This document shows positions 1-64,000 of a stretch of DNA of 64,000 nt, piece after piece (the first letter of the stretch is position 1; each line of letters opens with the position of its first letter). Source of the stretch: Desulfobacteraceae bacterium. Its GTDB lineage: Bacteria > Desulfobacterota > Desulfobacteria > Desulfobacterales > Desulfosalsimonadaceae. The notes under the pieces were generated by a model, which did no database searches, was not told the origin of the DNA, and saw only the letters and a list, made by a program, of their open reading frames with translations. Made by a program: the position numbers and the translations under genes. The stretch is from positions 4,039 to 68,038 of the forward strand of contig QZJS01000003.1 in NCBI GenBank assembly GCA_003597945.1, in the 5' to 3' direction.

Positions 1-313
1 TTAAGGATTCCGCCAGTTTCTGAATCAGCTCGGATGCGGAAAGCTGCGTGGATGAAACATCTTTGCCGAGTAAAAGGGAGAATATACGGCCCATGACCCG
101 GTTATCCGCCAGCAGATCCCGGGTTTCGGGGTCCGGGATTTCACTGAATTCATCAATCAGACGCGCCAGCAACTCCTTTTGCTCATTTTCGGAAAGCGTG
201 CCGAGCCTTGATTCAAGAAACCGCTCAATGCGCGGTTCCGCTTTCTGCGCGTCGGAAATATATATATTCCAGATTTCGCCTGCCATCTGGTCAATGAGAA
301 CCGGTTCTCCCAT
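1..313 (-). CDS. hypothetical protein, partial (3' end runs off window edge)
   Basis: Minus-strand frame is open from ATG at 313-311 to position 2 with no stop (MGEPVLIDQMAGEIWNIYISDAQKAEPRIERF...). It is absent from the supplied track because it has no stop. It starts 5 nt after the stop of ORF 319-1986, so it is probably co-transcribed. Confidence 0.4.
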   Translation of the reverse strand, partial: MGEPVLIDQMAGEIWNIYISDAQKAEPRIERFLESRLGTLSENEQKELLARLIDEFSEIPDPETRDLLADNRVMGRIFSLLLGKDVSSTQLSASELIQKLAESL

Positions 314-318
314 AAAAA

Positions 319-1986
319 TTATGTCCCATCCTTTTTATCAGATTTTTCAGGCCCCGATAGTTGTTTGCGCGTTATGATGACTGTTTTTTCAAGAGATTCA
401 CCCGGAGCGCTCACAGCGTCGAAATGGGCCGCACCCTTCGGGTCATCAGCGGGAATGTCTGGCCGGCGGAATTGGTTTTTTAAACCGGCGGCATTTTTGA
501 GTCGCGGCGAAATGATCACTGTTTTTTCCAGATCATCATCAGTACGCGTGCCCGGCGACGGGGCGCGCCTGTTGTCGCCGGCTTTGTCCGGTTTCGGCTT
601 CAGGATCACGGTTTCCTTGTCTGTTCCACCGGATTCCGGAACCTGCTCAAAAACAGGGATGGAACCCTTATTTAGGGCATTTGCTGTAATGATAACCGTT
701 TTTTCCATTCGGGAATCGTTTGTCCAGGGGTCCGTATTTTTTTCATCGGCGATCTGAGCTTTTCTGGCGATAATTACCGTTTTTTCCGGCTCCTGAGGCA
801 ATGCCCCGGGTTTGGGTTTCCCGGCAATCTCTTTTTGTCGTGAAATAATCACGGTCCGCTGCAGGTCCCCTGCCCCTGCCCCGGTCGGCGCAGCGCCGGT
901 TTCAACGGCATCGGCGGCAACGCGATCTTTCGGGGGAAAAATCACCGTGTCCGGATCATCTTCACCCGGACCATGCAAACGCCGTGTTTGCCACTTTTCC
1001 AGAATGATCCGGAGAATCCGGCGGATCTCTTTTTTTACCGCATATACATCCGGGGCCTGTTCTGTGCCGGCATCGGGTGCGGCATCTTTTTTTGCAGAAT
1101 TTTCTCCACCTGCCAACGATTTTTCGGAGCCCGGCATTTCTGATAAAAATGCCGTCAAATCCGTTGAAAAATCGCCGGATGCTTTAAAAACAATCATATA
1201 AAACGGGAAAAAAGAGAAAACGGAAAGTCGCGAGAACGCCTTATTCTCCGGGCCGAAACAGGATGCATGCTGATCACATGCAGGACACGGCAACGGATAT
1301 GCCGGATCACCCTGTTTTACCGGCATGCCGAATCCGTAAATCAGGTCATCACCGCTTTTTACGTTTGCCGGCGCGTCAACGGTTGTTTTCCGCGCATAAA
1401 AAACAGCCGGTTTCCCGCCGGCGTCCGCACCGCACGGGCAATATAAATATCTTTGGAGGGTGACGGAAAAGGACGGCAAGCCGCTTTTTATCAACAGATC
1501 ATCATCCCGGCACTGTTTCAGCGGATCACCACAGACCGGACACAAGGGGTGAAAATAGACTTTTTTAAACCGGCAATACCATAACGGCAGAAACGGAATC
1601 AGTTTCCCGTTTTCATCGATTTGCTCGGGAATAACCACCGGTGGTTGCGCCAGACGGTTTTGGGAATAAAAGGAAAACGCCGTCTGCCAGTTATTTTCAA
1701 TATCGATATTATTTAACTGCTCTTTTACATCGGAAAAAATATAATGATCCTTCTGGATGAGCATAAAAACCGATTCAATGATCCCGGCATCCTGCGCATG
1801 AATCTTTGTATGAAGAATTTTTGAAAAGGGACTTGATTCGAATACAACCTGAAGAAATGGATGAGACTCTAAAGCTTCCTTACCAGTCCATAGATCCGTT
1901 AAATGCAGGAAAAATCCGCGTTCAACCGGATTTAAATAAGGGATCAGAGAAATTGGACTCTTATTATTGCTAAGCGCCAGGTTCAT
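319..1986 (-). CDS. hypothetical Cys-rich protein with seven C-terminal [E/Q][K/R]TVII repeats
   Basis: 555-aa ORF. The N-terminal half carries CPVCGDPLKQC, YCPCG and PCPACDQHASC clusters (zinc-ribbon-like). The C-terminal half repeats LEKTVIIT, LEKTVIIS, KETVILK, MEKTVIIT, PEKTVIIA, LQRTVIIS and PDTVIFP roughly every 30-45 aa. I recognise no family. Confidence 0.6.
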   Translation of the reverse strand: MNLALSNNKSPISLIPYLNPVERGFFLHLTDLWTGKEALESHPFLQVVFESSPFSKILHTKIHAQDAGIIESVFMLIQKDHYIFSDVKEQLNNIDIENNWQTAFSFYSQNRLAQPPVVIPEQIDENGKLIPFLPLWYCRFKKVYFHPLCPVCGDPLKQCRDDDLLIKSGLPSFSVTLQRYLYCPCGADAGGKPAVFYARKTTVDAPANVKSGDDLIYGFGMPVKQGDPAYPLPCPACDQHASCFGPENKAFSRLSVFSFFPFYMIVFKASGDFSTDLTAFLSEMPGSEKSLAGGENSAKKDAAPDAGTEQAPDVYAVKKEIRRILRIILEKWQTRRLHGPGEDDPDTVIFPPKDRVAADAVETGAAPTGAGAGDLQRTVIISRQKEIAGKPKPGALPQEPEKTVIIARKAQIADEKNTDPWTNDSRMEKTVIITANALNKGSIPVFEQVPESGGTDKETVILKPKPDKAGDNRRAPSPGTRTDDDLEKTVIISPRLKNAAGLKNQFRRPDIPADDPKGAAHFDAVSAPGESLEKTVIITRKQLSGPEKSDKKDGT

Positions 1987-2209
1987 AGATTATGAAAAAT
2001 TCTTTGCAAATTTTTATGAATCAAGCATCCAGGGCATAACAAAAAGCAACTGCTGTAAATTAACAACCAAACCGCTGCGGAAAAATCGTAGGAAAAAGGA
2101 TAAGAATAAAAATTTTTTTTACAACCTGATGTATCTCAAAAATCATTTTGCATGTCAATCTGAAAGAACCACCAGATATGACAGAAAGCTGCGTGCGGCA
2201 TGACAACAT

Positions 2210-2242
2210 AAAAGGGGACAGATAGCGCGTCTGTCCCCTTTT
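2210..2242 (-). terminator. rho-independent terminator downstream of leuD (hairpin flanked by A/T runs on both sides)
   Basis: AAAAGGGGACAGA-tagcgcg-TCTGTCCCCTTTT lies about 45 nt past the leuD stop. The T-run is present when read on either strand. Confidence 0.6.
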
Positions 2243-2284
2243 ATAATTGTATTCACACGATTCCGGGAAAAGCCGGCCGTCTTG

Positions 2285-2809
2285 CTAATAATGCAAATCC
2301 GCGTACTCCACCCATCCGCCGGCATCCACCAGCGAGCGATCAAATCCTGAAACGGAAAACGATATTTCCGTTTCCTTTCCGTCGGCCGTGATGATGAACC
2401 GGCTGTTTTCAAGATCGGTTTGGATACGGGCGGGTCGGGCGGAAAAATCCGCAAATATCTTTTCAATGGTCGGCCCGGGAAGTTCAATTGCCATCATGCC
2501 GCAATTAAACATATTCTGGCGAAAGATCCGCGCAAAACTCTCGGCGATGACCAGGTTGATGCCGTTGACTTCCAATGCCCAGGGCGCGTGCTCCCGCGAA
2601 GAGCCGCACCCGAAGTTGGACCGGGTGATAACGACCTGCTTATCGGCGATATCGCGTTTCGGGTCAAAACCGGCCAGGTCGAGATCCGCCAGCAGATGGG
2701 GGGCCAAAGCTTCCCTGGTGATTTCCGTCAAATACCGGGCCGGGATGATTTCGTCCGTGTTGATATCCGACCGATCAAGAAATAATACATTGCCATCGAA
2801 ATTTTTCAT
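2285..2809 (-). CDS. leuD: 3-isopropylmalate dehydratase small subunit (LeuD/HacB type)
   Basis: 174 aa with the GCGSSREHAPWAL aconitase swivel-domain motif. It lies directly downstream of the large subunit. Confidence 0.85.
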   Translation of the reverse strand: MKNFDGNVLFLDRSDINTDEIIPARYLTEITREALAPHLLADLDLAGFDPKRDIADKQVVITRSNFGCGSSREHAPWALEVNGINLVIAESFARIFRQNMFNCGMMAIELPGPTIEKIFADFSARPARIQTDLENSRFIITADGKETEISFSVSGFDRSLVDAGGWVEYADLHY

Positions 2810-2863
2810 CGTTGCCTGTCCTGTTCTCCCTTTGAAAAGAAATCTGAGGTTTTGAAACAGCTT

Positions 2864-4141
2864 CTAGTTTCTGGCCTGGGTGATATAGCCGGCAAGGGCC
2901 GTGGCCGCGGCCGTGGCCGGACTCATGAGATGCACCATGCCGCCCTTGCCCATGCGACCGTTGAAATTGCGGTTGGTGGTGGCGGCGCAGACTTCTCCCT
3001 CGGCCAGGACCCCGTTGCTCATGCCCAGACAGGCCCCGCAGGTGGGATTGGTAACGCAAAATCCCGCATCCATGAAAATCGCAATGATCCCCTCATCAAT
3101 GGCTCTTCGAAAAACATCCGGCGTGGCGGGGGATACAATCCCTCTTACGTTGTCACTGATCCGACGGCCTTTGAGAACCATGGCCGCGGCCCGCAGGTCT
3201 TCCAGGCGGCCGTTGGTGCAGGAACCGATATAAACCTGATCCACCGGGGTCCCTTCCATCTCCCGCACCGGTTTGACCTGGTCCGGCTTGTAACCGAAAG
3301 TGACCATGGGTTCAAGATCGCTGACATCAATGGTGATCCTGTCGTCATAGACCGCGTCCGAATCCGGAAGAAATTTTCCGTAGGCTTCGGCGGCGTCGGC
3401 TTCGGAGTTGAATTCATCTTTGATAAACCGCCAGAGATACCGGACCGTGGTCATATCCGGATAACAGATGCCGCAGGTGGCCCCGGCTTCAACCGCCATA
3501 TTGCAGAGGGTCTGGCGGGAAGCCATGCTCATGCTCTTGACCACCGGCCCGGCAAACTCGATGACCTTGTTGGTGGCGCCGGAAACCCCGAGCCTGCCGA
3601 TGATGGATAAAATCACATCCTTGGCAAAAACCCCGGGGCCGGTCTGGCCGGTCACATCAATCCGGATCGTCCGCGGATAATGGAAGGCGCAAACGCCCTT
3701 TAAAATCCCCACCTCCAGGTCGGTGGTCCCCACGCCGGCGGCAAAGGCTCCGAAGGCCCCATGGGTGCAGGTATGGGAATCTCCCATGATAATGGTATAT
3801 CCCGGCCGTGCAAACCCTTTTTCCGGAAAAAGGGCATGACACACGCCGTTTTGACCGATATCGAAAAAATCCTTAATTTCGTGCCGCTTTGCCCAGTCCC
3901 GCAGGATTTTTCCCTGGGTGGCGGTTTTGGAATCCTTGGCCGGGGTGACGTGATCGATCACCGCCTTGATTTTTGCCGGATCAAATACCCGGTCTTTGCC
4001 CCGCGCCATCAGGTCGGTGATGGCCAGCGGCGTGGTGATTTCATGACAGAATACGGCATCCAGCCGGATCACGCAGATATCGCCGTCGGGCCGGTCCACC
4101 AGGTGGGCGTCGAAAATTTTTTCAGCAACTGTTTTTCCCAT
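2864..4141 (-). CDS. leuC: 3-isopropylmalate dehydratase large subunit (archaeal-type LeuC/HacA aconitase family)
   Basis: 425 aa with GDSHTCTHGAFGAFA and IGSCTNGR Fe-S ligand motifs. Substrate (isopropylmalate, homoaconitate or citramalate) cannot be decided from sequence. Confidence 0.9.
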   Translation of the reverse strand: MGKTVAEKIFDAHLVDRPDGDICVIRLDAVFCHEITTPLAITDLMARGKDRVFDPAKIKAVIDHVTPAKDSKTATQGKILRDWAKRHEIKDFFDIGQNGVCHALFPEKGFARPGYTIIMGDSHTCTHGAFGAFAAGVGTTDLEVGILKGVCAFHYPRTIRIDVTGQTGPGVFAKDVILSIIGRLGVSGATNKVIEFAGPVVKSMSMASRQTLCNMAVEAGATCGICYPDMTTVRYLWRFIKDEFNSEADAAEAYGKFLPDSDAVYDDRITIDVSDLEPMVTFGYKPDQVKPVREMEGTPVDQVYIGSCTNGRLEDLRAAAMVLKGRRISDNVRGIVSPATPDVFRRAIDEGIIAIFMDAGFCVTNPTCGACLGMSNGVLAEGEVCAATTNRNFNGRMGKGGMVHLMSPATAAATALAGYITQARN

Positions 4142-4200
4142 TGTATACCCTCTATTCAGTTGTAGCGACTTCGTAAAAAGCTATATATACCGCATTATTT

Positions 4201-4854
4201 TTAAATAATGGTCACATGCGGTTTTCCGCAGGCCTGCATCAGGTAATCGGATAACAGCCATCCGAGAATGGCCAGGCATTCCATGTCCAGAAACTGTTCG
4301 GCCCGCCGCTCGAAAAGGATACGGCACTGGGCCGGAAACTCTTCATCGGCGTCATTAAACAGCAGATATATGGGCACACGGGGCAGCGAGCAGATGATCA
4401 TTGCCAGATCATATGCCAGCCCGTCGCCGGGATCACGGCCGCCAAGATGCCGGCATGCCCGAGAAAGCGCTTCAACACGACCGGAAAAATTACGGGCGAT
4501 CGCATCCTCTGTGTTAACGGAAAAAGCGCCGGCAAACGGGGCCGCGTCTAAAAAATCCTTGTAAGACACCCATTCCGCGCCGTCATGGACCAAATGCGAA
4601 GGGCACATGATCAGATAACGGCACAGGACCACGCTGACTGAAAAAATCGGCTGCCGACCGTCTTGATCATAGACGCCGTCGGATGCCAGACGATATTGAC
4701 GATTGAAAAAAGGGATGTTGATGCCGTTGTCGGTAAGGCGGACGCCGAGAATCGACTCGGCGTCCCGAAGATCGGAAGGCGCCATCCGGGCAACCTGGTC
4801 AAGATAGTCCCGGAAGGTTTTTTCAAATACCGGGGCAGCAGCGGTTTCACCCAC
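4201..4854 (-). CDS. DUF3786-like protein
   Basis: 217 aa. The C-terminal LPRVPIYLLFNDADEEFPAQCRILFERRAEQFLDMECLAILG resembles the DUF3786 pattern as I remember it. The assignment rests on recall only. Confidence 0.5.
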   Translation of the reverse strand: MGETAAAPVFEKTFRDYLDQVARMAPSDLRDAESILGVRLTDNGINIPFFNRQYRLASDGVYDQDGRQPIFSVSVVLCRYLIMCPSHLVHDGAEWVSYKDFLDAAPFAGAFSVNTEDAIARNFSGRVEALSRACRHLGGRDPGDGLAYDLAMIICSLPRVPIYLLFNDADEEFPAQCRILFERRAEQFLDMECLAILGWLLSDYLMQACGKPHVTII

Positions 4855-4857
4855 GGA

Positions 4858-5193
4858 TTATTTCTCCCACCCGCCGATCAGGTGCAGATGCAGGTGGAAA
4901 ACCTCCTGGCCTCCGCCCTTTTCCACGTTGAAAAACAGCCGGTACCCGGATTGATTCACCCCCATGCGCAACGCCATTTCCCGCGCGGTCATGATCATCT
5001 CCGCGATCAGAGGTTTGTCGGCTTCATCCAGATCATTGATGCTTCGAATATGCCGCCGGGGCACAATCAGCAGATGCACCGGCGCCATGGGCTTGATGTC
5101 CTTAAACACCACCAGCCGGTCCGTCTGCGCGACAAAATCAGCCGGAATATCGCCGTTGGCGATCTTGCAGAAAATGCAGTTTTCCTCAGTCAT
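4858..5193 (-). CDS. HIT-family (histidine triad) nucleotide hydrolase
   Basis: 111 aa with the C-terminal HLHLHLIGG histidine-triad motif. Confidence 0.9.
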   Translation of the reverse strand: MTEENCIFCKIANGDIPADFVAQTDRLVVFKDIKPMAPVHLLIVPRRHIRSINDLDEADKPLIAEMIMTAREMALRMGVNQSGYRLFFNVEKGGGQEVFHLHLHLIGGWEK

Positions 5194-5239
5194 GTGCCCG
5201 CCCCGCCTCTTTTAAATAAAAGAATAAGTCCGTCTCCAT

Positions 5240-5686
5240 TTATGCCGTTACCACCAGCACCGAGGTGTGGTCCAGGGCACGGACCAGCTTGATGCTAATA
5301 TCTCCCCGAACGAATTCCTCTGATTTGGACATTTTCTTCCGGCCGATGACCACCATGTCGTATCGGCCTTTTTTAAAGCAATCGATAATCCCTTCCGTAA
5401 CCGAAGGATAAGGATCTGTCAACAACTGGATATCGATGCGATCCGGATCAAAACCGCCCTCCTCCACCAGGCGATCCTTTGCTTTCTCCAGTTCCGCCTT
5501 GAATCGAATGGGTTGTTCGGCCATGAATTTTTTACCCATGAGTTCCTCCCCCGATGTGGGCTGTCGGAAAACATGGATGAGGGTAAAGGACGCATCTTCC
5601 GGGCAGATGGACAATTTTGCAAGAAAATCAATAAGCGCCCGGGAAGTTGTTGATTCATTTATCGGCACCAGAATACGGTTGGCCAC
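5240..5686 (-). CDS. universal stress protein (UspA family)
   Basis: 148 aa with USP-like layout: N-terminal ILVPINES, then DMVVIGRKKMS...VRALDHTSVLVV at the C-terminus. Confidence 0.8.
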   Translation of the reverse strand: MANRILVPINESTTSRALIDFLAKLSICPEDASFTLIHVFRQPTSGEELMGKKFMAEQPIRFKAELEKAKDRLVEEGGFDPDRIDIQLLTDPYPSVTEGIIDCFKKGRYDMVVIGRKKMSKSEEFVRGDISIKLVRALDHTSVLVVTA

Positions 5687-5704
5687 AGTGCTACCCCCTT
5701 GCTT

Positions 5705-6601
5705 TCAATGAATGGTCACCTGGTGTAAATCATCGATGATTTCATCGATATGTTCATAGGTCAGTTCCGCGCCCCTGGTGAAATGAAGCAGGGTATTGTT
5801 GAGTATTTCCGGGATATAGGGGAAAAATTTTTTTAAATTCATAAAACGAGACTTGTACATGACGGAAAAATCATCGGCGCTGAGCCGATGCTTCAGGTTG
5901 CCGTAGCGCTCTTCATCTTGAAGAATCATGTTGAGCTCGAGAAACCCTTTGCCCGCCGTATAGAGCAGAATGTTTCCCAGACCGAAAAGATCAAGGCTGA
6001 AAGGGTTTTCCGGCGTGACGAAATCATAATCAAAGTCGATCCAGACATAATTGCCGGTCTCCCCTTGGATGATGAGATGATCATTCCGCACGTCGCCGTG
6101 CCGGATGCCCTGATCGTGCAGCAGTTTAAGGGCTTCAAAGGAGGTGATCAGCCGGCTCAGTATCCCCGGAAATAGCGTATAAAAATAGGTTTGATGATCC
6201 ATGAGCAGGTTGTCAAGATAGACATGAAGATTGGTCCCCCGGACGATATCGAGAACCCGGAGGTTGTTGTTTTTGCTGTCCCGCAGGGTCACGCCCTGCA
6301 TGAAAAATGGATTGCCCCGTGTCAGTTCCAGCGCCCGGCTTTCCTTATCGGGGTCCCGGAAACAAAGAATTCGGATACCGCCGAGGATGGTCTCAAATTT
6401 TTCAAAAAACGCCAGTTTGATGATTTTCCGTTCGTTGGTGGATGTTTCAATCACCCGCTTGACCCAGAATTTCGGATCCTCGGAGCCGAAACGACGCTCA
6501 TGTTCATAGCCGGTCACCCGAAACACCCGGTTGCCGACATGGATTTCATCGCCGGCGTCGATATCGAAAAACTCGCTGGTATCCAGAAACGGCCGCCGCA
6601 T
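5705..6601 (-). CDS. protein-kinase-like fold protein
   Basis: 298 aa. LHDQGIRHGDVRNDHLII resembles a kinase catalytic loop (HxDxxxxN) and is followed by WIDFDY (DFG-like). Confidence 0.5.
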   Translation of the reverse strand: MRRPFLDTSEFFDIDAGDEIHVGNRVFRVTGYEHERRFGSEDPKFWVKRVIETSTNERKIIKLAFFEKFETILGGIRILCFRDPDKESRALELTRGNPFFMQGVTLRDSKNNNLRVLDIVRGTNLHVYLDNLLMDHQTYFYTLFPGILSRLITSFEALKLLHDQGIRHGDVRNDHLIIQGETGNYVWIDFDYDFVTPENPFSLDLFGLGNILLYTAGKGFLELNMILQDEERYGNLKHRLSADDFSVMYKSRFMNLKKFFPYIPEILNNTLLHFTRGAELTYEHIDEIIDDLHQVTIH

Positions 6602-6606
6602 GGCGA

Positions 6607-7170
6607 TTACCCTTTCAACATTCTCGGCGGCAGTCCTTCGATAACCATCCGGATCTGGTCTACAAAATTTTTCAGACCGTTGTTTTCAATGGCCAGGCCC
6701 AATTGATTGGCCAGCACACAAAGCGATTCGATATCCTCCTTGTGAAGCACCAGGGGTTCATGATGATAAATACGTATTTCGCCGATGACGTTTTTCCGAT
6801 ATTTAATGGGAATGGCCATCATGGAGACGATCCCTTCCTTTTCCGCGGCTTCGGGATACTGAATCCGCTGGTCGGTTTTCATGTCGGCAACGATTTCCAC
6901 CTTTCCGGTAGTCAATGATCGGTATTTATGATCCGCAAAGACCGGTCCCTTGTTGTGGTATTCATCGCTGATGCCGTAGCTGCTGACCCTGAACAGCTGT
7001 TTTTCGACCTCATCGAAAATCATGATACTGGCGCCCTTGACATTAAACGTCCGGCAGACTCCCTCCACCAGGTGATTGACCAGCAGGTTGAAATCCTCAT
7101 AGGTTGAAATGGCATTGCTGATCGCCTTAAACTGCCTGAGATAGAATTTTCGTTCAATGATATTGGCCAT
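6607..7170 (-). CDS. GAF-domain protein
   Basis: 187 aa, single domain of GAF-like length and pattern (SIMIFDEVEKQLFRVSSYG...SMMAIPIKYRKNVIGEIRIYH). Confidence 0.7.
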   Translation of the reverse strand: MANIIERKFYLRQFKAISNAISTYEDFNLLVNHLVEGVCRTFNVKGASIMIFDEVEKQLFRVSSYGISDEYHNKGPVFADHKYRSLTTGKVEIVADMKTDQRIQYPEAAEKEGIVSMMAIPIKYRKNVIGEIRIYHHEPLVLHKEDIESLCVLANQLGLAIENNGLKNFVDQIRMVIEGLPPRMLKG

Positions 7171-7252
7171 GCGTGCAAGCTCCCCCTCTTTTCATGGATC
7201 ATTAATACCTTGGCCTTAGGACCTTTTTTGGTGTTTATGCGACCATGCCGCC

Positions 7253-7939
7253 TCAGCCGATATCCCACCGGCCCCTGAGGGACGGCCGCTGCATGGATCT
7301 CTCCAGGATGCGCAGAAAAACAGACCGGGAAATTTCCCTGGCGCCAAGTGTTACCAGATGGGCGCTGGTGATCTGACAGTCAATAAAATCAAAATCGTTT
7401 TTCCGCAGATACGCGCACAATGCCGCCAAGGCGACCTTGGAGGCATTGGCGACCCGCGTGAACATGGATTCACCGAAAAAAACTCCGCCCAAAGAGACAC
7501 CGTAGAGACCCCCCGCCAGTTTGCCGTCCTGCCATGCCTCGATGGAATGGGCATAACCCGATGCAAACAGATCGCAATAGGCCCGGATCATATCCGAAAC
7601 GATCCAAGTGCCCGGATCATTGCGCCGCCGGGCAGCGGCACAGCAGGTAATCACCTGTTCAAAAGCATTATCGCTGGTGACCTCAAAACGATTCTGCCGG
7701 ATAATCCGGGCAAGCCGCCTGGAAATATTAAGTTCATCCGGATATAAAACAAGCCGGGGATCCGGGCACCACCAGAGAATCGGCTCGTTATGGGCAAACC
7801 AGGGAAAAATCCCCATCCGGTATGCCCTAAGTAACCGTTTCTCGCTCAAATCGCCGCCGATGGCCAGCAAGCCCACGGGATCGGCAAGGTGCGGCGGCGG
7901 GAAAGACGTTGTCTTGTCAGTGAGTTTGAAAATCGGCAT
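7253..7939 (-). CDS. aat: leucyl/phenylalanyl-tRNA--protein transferase
   Basis: 228 aa with YRMGIFPWF...PILWWCPDPR and GESMF motifs typical of Aat. It lies downstream of clpS-clpA, the classical N-end-rule cluster. Confidence 0.9.
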   Translation of the reverse strand: MPIFKLTDKTTSFPPPHLADPVGLLAIGGDLSEKRLLRAYRMGIFPWFAHNEPILWWCPDPRLVLYPDELNISRRLARIIRQNRFEVTSDNAFEQVITCCAAARRRNDPGTWIVSDMIRAYCDLFASGYAHSIEAWQDGKLAGGLYGVSLGGVFFGESMFTRVANASKVALAALCAYLRKNDFDFIDCQITSAHLVTLGAREISRSVFLRILERSMQRPSLRGRWDIG

Positions 7940-7948
7940 CTCGCTGCA

Positions 7949-10189
7949 TCAGGAATAGGCAAATACCAGCCGGTCTCCCACCACCTTTACCAGCACTTTA
8001 CCGCCCTTGACCAGCTTGCCGAAAAGGATCTCATCGGTAAGCACATCCTTGATTTCCTTCTGGATGAGCCGGTCCAGGGGCCGGGCGCCGAAATGAAGGT
8101 CAAAACCGTGTTTGGCCAGCCATTGGCGGGCCGCGGGCGACAGGGAAAGATCTATCTTTTTGACCGCCAGCAGCGGGGTGAGTTCATCGATGAACTTGTC
8201 CACAACGCGCTCCATGATATTCATATCCAGGGACCGGAAGTTGATAATGTCATCGAGTCGGTTGCGAAATTCCGGACTGAAAAATTCCTCAATGGCTTTT
8301 TTGCCCTTGCCGGCCGCGTTACCAATGCTGTCGCCGCCGAAACCGATGGCGTGACTGACCATTTCCCGGGCGCCGGCATTAGAGGTCATGATCAGAATCA
8401 CGTTTCTGAAATCCGCGGTTTTTCCGTTGTTGTCGGTCAGGGCCGCATGATCCATTACTTGCAGCAGGATGCTGTACATGTCGATATGGGCTTTTTCGAT
8501 TTCATCCAGCAGCAGCACACTGTAGGGCGATTTGCGGATCTGGTCGGTGAGCAGGCCGCCCTGCTCAAAACCGATATAACCGGGAGGAGCGCCGATGAGC
8601 CGGGCCACGGCATGTTTTTCCATGTATTCACTCATGTCGAACCGCAAAAACTGAACACCGAGTATCCGGGCGATCTGGCGCGCCACCTCGGTCTTGCCCA
8701 CGCCCGTAGGTCCGGTAAACAGAAATGATCCAATGGGCCGCTCCTGCGCTCCCAGGCCGGCCCGGGACCGCTTGATGGCCTTGACCAAAGAGGCGATGGC
8801 GTCATCCTGACCGAAAATTTTCTCCTTGAGCCGCTCTTCAAGATGCTCCAGGCTGGCTTTGTCCGACGTGGAAACGCTTCGGGTGGGAATCCGGGCGATC
8901 TTTGAAACCACTTTTTCGATATCGGACGGCTGCACCCGTTTCCGGCGGGACCCTCCGGAAAGGCGCAACAGCACGCCGGCCTCGTCCATCACATCAATGG
9001 CCTTGTCCGGCAGATACCGCTCGTTGATATGTTTGGCGGAAAGCTCGCACGCGGTTTTTAACGCCTGGTCCGTGTAAGTGATCTGGTGATGATCCTCATA
9101 ACATGCCTTGAGACCTTTGAGTATCCTGACGGTATCGTCGATGGAGGGCTCGCAGATATCAATCTTCTCAAATCGTCGGGCAAAAGCCCGATCTTTTTCA
9201 AAAAACCGCTTGAATTCCTCATACGTGGTGGAACCGATGCACCGCAGCTCGCCGGTGGCAAGAGCGGGTTTGAGAATGTTGGAGGCATCCATGGTTCCAC
9301 TGCTGGTGGCGCCGGCCCCGATAATGGTATGAATCTCATCGATGAACAAAATTGCTTTTTCCCGTTTCAAAAGTGCCGAAATCACGGCCTTGAGGCGCTG
9401 CTCAAAATCACCCCGGTATTTGGTGCCGGCCAGCAGCGCGCCCAGATCTAAAGAAAAGATCCGGGCGTCTTTTAAAAATTCGGGAACATCGCCCCGTGCG
9501 ATTTTTTGGGCAAGCCCTTCGGCCATGGCGGTCTTGCCCACGCCGGGCTCTCCGACAAAAACCGGGTTATTTTTACGCCGGCGGCACAGCACATGGATGG
9601 TGCGCTCCATTTCCCCAAACCGGCCGATAAGGGGGTCGAGCTTGCCGTTTACGGCCCGATCCACCAGGTCCAGGGTAAACGCCTCCAGGGGATCAAGGGG
9701 CCGCTTTTTATCCTTCCGGGTGGTCAATAAACCCGGATCAGGTCCGTCCTTGAATGTTTCACCGCGGGATCCGTGGGATATCACGTTGAGGACATCCAGC
9801 CGGGTGATCCCTTCGGCCGCCATGAAATAGGCGGCATGGGAATTTTTTTCTTCGAGCATGGACGCCAGGATATCGCCGATGTATACCGCGTCCTTTTCAA
9901 CGGATCTCACATGATTGACGGCCCGCTGGATCACCCGCTGAAACTGCATGGTCTGCTGCAAGACGTATTCTTTGTCCGCGGGTATCTTCTCCAGCTTTTC
10001 ATTGAAAAATTTTTCCAGCTCATTCTGGATGTTTTCCACGTTGCCGCCGCAGACCTCGATCAGTTCGATGCCGCCGCTGTCACGAAGGATGGCGTAAAGA
10101 ATATGCTCCACGCAGACGTATTCATGCCGCCGCCTGCGGGCCTCCTTCACCGCGAAACTCAATATGGCGCTCAGTCCTTTGCTGATCAT
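7949..10189 (-). CDS. clpA: ATP-dependent Clp protease ATP-binding subunit ClpA
   Basis: Two AAA+ modules (GEPGVGKT and GPTGVGKT Walker A) and a Clp N-domain. The track ORF runs to 10216. I prefer the ATG at 10189 (MISKGLS...), which has a GGAGAAAG RBS and avoids a 22-nt overlap with clpS. Confidence 0.95.
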
Positions 10190-10194
10190 CGTAT

Positions 10195-10509
10195 TTATTC
10201 TTTCTCCATTGAACATTTAAGGGGAAAACCGCGCTCCCGCGCCAGTCCATGAACCGTTTCAACCTTGGTTTCGGCCACCTCAAAGGAATAGACCCCGCAA
10301 ATGCCGATACCCGACTGGTGCACATGAAGCATGATACGGATGGCCTCTTCCATGGATTTGTTAAAGACGACCATCAAAAGTTCCACGACAAACTGCATGG
10401 TCGTATAGTCGTCGTTGTGGAGCAACACCCGGTACATGGGCGGCTCATCGATATCATCCAGGGTTTCGGAGTGGAGTTCCTCAACCGTTTCCGTATTAAA
10501 ATCATTCAT
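10195..10509 (-). CDS. clpS: ATP-dependent Clp protease adaptor ClpS
   Basis: 104 aa with the [27 protein letters not shown] core motif. Confidence 0.95.
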
Positions 10510-10991
10510 TGTATTCCAATGTCTTCCTGGGTTGTCGCTTTTCCGGGCTTCTATCGCTTTTTAAGAGGCGTCACTATCTTTGCCCTTTTCTCTTTGCCTT
10601 ACCAATATAATCACAAATGACGGATCCGCCAGAAAAGTTATCCGAAAAATACGCCCTGGCGTCCGGCCGGGAGAACGAAACACGCGGGATATCCCGGCGA
10701 TGAAAAATCCGGACACCGGTGTGGGGAGAAGATATTTTCAGCTCGTTTGGAAGTATCATAACAAAAAAGGACCGGAAACTTCAACGTAAAACTGAAGACG
10801 TAAAACCGAAGGCAAAATTTTTAGAAAACCTTGTTGCCGATATCGCTGGTCGAGCGGCATCGGCGACGATGTGCTCGACGGCAACAAACTGACCGAAGCA
10901 GCCTTGCCGCGCTGTCTTAGAACTGAAAATGAGGTTACCGATTTCAATCCAACCTGACATTTGCCCGCCCATAAAACCAGATCAAACCAAG

Positions 10992-11142
10992 AAAGGTCAC
11001 ATATGACCACCGGCACAATATGACCTTTTTTGAATGGTTTTTGATGACCGCTCCGCAAATGATTTTTAAATTGATAATTCATAAAAATCAAAATGATGAA
11101 TCGCATATCCGCGGATAATACAGACCTGGCACGAAGATTGAA
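10992..11142 (+). promoter_or_regulatory. sigma-54 promoter cassette A (UAS + AAATCA element + -24/-12 box)
   Basis: UAS is GGTCACATATGACC (10995-11008) plus AATATGACC (11017-11025), flanked by A- and T-runs. AATCA is at 11086. TGGCAC (11127-11132)-gaaga-TTGA (11138-11141). It lies 185 nt upstream of CDS 11327. Confidence 0.7.
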
Positions 11143-11326
11143 GATATCCTTGATAGCGTCCCATTCAGTCAAGGCTGAACCCAAATTTACAAGTAATTAG
11201 AATTATATGAAAAAATAATATTACTTAGAAGAATAAAACCTTAACCATCAGCGGACAAAAAAATCCTCCGGAAAAAGCATTCCCGGATTACTAAACAATA
11301 CGCCAAAGAATCAAGGAGAAGGCATC

Positions 11327-11974
11327 ATGAAAACAACAAACTTTATCGGACTTGTTTTTATCGGACTTGTTTTGGTCGCGGTCACCGGTTTTTCGGGCTG
11401 CGCTTCGACGGGCATGCAGCGTTCGACGGAAGCAAGAGCAACGATGGAAACCATGGACAACGATATTAAATTAATTGTCGCTCAACTGGACGCCGCGGGC
11501 GCTTCACTGAATGAACTGACACGGCCCGGTCAATCAGATGCGAAAAAGGCTTTTGATTTATATTCGGATAACATTTCAAAACTCATTGAAATGGAAAATA
11601 AATTTTCCCGAAAAGCCGATGAAATGAAGGATCGGGGTAACGAATATTTCGAGGAATGGCAAAAAGAAGGGAATAAATACAAAAACTCCGAAATACAAAG
11701 GCTCAGTGAGCAGCGTCGTATGGAGCTTGCCGAGATCTATGACAGAATACCCGTAAACAGCATCGGCGTGAAGGATGCTTTCAAAGCCTATGTTTCCGAC
11801 GCGAAGGAGATTCAGATTTATCTTTCAAACGACTTGACGTCCAGGGGAATTGAAGCGATTGCTCCGATCGCAAGGAGAGTCGCGAACGAAGGAGATCAGC
11901 TTAAATATGAATTAAAGGCTCTTGAAATGTCAATTGAAAGGGCAAGAGCGGCGATGGCCCAAAGTGGGAGATAA
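11327..11974 (+). CDS. coiled-coil lipoprotein (DUF2959-like)
   Basis: 215 aa with signal peptide and lipobox (FSGC). The rest is helical and charged. Family assignment is by recall only. Confidence 0.6.
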   Translation: MKTTNFIGLVFIGLVLVAVTGFSGCASTGMQRSTEARATMETMDNDIKLIVAQLDAAGASLNELTRPGQSDAKKAFDLYSDNISKLIEMENKFSRKADEMKDRGNEYFEEWQKEGNKYKNSEIQRLSEQRRMELAEIYDRIPVNSIGVKDAFKAYVSDAKEIQIYLSNDLTSRGIEAIAPIARRVANEGDQLKYELKALEMSIERARAAMAQSGR

Positions 11975-11987
11975 CGTGCAACGTGCT

Positions 11988-12019
<32 letters not shown>

Positions 12020-12064
12020 GAATTTAGCTCTTAAATTAACGAAATTATCGAAAAGGAGAAAACC

Positions 12065-13069
12065 ATGAAATCAAGTAAAACCATCTTATCCGTGTGTCTA
12101 ATCGCTTGCCTGACGTTAATCGTTCAAACCGCCGCCGCCGAAATCAGGCCCGGCGCCGTTTCCGTGAGTCCTTCCGTTGGGGGATATGTTTTTGACCCGG
12201 ATCAGTGCCTTGAAAACAATGTCGTGTATGGATTGGGGTTTGGCTATCATTTTAATGAACACTGGGCTACTGAATTAGGCTTCAATTATATACGAACGGA
12301 GTCTGACAGGGATGGATGCAATGAGGATGTCTATCTTTATCATATGGATATGTTGTATCATTTTATGCCTTACGAAAGAGTCGTTCCCTTTATTGCGGCA
12401 GGTGTGGGCGGGATTATTTTCGACCGTGAAAAGGGACACAGTGATCATGATCCCGCGGTCAATTACGGCGCCGGTCTCAAAATATTTCTTACCGAGAACG
12501 TCGCACTCCGCGGAGATGTCCGCCATGTTATTTCTTTTTCTGAAACGCAAAACAATCTTCTCTATACCATAGGTTTTACTTTTTTATTTGGGGGCGAAAA
12601 AGCCCGAGTTGTTGACGCGCCGAAAACGGTTGAGAAAAAAGTCGTCATCAAAGCCTCCGAACCAAGGGTTGAGGAGAAATTAGCGGCAGTGGCGATTGAG
12701 CCGAATGTCATTATCCTTGCTTTTGAAGACATCCATTTTGATTTCGACAAGTCGACACTGACTCCGGCGGCCCAGACGATCTTAAAAAGAAACATCCAGC
12801 TTCTGAAAAATAATCCCAACGCTAAAGTCAGAATCGCGGGATATACCTCGGCTTCCGGAACTGAAGCCTACAACCAAGCATTGAGTGAAAGACGAGCGGA
12901 TGCCGTCAAAAAATACCTCATTAACGAAGGCCTCATTACGCAAAGCAGGCTTTCCAAAATCGGCTACGGCGAGACAAACCCGGCAAGGTACGAGGCGGCG
13001 CCTAAAGAGCTTTATTCAGAAGCGGCAAAGGCAAACATGAGGGTTCTTTTTGAAATCATAGTGGAATAA
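12065..13069 (+). CDS. OmpA-family outer-membrane protein (N-terminal beta-barrel + C-terminal OmpA peptidoglycan-binding domain)
   Basis: 334 aa with a signal peptide and barrel-like alternating strands. The C-terminus reads FDFDKSTLTP...RIAGYTSASGTEAYNQALSERRADAVKKYL. Confidence 0.85.
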   Translation: MKSSKTILSVCLIACLTLIVQTAAAEIRPGAVSVSPSVGGYVFDPDQCLENNVVYGLGFGYHFNEHWATELGFNYIRTESDRDGCNEDVYLYHMDMLYHFMPYERVVPFIAAGVGGIIFDREKGHSDHDPAVNYGAGLKIFLTENVALRGDVRHVISFSETQNNLLYTIGFTFLFGGEKARVVDAPKTVEKKVVIKASEPRVEEKLAAVAIEPNVIILAFEDIHFDFDKSTLTPAAQTILKRNIQLLKNNPNAKVRIAGYTSASGTEAYNQALSERRADAVKKYLINEGLITQSRLSKIGYGETNPARYEAAPKELYSEAAKANMRVLFEIIVE

Positions 13070-13120
13070 AGCAAATGATCAAAAAAATTATAACAAGAAG
13101 AATCTAAAAGGAGACAAGCT

Positions 13121-13309
13121 ATGCCGCTGATTCATTTAGTGATCACACTGGTTGTCGTTGGGGTGATTCTATGGGTGATCAACAGCTATATACCCATGCA
13201 GAGCACCATAAAAAGGATCCTGAATGTCGTGGTAATTATTGTGGTGATCGTCTGGCTGCTGAGCGCCTTCGGGCTCATCGGCCCCATTTCACAATTCCGT
13301 ATTGGATGA
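13121..13309 (+). CDS. small two-TM membrane protein (Thivi_2564-like)
   Basis: 62 aa, very hydrophobic (LVITLVVVGVILWVINSYIPMQSTIKRILNVVVIIVVIVWLL). AGGAGA RBS sits 7 nt upstream. Confidence 0.6.
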   Translation: MPLIHLVITLVVVGVILWVINSYIPMQSTIKRILNVVVIIVVIVWLLSAFGLIGPISQFRIG

Positions 13310-13345
13310 TGCGTCGCAAACAGATAACTATAGCCGATGTTTTAA

Positions 13346-13585
13346 AACAGACTCCAGGCTGGCAGCGACATCGGCTTTGAGGGCCATCTCATTGGTCGAT
13401 CTGATGAAATCCCGCGGGGAGAAAACCCCGCGGAATTTCTAATTACTTCCAAAGCCGATGCGTCTTTTCAAAAGAATCCGCTTTTCGCCTTGTCGCGATG
13501 GGAAATCTTTGACAACCTCCGACGCAGCCTTGCGCCTCTGGCTTTAAGCATCGTGTTCGGCTGGGCCATATTGTCTTTTACTTGA
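13346..13585 (+). pseudogene. start-less gene remnant (possible fragment of a cyclic beta-1,2-glucan synthase-like gene)
   Basis: Open frame of about 80 codons with no start codon, ending ...LSRWEIFDNLRRSLAPLALSIVFGWAIL*. The xRWKIxDNLRRSL motif is one I recall from NdvB/ChvB-type proteins. Weak call. Confidence 0.3.
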
Positions 13586-13651
13586 TTTTTTAGGCGTAAA
13601 AATTTAAAGGGCGTTCGTCATGACTGAAACAATGAGCAATGCGGATAATTT

Positions 13652-14770
13652 TTGGCTACGCATGGATCATTCCAAGAATCTGACAAAGATCCGGGTATCC
13701 CCTTGTTTGAATTTGAAGATAAAAGCGCCAAAAAGAAAACAAAATGGACCCCGGCCGTGATTTACGAAAACGTTGAACTGCATAATATTGAAGACCTTGT
13801 TTCCGTTGAGGGCTTTACCGGGCTCCGGATGCAACGGGTCCCGGAATCGGTCCGGGTGAAACTCAATTCCGACGCTCAGTCCCAGATGTGTCACCCGTCC
13901 TGCGCGGAAATTCGATTTGTGAGCGACCACCCGGTCAGTATCAAACTTTCGTGCCCGGATGGGCTTGGAACCGTAGATGTATTTTATGGTCCGTTTCAGA
14001 GCAAGGAAAGATATGAAATTAAACGGGACATATCCGTTATTCACGTAGCGATGCCGGATCAGATGAATCTGTATGACCAGTCCAAATTACCAGACCTTTC
14101 TTTTTCTCCTGATGTTTGCCGGCTTCTAATGGCCGGAGATGCGATGTTTATTCACGGCGTGCACGGCGACAATTGCAGGCCCCCAAACCGCGATGAGCTT
14201 CCCCGCTTGCGATATTTGGCTTATGGCACATCAATTACCGACAGCGGCAATGCCACCGCGCCGCATTTAACTTATGTGGAGCAGGTCGGCATCCGTCTCG
14301 GCGCCGATGTCATCAATCTGGGAAGCAGCGGTTCGGCGTTTTGTGAACCTGAAATGGCGGATTATATTGCTGCGCGAAAAGACTGGGACTTCGCGACACT
14401 GGCACTTTCCGTGAATATGCTCAAATTCCCGCTTTCTTTTTTTTATGAACGGATATCCTATATGATCAACTCCATCTGCCGGTCAAACCACCGGCGACCC
14501 GTTATTTGCATTACGCTCTTCCCTTATTCACGAGAGTTCGGCGATACTTTTATCGGTATGGAAGATAAAGGTTCGCCCGAAGATTATCGAGAAGCACTGC
14601 GCAAAGCGGTCCAGGCTTGTTCCTGTAAAAATTTATATTTGTTTGAAGGTTCCGATATTTTAAAGGACATCGGGGGGCTGTCACCGGATCTTCTGCATCC
14701 GGGTGACCAGGGCATGATTTTCATCGGAGAAAATCTTGCGCGACGGATTAAACCATTGATTAGCTTCTAA
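13652..14770 (+). CDS. SGNH/GDSL-family hydrolase
   Basis: 372 aa. YGTSITDSGNA is a block-I GDS-like motif and LHPGDQG is a block-V DxxH-like motif. The annotated start is TTG, so the true start is uncertain. Confidence 0.6.
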   Translation: MATHGSFQESDKDPGIPLFEFEDKSAKKKTKWTPAVIYENVELHNIEDLVSVEGFTGLRMQRVPESVRVKLNSDAQSQMCHPSCAEIRFVSDHPVSIKLSCPDGLGTVDVFYGPFQSKERYEIKRDISVIHVAMPDQMNLYDQSKLPDLSFSPDVCRLLMAGDAMFIHGVHGDNCRPPNRDELPRLRYLAYGTSITDSGNATAPHLTYVEQVGIRLGADVINLGSSGSAFCEPEMADYIAARKDWDFATLALSVNMLKFPLSFFYERISYMINSICRSNHRRPVICITLFPYSREFGDTFIGMEDKGSPEDYREALRKAVQACSCKNLYLFEGSDILKDIGGLSPDLLHPGDQGMIFIGENLARRIKPLISF

Positions 14771-14848
14771 ACAGTTTTATCAATAAACCGTTTAAAATAG
14801 TGGCTTACGCTAAAAATTCGAACATAGCGCCCTGAATCGAGTTCTTTT

Positions 14849-17668
14849 ATGAAGCTTATAAAAAAATTTGTTCTGATTACAGGCATCTTTCTGTGCTTTA
14901 TGGCGATCATCCTCGCAGGCACGGGCATTTATCTCTATTATCATCCTGAACGCATAAAACCGACGATCGAAAGATCGCTGTCTGCAACTACCGGTTCTGC
15001 CTGCACCATTGAAAGCATCTCATTTTCCCTGCAACCCATGGGCTTAGAGGCAAGGGGTATTCTTTTTAAAACCTTAGATGCGTCGATGGAGGCATCATCG
15101 TTGGAAATCCCTTTTATCCGGACGGATATGACCATTGAGGGGCCATGGAGCCGCCGATCCCTTATTTTAAAAAACATGGCGGTTAACGGTATTTTTATAA
15201 ACGGCGCATGGGCCGCTATCTTCCCCGGGAAAACAGGGTCTTCGTTTCTGGCCGTGATGATTCAGGGCGTTGTCAGTCTCATTTTTTTCAAAGACATCCG
15301 GTTTGAGTCCGGCGAAATTCATGGCGGACATATCCTGGCATCCTGGGGGGATCAAAATATTAAAGCCCATCAAATCCATGCCCAAGCCGGTATTGACAAG
15401 CCGCTTTTCGTATCCTTCACCCTTGAAGTCGAAAATTCTTTCCGTAATCTACATGTGACGGCGCCGAACGTGACCCTGATCAGCAACAATGCGTTTGACA
15501 TTACTGATTTTAAATTCAACGGCACGCTCCAGGCCCAAGATATTACAATTCAGGATGCCGGGGTGGAAATTCAAAGCATGGACGTGCAGTCTTCTTTTAC
15601 CTACAGCCAGGATCATAAAAATCTGAACGCCCAAAATTTTCAAATCCGTATCAACGGCCTGGCCCTGATGGGAAAAACAAATGGGCGAATACCGCCCTTA
15701 GACGTCAACCTTCAGGCAAAAGAAATTTCAAGCCAATATCCCGTTATCGAAATAACCAATGCGACCCTGCAAATTCCCCGGGCAAAGGTTCACGCAAAAG
15801 ACAAAGACATCCTGATCGGCGATATCGGAATCCATATCCCGGACGGTCGCATGGACATGGAAAAAAAATCCATCGCGCTTCCCAACCTCCGATGCGACGT
15901 CTTGGGCTTGAAAAACATGGTGCTCGACATTGACATAAAAAGCGACATGAAAAACGACAGCGCAAACCTGGTGCTTCAAGGCGCCGGGACCGCGCTTTTT
16001 CAGGCCGCCGCCGCATATCAGCTTATCCCGCCCGATGTGATAATTTCAGCCGCCGATGCCATCCGGATCGAAGCCGCGGGTCCGACGGCCGGGCCCTGGC
16101 ACATAAAAGCAAACCTATCTCTTGAGGATCTGGCGTTTCAAAACAAAGACGGGAGCCTGATGGGAGAAAAGATCTCTCTCACAACCCGGTCCCAGGGCGT
16201 TGTCGACTTAAAGGATTCCACCATATCCTTTGACGCCGTCCTGGAAGTCAAAAGCGGCGAAGCCCTTTATGATCGATATTATGTGAACCTTGCCAAAAAC
16301 CCCGTTGTCTCGTCGTGCAGCGGGGTCTACCGGGTGGACCAAAAATTTCTGCGGCTTTCCGCGATGACGCTTAACCTGACGGATATCCTGCCTTTAGAAA
16401 TCACGGGATCAATTCAGCAGGGCCCGGCCGGAAATTCGCAATGGATGCAAAATGCCGATTTCACGGCGACCATTCCTCAGGTTCCCGTTAAGCCGATTTT
16501 TTATCACCTGGTGCAGGAACCCTATAAATTTGAAAAACCCCTTCTGGCGAGCCTTGAGACGGGAGGAACCGTTTCCGCCCAATTGCGGTTGGAAATCATT
16601 GAAAATAACCGGCGGATTGCGGGACGTTTGGAGTGGCGCGACGGACACCTTGCTTTAAAAGATGCGGAAAAGTATAAAAAGATCTCTGTTGCCGGCATTC
16701 AACTTGATCTGCCCGTCTGGTATAAAACCGGATTGTCCGAAACCCCTGGTGAAAACCTCATGGGCAGGCTTGAAATTCAATCCCTGATGTTCCCGCCATT
16801 GCCGGACCAGGCATTTTCCATCCTCCTGGATGCAGGTCCCAATCGAATATCCGTTGATTCCCCCACCATCATCCGGGTGCCGGGCGGCGAGATTCGCCTG
16901 GGCGCCGTGCAGGCCCAAAACATTTATGACCCGGATATTTCCGTTAACACCAGCATAACCATTGACGGGATCGATATGCGTACGCTTTTGTCGGGAATCG
17001 GTGTGTTTCCCCCTGATGCCGCACCAAAAGGCAGCCTGTCGGGGATACTGGATCCGGTGCGATATGAAAAATATGCCGTTGTCAGTCAGGGAACTATAAC
17101 GGCGCGGATATTCGGCGGTACACTATTGCTGTCGGATCTGGGCGCTTCGGGGATCTTGACCGCCGCGCCGGTTTTTAAGCTTAATGCCCACTGGGATGAT
17201 CTGCTGCTGGCCTCAATGACGACTGATACCGCTTTTGGGAAAATAGAAGGCGTTTTAACGGGTCATATCCGTGATTTTGAGATCGCCTACGGCCAGCCCC
17301 AGAGGTTTGATCTGTTGATGGAAACGGTGGAAAGAAAGGGAACACCCCAAACCATTTCCATTACGGCGGTAGACAACATCGCCCGGATCGGCGGCGGTCA
17401 GAGCCCGTTTATGGGACTTGCGGGCGCGTTTGCATCTGTTTTTGAAAAATTTCCTTATGAAAAAATCGGCATCCGGGCCGGTCTTGAAAACGATATGTTC
17501 ACGATTAACGGCACCATTATGGACAACGGAGAGGAGTACATTGTCAAAAGGCAAGGGTTTTCAGGAGTCAATATCATCAATCAGAACCCGGATAATCGGA
17601 TCAACTTCAAGGATATGGTAAAAAGAATTCAACGAATCGCCCATAAAGGCGGGGCGGTAATCAATTAA
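14849..17668 (+). CDS. ydbH: YdbH-like AsmA-family intermembrane lipid-transport protein
   Basis: 939 aa with an N-terminal TM anchor and a long beta-rich body. Its size and its position upstream of a YnbE/YdbL-like gene match the E. coli ydbH-ynbE-ydbL arrangement. Confidence 0.65.
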   Translation: MKLIKKFVLITGIFLCFMAIILAGTGIYLYYHPERIKPTIERSLSATTGSACTIESISFSLQPMGLEARGILFKTLDASMEASSLEIPFIRTDMTIEGPWSRRSLILKNMAVNGIFINGAWAAIFPGKTGSSFLAVMIQGVVSLIFFKDIRFESGEIHGGHILASWGDQNIKAHQIHAQAGIDKPLFVSFTLEVENSFRNLHVTAPNVTLISNNAFDITDFKFNGTLQAQDITIQDAGVEIQSMDVQSSFTYSQDHKNLNAQNFQIRINGLALMGKTNGRIPPLDVNLQAKEISSQYPVIEITNATLQIPRAKVHAKDKDILIGDIGIHIPDGRMDMEKKSIALPNLRCDVLGLKNMVLDIDIKSDMKNDSANLVLQGAGTALFQAAAAYQLIPPDVIISAADAIRIEAAGPTAGPWHIKANLSLEDLAFQNKDGSLMGEKISLTTRSQGVVDLKDSTISFDAVLEVKSGEALYDRYYVNLAKNPVVSSCSGVYRVDQKFLRLSAMTLNLTDILPLEITGSIQQGPAGNSQWMQNADFTATIPQVPVKPIFYHLVQEPYKFEKPLLASLETGGTVSAQLRLEIIENNRRIAGRLEWRDGHLALKDAEKYKKISVAGIQLDLPVWYKTGLSETPGENLMGRLEIQSLMFPPLPDQAFSILLDAGPNRISVDSPTIIRVPGGEIRLGAVQAQNIYDPDISVNTSITIDGIDMRTLLSGIGVFPPDAAPKGSLSGILDPVRYEKYAVVSQGTITARIFGGTLLLSDLGASGILTAAPVFKLNAHWDDLLLASMTTDTAFGKIEGVLTGHIRDFEIAYGQPQRFDLLMETVERKGTPQTISITAVDNIARIGGGQSPFMGLAGAFASVFEKFPYEKIGIRAGLENDMFTINGTIMDNGEEYIVKRQGFSGVNIINQNPDNRINFKDMVKRIQRIAHKGGAVIN

Positions 17669-17684
17669 CAAAATGGAGGTTCTT

Positions 17685-18233
17685 ATGAAAAGATTAGAAA
17701 AATCGGTATTGTGGACCACAGTGGCCATCACGGCGCTGGCCTTGTTTGCCTGCGTAACCATCAACATCTATTTCCCGGCCGAAAAGGTGGAATCCGCCGC
17801 CAAGGATATCGTGGAAGATATCCGGGGCATTAAGCCGCTTGACCAGGACGGCCAGTCCGGCAGCCTTAAGGGGATTGTCGGCAAAATCAGGACGGCCTTT
17901 TCGCCTGCCGTCGCATGGGCCGAAGAGGAGACAACGGTTTCCAATCCAACCATCCGCGCCTTAAGAGAAAAAATGAAAATCCGTTTTCAGGCACTGACGC
18001 CCTATTACCAGAAAGGCGCGCTGAAAGAACAAGACAACGGGTATCTCGTGGCAGCCGATGCCGGCGGTCTGAACCTCAAGGAAAAGCGGGATCTCAACAT
18101 ACTTGTGGATGCCGAAAACAGCGATCGCAAAACACTGTACGCGGAAGTCGCAAAAGCCCTGAAGATAGAACCCAATCAGATCGATAAAATCGCGGAGATT
18201 TTTGCCAAAGAGTGGCAGAATCCGGTACGGTAA
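17685..18233 (+). CDS. YnbE-like lipoprotein fused to a YdbL (DUF1318)-like domain
   Basis: Lipobox LFAC followed by VTINIYFP (YnbE-like). The C-terminus GALKEQDNGYLV...VDAENSDRKTLYAEVAKAL is DUF1318-like. I chose the ATG at 17685 (GGAGG 5 nt upstream). The track start is 17673. Confidence 0.6.
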   Translation: MKRLEKSVLWTTVAITALALFACVTINIYFPAEKVESAAKDIVEDIRGIKPLDQDGQSGSLKGIVGKIRTAFSPAVAWAEEETTVSNPTIRALREKMKIRFQALTPYYQKGALKEQDNGYLVAADAGGLNLKEKRDLNILVDAENSDRKTLYAEVAKALKIEPNQIDKIAEIFAKEWQNPVR

Positions 18234-18354
18234 TCAAAATTGACATTCAACCTTTATTAAAATAATCAGCGGACCCATCTGCTGTAGAGCTTCACCATTG
18301 AGGCTAATTGTCAGCCGGCGATTGTCTGCCTGATAAAGAACCCGGCAAAATCCA

Positions 18355-18505
18355 AAAAAGGCCATATGTGACCATCGGTTACATATGGCCTTTTTTTGTG
18401 GGTTTAATTGTCTTCCCTGAAACCATTTTATATACCGATTATACTTAAAAATCAGTATGATGAATGGCATAGCCCTGAATAATGGAATCTGGCACAAAAT
18501 TTGAA
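18355..18505 (+). promoter_or_regulatory. sigma-54 promoter cassette B
   Basis: GGCCATATGTGACC (18360-18373) plus ATATGGCC (18383-18390) plus T-run. AATCA at 18450. TGGCAC (18490-18495)-aaaat-TTGA (18501-18504). Confidence 0.7.
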
Positions 18506-18563
18506 ATATTTGAAATTAAAATAATTGGCATCTACTACCACCCGAAATAAGAAGGGGAACCCA

Positions 18564-19889
18564 ATGAAAAAAAGCTTTTTTGTTCTAAACGCCTGCTTTT
18601 TGTTAATGATCCTTGCATCAACGGCATTTGCCGGCGGCGTGGTCAATAAAACCAACTGGAGTGCGGAATATATCCGGACCGTGAACCGGAACGCGGCGAC
18701 CGATTACGCTGATATCGTCTTTTACAACCCGGCCGGCACCGTTTTCATGGATCCCGGCGCCTATGTGAATCTTTCCGCTCACTATTTTCCCAAGCTTTAC
18801 CAGGACCAAATCACGACAGGCCCTTTTGCCGGCCGTTACAAAAGCGATGAACCCTCCATAGTGCCAGGACTCTTCACCATGTACACCGACAATCGATGGG
18901 CCCTCTTTCTCGGCGCCAGCAACGTGCTTGGTGGCGGCAAAGTCAAGTTCGACGACGGCTCCCTGACCACCGTGGCCATCGGCGCCCAATACATGGACGG
19001 TGTGAATGCCGCCCTGGCAGGCGCGGGCGTACCGGAAGCGGCCCGCTATCACACCATCAAATCTCAGAAGATGGAAGGCGAACAGATGGGGCCCGGCATC
19101 ATGATCGGCGGCGCCTACAAGATCGGCGACGAAATATCGCTTTCCGCGGGCGTCCGGTATATCACCGCCCTGAAAGAGGCCAAAGGCACCGTGACCATCG
19201 GCACCCTCGGACCCGCCATCCCCGGCGTCAACTTCGACCGAACCGGCAATGTCGACTATGAAATGGACGCCCAGGGCATCGGCGGCGTATTCGGAATCAA
19301 CTACAGCGCGTGCAACACCACGACCCTTGCGGCTCGCTATGAAACCCGGACCAAACTGAACTACAAACATGATATCAAAACAGACGACCTGGGTATACTG
19401 GCATCCAGGGGTATTATTGATGGCATGAAGCAACGCGAAGACCATCCCGCCACACTGGGCCTGGGGATTTCCCAACGGCTCAGCCCGGAACTTCGGGTTG
19501 AAACCAACCTGACCTGGTATTTCAATAAGGACGCCGACTGGGCCGGGGCAGAGCGTTTTTTCGGGGACGGCTATGATCTGGGCCTGGCCCTTGAATACAA
19601 CTTCACCGAGCAACTGCTGGGAAGCGTCGGCTATCTCTACACCTATAGCGGGATGAAGAGCAGATACGCCAATGATATCACCATCAACCTGCCGGAAAAC
19701 CCCAATATGGATTCCCACACCTTTGTCTTTGGCGGCGCGTTCAAGATGACGCCGGCTCTGGATTTCAATGCCGGATTGGGCGGGGTTTTCTATGACGACG
19801 ACGATATCACACTGGCCGGCATCGGCGATGTGACCTACAAAAAAACTATTTATTTCGGTGCGTTCGGCGTGCAGTATAAATTCATGTAA
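18564..19889 (+). CDS. outer-membrane transport beta-barrel (FadL/OMPP1/TodX-like)
   Basis: Start chosen at ATG 18564 (MKKSFFVLNACFLLMILASTAFA signal peptide, GAAGGGGA RBS). The body is rich in aromatic/Gly beta-strands and ends GAFGVQYKFM. Confidence 0.65.
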   Translation: MKKSFFVLNACFLLMILASTAFAGGVVNKTNWSAEYIRTVNRNAATDYADIVFYNPAGTVFMDPGAYVNLSAHYFPKLYQDQITTGPFAGRYKSDEPSIVPGLFTMYTDNRWALFLGASNVLGGGKVKFDDGSLTTVAIGAQYMDGVNAALAGAGVPEAARYHTIKSQKMEGEQMGPGIMIGGAYKIGDEISLSAGVRYITALKEAKGTVTIGTLGPAIPGVNFDRTGNVDYEMDAQGIGGVFGINYSACNTTTLAARYETRTKLNYKHDIKTDDLGILASRGIIDGMKQREDHPATLGLGISQRLSPELRVETNLTWYFNKDADWAGAERFFGDGYDLGLALEYNFTEQLLGSVGYLYTYSGMKSRYANDITINLPENPNMDSHTFVFGGAFKMTPALDFNAGLGGVFYDDDDITLAGIGDVTYKKTIYFGAFGVQYKFM

Positions 19890-20127
19890 TGTTAACCCGT
19901 CATATAAATATAGAAATTTGGCCGCATATCATATTTTAGGATGTTTGAAACACTTCATCTCAATGTCCGAGCGTTCATCATATCCTGATACACCATAAAG
20001 CGGCCTGATCGGTGTAAAGGGGCAATCCGGCCCAGTTCAAGTCCCGGCCGGCTTACGCCGAATAAAAGAAAAATTGACTTTTTACAGGACCATAACTCTT
20101 GAATATGAAAAACAGGGAGGAACGGCA

Positions 20128-22500
20128 ATGTTTCATGCAAAAAAAAATATTCTTAACCAAATGATAATGTTTGGTCTTTTGGTCAGCGTGGGATTCGCCA
20201 CACTTCTTTACGGAGCCTCCCCGATAATGGCCGCCGACGCGCCGGACCTTGGCACGGCAGGCACATTTGGCGTTCTTGCAGATACCTATACCAATACGGT
20301 GGCTGGAACCACGATCAACGGCGATCTTGGGTATACTACCGGACCGGCTGTAACGCCCACGGTGAACGGCACGACACATGTGGCAGATGGTACATATGAC
20401 CAGGCAGGGTTGGATCAATCCTCCGCCTTGGCGGATCTGAACGGTCAATCCTGTATTTCTCTCGGCACCGGTGCGGTTAATCTGGACACTATAGATATTG
20501 GAAGTGGTCCGGGCGTATTTACTCCCGGGTGCTATTCCTCCGGCGGCGCAATGAATATCACCGTAAACCAGACAGTGACACTCAGTGGGCCCGGCGTTTA
20601 CATCTTCAGGCCGGGCGGGGCGCTTACTACAGGAGCCGATACCCAAATTGTCTTGGATGGTGACATCTGCGAATACGATGTATTTTGGGCTCCTGCCGGC
20701 GCTACGACAATTGGAGCAAACACTGACTTCGTGGGAAATATCCTCGACCCTGCCGGTATTACGATAGGAGCAAATGCAACCTTGGAAGGAAGAGCCCTGG
20801 GATTTGGCGGAACAGTCACGACAGATACAAATTTAATTACTGTCCCTGTTTGCCCTTTGATCTCGGCAAAGCTGGGGTTGCTAAAGACGATTGACAACAC
20901 GGGCGGCGGAACGGCGACGGTGGATCAGTTCACACTGACGGCCACCGGCAACCCATGGACCGGACCGACGATTGTCACGGGCACCTCGCCGGTGACGGCG
21001 ATCGATGCACCGGTGGGCGTCTATACGATTACTGAAACCGGGCCGGATGGGTATGTAGCTGCGTTTAGCGTCAGCGGCGGCGGCACCCTGGTCGGCAACA
21101 ATTTGACGATCACGGAGGCCGACGCGGGCAATACCATTATCGTCACCATCCACAATACATACGTTCCCGCGATCGCGGCAAAGCTGGGCTTGCTAAAGAC
21201 CATCGACAACACGGGCGGGGGTACGGCGACAGCAGGCCAGTTCACATTGACGGCCACCGGCGACGCATCCACCGGACCGACGATTGTCACGGGCACCTCG
21301 CCGGTGACAGCGGTCGATGCACCGGTGGGCGTCTATACGATTACGGAGACCGGGCCGAATGGATACATCGGTACCTTCAGCGTCAGCGGCGGCGGCACCC
21401 TGGCCGGCAACATCTTGACGATCACAGAGGCAGATGCGGGCAAGACCATTATCGTCACCATCCACAATACATACGTTCCCGCGATCGCGGCAAAGCTGGG
21501 CTTGCAAAAGACCATCGACAACACGGGCGGGGGTACGGCGACAACAGGTCAGTTCACATTGACGGCCACCGGAAACCCATGGACCGGACCGACGATAGTC
21601 ACGGGCACCTCACCGGTGACGGCGGTCAATGTACCGGTGGGCGTCTATGCGATTACGGAGACCGGGCCGGATGGATACATCGGTACGTTTAGCGTCAGCG
21701 GCGGCGGCACCCTGGTCGGCAACAATTTGACGATCACGGAGGCCGACGCGGGAAAGACTATTATCGTCACCATCCACAACACATACGTTCCCGGGATCGC
21801 GGCAAAGCTGGGCTTGCTAAAGACGATTGATAACACGGGCGGCGGAACGGCGACAGCAGGTCAGTTCACGCTGATCGCCACCGGCGACGCATCTACCGGA
21901 TCGACGATTGTCACGGGCACCTCGCCGGTGACGGCGGTCAATGTGCCGGTGGGCGTCTATACGATCACGGAAACCGGGCCGGATGGGTACATCGGTACGT
22001 TTAGCGTCAGCGGCGGCGGCGCCTTAGTCGGCAATAAACTGACGATCACGGAGGCGGATGCGGGCAAGACCATCACCGTCACCACCACCAACACATACGT
22101 TCCCGCCATCGCGACAAAGCTGGGCTTGCTAAAGACCGTGAATGGCGGAACGGCCAAGGCGGTGGATTTCACCCTGACGGCCACCGGCGACACATCCACC
22201 GGATCGACGATTGTCACGGGCACGACGCCGGTGACGGCGGTCAATGTACCGGTGGGCGTCTATACGATTACCGAGACCGGGCCGGTTGGATACACGGCCG
22301 GATTTACTGTCAGCGGCGGCACATTAGCCGGCAACAAGTTGACGATCACGGCGGCGGATGCGGGCAAAACCATTATCATTACCGTCGCCAACACCTTCTC
22401 CCCCATCCCCACGCTTTCCGAGTGGGGCATGATCATCCTCATGATGCTTGCGGGGCTTACATTCATGTATTCCCTCAAGAAACGGAAGGAAACAATTTAA
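20128..22500 (+). CDS. IPTL-CTERM-sorted surface protein: ice-binding-like (DUF3494) domain + 5 tandem 104-aa repeats
   Basis: Start at ATG 20128 (MFHAKK..., GGGAGG RBS). LGTAGTFGVLADTYTNTVAGTTINGDLGYTTGP is the DUF3494 signature. The C-terminus PIPTLSEWGMIILMMLAGLTFMYSLKKRK is an IPTLxxWG-CTERM sorting signal. Confidence 0.85.
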   Translation: MFHAKKNILNQMIMFGLLVSVGFATLLYGASPIMAADAPDLGTAGTFGVLADTYTNTVAGTTINGDLGYTTGPAVTPTVNGTTHVADGTYDQAGLDQSSALADLNGQSCISLGTGAVNLDTIDIGSGPGVFTPGCYSSGGAMNITVNQTVTLSGPGVYIFRPGGALTTGADTQIVLDGDICEYDVFWAPAGATTIGANTDFVGNILDPAGITIGANATLEGRALGFGGTVTTDTNLITVPVCPLISAKLGLLKTIDNTGGGTATVDQFTLTATGNPWTGPTIVTGTSPVTAIDAPVGVYTITETGPDGYVAAFSVSGGGTLVGNNLTITEADAGNTIIVTIHNTYVPAIAAKLGLLKTIDNTGGGTATAGQFTLTATGDASTGPTIVTGTSPVTAVDAPVGVYTITETGPNGYIGTFSVSGGGTLAGNILTITEADAGKTIIVTIHNTYVPAIAAKLGLQKTIDNTGGGTATTGQFTLTATGNPWTGPTIVTGTSPVTAVNVPVGVYAITETGPDGYIGTFSVSGGGTLVGNNLTITEADAGKTIIVTIHNTYVPGIAAKLGLLKTIDNTGGGTATAGQFTLIATGDASTGSTIVTGTSPVTAVNVPVGVYTITETGPDGYIGTFSVSGGGALVGNKLTITEADAGKTITVTTTNTYVPAIATKLGLLKTVNGGTAKAVDFTLTATGDTSTGSTIVTGTTPVTAVNVPVGVYTITETGPVGYTAGFTVSGGTLAGNKLTITAADAGKTIIITVANTFSPIPTLSEWGMIILMMLAGLTFMYSLKKRKETI
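20866..22401 (+). repeat. five tandem 312-bp coding repeats (last one 288 bp)
   Basis: Units start at 20866, 21178, 21490, 21802 and 22114, each opening GCAAAGCTGGG(C/G)TTGCTAAAGAC. Nucleotide identity between units is high. Confidence 0.9.
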
Positions 22501-22524
22501 ACAAATCTCGCGAAAAATGAGTAA

Positions 22525-22553
22525 AGGGCGAGGGTTTTTTCCTCGCCCTTTTT
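22525..22553 (+). terminator. rho-independent terminator
   Basis: AGGGCGAGG-gtttttt-CCTCGCCCT-TTTT, 25 nt after the stop of CDS 20128-22500. It is homologous to the terminator at 34645-34674. Confidence 0.7.
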
Positions 22554-22580
22554 ACAACTCCGACGAATAAGGGAAATCGG

Positions 22581-23108
22581 ATGAACCTTTTACCGCGGCT
22601 GTTTTGGAATAACGCCTGGAAAATCCGATTTTTTTTCGGATTTATCGCCCTGTTTATTTTTTTTCTGACCATCCAGTATTTCACCCTTTCATACACGTCG
22701 CCCTTTCTGGTGGATACCATGACCATCCGGGCCAGCTCGATCCTCATCAATGTCATCACGCCGGACGAAAAAACCATGGTCGAGGGTAGCGCCATTATCG
22801 GCAAAGCAACAGTGGTCGTCATGCGCGGGTGCGAAGGGGTCGAAGTGATGCTGATGCTGATCGCGGCGGTCATCGCCTTTCCGGCCGGCATCCGGTACAA
22901 GATCTTCGGCATTATCGCCGGAACCCTGATTATATATATCTTCAACCTGTTAAGAATCGCAGGGCTCTACTATACCATCAGATACAGGCCGGACCTGTTT
23001 GACATGATGCACATCTATGCGGGACAGACCTTAATCATCCTTCTTTTCCTGATTTTATTTATTTTCTGGGTGAGCGGAATTGAACACAACCCCCCAAGCA
23101 ACCGTTAA
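22581..23108 (+). CDS. xrtH: exosortase H (IPTLxxWG-CTERM-specific)
   Basis: 175-aa polytopic membrane protein with the exosortase catalytic pattern: Cys (RGCEGVEV), Arg (NLLRIAG) and His (MHIYAGQ). Two IPTL-CTERM cargo genes are in the window. Confidence 0.8.
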   Translation: MNLLPRLFWNNAWKIRFFFGFIALFIFFLTIQYFTLSYTSPFLVDTMTIRASSILINVITPDEKTMVEGSAIIGKATVVVMRGCEGVEVMLMLIAAVIAFPAGIRYKIFGIIAGTLIIYIFNLLRIAGLYYTIRYRPDLFDMMHIYAGQTLIILLFLILFIFWVSGIEHNPPSNR

Positions 23109-23811
23109 TCCAAGCCGCCGGCAACTGCGCGCATTGATGCTCCGGCTTGTGCCGGCCGGCATCTTCTTTATCTTTTTATTTTTCCTGATCAATCCATTTT
23201 ACGTCCGGTTCTATCGACCGCTGATCGCGGCGCAAGTGGAATGGATGGATTCGGCATATGACGTGGAAAAAAGTGAGATCCTCACCATTAACCGGGTTCA
23301 ATACCTCCAATACACCATCACGGTCAGCAAGCCCGTTCCAAACCGGCCGTATGCCCCGGGGGAAATGGGAAACACCTTTCAGCTCAAGGCTCAGGCCAAT
23401 ACCCTGTGCATCGCGCCGATTATCGTGTTTTCATTAATTCTGGCCTGGCCTGGGTTGCCCTTGTTAACGCGCGTGCAGACCTTTCTCATCTCGCTGCCGC
23501 TTATCGTTCTGGTTAATGCCTTGGATCTGCCCATGATTTTTATCGCCATTATCGAATCCGTCCATTCGACCAGCACCATCGGCAGCACGGCCCTTTCAGT
23601 CTGGTCGCACATCCTGAACGGGGGGCGCCAGTTTCTGGCCCTGGTGGCTTTTCTGATCAGCATTGCCCCGATATATATCCGGCTCGACCATCGTCCGCCG
23701 ATCGAGGCAAGCCGAAGAACCAGCGCGCCAACGATCACGCCCCGCAGAAATGATCCATGTCCCTGTGGTTCCGGGGAAAAATACAAAAATTGCTGCCTAC
23801 CAGACCATTGA
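23080..23811 (+). CDS. exosortase H-associated polytopic membrane protein with C-terminal SEC-C zinc motif
   Basis: 243 aa with several TM helices. It ends [17 protein letters not shown], the same motif as the SecA C-terminus at 50762. It overlaps xrtH by 29 nt; the start is TTG and uncertain. Confidence 0.6.
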   Translation: MNTTPQATVNPSRRQLRALMLRLVPAGIFFIFLFFLINPFYVRFYRPLIAAQVEWMDSAYDVEKSEILTINRVQYLQYTITVSKPVPNRPYAPGEMGNTFQLKAQANTLCIAPIIVFSLILAWPGLPLLTRVQTFLISLPLIVLVNALDLPMIFIAIIESVHSTSTIGSTALSVWSHILNGGRQFLALVAFLISIAPIYIRLDHRPPIEASRRTSAPTITPRRNDPCPCGSGEKYKNCCLPDH

Positions 23812-23847
23812 TCTGTCACTCGGATCAACTACACCAAGACAAACCTG

Positions 23848-24000
23848 AAAAAGGCCATATGCGACCATCGGTTACATGTGGCCCTTTTGTTATGGTTTTC
23901 ATACCTGTCCTGAAAGTGTTAATTATATAAATTTATTATAATAAATCAATACGATGCCATCAACGAGTCTGAGTGTTTGAAACTTGGCACAAAGATTGAA
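23848..24000 (+). promoter_or_regulatory. sigma-54 promoter cassette C
   Basis: GGCCATATGCGACC (23853-23866) plus ATGTGGCC (23876-23883). AATCA at 23944. TGGCAC (23985-23990)-aaaga-TTGA (23996-23999). Confidence 0.7.
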
Positions 24001-24077
24001 TTATAAAAAGAAGTGAATAGGAATCTAAAAGGACAAGCTGTTTTCAACAATTTAAATAAATCCAACGGAGGCAGCCA

Positions 24078-24371
24078 ATGAAAGACAAACGAAAAGCCTA
24101 CGAAGAAAAGCTTGCAGCGAATTTGGAAGAGGCATGGGACACGCAGCTTGCTCTGTTAAAGGCCATGACGGAAAAAGCCACGGCTGAGGCGAAGATTGAA
24201 TACAACGAAATCGCCGAAGCCTTGCAGCACAAGCAAGATCAGGCCAGAAAAAAGTTGCGGAAGCTCAAAGCCGCAAGCGACGGGGCTTGGGAAGACATCA
24301 TAACAGGCGCGGAAAAGGCCTGGACTGAAGTCACCAACGCCTTTCACGCCTCAAACATAAAGTTCCAATGA
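24078..24371 (+). CDS. small coiled-coil protein
   Basis: 97 aa, helical and charged. GGAGG RBS. First gene after cassette C. Confidence 0.5.
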   Translation: MKDKRKAYEEKLAANLEEAWDTQLALLKAMTEKATAEAKIEYNEIAEALQHKQDQARKKLRKLKAASDGAWEDIITGAEKAWTEVTNAFHASNIKFQ

Positions 24372-24405
24372 TTCCCAAATTCTAAACTTCAGGAGATTAT
24401 ACAAT

Positions 24406-24702
24406 ATGACAAAGACAAAAGATAATACCAAAACAATGCACAAGGAAATGCAGCAGATATGGAACCATGCCCAGGCACTCGTGGACGCCACTTCCGGAGA
24501 GCTCGACGACCGGATCAAATCCGCCAGAACCGCTCTGAAGGAACGTCTTGAAACCGCCAAAAGCGAATACGGCGAACTTGAAGACAGGCTGATGGAAAAG
24601 GTTCAGGCCGCAGATGAGTTCATTCACGAAAAACCATACTATGCCATCGGCGGCACGCTTATCGCCGGCCTGTTTTTAGGCTGGTTCATGTTCAGGAAAT
24701 AA
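24406..24702 (+). CDS. YqjD/ElaB-family (DUF883) membrane-anchored stress protein
   Basis: 98 aa: a helical body plus the C-terminal EKPYYAIGGTLIAGLFLGWFMFRK tail-anchor typical of DUF883. Confidence 0.8.
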   Translation: MTKTKDNTKTMHKEMQQIWNHAQALVDATSGELDDRIKSARTALKERLETAKSEYGELEDRLMEKVQAADEFIHEKPYYAIGGTLIAGLFLGWFMFRK

Positions 24703-24703
24703 C

Positions 24704-25093
24704 ATGGACAAGCAATCGCATATTATTTCCGGATACACAGGCGCCGCCGGCCGGCTCGGCGGGATAGCCGCCCAGATCCTCCAGGATCGTTTGGAACTTT
24801 TGGCCCTGGAACTGCGCGAGGCCAATATTCGTTTTGTCCAAATATTGCTCCTGGCCGCCATCGGCGTGTCCTTTTTCATGCTCGGACTTTTGTTGCTGGT
24901 TCTGGCCGTGGTTTACGTCTTGCCGCCCGAATGGCGGTTTTATGGATTGGCGGCGGCAGCAGCGGCCGGTATTCTGGCGGGAGCGGCAGTCTTTTTCGCC
25001 CTGCGGCGGCATCTTCAACGAAAGCAGTTGGCCTTTGACCAGAGTTTGACCGAACTAAAGAAGGATACGGCATGTTTCTCGACCAGGAACTGA
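24704..25093 (+). CDS. YqjE-like (DUF1469 / phage-holin-family) membrane protein
   Basis: 129 aa. RLELLALELREA is followed by two TM helices, as in E. coli YqjE. It starts 2 nt after the upstream stop. Confidence 0.65.
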   Translation: MDKQSHIISGYTGAAGRLGGIAAQILQDRLELLALELREANIRFVQILLLAAIGVSFFMLGLLLLVLAVVYVLPPEWRFYGLAAAAAAGILAGAAVFFALRRHLQRKQLAFDQSLTELKKDTACFSTRN

Positions 25094-25287
25094 AATCCAT
25101 CCAGGAGACCAAGGATCGTCTGGCCATATGTTGCGACCTGCGCCGCCGTCTGGTCGAGATTGAAGTCCGGGGCCTCTGGGGCGGCATGCGCCGCACGATC
25201 TCGAATCTGTCTTTGGGATTGGCCGTGGCCGCACAGTTTTTCGGTCTTCTGCGTGAGCGCAAAAGCCGCAACAAAAATAAAGCATAA
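25072..25287 (+). CDS. YqjK-like small protein
   Basis: 71 aa, overlapping the previous gene by 22 nt. It has a helical N-terminus plus one hydrophobic segment. Assignment is by position in a yqjD-yqjE-yqjK-like order. Confidence 0.4.
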   Translation: MFLDQELKSIQETKDRLAICCDLRRRLVEIEVRGLWGGMRRTISNLSLGLAVAAQFFGLLRERKSRNKNKA

Positions 25288-25332
25288 TTAAACCGCTTAG
25301 GCGGGCATTATACCATCAATACTTTTATACAT

Positions 25333-26406
25333 ATGCGTAATTTCTACGCGCGGTATGAACGACCGATCTCGTCGGCGTCGCTGGTGAGCGGATTCGTCTT
25401 TACCTCCCTGACGTTAACGCGCGTGGATATGTTTCTGGAAAATTTATGGGTCGTCGCGCACCTGCTCGTCGTGGCGGTCTGCATTGTATGGATCAATCTG
25501 CTGGAAAACGAAAATCAGGTTGAAAAAGATCCATCCAAAATGAATTTCTGGTTGGTGAACGTTTTACAATTCGTCTTCGGCGGCATTCTGTCCACCTTCC
25601 TGGTTTTTTATTTTCGCAGCGCCGACTTGTCCAACAGTTGGCCCTTTATTCTTCTGCTTGCGCTGGCGTTTTGGGCCAATGAATCGTTAAAGGGCCGATT
25701 TGCCCGGTTGAATTTTCAAATTTCCCTTTTTTACCTGTCGGTCTTTTCTTTCACTATTTTTTTTGTTCCAGTGGCAATGCGGGCCATTGGTTATAAAGTT
25801 TTTCTGATATCGGGCGCGGTCAGCCTCATCACCATCAGTCTTTTCGTGTCTATTCTCGCCGCTGTCGCGTGGAAACGCCTCCGGCGGAGTATAAAATCCG
25901 TAGTTGCGGCCATTGCCGCCATTTTTGTTGCGATCAACATTCTATACTTTACAAATATCATTCCGCCGATCCCGCTGTCGCTTATTGACGGCGGGGCCTA
26001 TCATTGTGTTGAAAAAAACGCAGCCGGAAATTATGTCGTGCAATATGAAGATAGGGGTTGGCGCGGCTATGTCACGTTTTATCCGGATTTTCATCTTCAA
26101 GCCGGCGCTCCGGTCTATGTTTACAGTGCGGTATTTTCGCCGCCGTTTCTCGATACGACCATCGTTCACGAATGGCAGTATAAAAATCCGAAAACAAAAT
26201 CATGGAGCGACTGCGAACGCATTAAATTACCGGTAGTCGGCGGACGGAACGGCGGTTTTCGAACCTATTCAATGAAAACAGGCATCATCCCCGGCCACTG
26301 GCGCGTCACGGTGGCGACCCAGAAAGGCGCGGTAATCGGCCGGATGCGTTTTAATGTCGTGGCCGCAGATACAAAACCGCCTTTAAAAACAAAAATCAAT
26401 GACTAA
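25333..26406 (+). CDS. polytopic membrane protein with C-terminal DUF2914-like domain
   Basis: 357 aa: about 6 TM helices, then a soluble beta-rich C-terminus (GHWRVTVATQKGAVIGRMRFNV). Confidence 0.55.
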   Translation: MRNFYARYERPISSASLVSGFVFTSLTLTRVDMFLENLWVVAHLLVVAVCIVWINLLENENQVEKDPSKMNFWLVNVLQFVFGGILSTFLVFYFRSADLSNSWPFILLLALAFWANESLKGRFARLNFQISLFYLSVFSFTIFFVPVAMRAIGYKVFLISGAVSLITISLFVSILAAVAWKRLRRSIKSVVAAIAAIFVAINILYFTNIIPPIPLSLIDGGAYHCVEKNAAGNYVVQYEDRGWRGYVTFYPDFHLQAGAPVYVYSAVFSPPFLDTTIVHEWQYKNPKTKSWSDCERIKLPVVGGRNGGFRTYSMKTGIIPGHWRVTVATQKGAVIGRMRFNVVAADTKPPLKTKIND

Positions 26407-26516
26407 AGGTGTTGTAATATTTTAGTCCCCAGGCCCGCATGATTGTCTGATTTTTTCCAATACCTCCACCCCTTAAAAAAAGGAATCTGTTTCCAGCCAC
26501 TTCCATAAAATTCCGG

Positions 26517-26681
26517 AAAAAAGGTACTATATGACCACAGGGTAATATGTGGCCTTTTCCCCGGAAGGGTTGATTACTTTCCTGAAAGTTCAAGCGTCTT
26601 CAAGCTTAATTAATTATACATAAAAATCAGTATTATATGAGAATATTCTATAAGAAATAGAACCCTGGCACGACAATTGAA
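26517..26681 (+). promoter_or_regulatory. sigma-54 promoter cassette D
   Basis: GGTACTATATGACC (26523-26536) plus ATGTGGCC (26547-26554). AATCA at 26625. TGGCAC (26666-26671)-gacaa-TTGA (26677-26680). The UAS-to-promoter spacer is 10 bp longer than in the other cassettes. Confidence 0.7.
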
Positions 26682-26830
26682 TTATTGAAAGCAGTCAGTA
26701 AAAAAACCCCCGGAAACGGTTTCCGAGAACTGCAAAAAAATTAAAGCCAAAAAAGGAGAAATGCCATGAGAAAAAGCGTCCGCGTCACACTATTATTCAT
26801 AACAATATCAACCAAAGGAGGAACAGCAAT

Positions 26831-29443
26831 ATGAAAAGATACACTAAAACGCATTGGATCAGGATAGTCGTCTTGTCGCTTATGTGTTTGTGCGCTGCAT
26901 CGCTTATGGGATGCAATGACGACGACTGCAAAAAAGACGGCGTAAATGCCACGGTCGGTTCCCTTAATATCAATGCAACTCCGGCATCCGCCACAGTGGT
27001 TGTGACAGGTCCGGATGGTTTCACGGAGACCTTCACCGGCAATCAATTTCTATCTGATTTGGAGCCGGGCGAATACAGGGTGGATGTAAGCGCGCCCGAG
27101 TTCTATGGTACGAACCAGACAATAAACGTCGTCGCCGGCCATACTTCAAGCATTTCTCTGGCTCTTCAGGCGTCATCGATCATCTCCGAGGCGCCCCGCG
27201 CCGTGTATCGCGACGATAAAGGGAACCTCATTCCGATTGACATCGACAAAATGTCGTCCGGGCAGTTCGTCTTTTACGCCTGGCTTGAGGACAAACCCTC
27301 GGGGATCAACACAAACAAATTAAACGCCGCCAGCGTCAGCGATCCCGGTAAACCCCTGGTCGCCGAGCAGAAAGAAGATGCGCCGAGTTTTACCCAGAAC
27401 CTTGCCGCCGCGTGGGTCGGGTTCAAGGATGACAAAGGGGTTGTCCGACCTGTGATCGGCGCGGATGTCCGCTGGGAAATCGACCAGTGGTACACCGATA
27501 GAGTCAACAGCATGCAGTTCGGTACGTCCGATGACAACAGGGTCGCCAGCGATTACGGAATCTATGACGACATGGCGTATACACGCACCAATAACTCCCG
27601 CTTGGAGGCCGAGCGCTTCCCCTTTGCCATGAGCGAATACCCCCTCTACAATAAAACAGGGGTCAGCTCTCCCTTTGTGGACGGTTTTACCTGGGTGACG
27701 CTGTTCTCACCGGACGCGGAAGCCTCGGGCCGTATCGTCGCCGTAGCCACCATCGACGGTGAAGAAATCGGAAAGCAGATTCTGTATAAGAATTTCGCGC
27801 CCGCACCGGAACTCCAGATCACCAAGAAAGTCGACAAGGATATTGTAAACCTTGTCAACGGCACCGCTTCGGTCACCTGGACCGTCACCGTTAAAAATGT
27901 TGGCCTGGGCGACGCCGACAAGGTCGATCTCAAAGACATCCTCGCATCGGGCGCGGGAGCCAGCTACACCCTCAGCTCACTTCCCGCGGGAAGCACACCG
28001 GTCGGCGATGGATTCACCCTTTCATTCCCGCTTCCTGCCGGGGAAAATAAAGTCTTGACCTTCACGGGCACCGTGACCGAGCCCGGCACATACTGCAATG
28101 AAGCCCAGATCCTTGATCTCGAGGCCCAGGCCTGTTTTACGGCCCTGGAGTCGAATGTGTCGATCATCAAGGATTTCGTAGCCAATGACAACACAACGAG
28201 TCTTGGCAAGTCCCTGACCGTGGCGGCCAATGAAGTCGCCAAGCTGCGCGTGCGGGTGACCAACAAAGGCACGGGCGCCGCAACGGGCGTCAAAGTAAAC
28301 GACGTGCTTACCAGCGGCGGTGCGGCAAATTACGAGATCATCACCCCGCCGACGGGCAGTACGCGAAACTCAACCGACGGCTTTGACATCACCATCGGCA
28401 ACCTCGCCGCAGGGGCCACCGAGACCTTGTTGTTTACGGTCAAGGCATCTTCTGATGGCGTATACTGCGACACGGCTACCGTCACGGCCACTTCCGGAAA
28501 TATCGGAATCGGCAGCGACAGGGCCTGCCTGACCGTGGCCACGCCCAAGCTCGACATCACGAAAGTTGACGCGCCGAAAAACGTTCTTCCGGGCGCCACC
28601 TACACCTCAACCATCGTCGTGCGCAATACCGGCACGGCCGCTGCTAAAAATGTCGTCATCAGCGACAGCATCGGTCTCAACTCCGCTGCAAACGTCCGGG
28701 CCGTTTACGTCAGTTCGAGCCTGGACGGCTTGAGCGGCACTCTGGCAGGCAATACCGTAACAGCCAAAGCGGTCGATATAAAGGCGGGCGGGAGCATCAC
28801 CTTCACCGTGGTGAGCCGTATTCCGCTTGGCGCGGCCAGCGGCACGTATTGCAACACGGCAAAATTCACCAGCGATAATGCCGGCACCAAGCAGGCCGAA
28901 GATTGTGTCAATGTCCCGGCCTTCTCGGCCCTCCAGACCCAGCTCATTGATCTCAATGATCCGGTGGCGGTGGGAAGCAACGTCACTTATTTCTCGACCC
29001 TCTATGTCGAAACCCTCTCAAACGAGGGGGTGGGCAACAACAAGCTGACGTTCAGCTTCGGGCTCACCAGTCCCGATGTCCTCGGGATCCCGGGCGTCTT
29101 TAAGGTAATCTCGACGTCGGTCTATCTTGACACCAAGCCGATTAGAGATCCCGTAACGGGCTCCGTCGTCTCGGATTCCTCAAATGCCACCGCCCAATTA
29201 GAGGTGGAGGGTACCGACTATACCTTGTCGACCCAGCTCGGCAAGCAGGTAATCACCATGACCCCGCGCGTCGTCCTGCAACCGGATACGGCGCTCTATG
29301 TCGCACATGTGGTTGAAGTTCCGAGCGGAACGCCAACCAACAAAATGTACACCACGAGCTATATCTGGGATGCGGTCGGCTTAGTCAACCCGGGCAATAC
29401 TTACGAATCCAGCTCGTCCGAACCCACGACCGTTCTTCCATAG
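26831..29443 (+). CDS. large surface lipoprotein with PEGA-like domain and multiple DUF11 repeats
   Basis: 870 aa with lipobox SLMGC. NINATPASATVVVTG...EPGEYRVDVSAPEFY is PEGA-like. Repeats follow the pattern ITK...V.V.N.G...A..V.v.D.L (DUF11). Confidence 0.8.
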   Translation: MKRYTKTHWIRIVVLSLMCLCAASLMGCNDDDCKKDGVNATVGSLNINATPASATVVVTGPDGFTETFTGNQFLSDLEPGEYRVDVSAPEFYGTNQTINVVAGHTSSISLALQASSIISEAPRAVYRDDKGNLIPIDIDKMSSGQFVFYAWLEDKPSGINTNKLNAASVSDPGKPLVAEQKEDAPSFTQNLAAAWVGFKDDKGVVRPVIGADVRWEIDQWYTDRVNSMQFGTSDDNRVASDYGIYDDMAYTRTNNSRLEAERFPFAMSEYPLYNKTGVSSPFVDGFTWVTLFSPDAEASGRIVAVATIDGEEIGKQILYKNFAPAPELQITKKVDKDIVNLVNGTASVTWTVTVKNVGLGDADKVDLKDILASGAGASYTLSSLPAGSTPVGDGFTLSFPLPAGENKVLTFTGTVTEPGTYCNEAQILDLEAQACFTALESNVSIIKDFVANDNTTSLGKSLTVAANEVAKLRVRVTNKGTGAATGVKVNDVLTSGGAANYEIITPPTGSTRNSTDGFDITIGNLAAGATETLLFTVKASSDGVYCDTATVTATSGNIGIGSDRACLTVATPKLDITKVDAPKNVLPGATYTSTIVVRNTGTAAAKNVVISDSIGLNSAANVRAVYVSSSLDGLSGTLAGNTVTAKAVDIKAGGSITFTVVSRIPLGAASGTYCNTAKFTSDNAGTKQAEDCVNVPAFSALQTQLIDLNDPVAVGSNVTYFSTLYVETLSNEGVGNNKLTFSFGLTSPDVLGIPGVFKVISTSVYLDTKPIRDPVTGSVVSDSSNATAQLEVEGTDYTLSTQLGKQVITMTPRVVLQPDTALYVAHVVEVPSGTPTNKMYTTSYIWDAVGLVNPGNTYESSSSEPTTVLP

Positions 29444-29492
29444 AGGCGGTCCTACCCCGCGGATAAACGCGGGCAGTTTCATCAGTTTGTCA

Positions 29493-29524
29493 GAAAACCC
29501 GCGGGGGAAACTCCGCGGGTTTTC
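29493..29524 (+). terminator. rho-independent terminator
   Basis: GAAAACCCGCGG-gggaaact-CCGCGGGTTTTC, 50 nt after the stop of CDS 26831-29443. Confidence 0.7.
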
Positions 29525-29640
29525 TTAATAGTAACCCGTTTCGCAATGAAAGAAAAAGCAAAAAAACTTATCATTTCACACAAGGGGGGGGCTCCATCTG
29601 GCAAGCGGGGGAAATCACACCGAACGCAAGGAGATAGAAA

Positions 29641-31227
29641 ATGTTCTGGAAAAGGACCACCAAAAAATCCCTGGAATACGCCGAAAGCATCATCGACACC
29701 GTGCGTGAACCCTTGATCGCGCTGGACCAGGACTTAAGAGTGGTCTCCGTCAGCCGCTCCTTTTATGAGGTTTTTAAGGTATTCCCTGAAGAGACGGTAG
29801 GCAAGCTCATCTATGATCTTGGCAATAAACAGTGGAATATCCCAAAGCTGCGGGAACTGCTGGAAACCATCCTTCCCCAAAAAACAACCTTTGATAATTA
29901 TGAGGTTGAACACGATTTTTCTGAAATCGGCAGGCGTATCATGCTGTTGAATGCCCGGCAAATTAAAAGTGTGTTGGGCAAAAACCGGATTATCCTCCTG
30001 GCTATCGAGGATATCACAGCGCGCAGAGAGATCGAAAAAGGGCTGGAAAAAGCCCGTAAGGAACTGGCGGACACAAAAATATCCGAAGACGAAGCCCGCG
30101 AATACGCCGAGAGCATCATCAACACCATACGGGAACCCTTAATCGTTCTGGATCAGGATTTAAGGGCCGTCACCGCCAGCCGTTCCTTCTATGAATTCTT
30201 TAAGGTAAATCCTGAAGAGACCCTGGGACAGCTTATTTATGATCTGGGCAATAAGCAGTGGAATATTCCCAAGCTGCGGGAGCTTCTGGAAACCATCCTC
30301 CCCAAAAGAACAACTTTTGAAGACTATGAAGTTGAACACGATTTTGCGACCATCGGAAGGCGCATCATGCTGTTGAATGCCCGCCAGATTAAAAGAGTAT
30401 GGGGAAAAGATCGGATTATCCTTCTGGCCATTGAGGACATCACCGAACGCCGGGAGACAGAAAACGGGCTGGAAAAGGCCAATGAAGAACTAACGGATCT
30501 GGCCGCCGAATTAAACCGCGTCGCCCGGGCAAAATCTGAATTTTTAGCCAATATGTCCCATGAGCTCAGGACCCCGCTCAACTCCATTATCGGTTTTTCT
30601 GAAGTATTATACGACGAGACTTTCGGCGTGCTGAATGAGAAGCAGAAAAAATATGTGAATAATGTTTTGACCAGCGGCAAGCACCTTCTTTTACTCATCA
30701 ATCAGATACTGGATATGGCAAAAGTCGAATCCGGAAAGATGAATCTGACATTATCCCAATTATCCATAAAAAACCTCCTGAATGAAATTTCCATGCTGGT
30801 AGAGGATATGGTCGGTAAAAAGAAGCTTCACCTATCGCTGGAAATCGCCGAAGACCTGCCGGATATTGAGGCGGATGAGCTCAAGGTAAAAGAGATCATT
30901 TACAACCTGCTTTCCAACGCAGTGAAGTTTACCCCGGAAGGAGGTAAAATCGGCATTCGGGCGACGAAATCCGATTCCGAGATAAAAATAGTCGTCTGGG
31001 ATACAGGCGTCGGTCTCGCACCGGAAAATATGGAGAAAATATTTGAAGGATTTTTCCGTGTGGATACCCCTTATTCCCGTGTAACCGAGGGGACCGGGCT
31101 GGGTTTGCCGCTGTCCAAAAAGCTGGTTGAGCTGCACGGAGGAAATTTTTCAGTTCTATCCGATGGTCTCGATAAGGGCACTTCGGTCCTGCTTACATTG
31201 CCGATTGTATCGGTTCAGGGGGTGTGA
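29641..31227 (+). CDS. sensor histidine kinase with two tandem PAS modules
   Basis: 528 aa: duplicated PAS units, HisKA (FLANMSHELRTPLNSIIGFSE) and HATPase_c (GTGLGLPLSKKLVELHGG). Confidence 0.9.
   Translation: MFWKRTTKKSLEYAESIIDTVREPLIALDQDLRVVSVSRSFYEVFKVFPEETVGKLIYDLGNKQWNIPKLRELLETILPQKTTFDNYEVEHDFSEIGRRIMLLNARQIKSVLGKNRIILLAIEDITARREIEKGLEKARKELADTKISEDEAREYAESIINTIREPLIVLDQDLRAVTASRSFYEFFKVNPEETLGQLIYDLGNKQWNIPKLRELLETILPKRTTFEDYEVEHDFATIGRRIMLLNARQIKRVWGKDRIILLAIEDITERRETENGLEKANEELTDLAAELNRVARAKSEFLANMSHELRTPLNSIIGFSEVLYDETFGVLNEKQKKYVNNVLTSGKHLLLLINQILDMAKVESGKMNLTLSQLSIKNLLNEISMLVEDMVGKKKLHLSLEIAEDLPDIEADELKVKEIIYNLLSNAVKFTPEGGKIGIRATKSDSEIKIVVWDTGVGLAPENMEKIFEGFFRVDTPYSRVTEGTGLGLPLSKKLVELHGGNFSVLSDGLDKGTSVLLTLPIVSVQGV
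29674..30525 (+). repeat. 2 x 426-bp tandem duplication encoding the PAS modules
   Basis: GAATACGCCGA(A/G)AGCATCATC... begins at 29674 and again at 30100. Protein units are roughly 75-80% identical by eye. Confidence 0.85.
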
Positions 31228-31228
31228 G

Positions 31229-31597
31229 ATGGGAAAGAAAGCATTGGTTGTCGATGATAATGCAAACAATCTTCTGCTGGAAAAAGATCTTTTGGAGGTC
31301 GCAGGCTTTACCGTATTTGAAGCTGAAAATGCCGCCGATGGAATTGCCGCCGCCCGGAGAGAAAAACCGGACATTATACTGATGGACGTACGGCTGCCGG
31401 ATATGCGCGGCACCGAAGCCGCCAGAATATTGCGCCAAGACGAGGAGACGGTTGATATTCCCATTGTTTTTGTGACTTCTTCCGTAATGGCGGAGGGCAT
31501 AGAAGAGATAAAAGACATAAATAGCAGCGGATTTATCGGAAAGCCCATCAATACGCGCACTTTTGTGGAAGAAATCAGCCAATTTATCAGGCATTGA
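31229..31597 (+). CDS. single-domain response regulator (CheY-like receiver)
   Basis: MGKKALVVDDNANNLLL...PDIILMDVRLPDMRG. The ATG at 31229 is 1 nt after the kinase stop. Confidence 0.85.
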   Translation: MGKKALVVDDNANNLLLEKDLLEVAGFTVFEAENAADGIAAARREKPDIILMDVRLPDMRGTEAARILRQDEETVDIPIVFVTSSVMAEGIEEIKDINSSGFIGKPINTRTFVEEISQFIRH

Positions 31598-31644
31598 GTG
31601 AATTCTCCAATATTTTGAAAAATCAAATTCAAAAGAGGCAGCGG

Positions 31645-32700
31645 ATGAAAGACAAACCCGTAATCTTAGTCGTGGATGACCAGTCCCAAAACATTGAACT
31701 TCTCGAGGCGTATCTTGTTCCGCAGGGGTATGGAATCGTCACGGCGGCCAGCGGTGAAGAAGCGCTGGAAAAACTTTCCGGAAATTCAATCGATCTGATT
31801 CTGCTCGACGTCATGATGCCCGGCATGAATGGGTTTGAAGTTACCCGCCGGGTCCGGCAGGACAACGCCCATCGACTCCTTCCGATCATCCTGGTTACCT
31901 CATTGCGGGGAACCGAAGACCGGGTCAAGGGAATTGAAGCCGGTTGTGATGATTTCATTTCAAAGCCGATCGAAAAGGTTGAGATTTTAGCCCGGGTCCG
32001 GTCCCTGCTGAAGGTCAAGGCATACAACGATTTGATGAGTCATTACCGGAAAGATCTGGAGGCTGAAGTCGCCGCAAGAACCGAGGAATTAAAGCAAGCC
32101 TTTGAGAAGATAAAAGCCGCTTCGCTGGAAACGATTTACCGTCTGTCTAAGGCCGCTGAGTATAAGGACAAGGACACGGGCGCACATATCCAGCGCATGA
32201 GCCTTTATTCCGCTGCCCTTGCCCGCCGCATGGGGCTGGACGAAAGTACTATTGAATCCATTCTTTATGCAGCGCCCATGCATGACTTGGGCAAGATCGG
32301 CATACCCGATGGCATATTGTTGAAACCAACCCGGCTTGACGCGGCGGAATGGGAAATTATGAAGCTGCATTCGGTTATCGGAGCTGAAATCCTCAAGGGT
32401 TCGGACGCGGAATTCATCAGGATGGGAGAAACCATCGCCCTCTGCCATCATGAGAAGTGGGATGGAAGCGGCTATCCAAACGGCCTGAAGGGTATCGAGA
32501 TACCCATTGCCGGCCGCATCGCGGCAATCGCGGATGTATTCGACGCCCTGACCTCCAGGCGGCCTTATAAGGAACCATTCTGTATTGAGCATTCACTGGC
32601 CGTTATTAAGAAAGGACGGGGAGTCCACTTTGACCCGGATGTGGCGGATGCGTTCTTTGCCATCAAGGAAGAGATACTCACTGTTTTTTTGATTCAGTAA
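31645..32700 (+). CDS. response regulator with HD-GYP domain (RpfG-type, putative c-di-GMP phosphodiesterase)
   Basis: Receiver (ILVVDDQSQN...LILLDVMMPGMNG) plus HDLGKIGIPD and HHEKWDGSGYP motifs. The track's TTG start at 31594 is an alternative. Confidence 0.85.
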   Translation: MKDKPVILVVDDQSQNIELLEAYLVPQGYGIVTAASGEEALEKLSGNSIDLILLDVMMPGMNGFEVTRRVRQDNAHRLLPIILVTSLRGTEDRVKGIEAGCDDFISKPIEKVEILARVRSLLKVKAYNDLMSHYRKDLEAEVAARTEELKQAFEKIKAASLETIYRLSKAAEYKDKDTGAHIQRMSLYSAALARRMGLDESTIESILYAAPMHDLGKIGIPDGILLKPTRLDAAEWEIMKLHSVIGAEILKGSDAEFIRMGETIALCHHEKWDGSGYPNGLKGIEIPIAGRIAAIADVFDALTSRRPYKEPFCIEHSLAVIKKGRGVHFDPDVADAFFAIKEEILTVFLIQ

Positions 32701-32816
32701 AAACAGCGTGCACTGAGTAGTCAATGACAAACACCGACTTTGACAAGGTATCCCCCGGAAACGCCCATTTTATTCTGCTTGTCCTTGTTTTAATTCTTAT
32801 CTCACTATTTCCCGCC

Positions 32817-32966
32817 AAAAAGGTCATATATGACCATTCGGTAAAATATGACCTTTTTTTTGAGATGCGGACAGCCATACCATAAATCATTAATTGATTA
32901 TTATACTAAATAATCAGATATTTATATTTTGTTCCCCGAGGTTGAAATCATGGCATACAAATTGAA
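32817..32966 (+). promoter_or_regulatory. sigma-54 promoter cassette E
   Basis: GGTCATATATGACC (32822-32835, a perfect palindrome) plus ATATGACC (32846-32853) plus T8. AATCA at 32912. TGGCAT (32951-32956)-acaaa-TTGA (32962-32965). Confidence 0.65.
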
Positions 32967-33142
32967 AGTATAAGCAATGGACTTTTTTGGGGGTCGTGCC
33001 CTTCCGGCGCAAAATAAACCTGTCAACACGCCAACGATCACCACGGAAGTCCATACGGAAATAACCACAACGTCCACCATAGGCGCACGCCCAAGAGGGA
33101 ATGTTCAACAATTCGAATAAAAGCTATAAGGAGGTACCGGGA

Positions 33143-34618
33143 ATGTTTCATGCCATAAAGATTCTTAACCGAAGGATAAGATGTATCCTTTTACTGAGCC
33201 TGGGATTTGCCGCGCTCGTTTTCATGGGGCCGGTTGCAGCCCTCGGGGCCGGCCCGGCGCCAGTCGATCTTGGGTCCGCGGGTAATTTCGTGATTCTGGC
33301 GGAAACAGGGATTACAAACACCGGAAGTCATACTTCTGTTATAACCGGGGACATCGGCAATAGTCCCGGCTCTGCCGCCCAGATGAATGATGTATGGTGT
33401 TCAGAAATCACCGGAACAATTTACGGTGTTGATGCGGCCTATACAGGTAGCGGCGATACAACATGTTTTGCCGGCAACCCGCCTCTTGCCAACAAGACCT
33501 TGGTGGATAATGCGGTTGGCGATATGCTGACTGCTTACAATAACGCAGCCTCAGTAGTCGCTCCCGCTCCTGTCACCGAACTGGGTGCCGGAAATATTGG
33601 CGGAATGACCCTTGCTCCCGGACTCTACAAATGGAGCACTGACGTCAACATAGCCGACAACCTTACTCTCTCCGGTGGTGCAAGCGATGTTTGGATTTTA
33701 CAGATAGCCGGAGATCTAAATGTCGCCTCGGCTGGCAGCGTCGCTACCGGCATTAAGGTAATACTAAGCGGCGGCGCCCTGGCCTCGAATGTCTTTTGGC
33801 AGGTCGGGGGTGTTACCGGCGCAACTCTCGGGACATACGCCACCTTCAATGGAACGATATTGAGCGCAAAGCAGATTATTTGCCAAACCGGCGCGGTACT
33901 AAACGGCAGGGCATTGGCGCAAACTCAGGTTACGCTCGATGCCAACGTAGTCACCAATGTTGCCGGTTGTCCGCCCATTACACTCCTGCCATCGGTTCTT
34001 CCGGCAGGAATGGTTGGAGCCGCCTATAGCCAGACGATCACGGCCAGCGGCGGAGCAGAACCGTATACATTCACCATGACCGCCGGGGCCCTTCCGACCG
34101 GGCTATCGCCGATTACAACCGGCGGGGTTATCGCCGGAACGCCTACTGCCACAGGCACTTTTACGTTCACGGTCACGGCCGCGGACGCCAACGGCTGCAC
34201 GGGCTCACAGGCCTACACCCTCGTCATCAATGCTGACGGTTGTCCACCCATTGCACTCCTGCCCACGGTTCTTCCGGAAGGAATGGTGGGAGCCGCCTAT
34301 AACCAGACGATCACGGCCAGCGGCGGAGCAGAACCGTATACGTTCATCATGACCGCCGGAGCCCTTCCGATCGGGCTATCGCCGATTACAACCGGCGGGG
34401 TTATCGCCGGGACGCCTACTGCCACAGGCACGTTTACGTTCACGGTTACGGCCACAGACCAAAACGGGTGTACGGGCCTGCAGGCCTACACTCTCATCAT
34501 CAACGCTGCACCTCCCGCTCCCATACCCACGCTTTCCGAGTGGGGAATGATCATCCTCATGACGATTATGGGCCTCACATCCATTTATTACCTGAGGAGA
34601 AGGAAGGTGGATTTCTAA
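33143..34618 (+). CDS. IPTL-CTERM-sorted surface protein: ice-binding-like (DUF3494) domain + 2 Ig-like repeats
   Basis: Start at ATG 33143 (MFHAIK..., AAGGAGG RBS). LGSAGNFVILAETGITNTG...ITGDIGNSPGSA is the DUF3494 signature. The C-terminus is PIPTLSEWGMIILMTIMGLTSIYYLRRRK. Confidence 0.85.
   Translation: MFHAIKILNRRIRCILLLSLGFAALVFMGPVAALGAGPAPVDLGSAGNFVILAETGITNTGSHTSVITGDIGNSPGSAAQMNDVWCSEITGTIYGVDAAYTGSGDTTCFAGNPPLANKTLVDNAVGDMLTAYNNAASVVAPAPVTELGAGNIGGMTLAPGLYKWSTDVNIADNLTLSGGASDVWILQIAGDLNVASAGSVATGIKVILSGGALASNVFWQVGGVTGATLGTYATFNGTILSAKQIICQTGAVLNGRALAQTQVTLDANVVTNVAGCPPITLLPSVLPAGMVGAAYSQTITASGGAEPYTFTMTAGALPTGLSPITTGGVIAGTPTATGTFTFTVTAADANGCTGSQAYTLVINADGCPPIALLPTVLPEGMVGAAYNQTITASGGAEPYTFIMTAGALPIGLSPITTGGVIAGTPTATGTFTFTVTATDQNGCTGLQAYTLIINAAPPAPIPTLSEWGMIILMTIMGLTSIYYLRRRKVDF
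33965..34510 (+). repeat. 2 x 273-bp tandem coding repeat (putative Ig-like domains)
   Basis: GGTTGTCC(G/A)CCCATT(A/G)CACTCCTGCC... occurs at 33965 and 34238. Each unit encodes GCPPI.LLP.VLP.GMVGAAY.QTITASGGAEPYTF. Confidence 0.85.
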
Positions 34619-34644
34619 AACCATTACCCCGAAAAATGCGCATA

Positions 34645-34674
34645 GGGCGAGTGACTTTCCCTCGCCTTTTTTTT
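34645..34674 (+). terminator. rho-independent terminator
   Basis: GGCGAG-tgactttcc-CTCGCC-TTTTTTTT, about 27 nt after the stop of CDS 33143-34618. Confidence 0.7.
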
Positions 34675-34740
34675 GCAGCGGTCCCCAGAGTCGTCTTGGC
34701 CGATATCTAAACGACCCGGAAGCTAAAAAACGATTATATA

Positions 34741-34893
34741 AAAAGATTATATACGACCTTAGGTCAAATATGACCTTTTTTTACAGAACAATCAAGTACC
34801 GGCCGGTGAATGGATTATAAGTGTATTATTGTTTAAAATCATAAGGATAGGATACATAATCCTGCGTATTGAAAACCTGGCACAAAAATTGAA
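34741..34893 (+). promoter_or_regulatory. sigma-54 promoter cassette F
   Basis: GATTATATACGACC (34745-34758) plus GGTCAAATATGACC (34762-34775) plus T-run. AATCA at 34837. TGGCAC (34878-34883)-aaaaa-TTGA (34889-34892). Confidence 0.7.
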
Positions 34894-35042
34894 TTCCTAA
34901 GCGGAAGGTAAAAGACAAGGCCAAACAGGTCGTCGACATCATCGACGGCAACAATGATCTCGAAGCCGAAGGCAAAGAAAAAAATTTGGAAGGAAAAATC
35001 CAGAAAAAGCTCGGTCAGATCAAGAAAGTGATGGATAAATAA
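34893..35042 (+). pseudogene. 5'-truncated csbD-like remnant
   Basis: 49 codons with no start codon: ...KVKDKAKQVVDIIDGNNDLEAEGKEKNLEGKIQKKLGQIKKVMDK*. This aligns with residues ~17-59 of the intact CsbD at 43431-43610. The frame is closed by the TGA inside the -12 box of cassette F. Confidence 0.55.
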
Positions 35043-35043
35043 A

Positions 35044-35080
35044 ACAGCCTTCCGCCAGGGGGCTTACAAATCGACCTGGC
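35044..35080 (+). repeat. intercistronic hairpin repeat, variant copy
   Basis: ACAGCCTTCCG-CCAGG-gggCTTACAAatcga-CCTGG-C. Related to the copies at 43620 and 45326, with a different stem sequence around the same CTTACAA loop core. Confidence 0.5.
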
Positions 35081-35117
35081 TAAACTCACAATTACTTAGA
35101 CATAAGGAGTTTGAAAA

Positions 35118-35630
35118 ATGAAAAAACTGATGATTTTGCTGATCGTAATATCCATGTTCTTTGTCGTACCCGCCGCCATTGCATACCAGCAAGGAGATTA
35201 TGAATTGACATTGGGCGGCAGCGGCTCCAGCGACGAAAGCTTTGATGGCACCGTGTTCAATATTGAAGCCGGCCTGGGATATTTCATAACCGAAAATTTT
35301 GAAGCCGTGTGGCGGCAAGGGATTTCATATGCCGACAACCCCGGCAATAACGACTGGAATGCGTCCACCCGTTTATCCCTGGATTATAATTTCAATATGG
35401 GGAGCTGGTATCCCTACCTTGGCGTTAATATCGGCTATTTATACGGCGATACGGTCGAGGAACAATTTATCGCGGGACCCGAAGCCGGCGTAAAAATTTT
35501 TGTTAACGAAACCACCTTCATCCTCGCCGGTATCGAATACCAGTTTCTCTTCGAAAACCCGAAAGACGCGGATGATAATTTCGACGATGGGCGGTTTGTC
35601 TACCTTTTGGGAATCGGCTTTACGTTTTAA
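35118..35630 (+). CDS. small outer-membrane beta-barrel protein
   Basis: 170 aa with signal peptide (VVPAAIA), alternating aromatic/Gly strands and the C-terminal GIGFTF. Confidence 0.7.
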   Translation: MKKLMILLIVISMFFVVPAAIAYQQGDYELTLGGSGSSDESFDGTVFNIEAGLGYFITENFEAVWRQGISYADNPGNNDWNASTRLSLDYNFNMGSWYPYLGVNIGYLYGDTVEEQFIAGPEAGVKIFVNETTFILAGIEYQFLFENPKDADDNFDDGRFVYLLGIGFTF

Positions 35631-35771
35631 ACCGACATTTCCCTTGTCCAAAAATCGGTCTTTCCTCGCAAGTTCCATTATTCCTAATAGTTAATCCGGC
35701 AGATACGGGTTTTGACAAGGTATCCGCCGGATTAGCTAAAATTTATAAATTAACAATAAGTTATCAAGGGC

Positions 35772-36317
35772 ATGACTATGTCGGACACAAATTGCGAAAC
35801 CCAGCTTCGCACCGCCGGAAGCGAACTGAACCGTCGGATTATCCCGAAAAATATGTCGACCGGACATGGCGAAACCATTCTGGTTGTAGATGATGATGTC
35901 GCCATTCTGAATCTGGTCAGAGATTGCCTCCAACGACTGGGCTACGTCGTGCTGACAGCCGATAGACCCTTTGAGGCCATACGATTGGCGGAAAAGCATA
36001 TCCAAAAGATTCGCCTGGTGATCACCGACGTCATCATGCCCGAAATGAACGGGCGGGAATTGACCATACGGCTGATGTCGCTGAAACCGGATCTCAAACA
36101 CCTGTTCATGTCCGGCTACACGGCTGATGTGATCGGCGACCGGGGCGTGATGGAGGGTGGTGGCAGCTTCATTCAAAAGCCTTTTACCATGAAGGCTCTT
36201 GCCGCCAAGGTATGCGAAATGCTGACCGAAAAAAAGGTAGAAGACAATAGCCCTTCAAAAGGCCATATAAGACCTTTTTTTATGTGTTTCAGCGAAAAAA
36301 CGTCACTAATCACTTGA
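35772..36317 (+). CDS. stand-alone response-regulator receiver protein
   Basis: ILVVDDDVAILNLV...LVITDVIMPEMNGREL...LFMSGYT. There is no output domain. The true start may be an internal Met. Confidence 0.8.
   Translation: MTMSDTNCETQLRTAGSELNRRIIPKNMSTGHGETILVVDDDVAILNLVRDCLQRLGYVVLTADRPFEAIRLAEKHIQKIRLVITDVIMPEMNGRELTIRLMSLKPDLKHLFMSGYTADVIGDRGVMEGGGSFIQKPFTMKALAAKVCEMLTEKKVEDNSPSKGHIRPFFMCFSEKTSLIT
36261..36281 (+). promoter_or_regulatory. UAS-like site upstream of kaiC (palindrome-like 14-mer + T-run, no sigma-54 box found)
   Basis: GGCCATATAAGACC-TTTTTTT matches the cassette 14-mer at 12/14 positions. It lacks the third half-site, the AAATCA element and TGGCAC downstream. Confidence 0.3.
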
Positions 36318-36487
36318 ATATAAATTAAAATTGGGTTATGATTTTTTTTGTAAAAAATAACAACCGGATGATACGGCTTGGGCCGTCACAAAGGCATCAG
36401 GGTTTGCGGCAAGTTCGACGGTGACGTGAACGCGATACATCGTCGTTTGCGCTCGCGGCGTTTCTTTAAAGAAAAAAATATTGGGAG

Positions 36488-38248
36488 ATGATGATGGTTA
36501 AGGCAAAACATGATCTTGCCGGGATTGAAAAATGCCCGACGGGCATCCGGGGTCTTGATGAGATCACCAACGGCGGTCTTCCGAAAGGCAGGCCTACCCT
36601 GATCTGCGGCGGCGCGGGTTCCGGCAAGACGCTGTTTGCAATGGAATTTCTGATGCATGGCGCCATAAAATACGGAGAACCCGGGGTCTTCATGACCTTT
36701 GAGGAAACGCCGCAGGATCTCGCCAAAAACTTCTTCTCCCTTGGTTTTGATCTGCCTGAAATGATGTCGCGTGGCCTGATCGAAACCGATCATGTAAGCA
36801 TCACGCGCGGCGAAATCGAGGAGACGGGAGAATACGACCTGGAAGGACTGTTCATCCGCCTGGGCGCCGCCATTGATGCCATCGGCGCCAAGCGGGTTGT
36901 CTTAGACACCATCGAAGCCCTTTTCTCCGAGCTGCCCAATGCCACGATCCTCCGGGCCGAGCTGCGGCGGCTTTTTCTCTGGTTGAAAGAGCGCGGCGTG
37001 ACGGCCATTGTTACGGGGGAAAGCGGCGACAAGACCCTGACGCGATACGGACTTGAAGAATATGTCGCCGATTGCGTGATTCTTTTAGACTTCCGCATTG
37101 TCGAGCAAATCGCCACCCGCCGGTTGCGTATCGTCAAGTATCGCGGCTCGGCGCATGGGGCGGACGAATATCCCTTCCTGATCGACGAGGACGGCATCTC
37201 GGTCCTTCCCATCACTTCCCTGGGGCTCGACTACCCCGTTTCCAAGGAACGCATCTCCACGGGCGTCCCCAAACTGGATGCCATGCTCGGCGGCAAGGGG
37301 TTCTTCCGGGGCAGCACCATCCTCCTATCCGGTACCGCGGGCACCGGCAAAACGAGTTTGTCGGGGACCTTTGCCGATGCCGCCTGCCGGCGGGGCGAAC
37401 GATGCCTCTATTTCGCCTTTGAGGAATCTCCCCGGCAGATCATACGCAACATGGAGTCCATCGGCCTGGATCTCGACCAATGGGTAAAAAAGGGACTTCT
37501 CAAGTTTCATTCCGCCCGTCCCACCCTTTGCGGTCTGGAGATGCATCTGGTCACCTTCCACAAGGTGATTGAAGCGTTTAAGCCCCGGATTTTCATTGTA
37601 GACCCCATCAGCAACCTGATTAACGCCGGAACCGCGCCGGAGGTCAAATCCGTCTTAACGCGCCTGATCGACTATCTGAAGATGAACAAGATTTCGACTT
37701 TCCTTACGGATCTCACCCATTTCGGAAGCAGCCTTGAGCGCACGAGCGAAGAGATCTCTTCGCTCATCGATACGTGGCTTCTCTTAAGAGATATCGAACT
37801 CAAGGGCGAACGCAACCGGGGGCTCTACATTTTAAAATCCAGGGGCATGAATCACTCCAACCAGATTCAGGAATTTTTGATCACAAACCAGGGCATCGAC
37901 CTGGTCGATATCTATACCGGTTCCGGCGAGGCATTAACCGGCAGCGCCCGGGCCGCCCAGGAAGCGCGGGAAAAGGCATTGGAAATGGAGCGTCGGCATG
38001 AGGCGGATCGCATACGCCGCGACCAGGAGCGCAAGCGCAAAGCCCTTGAAGCAAAAATCGACGCCCTGCGCGCCGAATTTGACGCGGAATCCGAAGAACT
38101 CGATTTTTTAAGGGAAGAAGAAAAGAAAAGAGAAGAAGTTGTTGCCCAGGAACAGTTGAAGATGAAAAACCTTCGCAAGGGGAAACACGCGGCTGACCAA
38201 GAAAAAGCCCCAAAAAGAAAGGCGAACGGGAAAAGGAAAGGAGCCTGA
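36488..38248 (+). CDS. kaiC: circadian-clock-type ATPase/autokinase KaiC with long C-terminal coiled-coil extension
   Basis: 586 aa. CI has GGAGSGKT and FEET. CII has GTAGTGKT and [18 protein letters not shown] aligns with the cyanobacterial HISTITDTIILLQY phosphosite region. The last ~100 aa are highly charged and helical. Confidence 0.95.
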
Positions 38249-38249
38249 G

Positions 38250-38579
38250 ATGACGTCCACATCGCCGGAAATACAAAAGAAGGCAAAGACCGATTCAATG
38301 GAGGAAACCTGGAACCTTCGCTTATATGTAGCCGGTCAGACCCCCAAATCGATTACCGCTTTTGCGAATCTGAAAAAAATCTGCGAAGAGCATCTTGCCG
38401 GCAAATACCGCATTGAGGTGGTAGACCTTTTAATCAATCCCCAGCTTGCCAAAGGGGACCAGATTATTGCCATACCGACACTGGTCAGAAAACTTCCCGA
38501 GCCCCTTAAAAAAATCATCGGGGATCTGGCCAACACGGAACGCGTGCTGGTGGGACTCGATATTCGCCCTGCCTCCTGA
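38250..38579 (+). CDS. kaiB: KaiB (copy 1)
   Basis: [71 protein letters not shown]. The ATG is 1 nt after the kaiC stop. Confidence 0.9.
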
Positions 38580-38620
38580 TGATAAAATTAGGATGCCAAT
38601 CATGAAATGGAATATCAATC

Positions 38621-38953
38621 ATGAAAAAGAAAACAGGGAATACCGCCGCCGATGAATTGGAAAAATCAAATAACCCGGAGAAGCACGTTCTTATTTTGTA
38701 TGTTGCCGGCATGACGCCGAAATCAAGCGTGGCAATCGACAATGTAAGGAAATTTTGTGAAAATAACCTTCAAGGACGCTATGAACTGAAGGTGATCGAC
38801 CTCTACCAGCAGCCCGAGCTGGCCCAAGAAACCCAGATTGTCGCTACCCCGACGCTGATCAAGGAACTCCCGCTCCCCTTGCGAAAACTCATCGGCGATA
38901 TGTCGGATACCCAAAGGATTCTTGTGGGCATGGATCTGAAACCCGGAAATTGA
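38621..38953 (+). CDS. kaiB: KaiB (copy 2)
   Basis: [71 protein letters not shown]. Confidence 0.9.
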
Positions 38954-38966
38954 CGATTACGAATCC

Positions 38967-40970
38967 ATGAATAAACCGCGAAAAACAGAGCAGGAACTTT
39001 TACATGAGCTTGAAGAGCTCAGATCCCGGCTAACGGAAGCCGATGACACGTTGCGCGCCATCCGAACGGGTGAAGTGGATGCCCTGGTGGTCTCGACCGT
39101 CGAAGGAGATCGTATTTTTACGCTTTCGGGCGCCGACCGCCCTTACCGGATGATGGTGGAGACCATGAACGAAGGCGCCGTCACCCTGGCCGTCGACGGA
39201 ACGATCCTTTTCTGCAACCAGCGTTTTGCGGACATCATCAAAACGCCTCTTGAAGAAGTCATCGGAACTTTGTTCCGGAAATATATTTCCCCAACAGACC
39301 ATCACATCTTTGAAGCAATAATTGCACGATGTGGGAAGGTTAACTGCACGACGGAACTGGAATTACAGACCGGGTGTGGGAAATCCGCTCCCGCCCTGCT
39401 CTCCGTAAGCCCCCTTAGGCAGGCCGATGTCCCCGGTTCGATGTGCGCGGTGATCACCGATCTGTCGAAACAAAAACGCAATGAAGAAATGCTGGCTGAA
39501 GAAAGACTGACAACCCAGCTTCTCCAGCAAACCTCGGAACTTTTTTTTATCTGCGACAGCAGGGGCCGTATTATCCGCGCCAGCCAGTCGGCTATCGGGG
39601 TTTTGGGCAGAACCCCGGTTTTTGAGGAATTTGATGAGGTATTTCACCTCCTTTATCCCGACGGGACGCCTTTTATTCTTCGTTCTGAAATACGCAAAAA
39701 ATTTCTCCACGGCGTGGAGGTCGTTTTCACCAACGGGGGGATTGAATCCTGTTTTCTGTTAAGCGCAAATCCGCTGATCAATCGTCAGGAAATCATCGGA
39801 ATTGTTGTCGTCATCGTGGACATCACGGACCGTAAAAACATGGAGGAGAAAATTCAAAAATCCCATGACGAGCTCGAAACCCTGGTTGAGGCGCGAACGG
39901 CCGAACTTTTGATCGCAAAAAAAGCGGCGGAAGAAGGAAGACAAGTCGCCGAGGCATCTCTTTTAGAAATAAAAAAGTTAAAAGAACAACTGGAAGCGGA
40001 AAGAGCCTATCTGCAGGAAGAGATTAAACTGGAGTATAACCATGAAAACATTATCGGTCAAAGCGACGGGCTCAAATACGTACTCTTTAAAATCGAACAA
40101 ATCGCCGCCACCGACACCACCGTAATGATTCTTGGCGAGACGGGAGTCGGCAAGGAACTGGCCGCCCGGGCCATTCACGACTTGAGCTTGCGCAAAAACC
40201 GGGCCCTGGTGAAAGTCAATTGCGCCGCGCTTCCCTCAAACCTGATCGAAAGCGAATTGTTCGGCCATGAGAAAGGCGCTTTCACCGGTGCTCATATCAA
40301 ACGGCTGGGACGCTTTGAGATTGCCGACGGCGCCACCCTGTTTTTGGATGAAATCGGTGAATTACCGCTGGAACTCCAATCAAAGCTGCTTCGCGTGCTC
40401 CAGGACGGCGAGTTTGAGCGGCTGGGCGGCACACGCACCATCAAAGTCGATACGCGGATTATTGCCGCCACCAATCGGAATCTGGAAGCGGAAGTCGACA
40501 AGGGCGGTTTCCGTAAGGACCTCTGGTATCGGCTCAATATTTTTCCGATTACCATGCCGCCGCTCCGGGATCGCCTGGATGACATACCCATGCTTGTAGA
40601 TTATTACGTCAAAAAAATTTCAAAGCGGATGGGTAAGACCATTGAACTTATACCCGATAACGTCATGAATACGCTGCGAGCGTATCACTGGCCGGGAAAT
40701 GTCCGGGAATTGGAAAACGTCCTTGAGCGCGCGGTGATCAACTCATCAGGGTCAAAACTGCGCCTGGCTGATGAGCTCAAGACGCCGTTTAAGCGCTTAT
40801 GCATCGACCACAAAACCCTTGAAGCCGTTGAACGAGACTATATTGTTCAAGTCCTCGAAGAAACCGGGTGGAAAGTCGGCGGAAAAAACAGCGCGGCTGA
40901 AATCCTTGGGCTCAAACGAAGCACCCTGCGCGCCCGCATGCGCAAACTCGATATCCGGAAACCAACATAG
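38967..40970 (+). CDS. sigma-54-dependent transcriptional activator (bEBP): coiled coil + 2 PAS + AAA+ + Fis-type HTH, no receiver domain
   Basis: 667 aa with [15 protein letters not shown] Walker [16 protein letters not shown] (GAFTGA loop), [13 protein letters not shown], and the C-terminal [22 protein letters not shown]. It starts 13 nt after the kaiB2 stop. Confidence 0.95.
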
Positions 40971-41054
40971 CTTTCTCTTTACCTACCGCGGCAGCTTTCT
41001 CCCTATTTAAATCGTTTCTCAACGCCTTTCCGATCTTCCATCATTTACTTCGTC

Positions 41055-41207
41055 AAAAAAAACCATATATGGCCGCCGGGTAAATATGGCCTTTTTTCTG
41101 CCCTGTCGCCGATTGTTCCGTAAATTCATATTATCGTGATTATTATTTAAAATCAGGATAATAGGCGATACTTTGCCAGGCATTTGAGACCTGGCACAAA
41201 GTGTGCA
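41055..41207 (+). promoter_or_regulatory. sigma-54 promoter cassette G
   Basis: AACCATATATGGCC (41061-41074) plus ATATGGCC (41084-41091) plus T-run. AATCA at 41151. TGGCAC (41192-41197)-aaagt-GTGCA (41203-41207). This is the only copy with a canonical -12 GC. Confidence 0.75.
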
Positions 41208-41326
41208 GCTAAGTTGCATTAGACGTGGATAGGCCGAAACGACTCCCCAACTGTATCGAGGCGTTAAGCAGGCCGAGTCGATATGCCCACCCATCGGGTA
41301 AACAAATCCATTCTGGAGATGGCGTT

Positions 41327-42271
41327 ATGTATATGACGGGAAGTGATGTTAATCATAATGTTCAACAAGTCTTAGATCCTGAATTGCCTGCGGCCGAGAT
41401 AGCGTCGTTTCGGATCGATCCGTTAAAACGGTATATGTTTGAGATCGGGCAATGCAAAGTGCTTCCACGGGATGAACAAAACAATCTTGCCATTCGTTAT
41501 CAGGAAAATCATGAACCTGAAGCAATTACATTACTGGTCACGTCGAATTTGCGACTGGTGTTTAAAATCGCAAGGGACTTTCAGCGGCCCTGGATGCAGA
41601 ATCTGCAGGATTTGATCCAGGAAGGGAATCTCGGGCTCATTCGGGCGGCCGAGAAATTCGATCCTTATCGCGGCGTCAAATTCTCATATTACGCTTCTTT
41701 CTGGATCAAAGCGTATATATTGAAATTTATATTAGATAACTGGCGATTGGTCAAAATCGGCACCACGGGAGCCCAGCGCAAGCTCTTTTTCAGGCTCAAC
41801 AAGGAAAAGGAAAAATTGATCAACGAAGGATTTGAGCCTGAGCCCGGACTTTTATCCCAGAGACTCGGTTTATCCCATAAAGATGTCGTTGACATGGATC
41901 AACGCTTAAATTCCTGGGATGTATCCCTGAATGAACCTGTTAAAGAATATTCGAATAAGGAGATGATCAATTATATTCCCGCGGAAAACAAATCGCCTGA
42001 AGAGCAAATCGCCGACAACCAAATCCAGGAACTCCTGCATCAAAAAATTAATGAATTCAAATCCACAATTACCCCTAGAGAATGTGAAATATTCGAAAAA
42101 CGCATCTTTACCGAAGACCCCGTCACTTTACAGAAACTTGGGGGCCGTTTTGGAATTACCAGGGAAAGGGTCCGCCAGGTGGAGAAAGAAATTATCCATA
42201 AAATCAAAATATTTTTTGAGCGTGAAATACCGGATTTTCAAAATTTGCCTCGGTATGGAGCATCCGTATAG
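41327..42271 (+). CDS. rpoH: RpoH-like (sigma-32 type) sigma-70-family sigma factor
   Basis: Region 2 reads DLIQEGNLGLIRAAEKFDP. An RpoH-box-like QRKLFFRLNKEK is present. Region 4 reads GITRERVRQVEKEII. I chose the ATG at 41327 (GGAGA RBS). The track's GTG at 41225 would lie within roughly 20 nt of the -12 element. Confidence 0.8.
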   Translation: MYMTGSDVNHNVQQVLDPELPAAEIASFRIDPLKRYMFEIGQCKVLPRDEQNNLAIRYQENHEPEAITLLVTSNLRLVFKIARDFQRPWMQNLQDLIQEGNLGLIRAAEKFDPYRGVKFSYYASFWIKAYILKFILDNWRLVKIGTTGAQRKLFFRLNKEKEKLINEGFEPEPGLLSQRLGLSHKDVVDMDQRLNSWDVSLNEPVKEYSNKEMINYIPAENKSPEEQIADNQIQELLHQKINEFKSTITPRECEIFEKRIFTEDPVTLQKLGGRFGITRERVRQVEKEIIHKIKIFFEREIPDFQNLPRYGASV

Positions 42272-42419
42272 GGCCATATGTGGCCGTGAGATAAAATGTG
42301 ACCTTTTTAATGAGGCGTTAATGGTTGCCCCGAGTAAAATTTCAAAACCAATTATTAATATAAATCAGAATGATAAGCAATATTTAGCTTGGTTTTAAAA
42401 ACCTGGCACAAAGATTGAA
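42270..42419 (+). promoter_or_regulatory. sigma-54 promoter cassette H
   Basis: GGCCATATGTGGCC (42272-42285) plus ATGTGACC (42296-42303) plus T-run. AATCA at 42363. TGGCAC (42404-42409)-aaaga-TTGA (42415-42418). The UAS abuts the rpoH-like stop codon. Confidence 0.7.
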
Positions 42420-42504
42420 GTAATAAAAGACAGGCTATGAATGAATCTTCCGGAAGAGGATTTCGAAAACAAAAACAATTAAAGAATATAAGGAGAAATG
42501 CAGC

Positions 42505-43368
42505 ATGAAAAAAACAATTTATCGCGCGGCTCTGATCGCAATGATGGCCTCTTTATTTATCATCAACGTTAATCTGGCGGCATCCGAGATGGATGACCGC
42601 ATCGAGTCAACCGCAAAAGAGTCTTATGTGTTCAAAACCTACCTCCAGGGAGACGACATTGACATCGCGTCCAAGGACGGCGCCGTCACCCTGACCGGCA
42701 CCGTAGCCGAGGAAACCCGCAAAACATTGGCCCAGGAGACGGTCGCCAGCTTGCCCGGAGTGATCAGCGTAGACAACAAGCTGGAAGTAAAAGGAGAAGC
42801 CCTCCCGGTATACTCGGATGCGTGGCTTATTGCCAAAGTGAAATCCACGCTTTTCTTCCATCGAAACGTGAGCGCCGCCAAAACAGAGGTTCTTGCAAAA
42901 GACGGGATCATTACCTTGCGCGGCGAAACCGCCAGCGAGGCCCATAAGGACCTTGCAACCGAATACGCAAAAGATGTTGAAGGCGTCAGGGACGTTAAAA
43001 ATGAGATGACGGTGGTAACCGCGGCAACCAAACCGGATGAAAAACTGAAGGCAAAAAAGATGGATGCCCAGGTGAAGCCGGGTGAAAAAACCATGGGTCA
43101 AAAGATGGGCGACGTGGTGGACGACACCACCGGATATATAGATGATGCGTCCATCACCGCCATGGTCAAAACGACATTGATGTATCATCGTTCAACCAGC
43201 GCCATCAACACCACCGTCAAAACAAACGAAGGCGTGGTCAGTTTAGGGGGCAAAGCCGCAAATGCTGCTGAAAAGGACCTGGCCACCAAACTGGTGAGCG
43301 ACGTTTACGGCGTAAAAAGCGTGGTCAACAACATGGAAATCGAGACTGCCAAAGCAGCAACCAAGTAA
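42505..43368 (+). CDS. periplasmic triple-BON-domain protein (OsmY-like)
   Basis: 287 aa with a signal peptide and three BON units (e.g. DAWLIAKVKSTLFFHRNVSAAKTEVLAKDGIITLRGETAS...VEGVRDVKNEMTV). Confidence 0.85.
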   Translation: MKKTIYRAALIAMMASLFIINVNLAASEMDDRIESTAKESYVFKTYLQGDDIDIASKDGAVTLTGTVAEETRKTLAQETVASLPGVISVDNKLEVKGEALPVYSDAWLIAKVKSTLFFHRNVSAAKTEVLAKDGIITLRGETASEAHKDLATEYAKDVEGVRDVKNEMTVVTAATKPDEKLKAKKMDAQVKPGEKTMGQKMGDVVDDTTGYIDDASITAMVKTTLMYHRSTSAINTTVKTNEGVVSLGGKAANAAEKDLATKLVSDVYGVKSVVNNMEIETAKAATK

Positions 43369-43430
43369 GAAGACGTTACGGACAATTCCGTCCGAATTAT
43401 TTTAAACCGGAATCAAACAGGAGAAACACC

Positions 43431-43610
43431 ATGAAATCAGGCAACAGAGACAAAGCGGAAGGCAAGATGCACCAGGCAAAAGGAAAAATCAAGGAAGTCG
43501 CCGGAAAAATAGTCGGTAATACCGACCTGGAAGCTGAGGGAAAAGGCGAAAATCTTGAAGGAAAGGTTCAGGAAAAGCTCGGCCAGGTAAAGAAAGTGAT
43601 GGATAAATAA
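43431..43610 (+). CDS. csbD: CsbD-family general-stress protein
   Basis: 59-aa ORF, below the track cutoff: MKSGNRDKAEGKMHQAKGKIKEVAGKIVGNTDLEAEGKGENLEGKVQEKLGQVKKVMDK. GGAGA RBS. Confidence 0.8.
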   Translation: MKSGNRDKAEGKMHQAKGKIKEVAGKIVGNTDLEAEGKGENLEGKVQEKLGQVKKVMDK

Positions 43611-43619
43611 GAAGGCCTC

Positions 43620-43653
43620 CAGACAGCCGGCCGGGGCTTACAATACCGGCCAA
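43620..43653 (+). repeat. intercistronic hairpin repeat
   Basis: CAGACAGCCGGCCGGGGCTTACAATACCGGCCAA is identical to 45326-45359. GGCCGG/CCGGCC stem around a GGCTTACAATA loop. Confidence 0.7.
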
Positions 43654-43687
43654 CTTTCATACTTTTTAAAAAAGAAGGGGCAAGCCA

Positions 43688-44086
43688 ATGACAAACAAAA
43701 CGTCAAACGGAAAGTCGGTTTTTTCTATATTTTTCATAGGAATCATTTCCATGTTGCTCATGGCGGGCTGCGCCTCAAGCGGCAGTCGTTCCATCGCCAG
43801 CAGTAAAATATCCGAAAGCGAGAAAGCCATCAGCGTCGCCAAGGAGATCAATGCGAGCACCAACATTCCCGTGGATTTAAGGAATGCTGAAAATAAACTT
43901 ATCCAGGCCAATTCGGCTTTTAAAACCGAAGAATACGCTAAGGCCGCCCGTCTGGCGGAAAAGGCGACCATCGACGCGGATTACGCCCGCATCCAGACCA
44001 ACGCCGAAAAATCAAAAAATGACGCTGATCAGATGCGCTTAAATCTCGTGGATTTGCGCCGGGACCTTGAGCGCATATCAAGATGA
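43688..44086 (+). CDS. DUF4398-like lipoprotein
   Basis: 132 aa with lipobox MAGC and a helical body (AISVAKEINASTNIPVDLRNAENKLIQANSAFKTEEYAKAARLAEKATIDADYA). Confidence 0.7.
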   Translation: MTNKTSNGKSVFSIFFIGIISMLLMAGCASSGSRSIASSKISESEKAISVAKEINASTNIPVDLRNAENKLIQANSAFKTEEYAKAARLAEKATIDADYARIQTNAEKSKNDADQMRLNLVDLRRDLERISR

Positions 44087-44125
44087 TCAATTGTTTGGAT
44101 AATTAATTTTACGGAGGAATTGAAA

Positions 44126-45283
44126 ATGACTAACAAACTGCGCGGGGCGGTTCAAATTTGCGGCGGCTTGCTCATCCCTTTCCTGTTGATTTTTGCGGGA
44201 TGCGGCCCTTCCCATCAGGAAATAATGGCAAGGGAACGTTTGGCAAGCGCTAAAGAGGCATATGCCGTCGCCAAAGCGAATCCTGATGTGGAAATACATG
44301 CCCAAAGCCCCTTAAATGATGCCGGCAGGGCTGTCGATCTCGCCTCCCAGGCCAAAAATTTTGATGAGATGGAGCATCTGGCTTACCTGGCGGAAAGGAA
44401 AACTCAGATTGCCGTTGCCGTTGCCGAAGAACAGATGGCGGAGAACGAAAAAGCGGCACTTGGAAGAGAAACCGAAAGGTTAATCGTCCGATCGCGCGAG
44501 CGCGAGCAACGGGCGAAGGTGGAAGCCAGAGAATCAAATTGGCTGGCGGCAGCTTCGGACGAGAAGGCCAGGGTTTCAAACGAGCAGGCCAGAGCTTCCG
44601 ACGCGCAGGCCAGAATATCGAACGCGCAGGCCAGAAAATCATTTGCCGAAGCAAAAAAATCCGACGAGGAAGCCTGGACCCAAAGAGCAATCGCCCAAAG
44701 AGCGGAAAAAGATGCCGATCTGTCGGCGGCCCAGGCCAGAGCGTCAAGTGCGGAAGCCAGGACATCAAGCGATCAGGCGCGGAAGGCAGATGCACAAGCA
44801 AGAAAATCCGACGCGGAAGCACTGGCGCAAACACACAGAACTGAAAAGGCCCAGGCCAGGGCAAACAAGCTGGAACAAGAAATTATCCACATGAAAGGCC
44901 AGATGACTGACCGGGGCATCGTCCTGACCATCGGCGACGTGCTCTTTGCCACCGGCACGGCGGCCCTGACTCCCGCGGCTGATAACGAAATCGACAAGCT
45001 GGCTTCTTTTATGAAGGCATACCCTAATCGCAATGTGCTCATTGAAGGCCATACCGACAGCACGGGGCCCGAGGGGGCAAACCTTGACCTTTCCATTACA
45101 AGGGCAAACGCCGTAAGGGATAAACTCATGGCCCGCGATATCAGCCTGTCCCGCATTACCACCAGCGGATTGGGACAAAGCTCTCCGGTGGCCGCCAATG
45201 ATACCGCGGCGGGACGAGAGCGCAACAGGCGGGTTGATATCATTATCTTAAATGAAGGCGTCAGCCCTTTGACCTCGAAATAA
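44126..45283 (+). CDS. OmpA-family lipoprotein with DUF4398-like N-domain and low-complexity A-R-x-S-x-x-Q repeat linker
   Basis: Lipobox FAGC. Repeats ARVSNEQARASDAQARISNAQARKS... The C-terminus is GIVLTIGDVLFATGTAALT...NVLIEGHTDSTGPEGANLDLSITRANAVRD...RERNRRVDI. I chose the ATG at 44126. The track's TTG is at 44120. Confidence 0.85.
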   Translation: MTNKLRGAVQICGGLLIPFLLIFAGCGPSHQEIMARERLASAKEAYAVAKANPDVEIHAQSPLNDAGRAVDLASQAKNFDEMEHLAYLAERKTQIAVAVAEEQMAENEKAALGRETERLIVRSREREQRAKVEARESNWLAAASDEKARVSNEQARASDAQARISNAQARKSFAEAKKSDEEAWTQRAIAQRAEKDADLSAAQARASSAEARTSSDQARKADAQARKSDAEALAQTHRTEKAQARANKLEQEIIHMKGQMTDRGIVLTIGDVLFATGTAALTPAADNEIDKLASFMKAYPNRNVLIEGHTDSTGPEGANLDLSITRANAVRDKLMARDISLSRITTSGLGQSSPVAANDTAAGRERNRRVDIIILNEGVSPLTSK

Positions 45284-45325
45284 ATTAAGCGATAACAGCT
45301 GACTTTTTTCAGCTTTATCCTCCAA

Positions 45326-45359
45326 CAGACAGCCGGCCGGGGCTTACAATACCGGCCAA
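45326..45359 (+). repeat. intercistronic hairpin repeat
   Basis: 34/34 identical to 43620-43653. It lies between the OmpA-family stop (45283) and the small membrane gene (45390). Confidence 0.7.
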
Positions 45360-45389
45360 TCTTAACCATCAAATTATAAGGAGGATCTT

Positions 45390-45539
45390 ATGTTGTGGAC
45401 GATTGCAGTCATACTGGTAATTCTCTGGCTGCTGGGATTTGTGAGCAGCTACACGATGGGAGGGTTCATCCATATCCTGCTGGTGATTGCCGTTATCGTA
45501 ATCCTGGTCAATGTCATCGGGGGGCGAAGAGCCCTATAA
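45390..45539 (+). CDS. lmo0937-family small membrane protein
   Basis: 49-aa ORF, not in the track: MLWTIAVILVILWLLGFVSSYTMGGFIHILLVIAVIVILVNVIGGRRAL. AAGGAGG RBS 5-6 nt upstream. Confidence 0.75.
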   Translation: MLWTIAVILVILWLLGFVSSYTMGGFIHILLVIAVIVILVNVIGGRRAL

Positions 45540-45586
45540 CAGCCATCATATCATGGCTCAAAACAACTAAATACAGGCGGGACAAA

Positions 45587-45808
45587 ATGAAATCCACCAC
45601 AATCATTGCTTTTATACTTATCGCCATCGGCATCGCGGCCTTCGCTTATGAAGGCATCACTTACACGACCAGGGAAAAGGTCGTCGACATCGGTCCGCTG
45701 GAAATAACGGCGGATAAAACAAGAACGTTTCCGTTGCCGCCCATTGTGGGCGGGATTGCGCTTGTGGGCGGAATTGTGCTTTTGGTCATGGGAGCAAAAA
45801 AAGACTGA
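45587..45808 (+). CDS. small two-TM membrane protein (DUF3185-like)
   Basis: MKSTTIIAFILIAIGIAAFAYEG...PPIVGGIALVGGIVLLVMGAKKD. This uses an internal Met of track ORF 45395-45808. Confidence 0.55.
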   Translation: MKSTTIIAFILIAIGIAAFAYEGITYTTREKVVDIGPLEITADKTRTFPLPPIVGGIALVGGIVLLVMGAKKD

Positions 45809-45890
45809 ATCAATCATTTAGAAGGACTGAAAGCAAATAGTAAAAATTCAAATATAGAGACATCATCGTGTCAAACAGGGAGATCCGGGA

Positions 45891-46340
45891 ATGAAAAAAA
45901 CTATTTTCAAAAAATTTCTGACCTCCGTCATCTTTGTCAGCCTGCTGTTTCAACTATCGGCGTGCGGCTATATCCTGCACCCCGAAAGAAGGGGTCAGAC
46001 CGGCGGACGTATTGATGTGGGTATCGCGGTTTTGGATGGGATAGGACTTCTGTTTTTCCTGGTTCCCGGCATCATCGCCTTTGCCGTGGATTTTTCCACC
46101 GGTTGCATTTACCTGCCGGGTGGATACGCCGCCGGGCCGGATGTCGATGAGATCAAAGTGGTGCAGGTCAACCTAGCCGAACTTAATGAAACGACGATCA
46201 ACAGGATTATTTTCATGGAGACGGGCTTATCGACGACTATTGATCTCAATAAAGCCCTGGTCTGCAAATTAAACGGCAGCGAGGAAATTCCTGAAAAATT
46301 TGCCGGGCTGCATAAGTCCGATAAAATAACCTTTCACTAA
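45891..46340 (+). CDS. lipoprotein with one additional TM segment
   Basis: 149 aa with lipobox LSAC and the hydrophobic stretch GIGLLFFLVPGIIAFAV. Confidence 0.55.
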   Translation: MKKTIFKKFLTSVIFVSLLFQLSACGYILHPERRGQTGGRIDVGIAVLDGIGLLFFLVPGIIAFAVDFSTGCIYLPGGYAAGPDVDEIKVVQVNLAELNETTINRIIFMETGLSTTIDLNKALVCKLNGSEEIPEKFAGLHKSDKITFH

Positions 46341-46369
46341 ACTATGAGCTAAGGATCTCTTTCTATACC

Positions 46370-46714
46370 ATGAATGTAATCCGAACCATCATGAACGTGC
46401 TTCCTGAAAAGCAGAAAGAGGTATTACAAACGCTGATCTCAATGGTCGGGCCCACCGAAAACGAAAAGGGATGCCTGAGCTTCGGTATTTACGGCGATAT
46501 CGAAGATGAGAACACTTTCAACCTGATTTCGGAATGGGAATCCCGCCCCCACCTGAATCGACATATGCGATCCGAACGTTTCAGCGTTTTGCTCGGGACA
46601 AAAAGCCTTTTATCCGAACCAATGAAAGTTCAGATATTTACAGTCTCAAATATCGAGGGAATGGAAGCGGTGGATACCATAAGAAAAAAAATGAAACGTA
46701 TTTTTCCGGCATGA
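46370..46714 (+). CDS. ABM-domain (antibiotic-biosynthesis-monooxygenase-like) protein
   Basis: 114 aa with a ferredoxin-like ABM pattern (GCLSFGIYGDIEDENTFNLISEWESRPHLNRHMRSERF). Confidence 0.65.
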   Translation: MNVIRTIMNVLPEKQKEVLQTLISMVGPTENEKGCLSFGIYGDIEDENTFNLISEWESRPHLNRHMRSERFSVLLGTKSLLSEPMKVQIFTVSNIEGMEAVDTIRKKMKRIFPA

Positions 46715-46736
46715 ACATCAAAAGGAGACCGTTAAT

Positions 46737-48215
46737 ATGAACGCCCTCCTGATCTACCCCAACATTCCGGATACATTCTGGTCGTTCACGTATGCTTTAC
46801 GTTTTATCGGAAAAAAATCGGCATTCCCGCCGCTTGGCCTGCTCACCGTCGCGGCCCTTCTGCCGGCGCACTGGAACAAACGCCTGGTGGACTTAAATGT
46901 GGACAGCCTTACGGATAATGACCTTTTATGGGCCGATATAGCGTTTATCAGCGGGATGGCGGTTCAACGAAAATCAGCTAAACAGATCATCAACCGATGC
47001 CTTGCGATGAATTTAAAAGTTGTTGCCGGCGGGCCGCTGTTTACCGCCGAACCCGATAAATTCGCGGAAGTGGATCATCTCGTGTTGGATGAAGCGGAAA
47101 CAACGCTTCCGGCTTTTCTGTCGGACCTTCAAAACGGACAACCTGAAAAAATCTACAGGGCATCGGGGTTCTGCAATCTTTTGGACACCCCCCTTCCCTC
47201 CTGGGATCTCATAAAAACAAAGCGATATGCATCCATGAGCATCCAGTTTTCCAGGGGATGCCCCTTTAACTGCGAATTCTGCAATGTAACGGCTTTATTC
47301 GGTCACCGGCCGCGCATAAAAACGCCGCAACAGGTGATCGCGGAGCTGGATCGTATTTATGCTTCCGGCTGGCGCAGCAGCATATTTTTTGTGGATGACA
47401 ATTTTATTGGAAATAAGGCCTACCTCAAAACGCACTTGCTGCCGGCCCTGATCAAATGGCGCAAAGATAAAAAAGGATGCGTATTTTTCACGGAAGCCTC
47501 CATCAATCTCGCTGATGACCCACAACTCCTGGATTTGATGACAACGGCCGGATTTGACACCGTATTTATCGGCATCGAATCGCCCGATGAGACCAGTCTG
47601 ACGGAATGCGGCAAAAACCAGAATAAAAACCGGGACCTCCTTGAAAGCATAAAAATCATTCACCGTTCGGGCATGCAGGTGATGGGCGGTTTTATTGTGG
47701 GTTTTGACAGCGATTCGCCTTCTATTTTCCAGCGGCAGATCGATTTCATTCAGAACAGCGGCATCGTCACCGCCATGGTGGGCATGCTCCAGGCGCCTCC
47801 GGGAACCAGACTCTTCGACCGGCTCTCCAGGGAAAGCCGGGTGGTAAACACCTTCTCCGGAGATAATGTTGACGGAACGACCAATATCATCCCAAAAATG
47901 GGAATTGAAAAGCTTTTGGACGGCTATCAGGCCATTATGAAACAGGTTTATTCCCCCGGCAACTATTACCGGCGGGTCCGGGTTTTACTGAAAGAATTAA
48001 AGGCTCCTGAAATCAGGCAGCCGGTAAGTCTCGGGCGGTTGCTTTCATTTTTTCGATCCGCTTTCAGGCTCGGAATTCTGGGAAACGAGCGCTTTCATTA
48101 CTGGCAACTGATGCTTTGGACCCTGATTCGCAAGCCCAGACTGATGTCGGTGGCAATAACGCTTTCGATATACGGCCATCATTACCGTAAAATATGCGAA
48201 CGCTATATTTATTGA
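46737..48215 (+). CDS. B12-binding-domain radical SAM protein (DUF4070 C-terminus)
   Basis: 492 aa with an N-terminal cobalamin-binding-like fold and FSRGCPFNCEFCNV (CxxxCxxC). Confidence 0.85.
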   Translation: MNALLIYPNIPDTFWSFTYALRFIGKKSAFPPLGLLTVAALLPAHWNKRLVDLNVDSLTDNDLLWADIAFISGMAVQRKSAKQIINRCLAMNLKVVAGGPLFTAEPDKFAEVDHLVLDEAETTLPAFLSDLQNGQPEKIYRASGFCNLLDTPLPSWDLIKTKRYASMSIQFSRGCPFNCEFCNVTALFGHRPRIKTPQQVIAELDRIYASGWRSSIFFVDDNFIGNKAYLKTHLLPALIKWRKDKKGCVFFTEASINLADDPQLLDLMTTAGFDTVFIGIESPDETSLTECGKNQNKNRDLLESIKIIHRSGMQVMGGFIVGFDSDSPSIFQRQIDFIQNSGIVTAMVGMLQAPPGTRLFDRLSRESRVVNTFSGDNVDGTTNIIPKMGIEKLLDGYQAIMKQVYSPGNYYRRVRVLLKELKAPEIRQPVSLGRLLSFFRSAFRLGILGNERFHYWQLMLWTLIRKPRLMSVAITLSIYGHHYRKICERYIY

Positions 48216-48248
48216 AATAAATATAAATCGCGGCCAAAAGGAGGCGCC

Positions 48249-48527
48249 ATGCCAGATAACCCCGAATCCAAAAGCCTTGCGCAATTAATGGCAGAGGCCG
48301 ATGAACTCATTCAGCAGCTTAATTCCGACGTCGTTAATGACATGGAAGAAGAGTATCGTCTGGCGTTTGAAAAACACGCCCAAAATTACGAAAAGATCAA
48401 AATCGAGGTTCAGGACAAAATCGAGAAAAAAGGAACACTGGATACCAGCGCCGGCACCGATGGCATGCACGAGGCGATCCAGGATATTGTCAAGGCCTTT
48501 GGGGAATTTGCAAAATTTCATTCCTGA
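48249..48527 (+). CDS. hypothetical small acidic helical protein
   Basis: 92-aa ORF with an AAAGGAGG RBS. No recognisable motif. Confidence 0.4.
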   Translation: MPDNPESKSLAQLMAEADELIQQLNSDVVNDMEEEYRLAFEKHAQNYEKIKIEVQDKIEKKGTLDTSAGTDGMHEAIQDIVKAFGEFAKFHS

Positions 48528-48577
48528 CGCGGGCCAAACGCCGATCAAAGGCTTAAAAAAAAATAGGCAACTCCGCC

Positions 48578-49753
48578 GTGACTTCCTTTTTCCCTAACAA
48601 CCGGATCACCTTGCTGAAAAACGGAGAAACCTATTTTCCGGCGATCGAATCGGCAATCGATGAGGCGGTGCATGAGATTTATCTGGAAAGCTATATTTTC
48701 AAAAATGACGCCATCGGGCAAAAAATCGCGGAAGCGCTCAGGCGGGCGGCCTTGCGCGGTGTCAGAACCCGTATATTGATCGATGGTTTCGGATCGAAGG
48801 ATTTGCCTGAAACCATGATGGATTACCTTGCGGCGGCGGGCATCATGTTGATGAAATTTAGGCCCAAGACTTCGCCCTGGACCCTGCGACGCCGCCGATT
48901 CCGTCGCCTTCACAGGAAAATTGTCGTCATTGATCGCCGGGTTGCTTTTGTGGGCGGCATTAACATCATCGATGATATGGAGCCCGGCCAACCATGGCCT
49001 CGTTATGACTATGCCGTATGCATAAAAGGGCCTTTGGTTAAAAAAATTCATGCTTCCGTCCGCCGGGTCTGGTCGCGCGTGGCCTGGACCCGTTTGCGCC
49101 CCGGCTGGGTGGCCCCGGCCAACGACGGGCAAACGTCTTCAACCGAATCTACAGGTCGAATGCGCGCGGCTTTTCTGGTTAGAAACAACATCCGCCATCG
49201 CCGTGACATTGAAAATGCCTATTTGCAGGCAATTAAACGGGCGCAATCGGAAATTATCCTTGCAAACGCCTATTTTTTCCCGGGATTTAATTTTCGTCAC
49301 GCGCTTTTGGATGCGGTCAAACGCGGTGTGCGGGTGATTTTACTTTTGCAGGGGAAAGTGGAATATCGATTGATGCATTATGCGTCGCACGCGTTATACG
49401 GCAATTTTCTTTATGCGGGAGTCGAGATCTACGAATACCACAAGAGTCTGATGCACGCCAAAGTCGCCGTGATAGACGGCCATTGGGCGACGGTAGGATC
49501 ATCAAACCTCGACCCTTTCAGTCTGCTGCTCGCGCTCGAAGCAAATATCGTTGTTGACGACAAAAATTTTGCTCAAACATTAAAACACAGCCTTGAACAA
49601 TCCATCCAGACCGGCGCGCGGCGCGTATCAAAAAACAACTGGAACACGCAGACCATCGGACTGCGCCTGGTAAGCTGGCTGTGTTACGGTTTAATACGAT
49701 TTATGATCGGAATGACGGGTTATGCGTCCGGGAAACAGACCGGCGCACTATGA
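48578..49753 (+). CDS. clsB: phospholipase-D-family cardiolipin synthase (ClsB-like)
   Basis: Two HKD motifs: HRKIVVIDRRVAFVGGINI and HAKVAVIDGHWATVGSSNLD. GTG start. Confidence 0.85.
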   Translation: MTSFFPNNRITLLKNGETYFPAIESAIDEAVHEIYLESYIFKNDAIGQKIAEALRRAALRGVRTRILIDGFGSKDLPETMMDYLAAAGIMLMKFRPKTSPWTLRRRRFRRLHRKIVVIDRRVAFVGGINIIDDMEPGQPWPRYDYAVCIKGPLVKKIHASVRRVWSRVAWTRLRPGWVAPANDGQTSSTESTGRMRAAFLVRNNIRHRRDIENAYLQAIKRAQSEIILANAYFFPGFNFRHALLDAVKRGVRVILLLQGKVEYRLMHYASHALYGNFLYAGVEIYEYHKSLMHAKVAVIDGHWATVGSSNLDPFSLLLALEANIVVDDKNFAQTLKHSLEQSIQTGARRVSKNNWNTQTIGLRLVSWLCYGLIRFMIGMTGYASGKQTGAL

Positions 49754-49896
49754 CCCATACAAAAACATCGGTGCGGGGAAAGACGCTTTTATCGCATCGG
49801 ATCCTATAACCAATTGAATTTTATATTGCCTTTATTATAGATTCACGATATAAAAATTTTAAAAATCAGAAAAACTCAATTCTGACACTTTGGGTT

Positions 49897-49929
49897 TTTA
49901 TTGCCAAACAAAACAGTATTGGCAATAAA
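49897..49929. promoter_or_regulatory. perfect inverted repeat, candidate operator of the downstream TA pair
   Basis: TTTATTGCCAA-N11-TTGGCAATAAA, about 105 bp upstream of the antitoxin start at 50035. Confidence 0.4.
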
Positions 49930-50034
49930 ATGATATGCATAAAGGCAACAATTTGAAAGGCAGCATCAACGCAGTGTTTTTATGGACTAACAACATCGAC
50001 CTTCCAGGTCTTTCTTAAAGAAAGGAGACACATC

Positions 50035-50292
50035 ATGGCGCTGATTGAAGAAATCAACAAAAAGGTTTCCAAGCTGCCGCCTGATAAACAGGCGACAATT
50101 CTTGATTTTATCTCATTTATAGAGCAGCGGCAGCAGGTATTGGCTAAAACCAAACCCATCGCGGAACGAACCAAACACATGAAAAAAACATTGAAAAATT
50201 TGGCAAAGATGCGGGTTTTCGCCGATATAACAGACCCTGTTGAATGGCAAAAAACCATCCGTAAGGACAGACCTTTACCAGGGCGTGAATGA
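50035..50292 (+). CDS. type II antitoxin (DUF2281-like, VapB role)
   Basis: 85 aa, MALIEEINKKVSKLPPDKQATILDFISFIEQRQ. Overlaps the PIN gene by 4 nt (ATGA). Confidence 0.7.
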   Translation: MALIEEINKKVSKLPPDKQATILDFISFIEQRQQVLAKTKPIAERTKHMKKTLKNLAKMRVFADITDPVEWQKTIRKDRPLPGRE

Positions 50293-50669
50293 TGATTTTG
50301 ATTGACAGTAACATCATTATTTACGCCGCTTCAGGAAAATTTCCCGCTCTGGTTGAGTGGATGGCGGAACAGAATTTGGCGGTTTCCGCGATAAGCGTTC
50401 TGGAAGTGCTTGGTTATCACAAACTACATATCAGCGAAAAAAAAGAATTGGAAAACCTGTTTGCACAAATAACTGTTTTATATCCTGGCGCTGAGGTGTT
50501 TCGACTGGCAATCAAACTACGACAAGAGCGTCGCATTTCCATTGGGGATGCGCTGATCGCCGCCACCGCCCTGAATGAAACCATAGCGCTTGCCACGCAC
50601 AACACCGTCGACTTTTCCTGGATTAACGGGCTGGAGATTATTGATCCATTGAAACATGAGGCGCACTGA
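50289..50669 (+). CDS. vapC: PIN-domain toxin VapC
   Basis: 126 aa with the acidic PIN residues ILIDSN, EVLG and GDALIAATA...THN. Confidence 0.85.
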   Translation: MMILIDSNIIIYAASGKFPALVEWMAEQNLAVSAISVLEVLGYHKLHISEKKELENLFAQITVLYPGAEVFRLAIKLRQERRISIGDALIAATALNETIALATHNTVDFSWINGLEIIDPLKHEAH

Positions 50670-50761
50670 GTCGCGATTGACTCAAATCCAGTTTGTAAAA
50701 AGCTATTGATTCCGCTGCGCGGTATTTTTGCAGTAAGTAAACTGACGTTTCCTTGGAAGAG

Positions 50762-53302
50762 CTACTTACCGCAGCATTTCTTGTATTTTTTGCCGCTGCC
50801 GCAGGGGCATGGATCATTGCGGCCGACTTTGTCCGCGACCCGGACGGGCTGTTTCCGGGGCGGCGGGCCGCCATGGGAAAAGGAAAGCTGCTGCTGGCGG
50901 GGACGCTCCAGGGTGGCGACGGCTTCGGGCTCGGCAAGCTGGATACGGAACAGTATCCGCAGGGTTTCTTCCCTGATCCGGAAAACCAGTTCCTGGAACA
51001 TCTCAAAGGCTTCTTTTTTATATGCCCGGATGGGGTCCTGCTGGGCATATCCCCGCAGGCCGATGCCTTCCCGGAGATGGTCCATGGACAGCAGGTGATC
51101 CTTCCAGAGATTGTCCACGATCTGAAGCATCAGGATGCGCTCGATGTTGCGGAAATGGTCGGCCCCGATGCCTGCCTCCTTTTCGTTATACCTGGCAAGC
51201 GCTGTTTCCTGGATGTGTTGGATAATTTTTTCCGGGCTATCCAGGCTGTCATCAAACCCGTCGATGGCGATGCGGAAATTAAACTGGTGGAATACCGCGT
51301 CGGCCAGTCCCTTGAGGTCCCATTCGCGCACCGGCAGCTTATCGTCCCCATAAGCATCAACAATATATTCCGTCTTTTCCATGATCCATTCTTCGATCCC
51401 GGGCTTCAGGCTTTCGCCGCTTAACGCCTGGCGGCGCTGGCGATAGACCACTTCCCGCTGCTGGTTCATGACATCGTCAAAATCAATAAGCTGTTTCCGG
51501 ATATCGAAGTTGTGGGCCTCCACCTTGGTCTGGGCGTTTTCAATGGCCTTGGAGATCATCCGGTGCTCAATGGGCTCTCCTTCTTCCATCCCCAGCCGGC
51601 TCATGATGGAAGAAATGCGCTCCCCGCCGAAAATCCGCAGCAGATCGTCCTCCAGGGAGAGATAAAACCGGGAAGAACCGGGATCGCCCTGCCGGCCGGA
51701 ACGGCCCCGCAACTGGTTGTCGATCCGGCGGCTTTCATGGCGTTCCGTTCCCAGCACATGAAGTCCGCCGAGCGCAACCACTCCTTCGCCTAAGACAATA
51801 TCGGTGCCGCGGCCCGCCATGTTGGTGGAGATGGTCACGGCACCCTTCTGGCCGGCATTGGCGATGATTTCCGCTTCAGCCTCATGATTCTTGGCATTTA
51901 AAACAGTATGAGGGATGCCTCTTTTTTTAAGTTTCAGACTGACATCTTCGGATACGTCGATGGAGACCGTGCCCACGAGCACCGGCTGACCCTTGGCATT
52001 AAGCGCCGCGATTTCATCAAGGACCGCATTAAATTTTTCCCGCCGGGTCTGGTAGATCACATCCGGATAATCCACGCGGATCATGGGCTGATTGGTGGGG
52101 ATGACCACCACGTCAAGCTTGTAAATTTTATTAAATTCCGCGGCCTCGGTTTCGGCGGTGCCGGTCATGCCGGCCAGTTTATCATACATCCGGAAATAGT
52201 TCTGGAAGGTGATGGTGGCCAGAGTCTGATTTTCGTTTTCGATTTTAACCTTTTCCTTGGCCTCCAGTGCCTGGTGCAGACCCTCGGAATATCGGCGGCC
52301 CGGCATCAGGCGGCCGGTAAACTCATCAACAATGATCACCTGGCCTTCCTTGACGATGTAATCCACGTCCCGCTTGAACATGGTATGGGCTTTCAGCGCC
52401 TGGTTGACGTGATGGAGCAGGTCGATGCATTTGGGGTCATAAAGATTGTCCACCGCCATCAATTTTTCGACCCTGGCCACACCGTCTTCGGTCAGGGCGA
52501 CGCTTCTGGCTTTTTCATCGATGGTGTAATGATCTTCCTGCTGCAATGAGGGGATGATATTGTTGACCTGATAATAGAGATCGGTGGACTTTTCGGCCGG
52601 TCCGGAAATAATAAGCGGAGTCCGGGCTTCATCCACAAGGATGCTGTCTACTTCGTCGACAATGGCAAAATGAAGGTCACGCTGAACCAGAAGGTTTTTT
52701 TCAAATTTCATGTTGTCGCGAAGGTAATCAAACCCGAATTCATTATTGGTGCCATAAATAATATCCGCGCTGTAGGCGGTTTTGCGCTCATGATCATTGA
52801 GGCCGTGGACGATGACGCCGACTTTTAATCCCAGAAAACGAAATATCTGTCCCATCCACTCGGAATCGCGGCGGGCCAGATAATCATTGACCGTGATGAT
52901 ATGCACCCCTCTTCCGGTAAGCGCATTCAGATAAGCGGCCAGAGGGGCGACCAGGGTTTTTCCTTCACCGGTTTTCATCTCGGCGATATTGCCCTGATGC
53001 AGCACCATGCCGCCCATGAGCTGGACGTCAAAATGACGCATGCCTAACGTGCGGAGAGTTGCCTCGCGCACGGTTGCGAATGCTTCGGGAAGCAGGTCAT
53101 CAAGGAACTCGCCGCTTTGATAGCGAACGATCAGCTTTTGAGTCTGTTGGGCCAGTTCGCCGTCACTCATGGCCTTGACCGTCGGTTCGAGATTATTGAC
53201 GGCTTCAACGGCGGGCATCAATTGCCGCAAAACTCTTTCATTTTTACTGCCAAACAGCTTTAGCAAAAATTTATTTACAGCCCCAAAATCCATTGGCGGC
53301 AT
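50762..53302 (-). CDS. secA: preprotein translocase ATPase SecA
   Basis: 846 aa with the DEAD-like motor ([30 protein letters not shown]) and the C-terminal SEC-C motif [14 protein letters not shown]. Confidence 0.97.
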
Positions 53303-53351
53303 TTCCTCCTGAAATAATTACAAAAAACGGGCGGGAAAAGAGATATCTCGC

Positions 53352-54317
53352 TTACGAGGGGTTGTTGCTTGCAAGTTGTTCGGGTATGAATCTGGACGCA
53401 TCCACCGGAATATCATTGACGCGGACTTCATAATGCAGATGCGGGCCTGTACTGCGTCCGGTGCTGCCGACTTTTCCAATCACCTCGCCTTGCATTACTT
53501 GCTGATCGACGTCCACCGTTACACTGCTTAGATGCGCGTAACGGGTGATGATCCCGAATCCATGATCAATGGTGATCGTTTTGCCAAAAACGCCTTGATA
53601 TCCGGCGTAAATGACAGTCCCCGCTGCGGTGGCATAAACCGGGGCGCCGCTGTTATGGGCGATATCCACACCGCTGTGGAATTCCCGCTTTCCAGTAAAC
53701 GGTGATTTGCGGTAGCCGAATTCCGATGACACCGCCCCACCTTGAAGAGGACTGATGGAAGGAGTCGATTCCCGGATCTGCTTGATCTCCTTGATTGCGC
53801 CCCATAACAGGAGAAACTCCTCGGATCGTTGCATCACCGCATCATCGAGCTGTTCCATCCGATCGACAAGGTTGTCAATCAGAACCTGGTAATCATCGCC
53901 ATTCATTTCGAATGCACCCGGGGTTTGCGTTAAAGCACCCCCCATGCCGGTGGATTGCCAGGAAGCCGTCGAATCATCCACATTGATATTTGAATTAATA
54001 CCCGTCCGGATTTTCTGATCCAACTGGTTCAGCCGGATCAGTTTCAACTGCAAATTATCGATTTTAGATTGAAAAACTGCGATTTGACGTTCGCGGGTAT
54101 CGATTTCGGATTGCAGGTCATCGACTTCATCCAAAAGCGTCAGCGCATCAGGCATCGCCCACTTCATCGTGATATAATCATATGTACCATAGGCAATCAG
54201 TAATGCGCATCCCATAAGAATACCGCAGCACAAACGGACAAATCCATGGGAAAAAATAAATGATTTTACCTTTGGTCCGGTCCGGTCCGACAGGATCAAG
54301 TTCAGCTTTCGTCTCAT
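53352..54317 (-). CDS. M23-family peptidoglycan metalloendopeptidase with N-terminal TM and coiled coil
   Basis: HSGVDIA...GPHLHYEVRV motifs. Confidence 0.85.
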   Translation of the reverse strand: MRRKLNLILSDRTGPKVKSFIFSHGFVRLCCGILMGCALLIAYGTYDYITMKWAMPDALTLLDEVDDLQSEIDTRERQIAVFQSKIDNLQLKLIRLNQLDQKIRTGINSNINVDDSTASWQSTGMGGALTQTPGAFEMNGDDYQVLIDNLVDRMEQLDDAVMQRSEEFLLLWGAIKEIKQIRESTPSISPLQGGAVSSEFGYRKSPFTGKREFHSGVDIAHNSGAPVYATAAGTVIYAGYQGVFGKTITIDHGFGIITRYAHLSSVTVDVDQQVMQGEVIGKVGSTGRSTGPHLHYEVRVNDIPVDASRFIPEQLASNNPS

Positions 54318-54530
54318 AAGTTATCCGTTTTGAAGGGTTTTTTCTTCATATATCCATTGGCCTTCAGATGGAGAGTCTATCAACTTGAACCCCCCCTGTC
54401 AAGGTTGATAAAATCCTGAAAGTCAAACTATTTACGGGTGCTTCAGGGCTGGCATCCCCGTAAAAATCAAACGACTTTGCATAACGAGTCCAGGCCGCGA
54501 AGCCGGAAAAAATGCAACGGAATATAAAAA

Positions 54531-54569
54531 GACAGGACGGGGAACAGTATGCACCCCGTCCTGTTTTTT
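54531..54569 (-). terminator. rho-independent terminator after folD
   Basis: GACAGGACGGGG-aacagtatgca-CCCCGTCCTGT with flanking A/T runs, 14 nt beyond the folD stop. Confidence 0.65.
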
Positions 54570-54582
54570 GGAAACGGCCGCG

Positions 54583-55491
54583 CTACATCAGGCCAAGTTT
54601 GAATTTCAGGGAATTGAGCGTGTTTTTCATCAGCATGGTGATGGTCATGGGCCCGACGCCGCCCGGTACGGGTGTGATGGACCCGGCGATTTCCTTGGCC
54701 GCGTCAAAATCCACATCGCCGCGCAGGATGGCGATTTTCTTTCCTGTTTTTTCACTGATCTTTTCACCGACCCGGTTAACGCCCACGTCGATCACGCAGG
54801 CTCCGGGTTTGATCCATTCCGGCTTCACCAGGCCCGGCACGCCCGCGGCCACGATAAGGATGTCGGCCCGCTTGCAATGGGATGCCAGATCTTTTGTGCC
54901 GGTATGGACGATGGTGACCGTGGAGTTGGCGCCCTTTCCTTTCTGGAGCATCATGTTGGCGATGGGTTTGCCGACGATATTGGACCGGCCGACAACAACG
55001 ACTTCAGCGCCCTTGGTTTCAACGCCGGCCCGAACGATCATTTCCTGGATTCCGGCGGGCGTGCAGGGGGGAAACTTGACTTCCGCGCCGCCGATCATCA
55101 GCCGGCCGACGTTGACCGGATGAAAACCGTCGACATCCTTGTCCGGATCAATGGCATTGAGAATCTTTTTCTCATCAATATGCTTGGGAAGGGGAAGCTG
55201 GACGAGAATGCCGTTGATGCTGTCGTCCTTGTTGTATTTATCGATTAATGCCAGAAGATCGGCTTCGGAGATCGTCTCCGGCTGGCTGTCCTGAACCTCT
55301 TTAAAACCCACGCGATGGCCGGTTTGAATTTTTAAGGTCACATATGAAATAGACGCCGGATTCTCGCCCACCAGAATGGTCACCAGGCCGGGCACCACGC
55401 CGTGTTTTTCCTTGATCTGCTTGACCTCAGCGGTGATTTCTTCCAGTATGGCTTCGCGGATCTCGGTTCCCAGGATTAATTTTGCTGTCAT
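54583..55491 (-). CDS. folD: bifunctional methylenetetrahydrofolate dehydrogenase/cyclohydrolase
   Basis: 302 aa with PGLVTILVGENPASISYV and VVGRSNIVGKP motifs. Confidence 0.95.
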   Translation of the reverse strand: MTAKLILGTEIREAILEEITAEVKQIKEKHGVVPGLVTILVGENPASISYVTLKIQTGHRVGFKEVQDSQPETISEADLLALIDKYNKDDSINGILVQLPLPKHIDEKKILNAIDPDKDVDGFHPVNVGRLMIGGAEVKFPPCTPAGIQEMIVRAGVETKGAEVVVVGRSNIVGKPIANMMLQKGKGANSTVTIVHTGTKDLASHCKRADILIVAAGVPGLVKPEWIKPGACVIDVGVNRVGEKISEKTGKKIAILRGDVDFDAAKEIAGSITPVPGGVGPMTITMLMKNTLNSLKFKLGLM

Positions 55492-55578
55492 GGTCTGCTC
55501 CTTTTTTGTTTTAGTTAGCGGTTAAATTATGATTGCTTCGCAAAAGTCGGATTATTGGCTCCAGGAGTCTTTAAAAAA

Positions 55579-56619
55579 TTATAGGGCAAACGGGATCATG
55601 TCGAGGCCCGCGGTTTCATCCAGGCCCAGCATGATATTCATATTCTGGACCGCCTGTCCGGCGGCTCCTTTCCCGAGGTTGTCAATGGCCGACATCAGTA
55701 TGATGCGCCGGGTGGCGGCCTCAACCACAAACCCGATGTCGCAGAAATTGGTGCCCCGGACATGGGCCGTATCCGGCGGGCGGTTTCCGGTCAGCCGGAT
55801 AAACCGCCGGTCGGCATAAAACCCGGCCAGACATTCGGATATATCCGATGATCGCACACCTTCGGACAGGGTCGCATAAATGGTGGCTTCCATACCGCGA
55901 ATCATGGGCACCAGATGGGGAACAAAAGTAATGGATGCCGGAGTTTTGGCGGCCTGGCTCAACTTCTCGTCCATTTCGGGCTGATGCCGGTGGCTGCCGA
56001 CCTTGTATGCCCGAAATGATTCGGTGGCCTCACAAAAATGCATGGGCAGTGAAAGAGATCGACCGGCTCCGGAAACCCCTGACTTGGCATCGGCGATAAG
56101 GGTTCGGATGTCGATAAGTTTATTGAAAATGAGCGGCCAGAGGGGCAGCAACACGCTGGTGGGATAGCAGCCGGGATTGCCCACAAGAGAAGCTTTCCGA
56201 ATCTGCTCCCCAAAGACTTCCGGCAGGCCGTAAACGGCATCCGCAAGCAGTTCCGGGGCCGTGTGGGCCTGGTAGGCCGATTCATATCCGGCAACATGGG
56301 AAAACCGGAAATCCGCGGAAAGATCCACGATCTTTTTTTTGCGACGGATCAGGCCGGGAACATATGCCATGGGTAATTTATGGGGCAGGCCCAGAAAGAC
56401 CGCATCAGCCCGATCGCATACAACGTCTTCGTCATAGGCTTCGCAGATAAGATCGACTTTGCCGGCCATGGCCGGAAACACGTCGGAAAACTTTACCCCC
56501 GCATACTGCCGGGATGTCAGAACCGTCAGTTCCATATCCGGATGTCCGGCAAGGATGCGAACCAGTTCGGCTCCCGCATACCCGGTAGCACCCACTACCG
56601 CCGTTCTGATCTTTCCCAT
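55579..56619 (-). CDS. argC: N-acetyl-gamma-glutamyl-phosphate reductase
   Basis: 346 aa with VVGATGYAGAELVRIL and the active-site GCYPT. Confidence 0.95.
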   Translation of the reverse strand: MGKIRTAVVGATGYAGAELVRILAGHPDMELTVLTSRQYAGVKFSDVFPAMAGKVDLICEAYDEDVVCDRADAVFLGLPHKLPMAYVPGLIRRKKKIVDLSADFRFSHVAGYESAYQAHTAPELLADAVYGLPEVFGEQIRKASLVGNPGCYPTSVLLPLWPLIFNKLIDIRTLIADAKSGVSGAGRSLSLPMHFCEATESFRAYKVGSHRHQPEMDEKLSQAAKTPASITFVPHLVPMIRGMEATIYATLSEGVRSSDISECLAGFYADRRFIRLTGNRPPDTAHVRGTNFCDIGFVVEAATRRIILMSAIDNLGKGAAGQAVQNMNIMLGLDETAGLDMIPFAL

Positions 56620-56766
56620 TCGACAGCCTTTGCTTTTAAATCGTTTATGGTATATTCTATTGTCTCAGTTGGCGTCGGAGTCATTTTGCCGGTGAATACC
56701 AGAGACCGATTTTGTTTTCAAGTTATTTCATCGATGTTTTTTTGGGGTATCCCTGGCAAAGGGCTT

Positions 56767-56900
56767 CTAGTCCATGGTCTCGGCGATCTTGGGGGAAATC
56801 GCGTCATAGCCGTATGCGGCCCATGTCGTCCCGTCGTCGTAACCCCTGAGATTGCTGGTCGCGCCATATATGCAGATCAGGGTATTATTCAGAGATCGTC
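56767..56900 (-). pseudogene. RHS/YD-repeat protein fragment
   Basis: Minus-strand frame reads ...YGATSNLRGYDDGTTWAAYGYDAISPKIAETMD*. It is about 80% identical at the DNA level to 58300-58385. Confidence 0.45.
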
Positions 56901-57467
56901 AGCCAACGATGCGACTTCGCCCTAGGAGTTGTAGCCGATGATGATTTCCCGGGGTCCTGGATGGGTAATATGCACCTATTCATATCGTTTCGGCGGGGTG
57001 TGATCTCTCGCGTTTGCAGGCGAACCGGTCGGATATCCCGGACAGCACCCCGTTTTGATGCAACACATGGCCAATGGCCCAGCCGTAACCATCCCAGGAC
57101 GTCATGCGCGTCATGCGGGGTGGTTTTATTCTTTTGTATTTTTTCCTCGTATGCGTTAATATTCTCAAAAAGAAAAAATGATAACGGGATAGATAATGGA
57201 TGCTACGACATGCAAACAATAATTAATGACAGCAATCTCAAGAAGCTTCTGAAGGAAGTCATCAAAGCGCTTGAAGGAAAAAATATTTTCCACAACCTGA
57301 TTATTGAGCCATGGAAGACGCGGCACTGGTCCATGCCATCTAAGAGGGGGAGGCAACGGAGACGATTGACAAAACAGGAAGTTTTCAACAATCTGGAAGG
57401 TTGCGTGTGAAAACGGGATTTAAAAAGTTTACAAAAAAGAAGATGCTCAATCTTTTAACAGAAAAAC

Positions 57468-57719
57468 ATGAGTAAGCTTAAGAATGGGAGATGGATCATG
57501 CCGGAAGCAAACTACAATCAAGTCATGTCCGAGATAAAAACATTAAAGTTATCAGACCAGCTTCGCCTTTTAGAAGAAATGGCGACGCTGATTCGCAAAG
57601 GGGCAAGCAAGCAAGCACTCCGCAGCATTTTGGAGATCAGAGGAAAAGGCAAGGATATCTGGAAAGGCCTGGATGTAAAAGCCTATATAGATGAGGAAAG
57701 ATCATCGTGGAATGGATAA
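57468..57719 (+). CDS. type II antitoxin partner of the downstream PIN toxin
   Basis: 83 aa, overlapping the PIN gene by 13 nt. A start at an internal Met is possible. Confidence 0.55.
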   Translation: MSKLKNGRWIMPEANYNQVMSEIKTLKLSDQLRLLEEMATLIRKGASKQALRSILEIRGKGKDIWKGLDVKAYIDEERSSWNG

Positions 57720-58144
57720 ACGACCTGCAGGGGAAAACGGTTGGCCTCGATACTGCGCCGCTGATTTATTTTATTGAAGAAAATCCACTTTACATTAAAG
57801 CTGTACGGTTTTTCTTCGAAGCAATGGACAAAGGCAATTTTACGGTGGTCACTTCAACTGTGACCTTGTTGGAAGTGCTGGTGCATCCATTGCGCTGCAA
57901 CGACAGAGAACTTGCGGCAGAGTACCGGGATATCTTGCTTAATTCAAGACTAATTACGTTGGAAGTTTCAAACGCTATTGCGGAACAAGCCGCCCAACTC
58001 AGAGCAACCCATAATATCCGCACACCGGATGCCATCCAAATAAGTGCGGCATTAAATGCGGGTGCGACTCACTTTTTTACTAATGATATCAGATTGCCTG
58101 AAATCCCTTCTATCCGGATTCTCTCCATTGATACACTTGTCTGA
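57707..58144 (+). CDS. vapC: PIN-domain toxin VapC
   Basis: 145 aa with VGLDTAPLIYFIE, LLEVLV and TPDAIQISAAL...FFTND. Confidence 0.85.
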   Translation: MEWINDLQGKTVGLDTAPLIYFIEENPLYIKAVRFFFEAMDKGNFTVVTSTVTLLEVLVHPLRCNDRELAAEYRDILLNSRLITLEVSNAIAEQAAQLRATHNIRTPDAIQISAALNAGATHFFTNDIRLPEIPSIRILSIDTLV

Positions 58145-58804
58145 AACGCGGATTATATTGTATCCATGGACCCGCATTTGAGGAACCTTCCAGCATTACC
58201 GAAGCATCCAGATTGTGAACGATGTGTCGATCAGTGAAGGACAGTTTCCGGTTGTTGGGGTAATAGGTATGGGCGTTGGTTTTGGTAAACGGCCCGAAGT
58301 TTACGGTCTCGGCGATCTTGCGGGAAGCCGCGTCATAGCCGTATGCGGTTGATGTGACGCCGTCGTCGTAGCCCGTGAGATTGCCGGACGCGTCATAGGT
58401 GAAGGCGACGGTTTTTTGGGGCGTGATTGAAAATGAGCGTCATCGGCCGGGAACTCAAAGGATAACCCATCGGCCCGCACCAGCACCCAGTTGGTCAGGG
58501 TCAGCTCGCCGTTTAGCACGTCCCCGGCCTTCATGTAGGAAAGGGATACGGACGTGGGCTCAAACACCACCACCGGCGCCGGCACGTGGGTCAGGTAGGT
58601 GGCGTGAAGCACGATCTCATAGCGGTCCTGGATGGCGGTCTCGGTCACCTCCCATTCCACGGTCACCATGTGGTAATCTAAAAAGACGTCCTCGGATGCC
58701 GTGACCCCGGGCTTCACCCAGAACCGGCCCGGATTTTCGTCGCTGATGAGATTGACGATAAATTTTTCTCTGGAAAAGTTAAATTGGAATGGTGTACCAT
58801 ACAC
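58145..58804 (-). pseudogene. frameshifted fragment of a large RHS/YD-repeat surface protein
   Basis: Track ORF 58301-58804 looks like a real domain up to ...FPADDAHFQ, then becomes Pro/Ser/Arg junk. A second frame continues ...TFTYDASGNLTGYDDGVTSTAYGYDAASRKIAETVNFGPF..., which is YD repeats, and runs into the vapC 3' end. Confidence 0.5.
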
Positions 58805-59065
58805 TCAGCATTTAAGCGACATCGCAAATTTTATAGATTTTATGCGGTATAGAAACAGCTGAGCGCAAAAAAGGTGGTCAAGCTGGAGGGAATTCTAAAA
58901 GGGCGTGATATCGACCTTTCCGTGCTGAAAACGTTTAAAAAGCAGACCTGGCAACACGTTGATCCATATGATGGATACAATGCTTACAAAACAAAAAATG
59001 AAAGAGCTTATTCGGCAAGGAAGGTGCGTGATCACCGACAGGCCGTTAGATTAGGAGATATCACC

Positions 59066-59254
59066 ATGCAGACTGAAAGCATCAAACAAGAAGCGTATCG
59101 ACTCCTCGACAATCTGCCGGAACAGGCGACATGGGACGATTTAATGGATAGAATCTATGTCCGCCAGGCTATTGAAGCGGGAATAAGGGACAGCGACGCC
59201 GGCGAAACAGTGGATGTTCATGAGGTTCGCAAAAGATTCGGGCTGAAAGAATGA
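59066..59254 (+). CDS. type II antitoxin (partner of RelE/ParE toxin)
   Basis: 62 aa from an internal ATG with an AGGAG RBS: MQTESIKQEAYRLLDNLPEQATWDDLMDRIYVRQAIEAG. Overlaps the toxin gene by 4 nt. Confidence 0.6.
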   Translation: MQTESIKQEAYRLLDNLPEQATWDDLMDRIYVRQAIEAGIRDSDAGETVDVHEVRKRFGLKE

Positions 59255-59538
59255 AAGTTCGCTGGACGAAAAACGCGATTGAGCATCTTGCCAGTATTTA
59301 CGAGTACATTGCTGCAAATTCTCCGGCATACGCCAAGCGGACAGTTGATAAAATAACCAACCGTTCTACGCAGATTGGCCGCATGCCTTACTCAGGCCGG
59401 AAAGTCCCGGAATACGAAGCCGATGACATCCGGGAGTTAATTGAATATCCCTACCGGGTTATCTACCGGATCAAAACCGGACAGATTGACGTATTGGCAG
59501 TGATTCACGGGGCGCGTCAATTGCCGGATGATATTTAA
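59251..59538 (+). CDS. RelE/ParE-family toxin
   Basis: 95 aa: WTKNAIEHLASIYEYIAANSPAYAKRTVDKI...YRVIYRIKTGQIDVLAVIHGAR. Confidence 0.8.
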   Translation: MKVRWTKNAIEHLASIYEYIAANSPAYAKRTVDKITNRSTQIGRMPYSGRKVPEYEADDIRELIEYPYRVIYRIKTGQIDVLAVIHGARQLPDDI

Positions 59539-59581
59539 GAAAGGAATGGATCAATTTTAATCCCCGCCGCCCCGGGCTCCC

Positions 59582-59846
59582 ATGTGCAACGCCTACGCCG
59601 AACGGTTTATCCGGGAAGCCAGAGAAACCCTTAAACAACATTATTCCCCTGGGCGAACGCCACTTCCGTCATGTTCTGCGCTGCATCCAAACCCATCACA
59701 ACGGGCAGCGGCCGCATCAGGGAATCAACAACCTCATCCCGCTTGGGTACGAATACCCGGAAAACCCGGCCGACCCGGAAGATGTTCGTTGTGAGTCCAT
59801 GCTCGGCGGCATGCTCAATCATTATTACGTCAAAAAAGCGGCCTGA
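59582..59846 (+). mobile_element. transposase (rve/integrase-core) C-terminal remnant, frameshifted
   Basis: CNAYAERFIREARETL in one frame, then IPLGERHFRHVLRCIQTHHNGQRPHQGINNLIPLGYEYPENPADPEDVRCESMLGGMLNHYY in another. No N-terminal part and no terminal repeats found. Confidence 0.55.
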
Positions 59847-60109
59847 CAACAGGCGCCGGGTAAAACCGCGCGACCATTGATCACGGCCGCAGGTTTAGCG
59901 TTCAAGACGAAACCGCTGCCGGAACCGCCTTCAATCCGTCTGAACCTGTCGGATTTGAACGGAAACACGTTAAATCCGCCTTCGACCCGCCCCACTCTTT
60001 CTGAAAACGGATGAGATTTTTCTCATATTTTCTGACTGAACACTTGAAATGGCGGATTTTTTTGCGACGGATTAATATTTGTATAGTACAGGCCGCCCGT
60101 CTTAGATTA

Positions 60110-60874
60110 TCATCGCCGGGCGGATAAAAACTCACGGATAGCCTTTGAAACCAACTGGCTTTGTTCAATAGGCGACAAATGTCCGGCCCCCGGAACGGAC
60201 AGGATGCGTGATCCGGCAATATTGGCATTAAGAAATTGCCCGTATTTCGGCGGCGTGATAATGTCTTTTTCACCGGTAATCACCAGCACCGGCGCCTGGA
60301 TACGGTGAAGTTCATTCATTACGTCAAAAGAATTACACGCACGAAAGTCGTCGAGGGCGATCTGGGGATCGCCGGTGGTCATGGCTGATAGAAGCGGAAT
60401 GATCCGTTTTCTGTCGCTGTCCGGGCCAAGACTGAACTGGGCTGTCAATTCAAGATACTGGTGAAAATCCTTTTCAATGGTTTCAAAAATCAGCGGCAGG
60501 ACCTTCAGGCGCGCCCCGGTATTCATGAGAACGGCTGCCACTGCCGCATCAGGCCTACGGATCAGAATCTCAAGTGCGATGGCCCCGCCCATGCTGAGAC
60601 CGCAGAGAATGGTTTCTTTGCAGGGGATATGTCCCATCAGGTCCAAGACGGCATCCGCGTAACCGGCAACAGCATCATATCCTTTGCCAATGGATGCCCC
60701 ATGGCCCGGCAGATCCAGGGCGATGGTGTTGGCCGCATCGGACAGGTCGGCCACCTGATATTGCCAGAGACCCTTTGACAGGGCAGCGCCATGAATAAAT
60801 ATCAGCGCGGGCAGGGACGGATCAATGGGCCATCGGGCGGTGATCACGGGATGCGCGCCGATCATTGTCGTCAT
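60110..60874 (-). CDS. alpha/beta-fold hydrolase
   Basis: Nucleophile elbow GLSMGG and HGA oxyanion region. I chose the ATG at 60874 (MTTMIGAHP), which overlaps the upstream stop by 1 nt. The track start is 60916. Confidence 0.8.
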   Translation of the reverse strand: MTTMIGAHPVITARWPIDPSLPALIFIHGAALSKGLWQYQVADLSDAANTIALDLPGHGASIGKGYDAVAGYADAVLDLMGHIPCKETILCGLSMGGAIALEILIRRPDAAVAAVLMNTGARLKVLPLIFETIEKDFHQYLELTAQFSLGPDSDRKRIIPLLSAMTTGDPQIALDDFRACNSFDVMNELHRIQAPVLVITGEKDIITPPKYGQFLNANIAGSRILSVPGAGHLSPIEQSQLVSKAIREFLSARR

Positions 60875-61554
60875 TATGATGCTCCTTTGTTTATTGTTTT
60901 TAAGACGAATCCGCATTTGGGTATCTTATGCAGCGGGCCTGCCGCCGAAGGTGTGATCATTTCATATGGTATGGCCAGCAGGACTAAGGGATCGAAAAAA
61001 GCGGACCGGTCCGTCCGGTTCAACAACGGCCAGGTGAGGATTTCCACCGGCGGCAGCCGGCGGCACCATGCCGCGCTGACATGGAGGTGGGCCGGCAGAC
61101 GGGTTCGACCAATATCGACATCGGCGATACGGGCGAAAACGTCACCTTCATCAAGGGTGTCTCCCACGGCCACATGGGCATCCGGCGTCACATGCCCGTA
61201 AAACGTGTAAAAATCTTCTTCAGCCATGCCGGGCATCTGATGGCGGACGATGACGGTCCGGTCGAGAAAGTCAGAAATAACGGCAACGATTCTTCCCGGA
61301 TGGATCAGGGGCACCCGGATGGTCTCATCTAACCGCAACAGCCCTTTGCCATGAGTCTGAAACAGGCACAGGTCAACGCCCTCGTGGGAAAACGGCCGCT
61401 GACCCGCCGGAGACCACCATTGTTTTACGGCATCAAACCCCATGCCCGGCAGAAACACAAACCGGTCAAACCCGAGCCTGGAGAGATGGTTTTCCGCGGC
61501 CAGTTTCTCCGCAAATCCCCCGGACGCAAAACCCCCATCAATTCCCGCGATCAT
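60874..61554 (-). CDS. M23-like metallopeptidase-fold protein
   Basis: 226 aa with SHEGVDL and PAHLHVS motifs (HxxxD / HxH). Confidence 0.5.
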   Translation of the reverse strand: MIAGIDGGFASGGFAEKLAAENHLSRLGFDRFVFLPGMGFDAVKQWWSPAGQRPFSHEGVDLCLFQTHGKGLLRLDETIRVPLIHPGRIVAVISDFLDRTVIVRHQMPGMAEEDFYTFYGHVTPDAHVAVGDTLDEGDVFARIADVDIGRTRLPAHLHVSAAWCRRLPPVEILTWPLLNRTDRSAFFDPLVLLAIPYEMITPSAAGPLHKIPKCGFVLKTINKGAS

Positions 61555-61560
61555 AATCTT

Positions 61561-62811
61561 TTACTTGCCCCGGGCATCCAGTGCTTCGGCCATTTCCAGA
61601 AACCGCCGGGACTCGGCGGCATCGCCCATTTTATCGTAGAGCTGTTGAATACGATAATAGTATTCCTTTTTGTTGTCCGGGTCTTCCTGGGTGAGACTTA
61701 AAAAAAGATCGAGCAATTTTTTAGGCTGATCCCCGGCCTGGAAGCAGAGTTCGGCGTATCGACGCCGTATAAAGGGATCCGTACGCGAGCCGCAGGAAGC
61801 GCATCCTTTGATGATCTGGGCGTAAAGGTCTCTTGCCGCATAAATTTCACCGGCGGCTTCCAAGGTTTTGGCCAGGGACCGGGCCATGATTTCATTATAG
61901 CCGTAATCGTTTAACCATGTGGAAAGCAGACGAATCGCGGGCTTGAAATCGCCTTTGAGATACAGGGTTTCGCTTATTAAAAGCTGGATCTGAAGCGATG
62001 CCTGGAGCTTTGCCGGGCATGATCCCAGAAGCGATAAGGCCCGATCGTATGCCTTTTGCTCCCAGTATATATCACACAGGATCTGATATCCCCGGATCGA
62101 CTCAGGATGATGTTGGATAAAGGGTTCCATCAACTGGCGGGCGGTCTCGTAGCGGCCGAGGTTGATCAGGGCTGTTGCCAGTTCCGGAGGAATAAGACCG
62201 TCGGGGTCGTCATTTTCATCCATGGCATCTTCAAGCCGGTCCGCGGCGGTTTCAAAATCGCCGCTGTTTAAGGCGACAAAGCCTTCCCTGAACGCCGGGC
62301 TGAAACCATGGTAGGCGTCCTGAATCTCATCGGGCAGGATGCTGCACAAAATAAAAAAATAATCATCTTCATCCCCGTCTTCATGATCTTCAATAATCGG
62401 GCCGCCCGCATCCCCGGTCACGGCGTCAGCGGTCTGATTTAATTCCCGGTTCAGGTCGCGGCCGTCGTGGGTGTCCCCGCGCAGCGCCAGCAGATTGCGG
62501 GTTAATGTTTCATCTTCGGTAAGATCAAGAGCCAGGCTCACCAGTTCATAAGCCTCCTCGTCATGCTCCCCGGTCATCAGCAATTCCCGTGCGGTCTCCA
62601 GGTGTGATCCTGCCAGAGCCTCCCGCGCCTTGCGGCATTTATCGCCAAGACGCCGAATCAGGGCGATATTTTCGGGCGATTTTTTTCCAGCCCGGGCCAG
62701 CGCCCGGTCATATTCGATTTTCGCCGAGCCGTAATCACCGTTATTAAAACAGCGATCCGCCGCCTCTTCGAAATTTTCCGGCGATTTCTGAAAAATTGAA
62801 AACAGACCCAT
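61561..62811 (-). CDS. TPR-repeat protein
   Basis: 416 aa with repeated A..Y.....AL-type 34-aa helical units throughout. Confidence 0.75.
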   Translation of the reverse strand: MGLFSIFQKSPENFEEAADRCFNNGDYGSAKIEYDRALARAGKKSPENIALIRRLGDKCRKAREALAGSHLETARELLMTGEHDEEAYELVSLALDLTEDETLTRNLLALRGDTHDGRDLNRELNQTADAVTGDAGGPIIEDHEDGDEDDYFFILCSILPDEIQDAYHGFSPAFREGFVALNSGDFETAADRLEDAMDENDDPDGLIPPELATALINLGRYETARQLMEPFIQHHPESIRGYQILCDIYWEQKAYDRALSLLGSCPAKLQASLQIQLLISETLYLKGDFKPAIRLLSTWLNDYGYNEIMARSLAKTLEAAGEIYAARDLYAQIIKGCASCGSRTDPFIRRRYAELCFQAGDQPKKLLDLFLSLTQEDPDNKKEYYYRIQQLYDKMGDAAESRRFLEMAEALDARGK

Positions 62812-62828
62812 GCCATCTCCTTTTTTAG

Positions 62829-64000
62829 TTATGCAGCAGATTCACGATCGCCTTGCGCGTATATCGGCATGGCCATCAGATCGATCAAATCATCACGGGT
62901 AAAAGATTTCAGCAACCCGGGGTCGTTTTCCACGATAACGTCAGCCATTAATGTTTTCTTGCGGGCGATCATCGCGGAAATCTTTTCCTCCAGGGTGCCC
63001 TCGGTAACCAGTTTAAAGACCTGGACCCCCCGGGTCTGTCCGAGACGATGCACCCGGTCCGTGGCCTGATCCTCCCGGGCCGCATTCCACCAACGGTCAT
63101 AATGGATCACGACGGACCCGGCGGTAAGATCGATTCCAGTTCCGCCGGCCTTAAGGCTGCCGGCAAACACGCGGCACTCCGGGTCATTGTTGAAACGATC
63201 GATTTCTCTGGCACGGAGCCGTGTCTGACCGGTAATGCCCGCAAAACCGATGTTGTTTTTTCCAAGATGCGCGCGGATGATCTCTATCATGCTGACGAAC
63301 TGACTGTATACAACGATTTTCAGGTCGCTTTCCAGGCAGGTTTCAAGCAGTTCCGTAAACAGTTGCCATTTACCCGATGCCTCCGGGCCGTAAATATCCT
63401 GTTCCGCATCCGAAGAAATGGATGCCGGGTGATTGCAGATCTGTTTGAGCAGGGTCAGAAGCGCAAAAATATGAAGGTAGGGAATCTTGTCATCACCCTT
63501 CTCAATGGCGCGGATCAGGCTCACGCCCCGGCCGGAGATGGCCTGGCGGTAAAGTTTCACTTGGGTATCGGTCAGACGGCAGTACCGGATATCTTCGATT
63601 TTTTCCGGAAGCTCCGTCAGGACCGCCGACTTGGTCCGGCGCAGGGCAAAAGGCCGTATCAGGCGGCGCAATGCCTCCCGGCGGCCGCGCTCACCGGCAT
63701 CTCCCCGTTCGTATTGATCGGCAAACCCGTCGCTTGATCCCAGATAGCCCGTCAAAACCAGGTCCATGAGCGCCTTGAGCTCTCCCAGGCGGTTTTCCAC
63801 GGGTGTGCCCGTCACCCCGATTTTGATATCGGCATTAAGTATGGCGGCGGCCTCATAGGTTTTGGCCTCGGGATTTTTGACATACTGGGCCTCATCAAAT
63901 ATCGCCAGGCTGAATCCGATTTTTGCCAGCCGGTCCGCGTCCCTTAACAGGATACCGTAGGAGGTGATCAAGACCGCGCCCATTGAAAAGGTGGCTTCCA
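62829..64000 (-). CDS. SNF2-family helicase, C-terminal part (5' end beyond window)
   Basis: DEAQYVKNPEAKTY (motif II), LKAGGTGIDLTAGSVVIHYDRWWNAAREDQATDRVHRLGQ (motifs V/VI). The frame stays open to position 64000. Confidence 0.85.
   Translation of the reverse strand, partial: EATFSMGAVLITSYGILLRDADRLAKIGFSLAIFDEAQYVKNPEAKTYEAAAILNADIKIGVTGTPVENRLGELKALMDLVLTGYLGSSDGFADQYERGDAGERGRREALRRLIRPFALRRTKSAVLTELPEKIEDIRYCRLTDTQVKLYRQAISGRGVSLIRAIEKGDDKIPYLHIFALLTLLKQICNHPASISSDAEQDIYGPEASGKWQLFTELLETCLESDLKIVVYSQFVSMIEIIRAHLGKNNIGFAGITGQTRLRAREIDRFNNDPECRVFAGSLKAGGTGIDLTAGSVVIHYDRWWNAAREDQATDRVHRLGQTRGVQVFKLVTEGTLEEKISAMIARKKTLMADVIVENDPGLLKSFTRDDLIDLMAMPIYAQGDRESAA

Follow-up and report, generated by a model that had tools for sequence, protein, structure and literature searches.

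A kaiC-kaiB-kaiB operon closed by a PAS/sigma-54 activator in a Desulfobacteraceae bacterium, and its probable link to adjacent sigma-54 cassettes

The window, i.e. the whole 64,000-nucleotide stretch analysed here, contains a four-gene operon, kaiC-kaiB1-kaiB2-bEBP (Table 1), that belongs to a widespread type of locus outside the cyanobacteria, ‘kaiC-kaiB(-kaiB)-[Kai-linked PAS module]-output’. The best explanation of the results as a whole, to which a probability of about 0.6 can be assigned, is that the Kai module acts on the sigma-54 activator (bEBP) and the latter, in turn, on the sigma-54 cassettes of the window. The coupling is suggested by gene order, domain sharing and co-variation, while its physical gating, its direction and the Kai protein that would be contacted are likewise proposals. 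Such a functional wiring had been proposed by the sequence-only reading and is now supported by comparative genomics—by the position of the N-terminal module of the activator behind kaiC-kaiB-kaiB and by the cassettes tracking its DNA-binding subtype. That reading knew of no described Kai-to-bEBP coupling and, in agreement with this, no publication on Kai and sigma-54, or describing this wiring, was found in the literature.

The four genes all lie on the forward strand, and the gaps of 1, 41 and 13 nt given for them earlier agree with the ORF coordinates. KaiC matches Pfam PF06745 (8e-109) and NCBIfam NF006799 (737 bits; cutoff 408), its top match in the PDB being 8DBA (643 bits, residues 11–550 aligned). 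The motifs read from it beforehand were all located, i.e. two Walker A boxes (residues 41–48 and 282–289), two EE pairs (72–73 and 312–313) and the Ser-Ser phosphosite (424–425), the last aligned to S413/S414 of R. sphaeroides KaiC; a coiled-coil tail covers residues ~486 to 586. KaiC, which ends in a coiled coil and has Ser-Ser as its phosphosite, is of the KaiA-independent R. sphaeroides hourglass type; the ATP/ADP ratio resets the hourglass in the KaiBC_RS system (PMC10076222). Both KaiB paralogues match PF07689 (92 bits) and are nearest to KaiB_RS. As stated previously for the window, no KaiA domain was found in the ORFs scanned within it (small ORFs covered in part). The accompanying claim that there is no SasA/CikA-type kinase is inaccurate in detail, since a PAS-PAS-HisKA-HATPase kinase is encoded in the window. 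Neither this kinase nor the receiver-HD protein nor the stand-alone receiver contains a KaiB-like domain or bears the Kai-linked module. The Kai-linked activator is the single bEBP of the 64-kb window, from which rpoN is absent.

Table 1. Features of the kai operon, its upstream region, the sigma-54 cassettes and the neighbouring signalling genes (positions in the window)
Feature	Positions	Strand	Description
kaiC	36488-38248	+	ORF, 586 aa
kaiB-1	38250-38579	+	ORF, 109 aa
kaiB-2	38621-38953	+	ORF, 110 aa
bEBP (PAS/sigma-54 activator)	38967-40970	+	ORF, 667 aa
Kai-linked input module (aa 1-300)	38967..39866	+	signature-bearing N-terminal helix, beta-hairpin, PAS, linker helix, PAS
Activator output half	39867..40970	+	coiled-coil linker (aa ~287-358), AAA+ (362-528), AAA lid, Fis-type HTH (617-661)
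Enhancer-like site, single	36261..36281	+	GGCCATATAAGACC and T-run, 5' of kaiC promoter; conserved window versus L006
Promoter candidate of kai operon	36314..36342	+	sigma-70-type, TTGAAT-N17-TATGAT (promoter scan)
Conserved leader	36343-36487	+	~140 nt, 3' of kai promoter candidate
Cassette c11127	10995..11141	+	tandem palindromes and IHF-like block, TGGCACGAAGATTGA; before DUF2959, OmpA-like, GDSL lipase, DUF748, DUF1318
Cassette c18490	18360..18504	+	before FadL-like outer-membrane protein, ice-binding-like/IPTL-CTERM surface protein
Cassette c23985	23853..23999	+	before small coiled-coil, DUF883/ElaB-like (weak), YqjE-like membrane proteins, DUF2914
Cassette c26666	26523..26680	+	before DUF11 surface protein, PAS histidine kinase, receiver-HD
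Cassette c32951	32822..32965	+	-24 is TGGCAT; before ice-binding-like/IPTL-CTERM protein (33101-34618)
Cassette c34878	34745..34892	+	before CsbD-like frame, OMP beta-barrel (35118-35630), stand-alone receiver
Cassette c41192	41061..41206	+	TGGCACAAAGTGTGC; immediately 3' of activator gene, before RpoH-like sigma factor gene (41225-42271)
Cassette c42404	42272..42418	+	before triple-BON (OsmY-like) protein, DUF4398, DUF4398-OmpA genes
PAS-PAS-HisKA-HATPase kinase gene	29641-31227		domain scan
Receiver-HD protein gene	31594-32700		3' of PAS kinase
Stand-alone receiver gene	35772-36317		170 nt upstream of kaiC

The description of the last gene as a complete receiver-less bEBP with a GAFTGA loop and a Fis HTH was borne out by the domain and motif scans, which revealed a PAS domain (residues 60–167), a second PAS_9 stretch, Sigma54_activat (362–528), AAA_lid_14 and HTH_8 (617–661), as well as the motifs GETGVGK (at 390), GAFTGA (437–442) and LFLDE (458), and no receiver domain. 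Its first ~300 residues are a portable conserved module positioned directly after kaiB whatever output is attached, with the signature ...EETLxAIRxGxVDALVV common to the C. sphaeroides kinase; the structure model of the module is of low confidence (pLDDT 57). Elsewhere, the module is fused to HisKA, HisKA_3, HWE, GerE or sigma-54 AAA+ outputs, the sigma-54, HisKA_3 and GerE fusions each being preceded by kaiC-kaiB-kaiB.

Among the 59 reference-genome loci with sufficient upstream sequence, the module gene has kaiC upstream in 56 and two kaiB genes in 57, with a typical gap of 17 nt. Concerning the outputs, 47 loci are informative, comprising 38 sigma-54 activators, six histidine kinases, two GerE proteins and one unknown. 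Seen from the KaiC side, the module is encoded downstream in 36 of 42 informative loci and the output is of the sigma-54 type in ten of the 42 (6/9 for the closest KaiC relatives), so that the co-occurrence of kaiC neighbourhoods and sigma-54 outputs, suggested beforehand as a check, was seen from both sides. At E ≤ 1e-30 the wider family counts 3,329 representatives, in which the module forms the extreme N-terminus and kinases are the dominant output; its distant members likewise follow kaiB, and the signature motif was found immediately 3' of a kaiB gene in 123 of its 130 occurrences. The sigma-54-output form predominates in Thermodesulfobacteriota and is common among sulfate-reducer relatives. 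The kinase of the Pararhizobium kaiC-kaiB-kaiB-HK operon bears the same module, which also begins the kinase of the kaiC-kaiB-HK operon from C. sphaeroides KD131; the present locus is therefore a version of the known kaiC-kaiB-PAS/HK operon in which a sigma-54 activator stands in for the usual histidine-kinase output, an arrangement that is common in databases and no one-off.

All eight cassettes reported earlier were recovered, each combining tandem GGTCA-N4-TGACC sites, an AT-rich IHF-like block and a TGGCAC-N5-TTGA promoter. The core is exact in six of them, compared with 0.11 expected by chance, and the other two are variants, c32951 at the -24 element and c41192 with GTGC at -12. The layout of enhancer, IHF-like block and -24/-12 promoter is that of classical bEBP promoters, from which the cassettes differ in a -12 element without the canonical C (TTGA or TTGT, not TTGC). 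The enhancer 8-mer occurs 32 times versus 7.8 expected. Since the palindromes in the window are flanked by A/T runs and predicted to fold into hairpins of -10 to -32 kcal/mol, some of them may also, or instead, be terminators; the enhancer sequence is kept in distant genomes even without the flanking A/T runs.

Across genomes, the cassette accompanies the HTH subtype ‘A’, to which the present activator belongs, being found in 7/9 loci with this subtype and 4/156 without it (Fisher p = 2e-8). In six other loci it likewise lies behind the type-A activator gene, 175–360 nt from the stop codon. It should be noted that type-A activators standing alone and lacking the Kai module, 76–83% identical in AAA+, adjoin identical cassettes in loci L003, L030 and L055, and that L020 and L021 have both forms, the second copy standing alone beside identical cassettes; a second cassette activator may therefore be encoded in the source genome beyond the window, and the Kai-linked one need not be the sole cassette regulator. 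It is even conceivable, though unlikely, that the eight cassettes are mainly under such a type-A activator encoded elsewhere, one that has a PAS kinase for a partner like those of L003 and L030, with the Kai-linked protein competing for or sharing the sites or having other targets, and one cassette unit of the window does include a PAS kinase. Against this, the window with all eight cassettes encodes the Kai-linked activator only, a cassette is positioned right behind its stop codon, as for every type-A activator, and the same layout is seen around the L006 orthologue.

Upstream of the operon, the hexamers and spacing of the candidate kai promoter are kept in L006 (TTGATA-N17-TATGAT); Rfam gave no match anywhere in the window. 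The site GGCCATATAAGACC resembles the first half-enhancer of the L020/L021 cassettes (GGCTATATAAGACC) and is a candidate feedback site for the activator; in addition, transcription from the cassette c34878, further upstream, may read through into the operon. Both features would also suit mere co-expression, with the genes sharing conditions, or the activator regulating kai transcription, and no protein coupling between Kai and activator; operon membership alone does not prove an interaction. This alternative is nevertheless improbable: the module stands behind kaiB with at least five output types in several phyla, the unit of kaiB and module gene is in some genomes repeated or found on its own (L054/L109, L016, L013) and also occurs without kaiC, and there are experimental precedents for PAS domains binding KaiB and KaiC. 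Co-variation beyond shared phylogeny argues in the same direction. In the mirror-tree analysis, KaiB-1—the orthologous group holding the first position across loci—tracks KaiC tightly (r = 0.91); kaiB-2 evolves faster and is invariably immediately 5' of the module gene. Controlled for KaiC, residual co-variation, in a check on co-evolution proposed earlier, was seen between KaiB-2 and the module (partial r = 0.23, Mantel p = 0.001), a modest signal of a kind that phylogeny can inflate, and none was left between KaiB-1 and the module. KaiB-2 is thus a candidate adaptor to the output protein; it is not an obligatory partner, because L116, L133 and L149 carry the module gene with one KaiB1-type gene, and the module could contact KaiC directly instead.

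With regard to known systems, the locus resembles the kaiC-kaiB-PAS/HK operon of purple bacteria (Cereibacter/Rhodobacter sphaeroides KD131, pRSKD131A; Rhodopseudomonas palustris) in KaiC type, KaiB_RS-like KaiB and gene order, a homologous N-terminal module (29% identity, 294 aa, E = 2e-28) opening the gene behind kaiB in both. It differs in having two KaiB paralogues instead of one, a host from a non-phototrophic anaerobe lineage (Desulfobacteraceae-like) and, as output, a sigma-54 AAA+ protein with a Fis-type HTH in place of the HWE/HisKA kinase, so that a phosphorelay is not needed. As proposed here, the state of KaiC/KaiB would reach transcription as it does through SasA/CikA-RpaA in cyanobacterial KaiABC, where the KaiB-like thioredoxin-fold domain of SasA and the pseudo-receiver of CikA, both absent here like KaiA, serve kinases that phosphorylate a response regulator. 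The Pseudomonas KaiC-like/HK/RR modules share a KaiC homologue encoded with a PAS signalling protein; the KaiC-like protein binds the adjacent kinase, probably via its PAS domain, and stress resistance is affected (bioRxiv 10.1101/2022.01.26.477890), whereas KaiB and a sigma-54 link are lacking and the output is a kinase with a single-domain receiver. N-terminal sensory control of AAA+ is common to receiver-less sensor bEBPs (NifA, NorR, XylR/DmpR, PrpR, FhlA; PspF via PspA in trans), the proposed input being here a protein timer (KaiB/KaiC) from the same operon rather than a small ligand or a phosphoryl group.

A further precedent is KidA of Synechococcus elongatus, a multi-PAS GGDEF/EAL protein whose PAS domains bind fold-switched KaiB (PMC9478674); the activator, too, would contact Kai via its N-terminal PAS region, although KidA tunes the oscillator period, has c-di-GMP domains and is encoded outside the kai operon. 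By analogy, the module might bind KaiB to tune its fold-switching or KaiC cycling, while the activator itself would respond to small molecules, redox state or light sensed by the PAS domains, which are generic by Pfam and could, with typical cores and the invariant Cys of the module, bind a ligand. Such an action on the clock, compatible as it is with a read-out of it, seems of low probability as the whole explanation, since the module always comes with a signalling output fused to it, whether kinase, HTH or AAA+ activator, is last in the operon, as an output would be, and belongs to the sole candidate output protein encoded with these KaiBC systems.

In the preferred reading, that of a Kai read-out, a high ATP/ADP ratio would lead to KaiC autophosphorylation without KaiA, and its drop to binding of KaiB on the post-hydrolysis CI ring and KaiC dephosphorylation, both as in R. 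sphaeroides, so that KaiBC would report on energy state and time in the manner of an hourglass. KaiB would then be bound by the module of the activator dimer, most likely as fold-switched KaiB-2, possibly on the KaiC ring, as proposed from the PAS-mediated binding seen with KidA and the Pseudomonas kinase. This would alter the PAS/coiled-coil dimer that keeps the AAA+ domains off, placing hexamer assembly and ATPase activity under Kai control. The active hexamer, on the tandem sites ~105–125 nt upstream of TGGCAC-N5-TTGA and aided in DNA looping by the IHF-like block, would open sigma-54 complexes at eight transcription units, with feedback suggested by the single related site 5' of the kai promoter.

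The putative regulon is of an envelope/general-stress type (OmpA-like, BON/OsmY-like, CsbD-like, DUF4398 and surface proteins), together with the PAS kinase/HD pair and the RpoH-like sigma factor, the latter implying a sigma cascade. From this content, activation under energy depletion may be guessed to be the likelier direction. With a sensor end that is a Kai-linked domain fused elsewhere to histidine kinases, the Kai timer probably controls the neighbouring stress and envelope genes directly, toggling them on or off.

The four genes of the operon were found again by ORF calling, on one strand and with intergenic gaps of 1, 41 and 13 nt, and their protein features proved to be as described in the sequence-only reading. 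KaiC contains PF06745 (8e-109; Pfam) in two stretches, i.e. tandem RecA-like domains, with both Walker A motifs (41-48 and 282-289), both catalytic EE pairs (72-73 and 312-313) and the SS pair (424-425), the last at the phosphosite position—aligned to S413/S414 of the R. sphaeroides KaiC structure 8DBA and to the Glu-Glu phosphomimetic carried by 8FWI. The protein scores 737 bits with the NCBIfam model NF006799 (cutoff 408) and misses the cyanobacterial KaiC equivalog TIGR02655 (356.7 bits vs. a cutoff of 546.25). Its alignment with R. sphaeroides KaiC (PDB 8DBA, 8FWI) covers residues 11-550 at 643 bits and includes, for 8DBA, residues 486-550 of the C-terminal coiled-coil tail (486-586); taking a coiled-coil extension of ~50-100 aa past CII as the mark of the R. 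sphaeroides type, KaiC is classified, from its sequence, in this KaiA-independent, coiled-coil type. Each of the two KaiB paralogues has a KaiB domain (PF07689, 92.3 and 92.1 bits vs. a cutoff of 27; Pfam), narrowly misses the NCBIfam equivalog NF006798 (101.6 and 97.9 vs. 110), keeps the G-x-D fold-switch positions (VGLD and VGMD) and has the KaiB from R. sphaeroides (8FWJ, 107 bits each) as its closest relative in the PDB. The R. sphaeroides system, KaiBC_RS, is a KaiA-independent hourglass, in which KaiC autophosphorylates alone and KaiB binds the post-hydrolysis KaiC and speeds its dephosphorylation, the timer being reset by the ATP/ADP ratio (PMC10076222). Since a system of this type works without KaiA, the absence of kaiA is expected; it should be noted that the KaiA-free autophosphorylation and the KaiB-accelerated dephosphorylation at low ATP/ADP are biochemistry from KaiBC_RS alone. 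The kaiC gene opens with three consecutive ATG codons (36488-36496) right after GGGAG, as it also does in L006, a related locus from another genome, its true start probably being the second or third of them.

Features of the Kai operon, its surroundings and the putative sigma-54 regulon (positions in the window, except for the two-output operons, numbered within their own loci)
Feature	Position	Strand	Source or remark
kaiC	36488-38248	+	ORF calling
kaiB-1	38250-38579	+	ORF calling
kaiB-2	38621-38953	+	ORF calling
Activator (bEBP), 667 aa	38967-40970	+	ORF calling
Single enhancer-like site GGCCATATAAGACC	36261-36274		upstream of the sigma-70-type promoter
Sigma-70-type promoter candidate TTGAAT-N17-TATGAT	36314-36342		conserved with L006
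Leader of ~140 nt	36343-36487		conserved with L006 (about 7330-7560)
Stand-alone receiver, 170 nt upstream of kaiC	35772-36317		Pfam
PAS-PAS-HisKA-HATPase kinase	29641-31227		domain scan
Receiver-HD protein (HD-GYP-like)	31594-32700		domain scan
Cassette variants	32951 and 41192	+	
Cassette unit: DUF2959, OmpA-like, GDSL lipase, DUF748, DUF1318			
Cassette-unit genes: FadL-like protein; two ice-binding-like/IPTL-CTERM surface proteins			
Cassette unit: DUF883/ElaB-like, YqjE-like, DUF2914			DUF883/ElaB-like: weak match
Cassette unit: DUF11 surface protein, PAS kinase, receiver-HD protein	from 26523		
Cassette unit: CsbD-like frame, OMP barrel, receiver			CsbD-like: weak match
Cassette unit: RpoH-like sigma factor	41061-42271		
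Cassette unit: triple-BON (OsmY-like), DUF4398/OmpA proteins			
Two-output operon, L054	6127-11965		
Two-output operon, L109	5001-10653		

Concerning the last gene, its product exhibits a PAS domain at 60-167 and a second PAS stretch, followed by Sigma54_activat (PF00158, 362-528, 234.7 bits), AAA_lid_14 and HTH_8 (617-661), with the motifs GETGVGK at 390, GAFTGA at 437 and LFLDE at 458; neither a receiver nor a kinase domain was detected in it with Pfam and NCBIfam. Having Walker A/B, the GAFTGA loop and the C-terminal HTH, it is, judged by these motifs, a complete bEBP. The view that the window lacks a kinase of the SasA/CikA type stood in part: no KaiB-like (thioredoxin-fold) domain is present in the activator or in the window kinase, so that no output of the SasA type was found, but the window does encode a PAS-PAS-HisKA-HATPase kinase. 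SasA itself combines a KaiB-like domain with a histidine kinase, whereas the activator has neither. The Kai-linked module—the first 300 residues of the activator, covering an N-terminal helix, a hairpin, a PAS domain, a linker helix and a second PAS domain—is absent from the window kinase, the receiver-HD protein and the stand-alone receiver.

The arrangement has a clear counterpart among known systems. The plasmid pRSKD131A of C. sphaeroides KD131, the strain from which KaiBC was characterised, carries the annotated order kaiC, kaiB and HWE histidine kinase, and the N-terminus of that kinase is 29% identical to the module over 294 aa (E = 2e-28), the family signature being common to both; the order in Pararhizobium is kaiC-kaiB-kaiB-[module-kinase-receiver]. 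A kaiC-B-PAS/HK operon has already been named in R. palustris and R. sphaeroides (PMC4794148), and outside cyanobacteria PAS genes often share an operon with kaiBC (PMC9478674). The window shares with this family the module gene placed directly after kaiB; the family's output consists, however, of HisKA, HisKA_3 or HWE with HATPase_c, whereas that of the window is Sigma54_activat with HTH_8. Because of the homology between the module and the KD131 kinase N-terminus, together with the operon named in the literature, the window operon is the known kaiC-kaiB-PAS/HK operon with its kinase output replaced by a sigma-54 activator. No paper linking Kai proteins to sigma-54 or enhancer-binding proteins was found in full-text literature searches, and the arrangement, frequent in the databases, is thus undescribed as far as these searches reached. 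An anti-phage defence system was also considered and rejected, PADLOC having given generic AAA/RtcR-like matches only, plus a weak 38-bit mad8 match over one P-loop region.

Searches with the first 358 residues of the activator retrieved relatives 50-63% identical over ~300 N-terminal residues, the C-terminal halves of which differ, being a sigma-54 AAA+ domain, a HisKA_3/HATPase kinase or a GerE-type HTH; one locus looked up for each output type has the gene directly after kaiC-kaiB-kaiB (3/3). Using the module-only alignment A1, 80 of the 198 relatives' loci were taken from one-genome-per-species reference genomes. They come mostly from Thermodesulfobacteriota (Desulfobacterales, Syntrophales/Smithella and Desulfomonilia), with single loci in Planctomycetia, Acidobacteriota, Ignavibacteriales, Chloroflexota, Binatia and Methylobacter. 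Where at least 3 kb of upstream sequence was available, KaiC (56/59) and two KaiBs (57/59) are encoded immediately upstream on the same strand, the KaiB-1 type always first and the KaiB-2 type second, and the gap between kaiB and the module, 13 nt in the window, is typically 17 nt elsewhere. The outputs in the 47 reference loci with enough downstream sequence are 38 sigma-54 activators, six kinases, two GerE regulators and one unknown, a ranking that favours relatives of the query, itself of the sigma-54 type. A less biased census, starting from KaiC in metagenomes (alignment A3), also answered the call of the sequence-only reading for a survey of kaiC neighbourhoods: the module follows kaiB in 36 of the 42 informative loci, and ten of the 42 have a sigma-54 output. 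This output is found in 6/9 of the nearest KaiC relatives (75% identity or more), while among the remoter ones (58-66%) kinases are dominant (19/33), two loci having a sigma-54 output alone and another two a module-kinase in tandem with a module-activator.

When 1.84 billion representatives were searched with the profile, the family grew to 3,329 proteins at E <= 1e-30, with the module at the extreme N-terminus in nearly all of the best 150 of them. Pfam, applied to 65 of them, revealed 43 kinases (HisKA 22, HisKA_3 12, HisKA_2 8, HWE 4), three sigma-54 activators, one GGDEF and one HD protein; distant members, too, follow kaiB, and the contig of P0126 was too short to show any gene context. 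The best-conserved part is formed by the N-terminal ~60 residues, outside any Pfam PAS match, and the family signature, A-I/L-x-x-G-E-V-D-A, lies at most 700 nt after kaiB in 123 of its 130 occurrences in 1.7 Mb of fetched loci, a biased sample. A profile search of the PDB with the module matched generic PAS domains only (phytochrome, BMAL1), with no solved relative and no KaiB-PAS complex, and of an AlphaFold2 model based on a 10-sequence alignment, of low confidence (pLDDT 57), only the secondary-structure layout was used. Next to Kai loci with a kinase or GerE output lie CheB-CheR-PAS_10 fusions and PAS-GerE regulators (L002, 10775-13414; L003, 1603-4188), and an extra PAS-GerE gene is located upstream of kaiC in L003, L030, L034, L054 and L109.

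With regard to the Kai protein that the module would contact, the related loci L054 and L109 exhibit two outputs in one operon, kaiC-kaiB1-kaiB2-[module-HisKA_3 kinase]-kaiB-[module-sigma-54 activator]. A second kaiB2-[module-HK] pair is found 4 kb away in the complete genome of L016, with no second kaiC, and L013 (9648-13280), from a Planctomycetia MAG, contains kaiB2-[module-activator] with no kaiC nearby; in L122, two module genes stand in tandem and the third kaiB is absent. A kaiB gene plus a module gene thus seems, from gene order, to behave as a unit. The AAA+ domain of L013 is matched in two pieces ~1.3 kb apart, which may reflect an insertion or an assembly problem. In a mirror-tree analysis, which covered the 39 loci encoding all four proteins, the distances of KaiB-1 follow those of KaiC (r = 0.91) and show no partial correlation with the module given KaiC (-0.03, p = 0.74); KaiB-2 evolves faster, its partial correlation with the module given KaiC being 0.23 (Mantel p = 0.001). 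The unit behaviour, this partial correlation and the precedent of KidA, the PAS domains of which bind fold-switched KaiB (PMC9478674), together point to KaiB, especially KaiB-2, as the partner of the module. Against an exclusive role of KaiB-2 count the single-KaiB loci of the KaiB-1 type, which also have the module, and a PAS domain from Pseudomonas that binds a KaiC-like protein directly (bioRxiv 10.1101/2022.01.26.477890). The KidA precedent also serves a less likely rival reading, in which the activator modulates the clock, and against which counts the module, always joined to a signalling output and encoded last in the operon; a mere co-expression of the Kai genes and the activator, with no contact, would fit the shared operon and has to be weighed against the unit behaviour and the KaiB-2 correlation. 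We favour a real functional coupling between the Kai proteins and the activator, with a probability of roughly 0.8.

As for the DNA sites, all eight cassettes claimed in the sequence-only reading were located; six, on the + strand, contain an exact TGGCAC-N5-TTGA (0.11 expected) and the other two are variants of it. All eight are intergenic, lie ahead of + strand genes and share one composite layout: an enhancer of two tandem palindromic 14-mers, GGTCAtATaTGACC-N3-4-GGTnAnATATGACC, about 105-125 nt upstream of the GG, and, between it and the -24/-12 element, an AT-rich block, TTATTAnTAAAAATCAnnATGAT, at the place that an IHF site takes in a classical sigma-54 promoter. For the core 8-mer ATRTGRCC, 32 copies were counted in the window vs. 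7.8 expected, with 21 of the 32 in the eight enhancers or the site upstream of kaiC. The canonical sigma-54 promoter has GG at -24 and GC at -12 (TGGCAC-N5-TTGCW); the -12 element reads TTGA or TTGT here, with the canonical C missing, both in the window and in L003, L006, L020, L021, L030 and L055. This C-less element, consistent across genomes, is unusual for sigma-54 promoters and specific to the regulon of these cassettes. The -24 TGGCAC and the spacing are exact in six of these candidate sigma-54 promoters; rpoN was not found in the window. The distal block was read at first as a single site, a reading dropped once the A-run, inverted repeat and T-run had been seen. In the window, A and T runs lie on either side of the palindromes, which fold as hairpins, and a role as terminators is possible. 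Since distant genomes keep both 14-mer sequences while the A/T runs are often missing, the palindromes are more plausibly protein-binding sites, and a function as terminators only was rejected; it is also countered by the copy upstream of kaiC in L006, which lies after a separate strong hairpin. A dual role, as enhancer and terminator, is possible.

The window activator belongs to type A, one of two AAA+/HTH subtypes, which also occurs in stand-alone PAS activators without the Kai module (AAA+ 76-83% identical), whereas most Kai-linked activators are of type B, with the AAA+ only about 65% identical to that of the window. It therefore seems that the fusion of a sigma-54 output to the Kai module took place on at least two occasions, or that the output was exchanged. 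Across 165 loci, cassettes were found in 7/9 with the type-A HTH vs. 4/156 without it (Fisher p = 2e-8), and in six loci a cassette lies 175-360 nt past the activator stop codon, its counterpart in the window being at 41061-41206. This association supports the type-A activators, the Kai-linked one included, as the likely cognate regulators of the cassettes. Because the cassettes track type A, stand-alone members included, the source genome could encode a second type-A activator outside the window, and that activator could be the one controlling the cassettes; against this rival, the Kai-linked activator is the only sigma-54 activator encoded in the window.

The genes behind the cassettes resemble a programme for the envelope and general stress that includes a sigma cascade, and the BON, DUF4398 and RpoH-like genes recur near Kai-module loci of other genomes; the island is chromosomal, since housekeeping genes flank it. 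The RpoH-like gene, of the sigma-70 family, is located directly behind a cassette with a GTGC -12 element, an order that implies a putative cascade from sigma-54 to an RpoH-like factor. Its GTG start at 41225 is too close to the promoter, and the real start is thus probably an ATG about 100 nt further on. The kinase and the receiver-HD protein are the last genes of the unit starting at 26523, so a second signalling pathway may receive input from the putative Kai/sigma-54 regulon; the PAS of this kinase is similar to that of the stand-alone type-A activators from L003 and L030. The CsbD-like frame (34893-35042; 29 bits, below the Pfam cutoff, profile positions 8-51) begins right at its promoter with no canonical start codon and may be a truncated or unconventional gene. 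The ice-binding-like IPTL-CTERM proteins, at 20074-22500 and 33101-34618, each belong to a cassette unit, one having five SpaA-like domains and the other He_PIG Ig-like repeats; no sorting enzyme for them was found in the window.

For the kai operon itself, a search immediately ahead of kaiC gave no sigma-54 core in the window or in 20 related loci, the sigma-70-type promoter being the better candidate. The enhancer-like site ahead of that promoter suggests a feedback by the activator, and read-through from the cassette at 34745-34892 may possibly reach the operon as well. The leader, with a short hairpin and a T-run at 36441-36470, may represent an attenuator or an RNA element, and belongs to no known RNA family, Rfam having given no match on the whole window.

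Based on the above results, a mechanism can be proposed in which KaiC and KaiB-1, as in R. sphaeroides, would serve as reporters of energy state and time, and the dimeric activator would be bound at its N-terminal module by KaiB, probably by KaiB-2, which may sit on the KaiC ring. This binding would alter the PAS/coiled-coil dimer restraining the AAA+ domains and so set the assembly of a hexamer which, on the tandem palindromes and with IHF-assisted looping, would act at the eight promoters. We have less confidence in the whole chain, from Kai at its head to the cassettes as its targets, than in the coupling as such, although we consider the chain fairly probable; its direction—activation on energy depletion—is a guess from the regulon content. 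A still wider reading, on balance unlikely, is that a post-translational Kai hourglass controls transcription with no phosphorelay: KaiB-2, as a dedicated paralogue displayed six-fold on the KaiC ring at falling ATP/ADP, would recruit three activator dimers via their modules, this recruitment would template, or else block, the AAA+ hexamer assembly, the timer ring would, in non-phototrophic anaerobes, act as the switch of a sigma-54 regulon for general stress and the envelope, with its RpoH-like cascade, and the ~60-aa signature would be an unnamed portable KaiB-binding element of kinases, LuxR-type regulators and sigma-54 activators.

To our knowledge, no target has been described for the kinases that adjoin KaiBC outside cyanobacteria. 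In the window, the output protein is a transcription factor itself, and likely DNA sites and target genes adjoin it, which offers a testable regulon—stress, envelope and RpoH-like—for a non-cyanobacterial Kai timer. If the coupling is true, the inputs known for sigma-54 activators would be joined by one of a new kind, with a protein that keeps time or senses energy state instead of phosphorylation or a ligand. The locus also defines a portable Kai-linked input module common to kinases, LuxR-type regulators and sigma-54 activators. It further suggests that in sulfate-reducing and syntrophic Thermodesulfobacteriota, organisms that do not live on light, stress responses are widely gated by time or energy.
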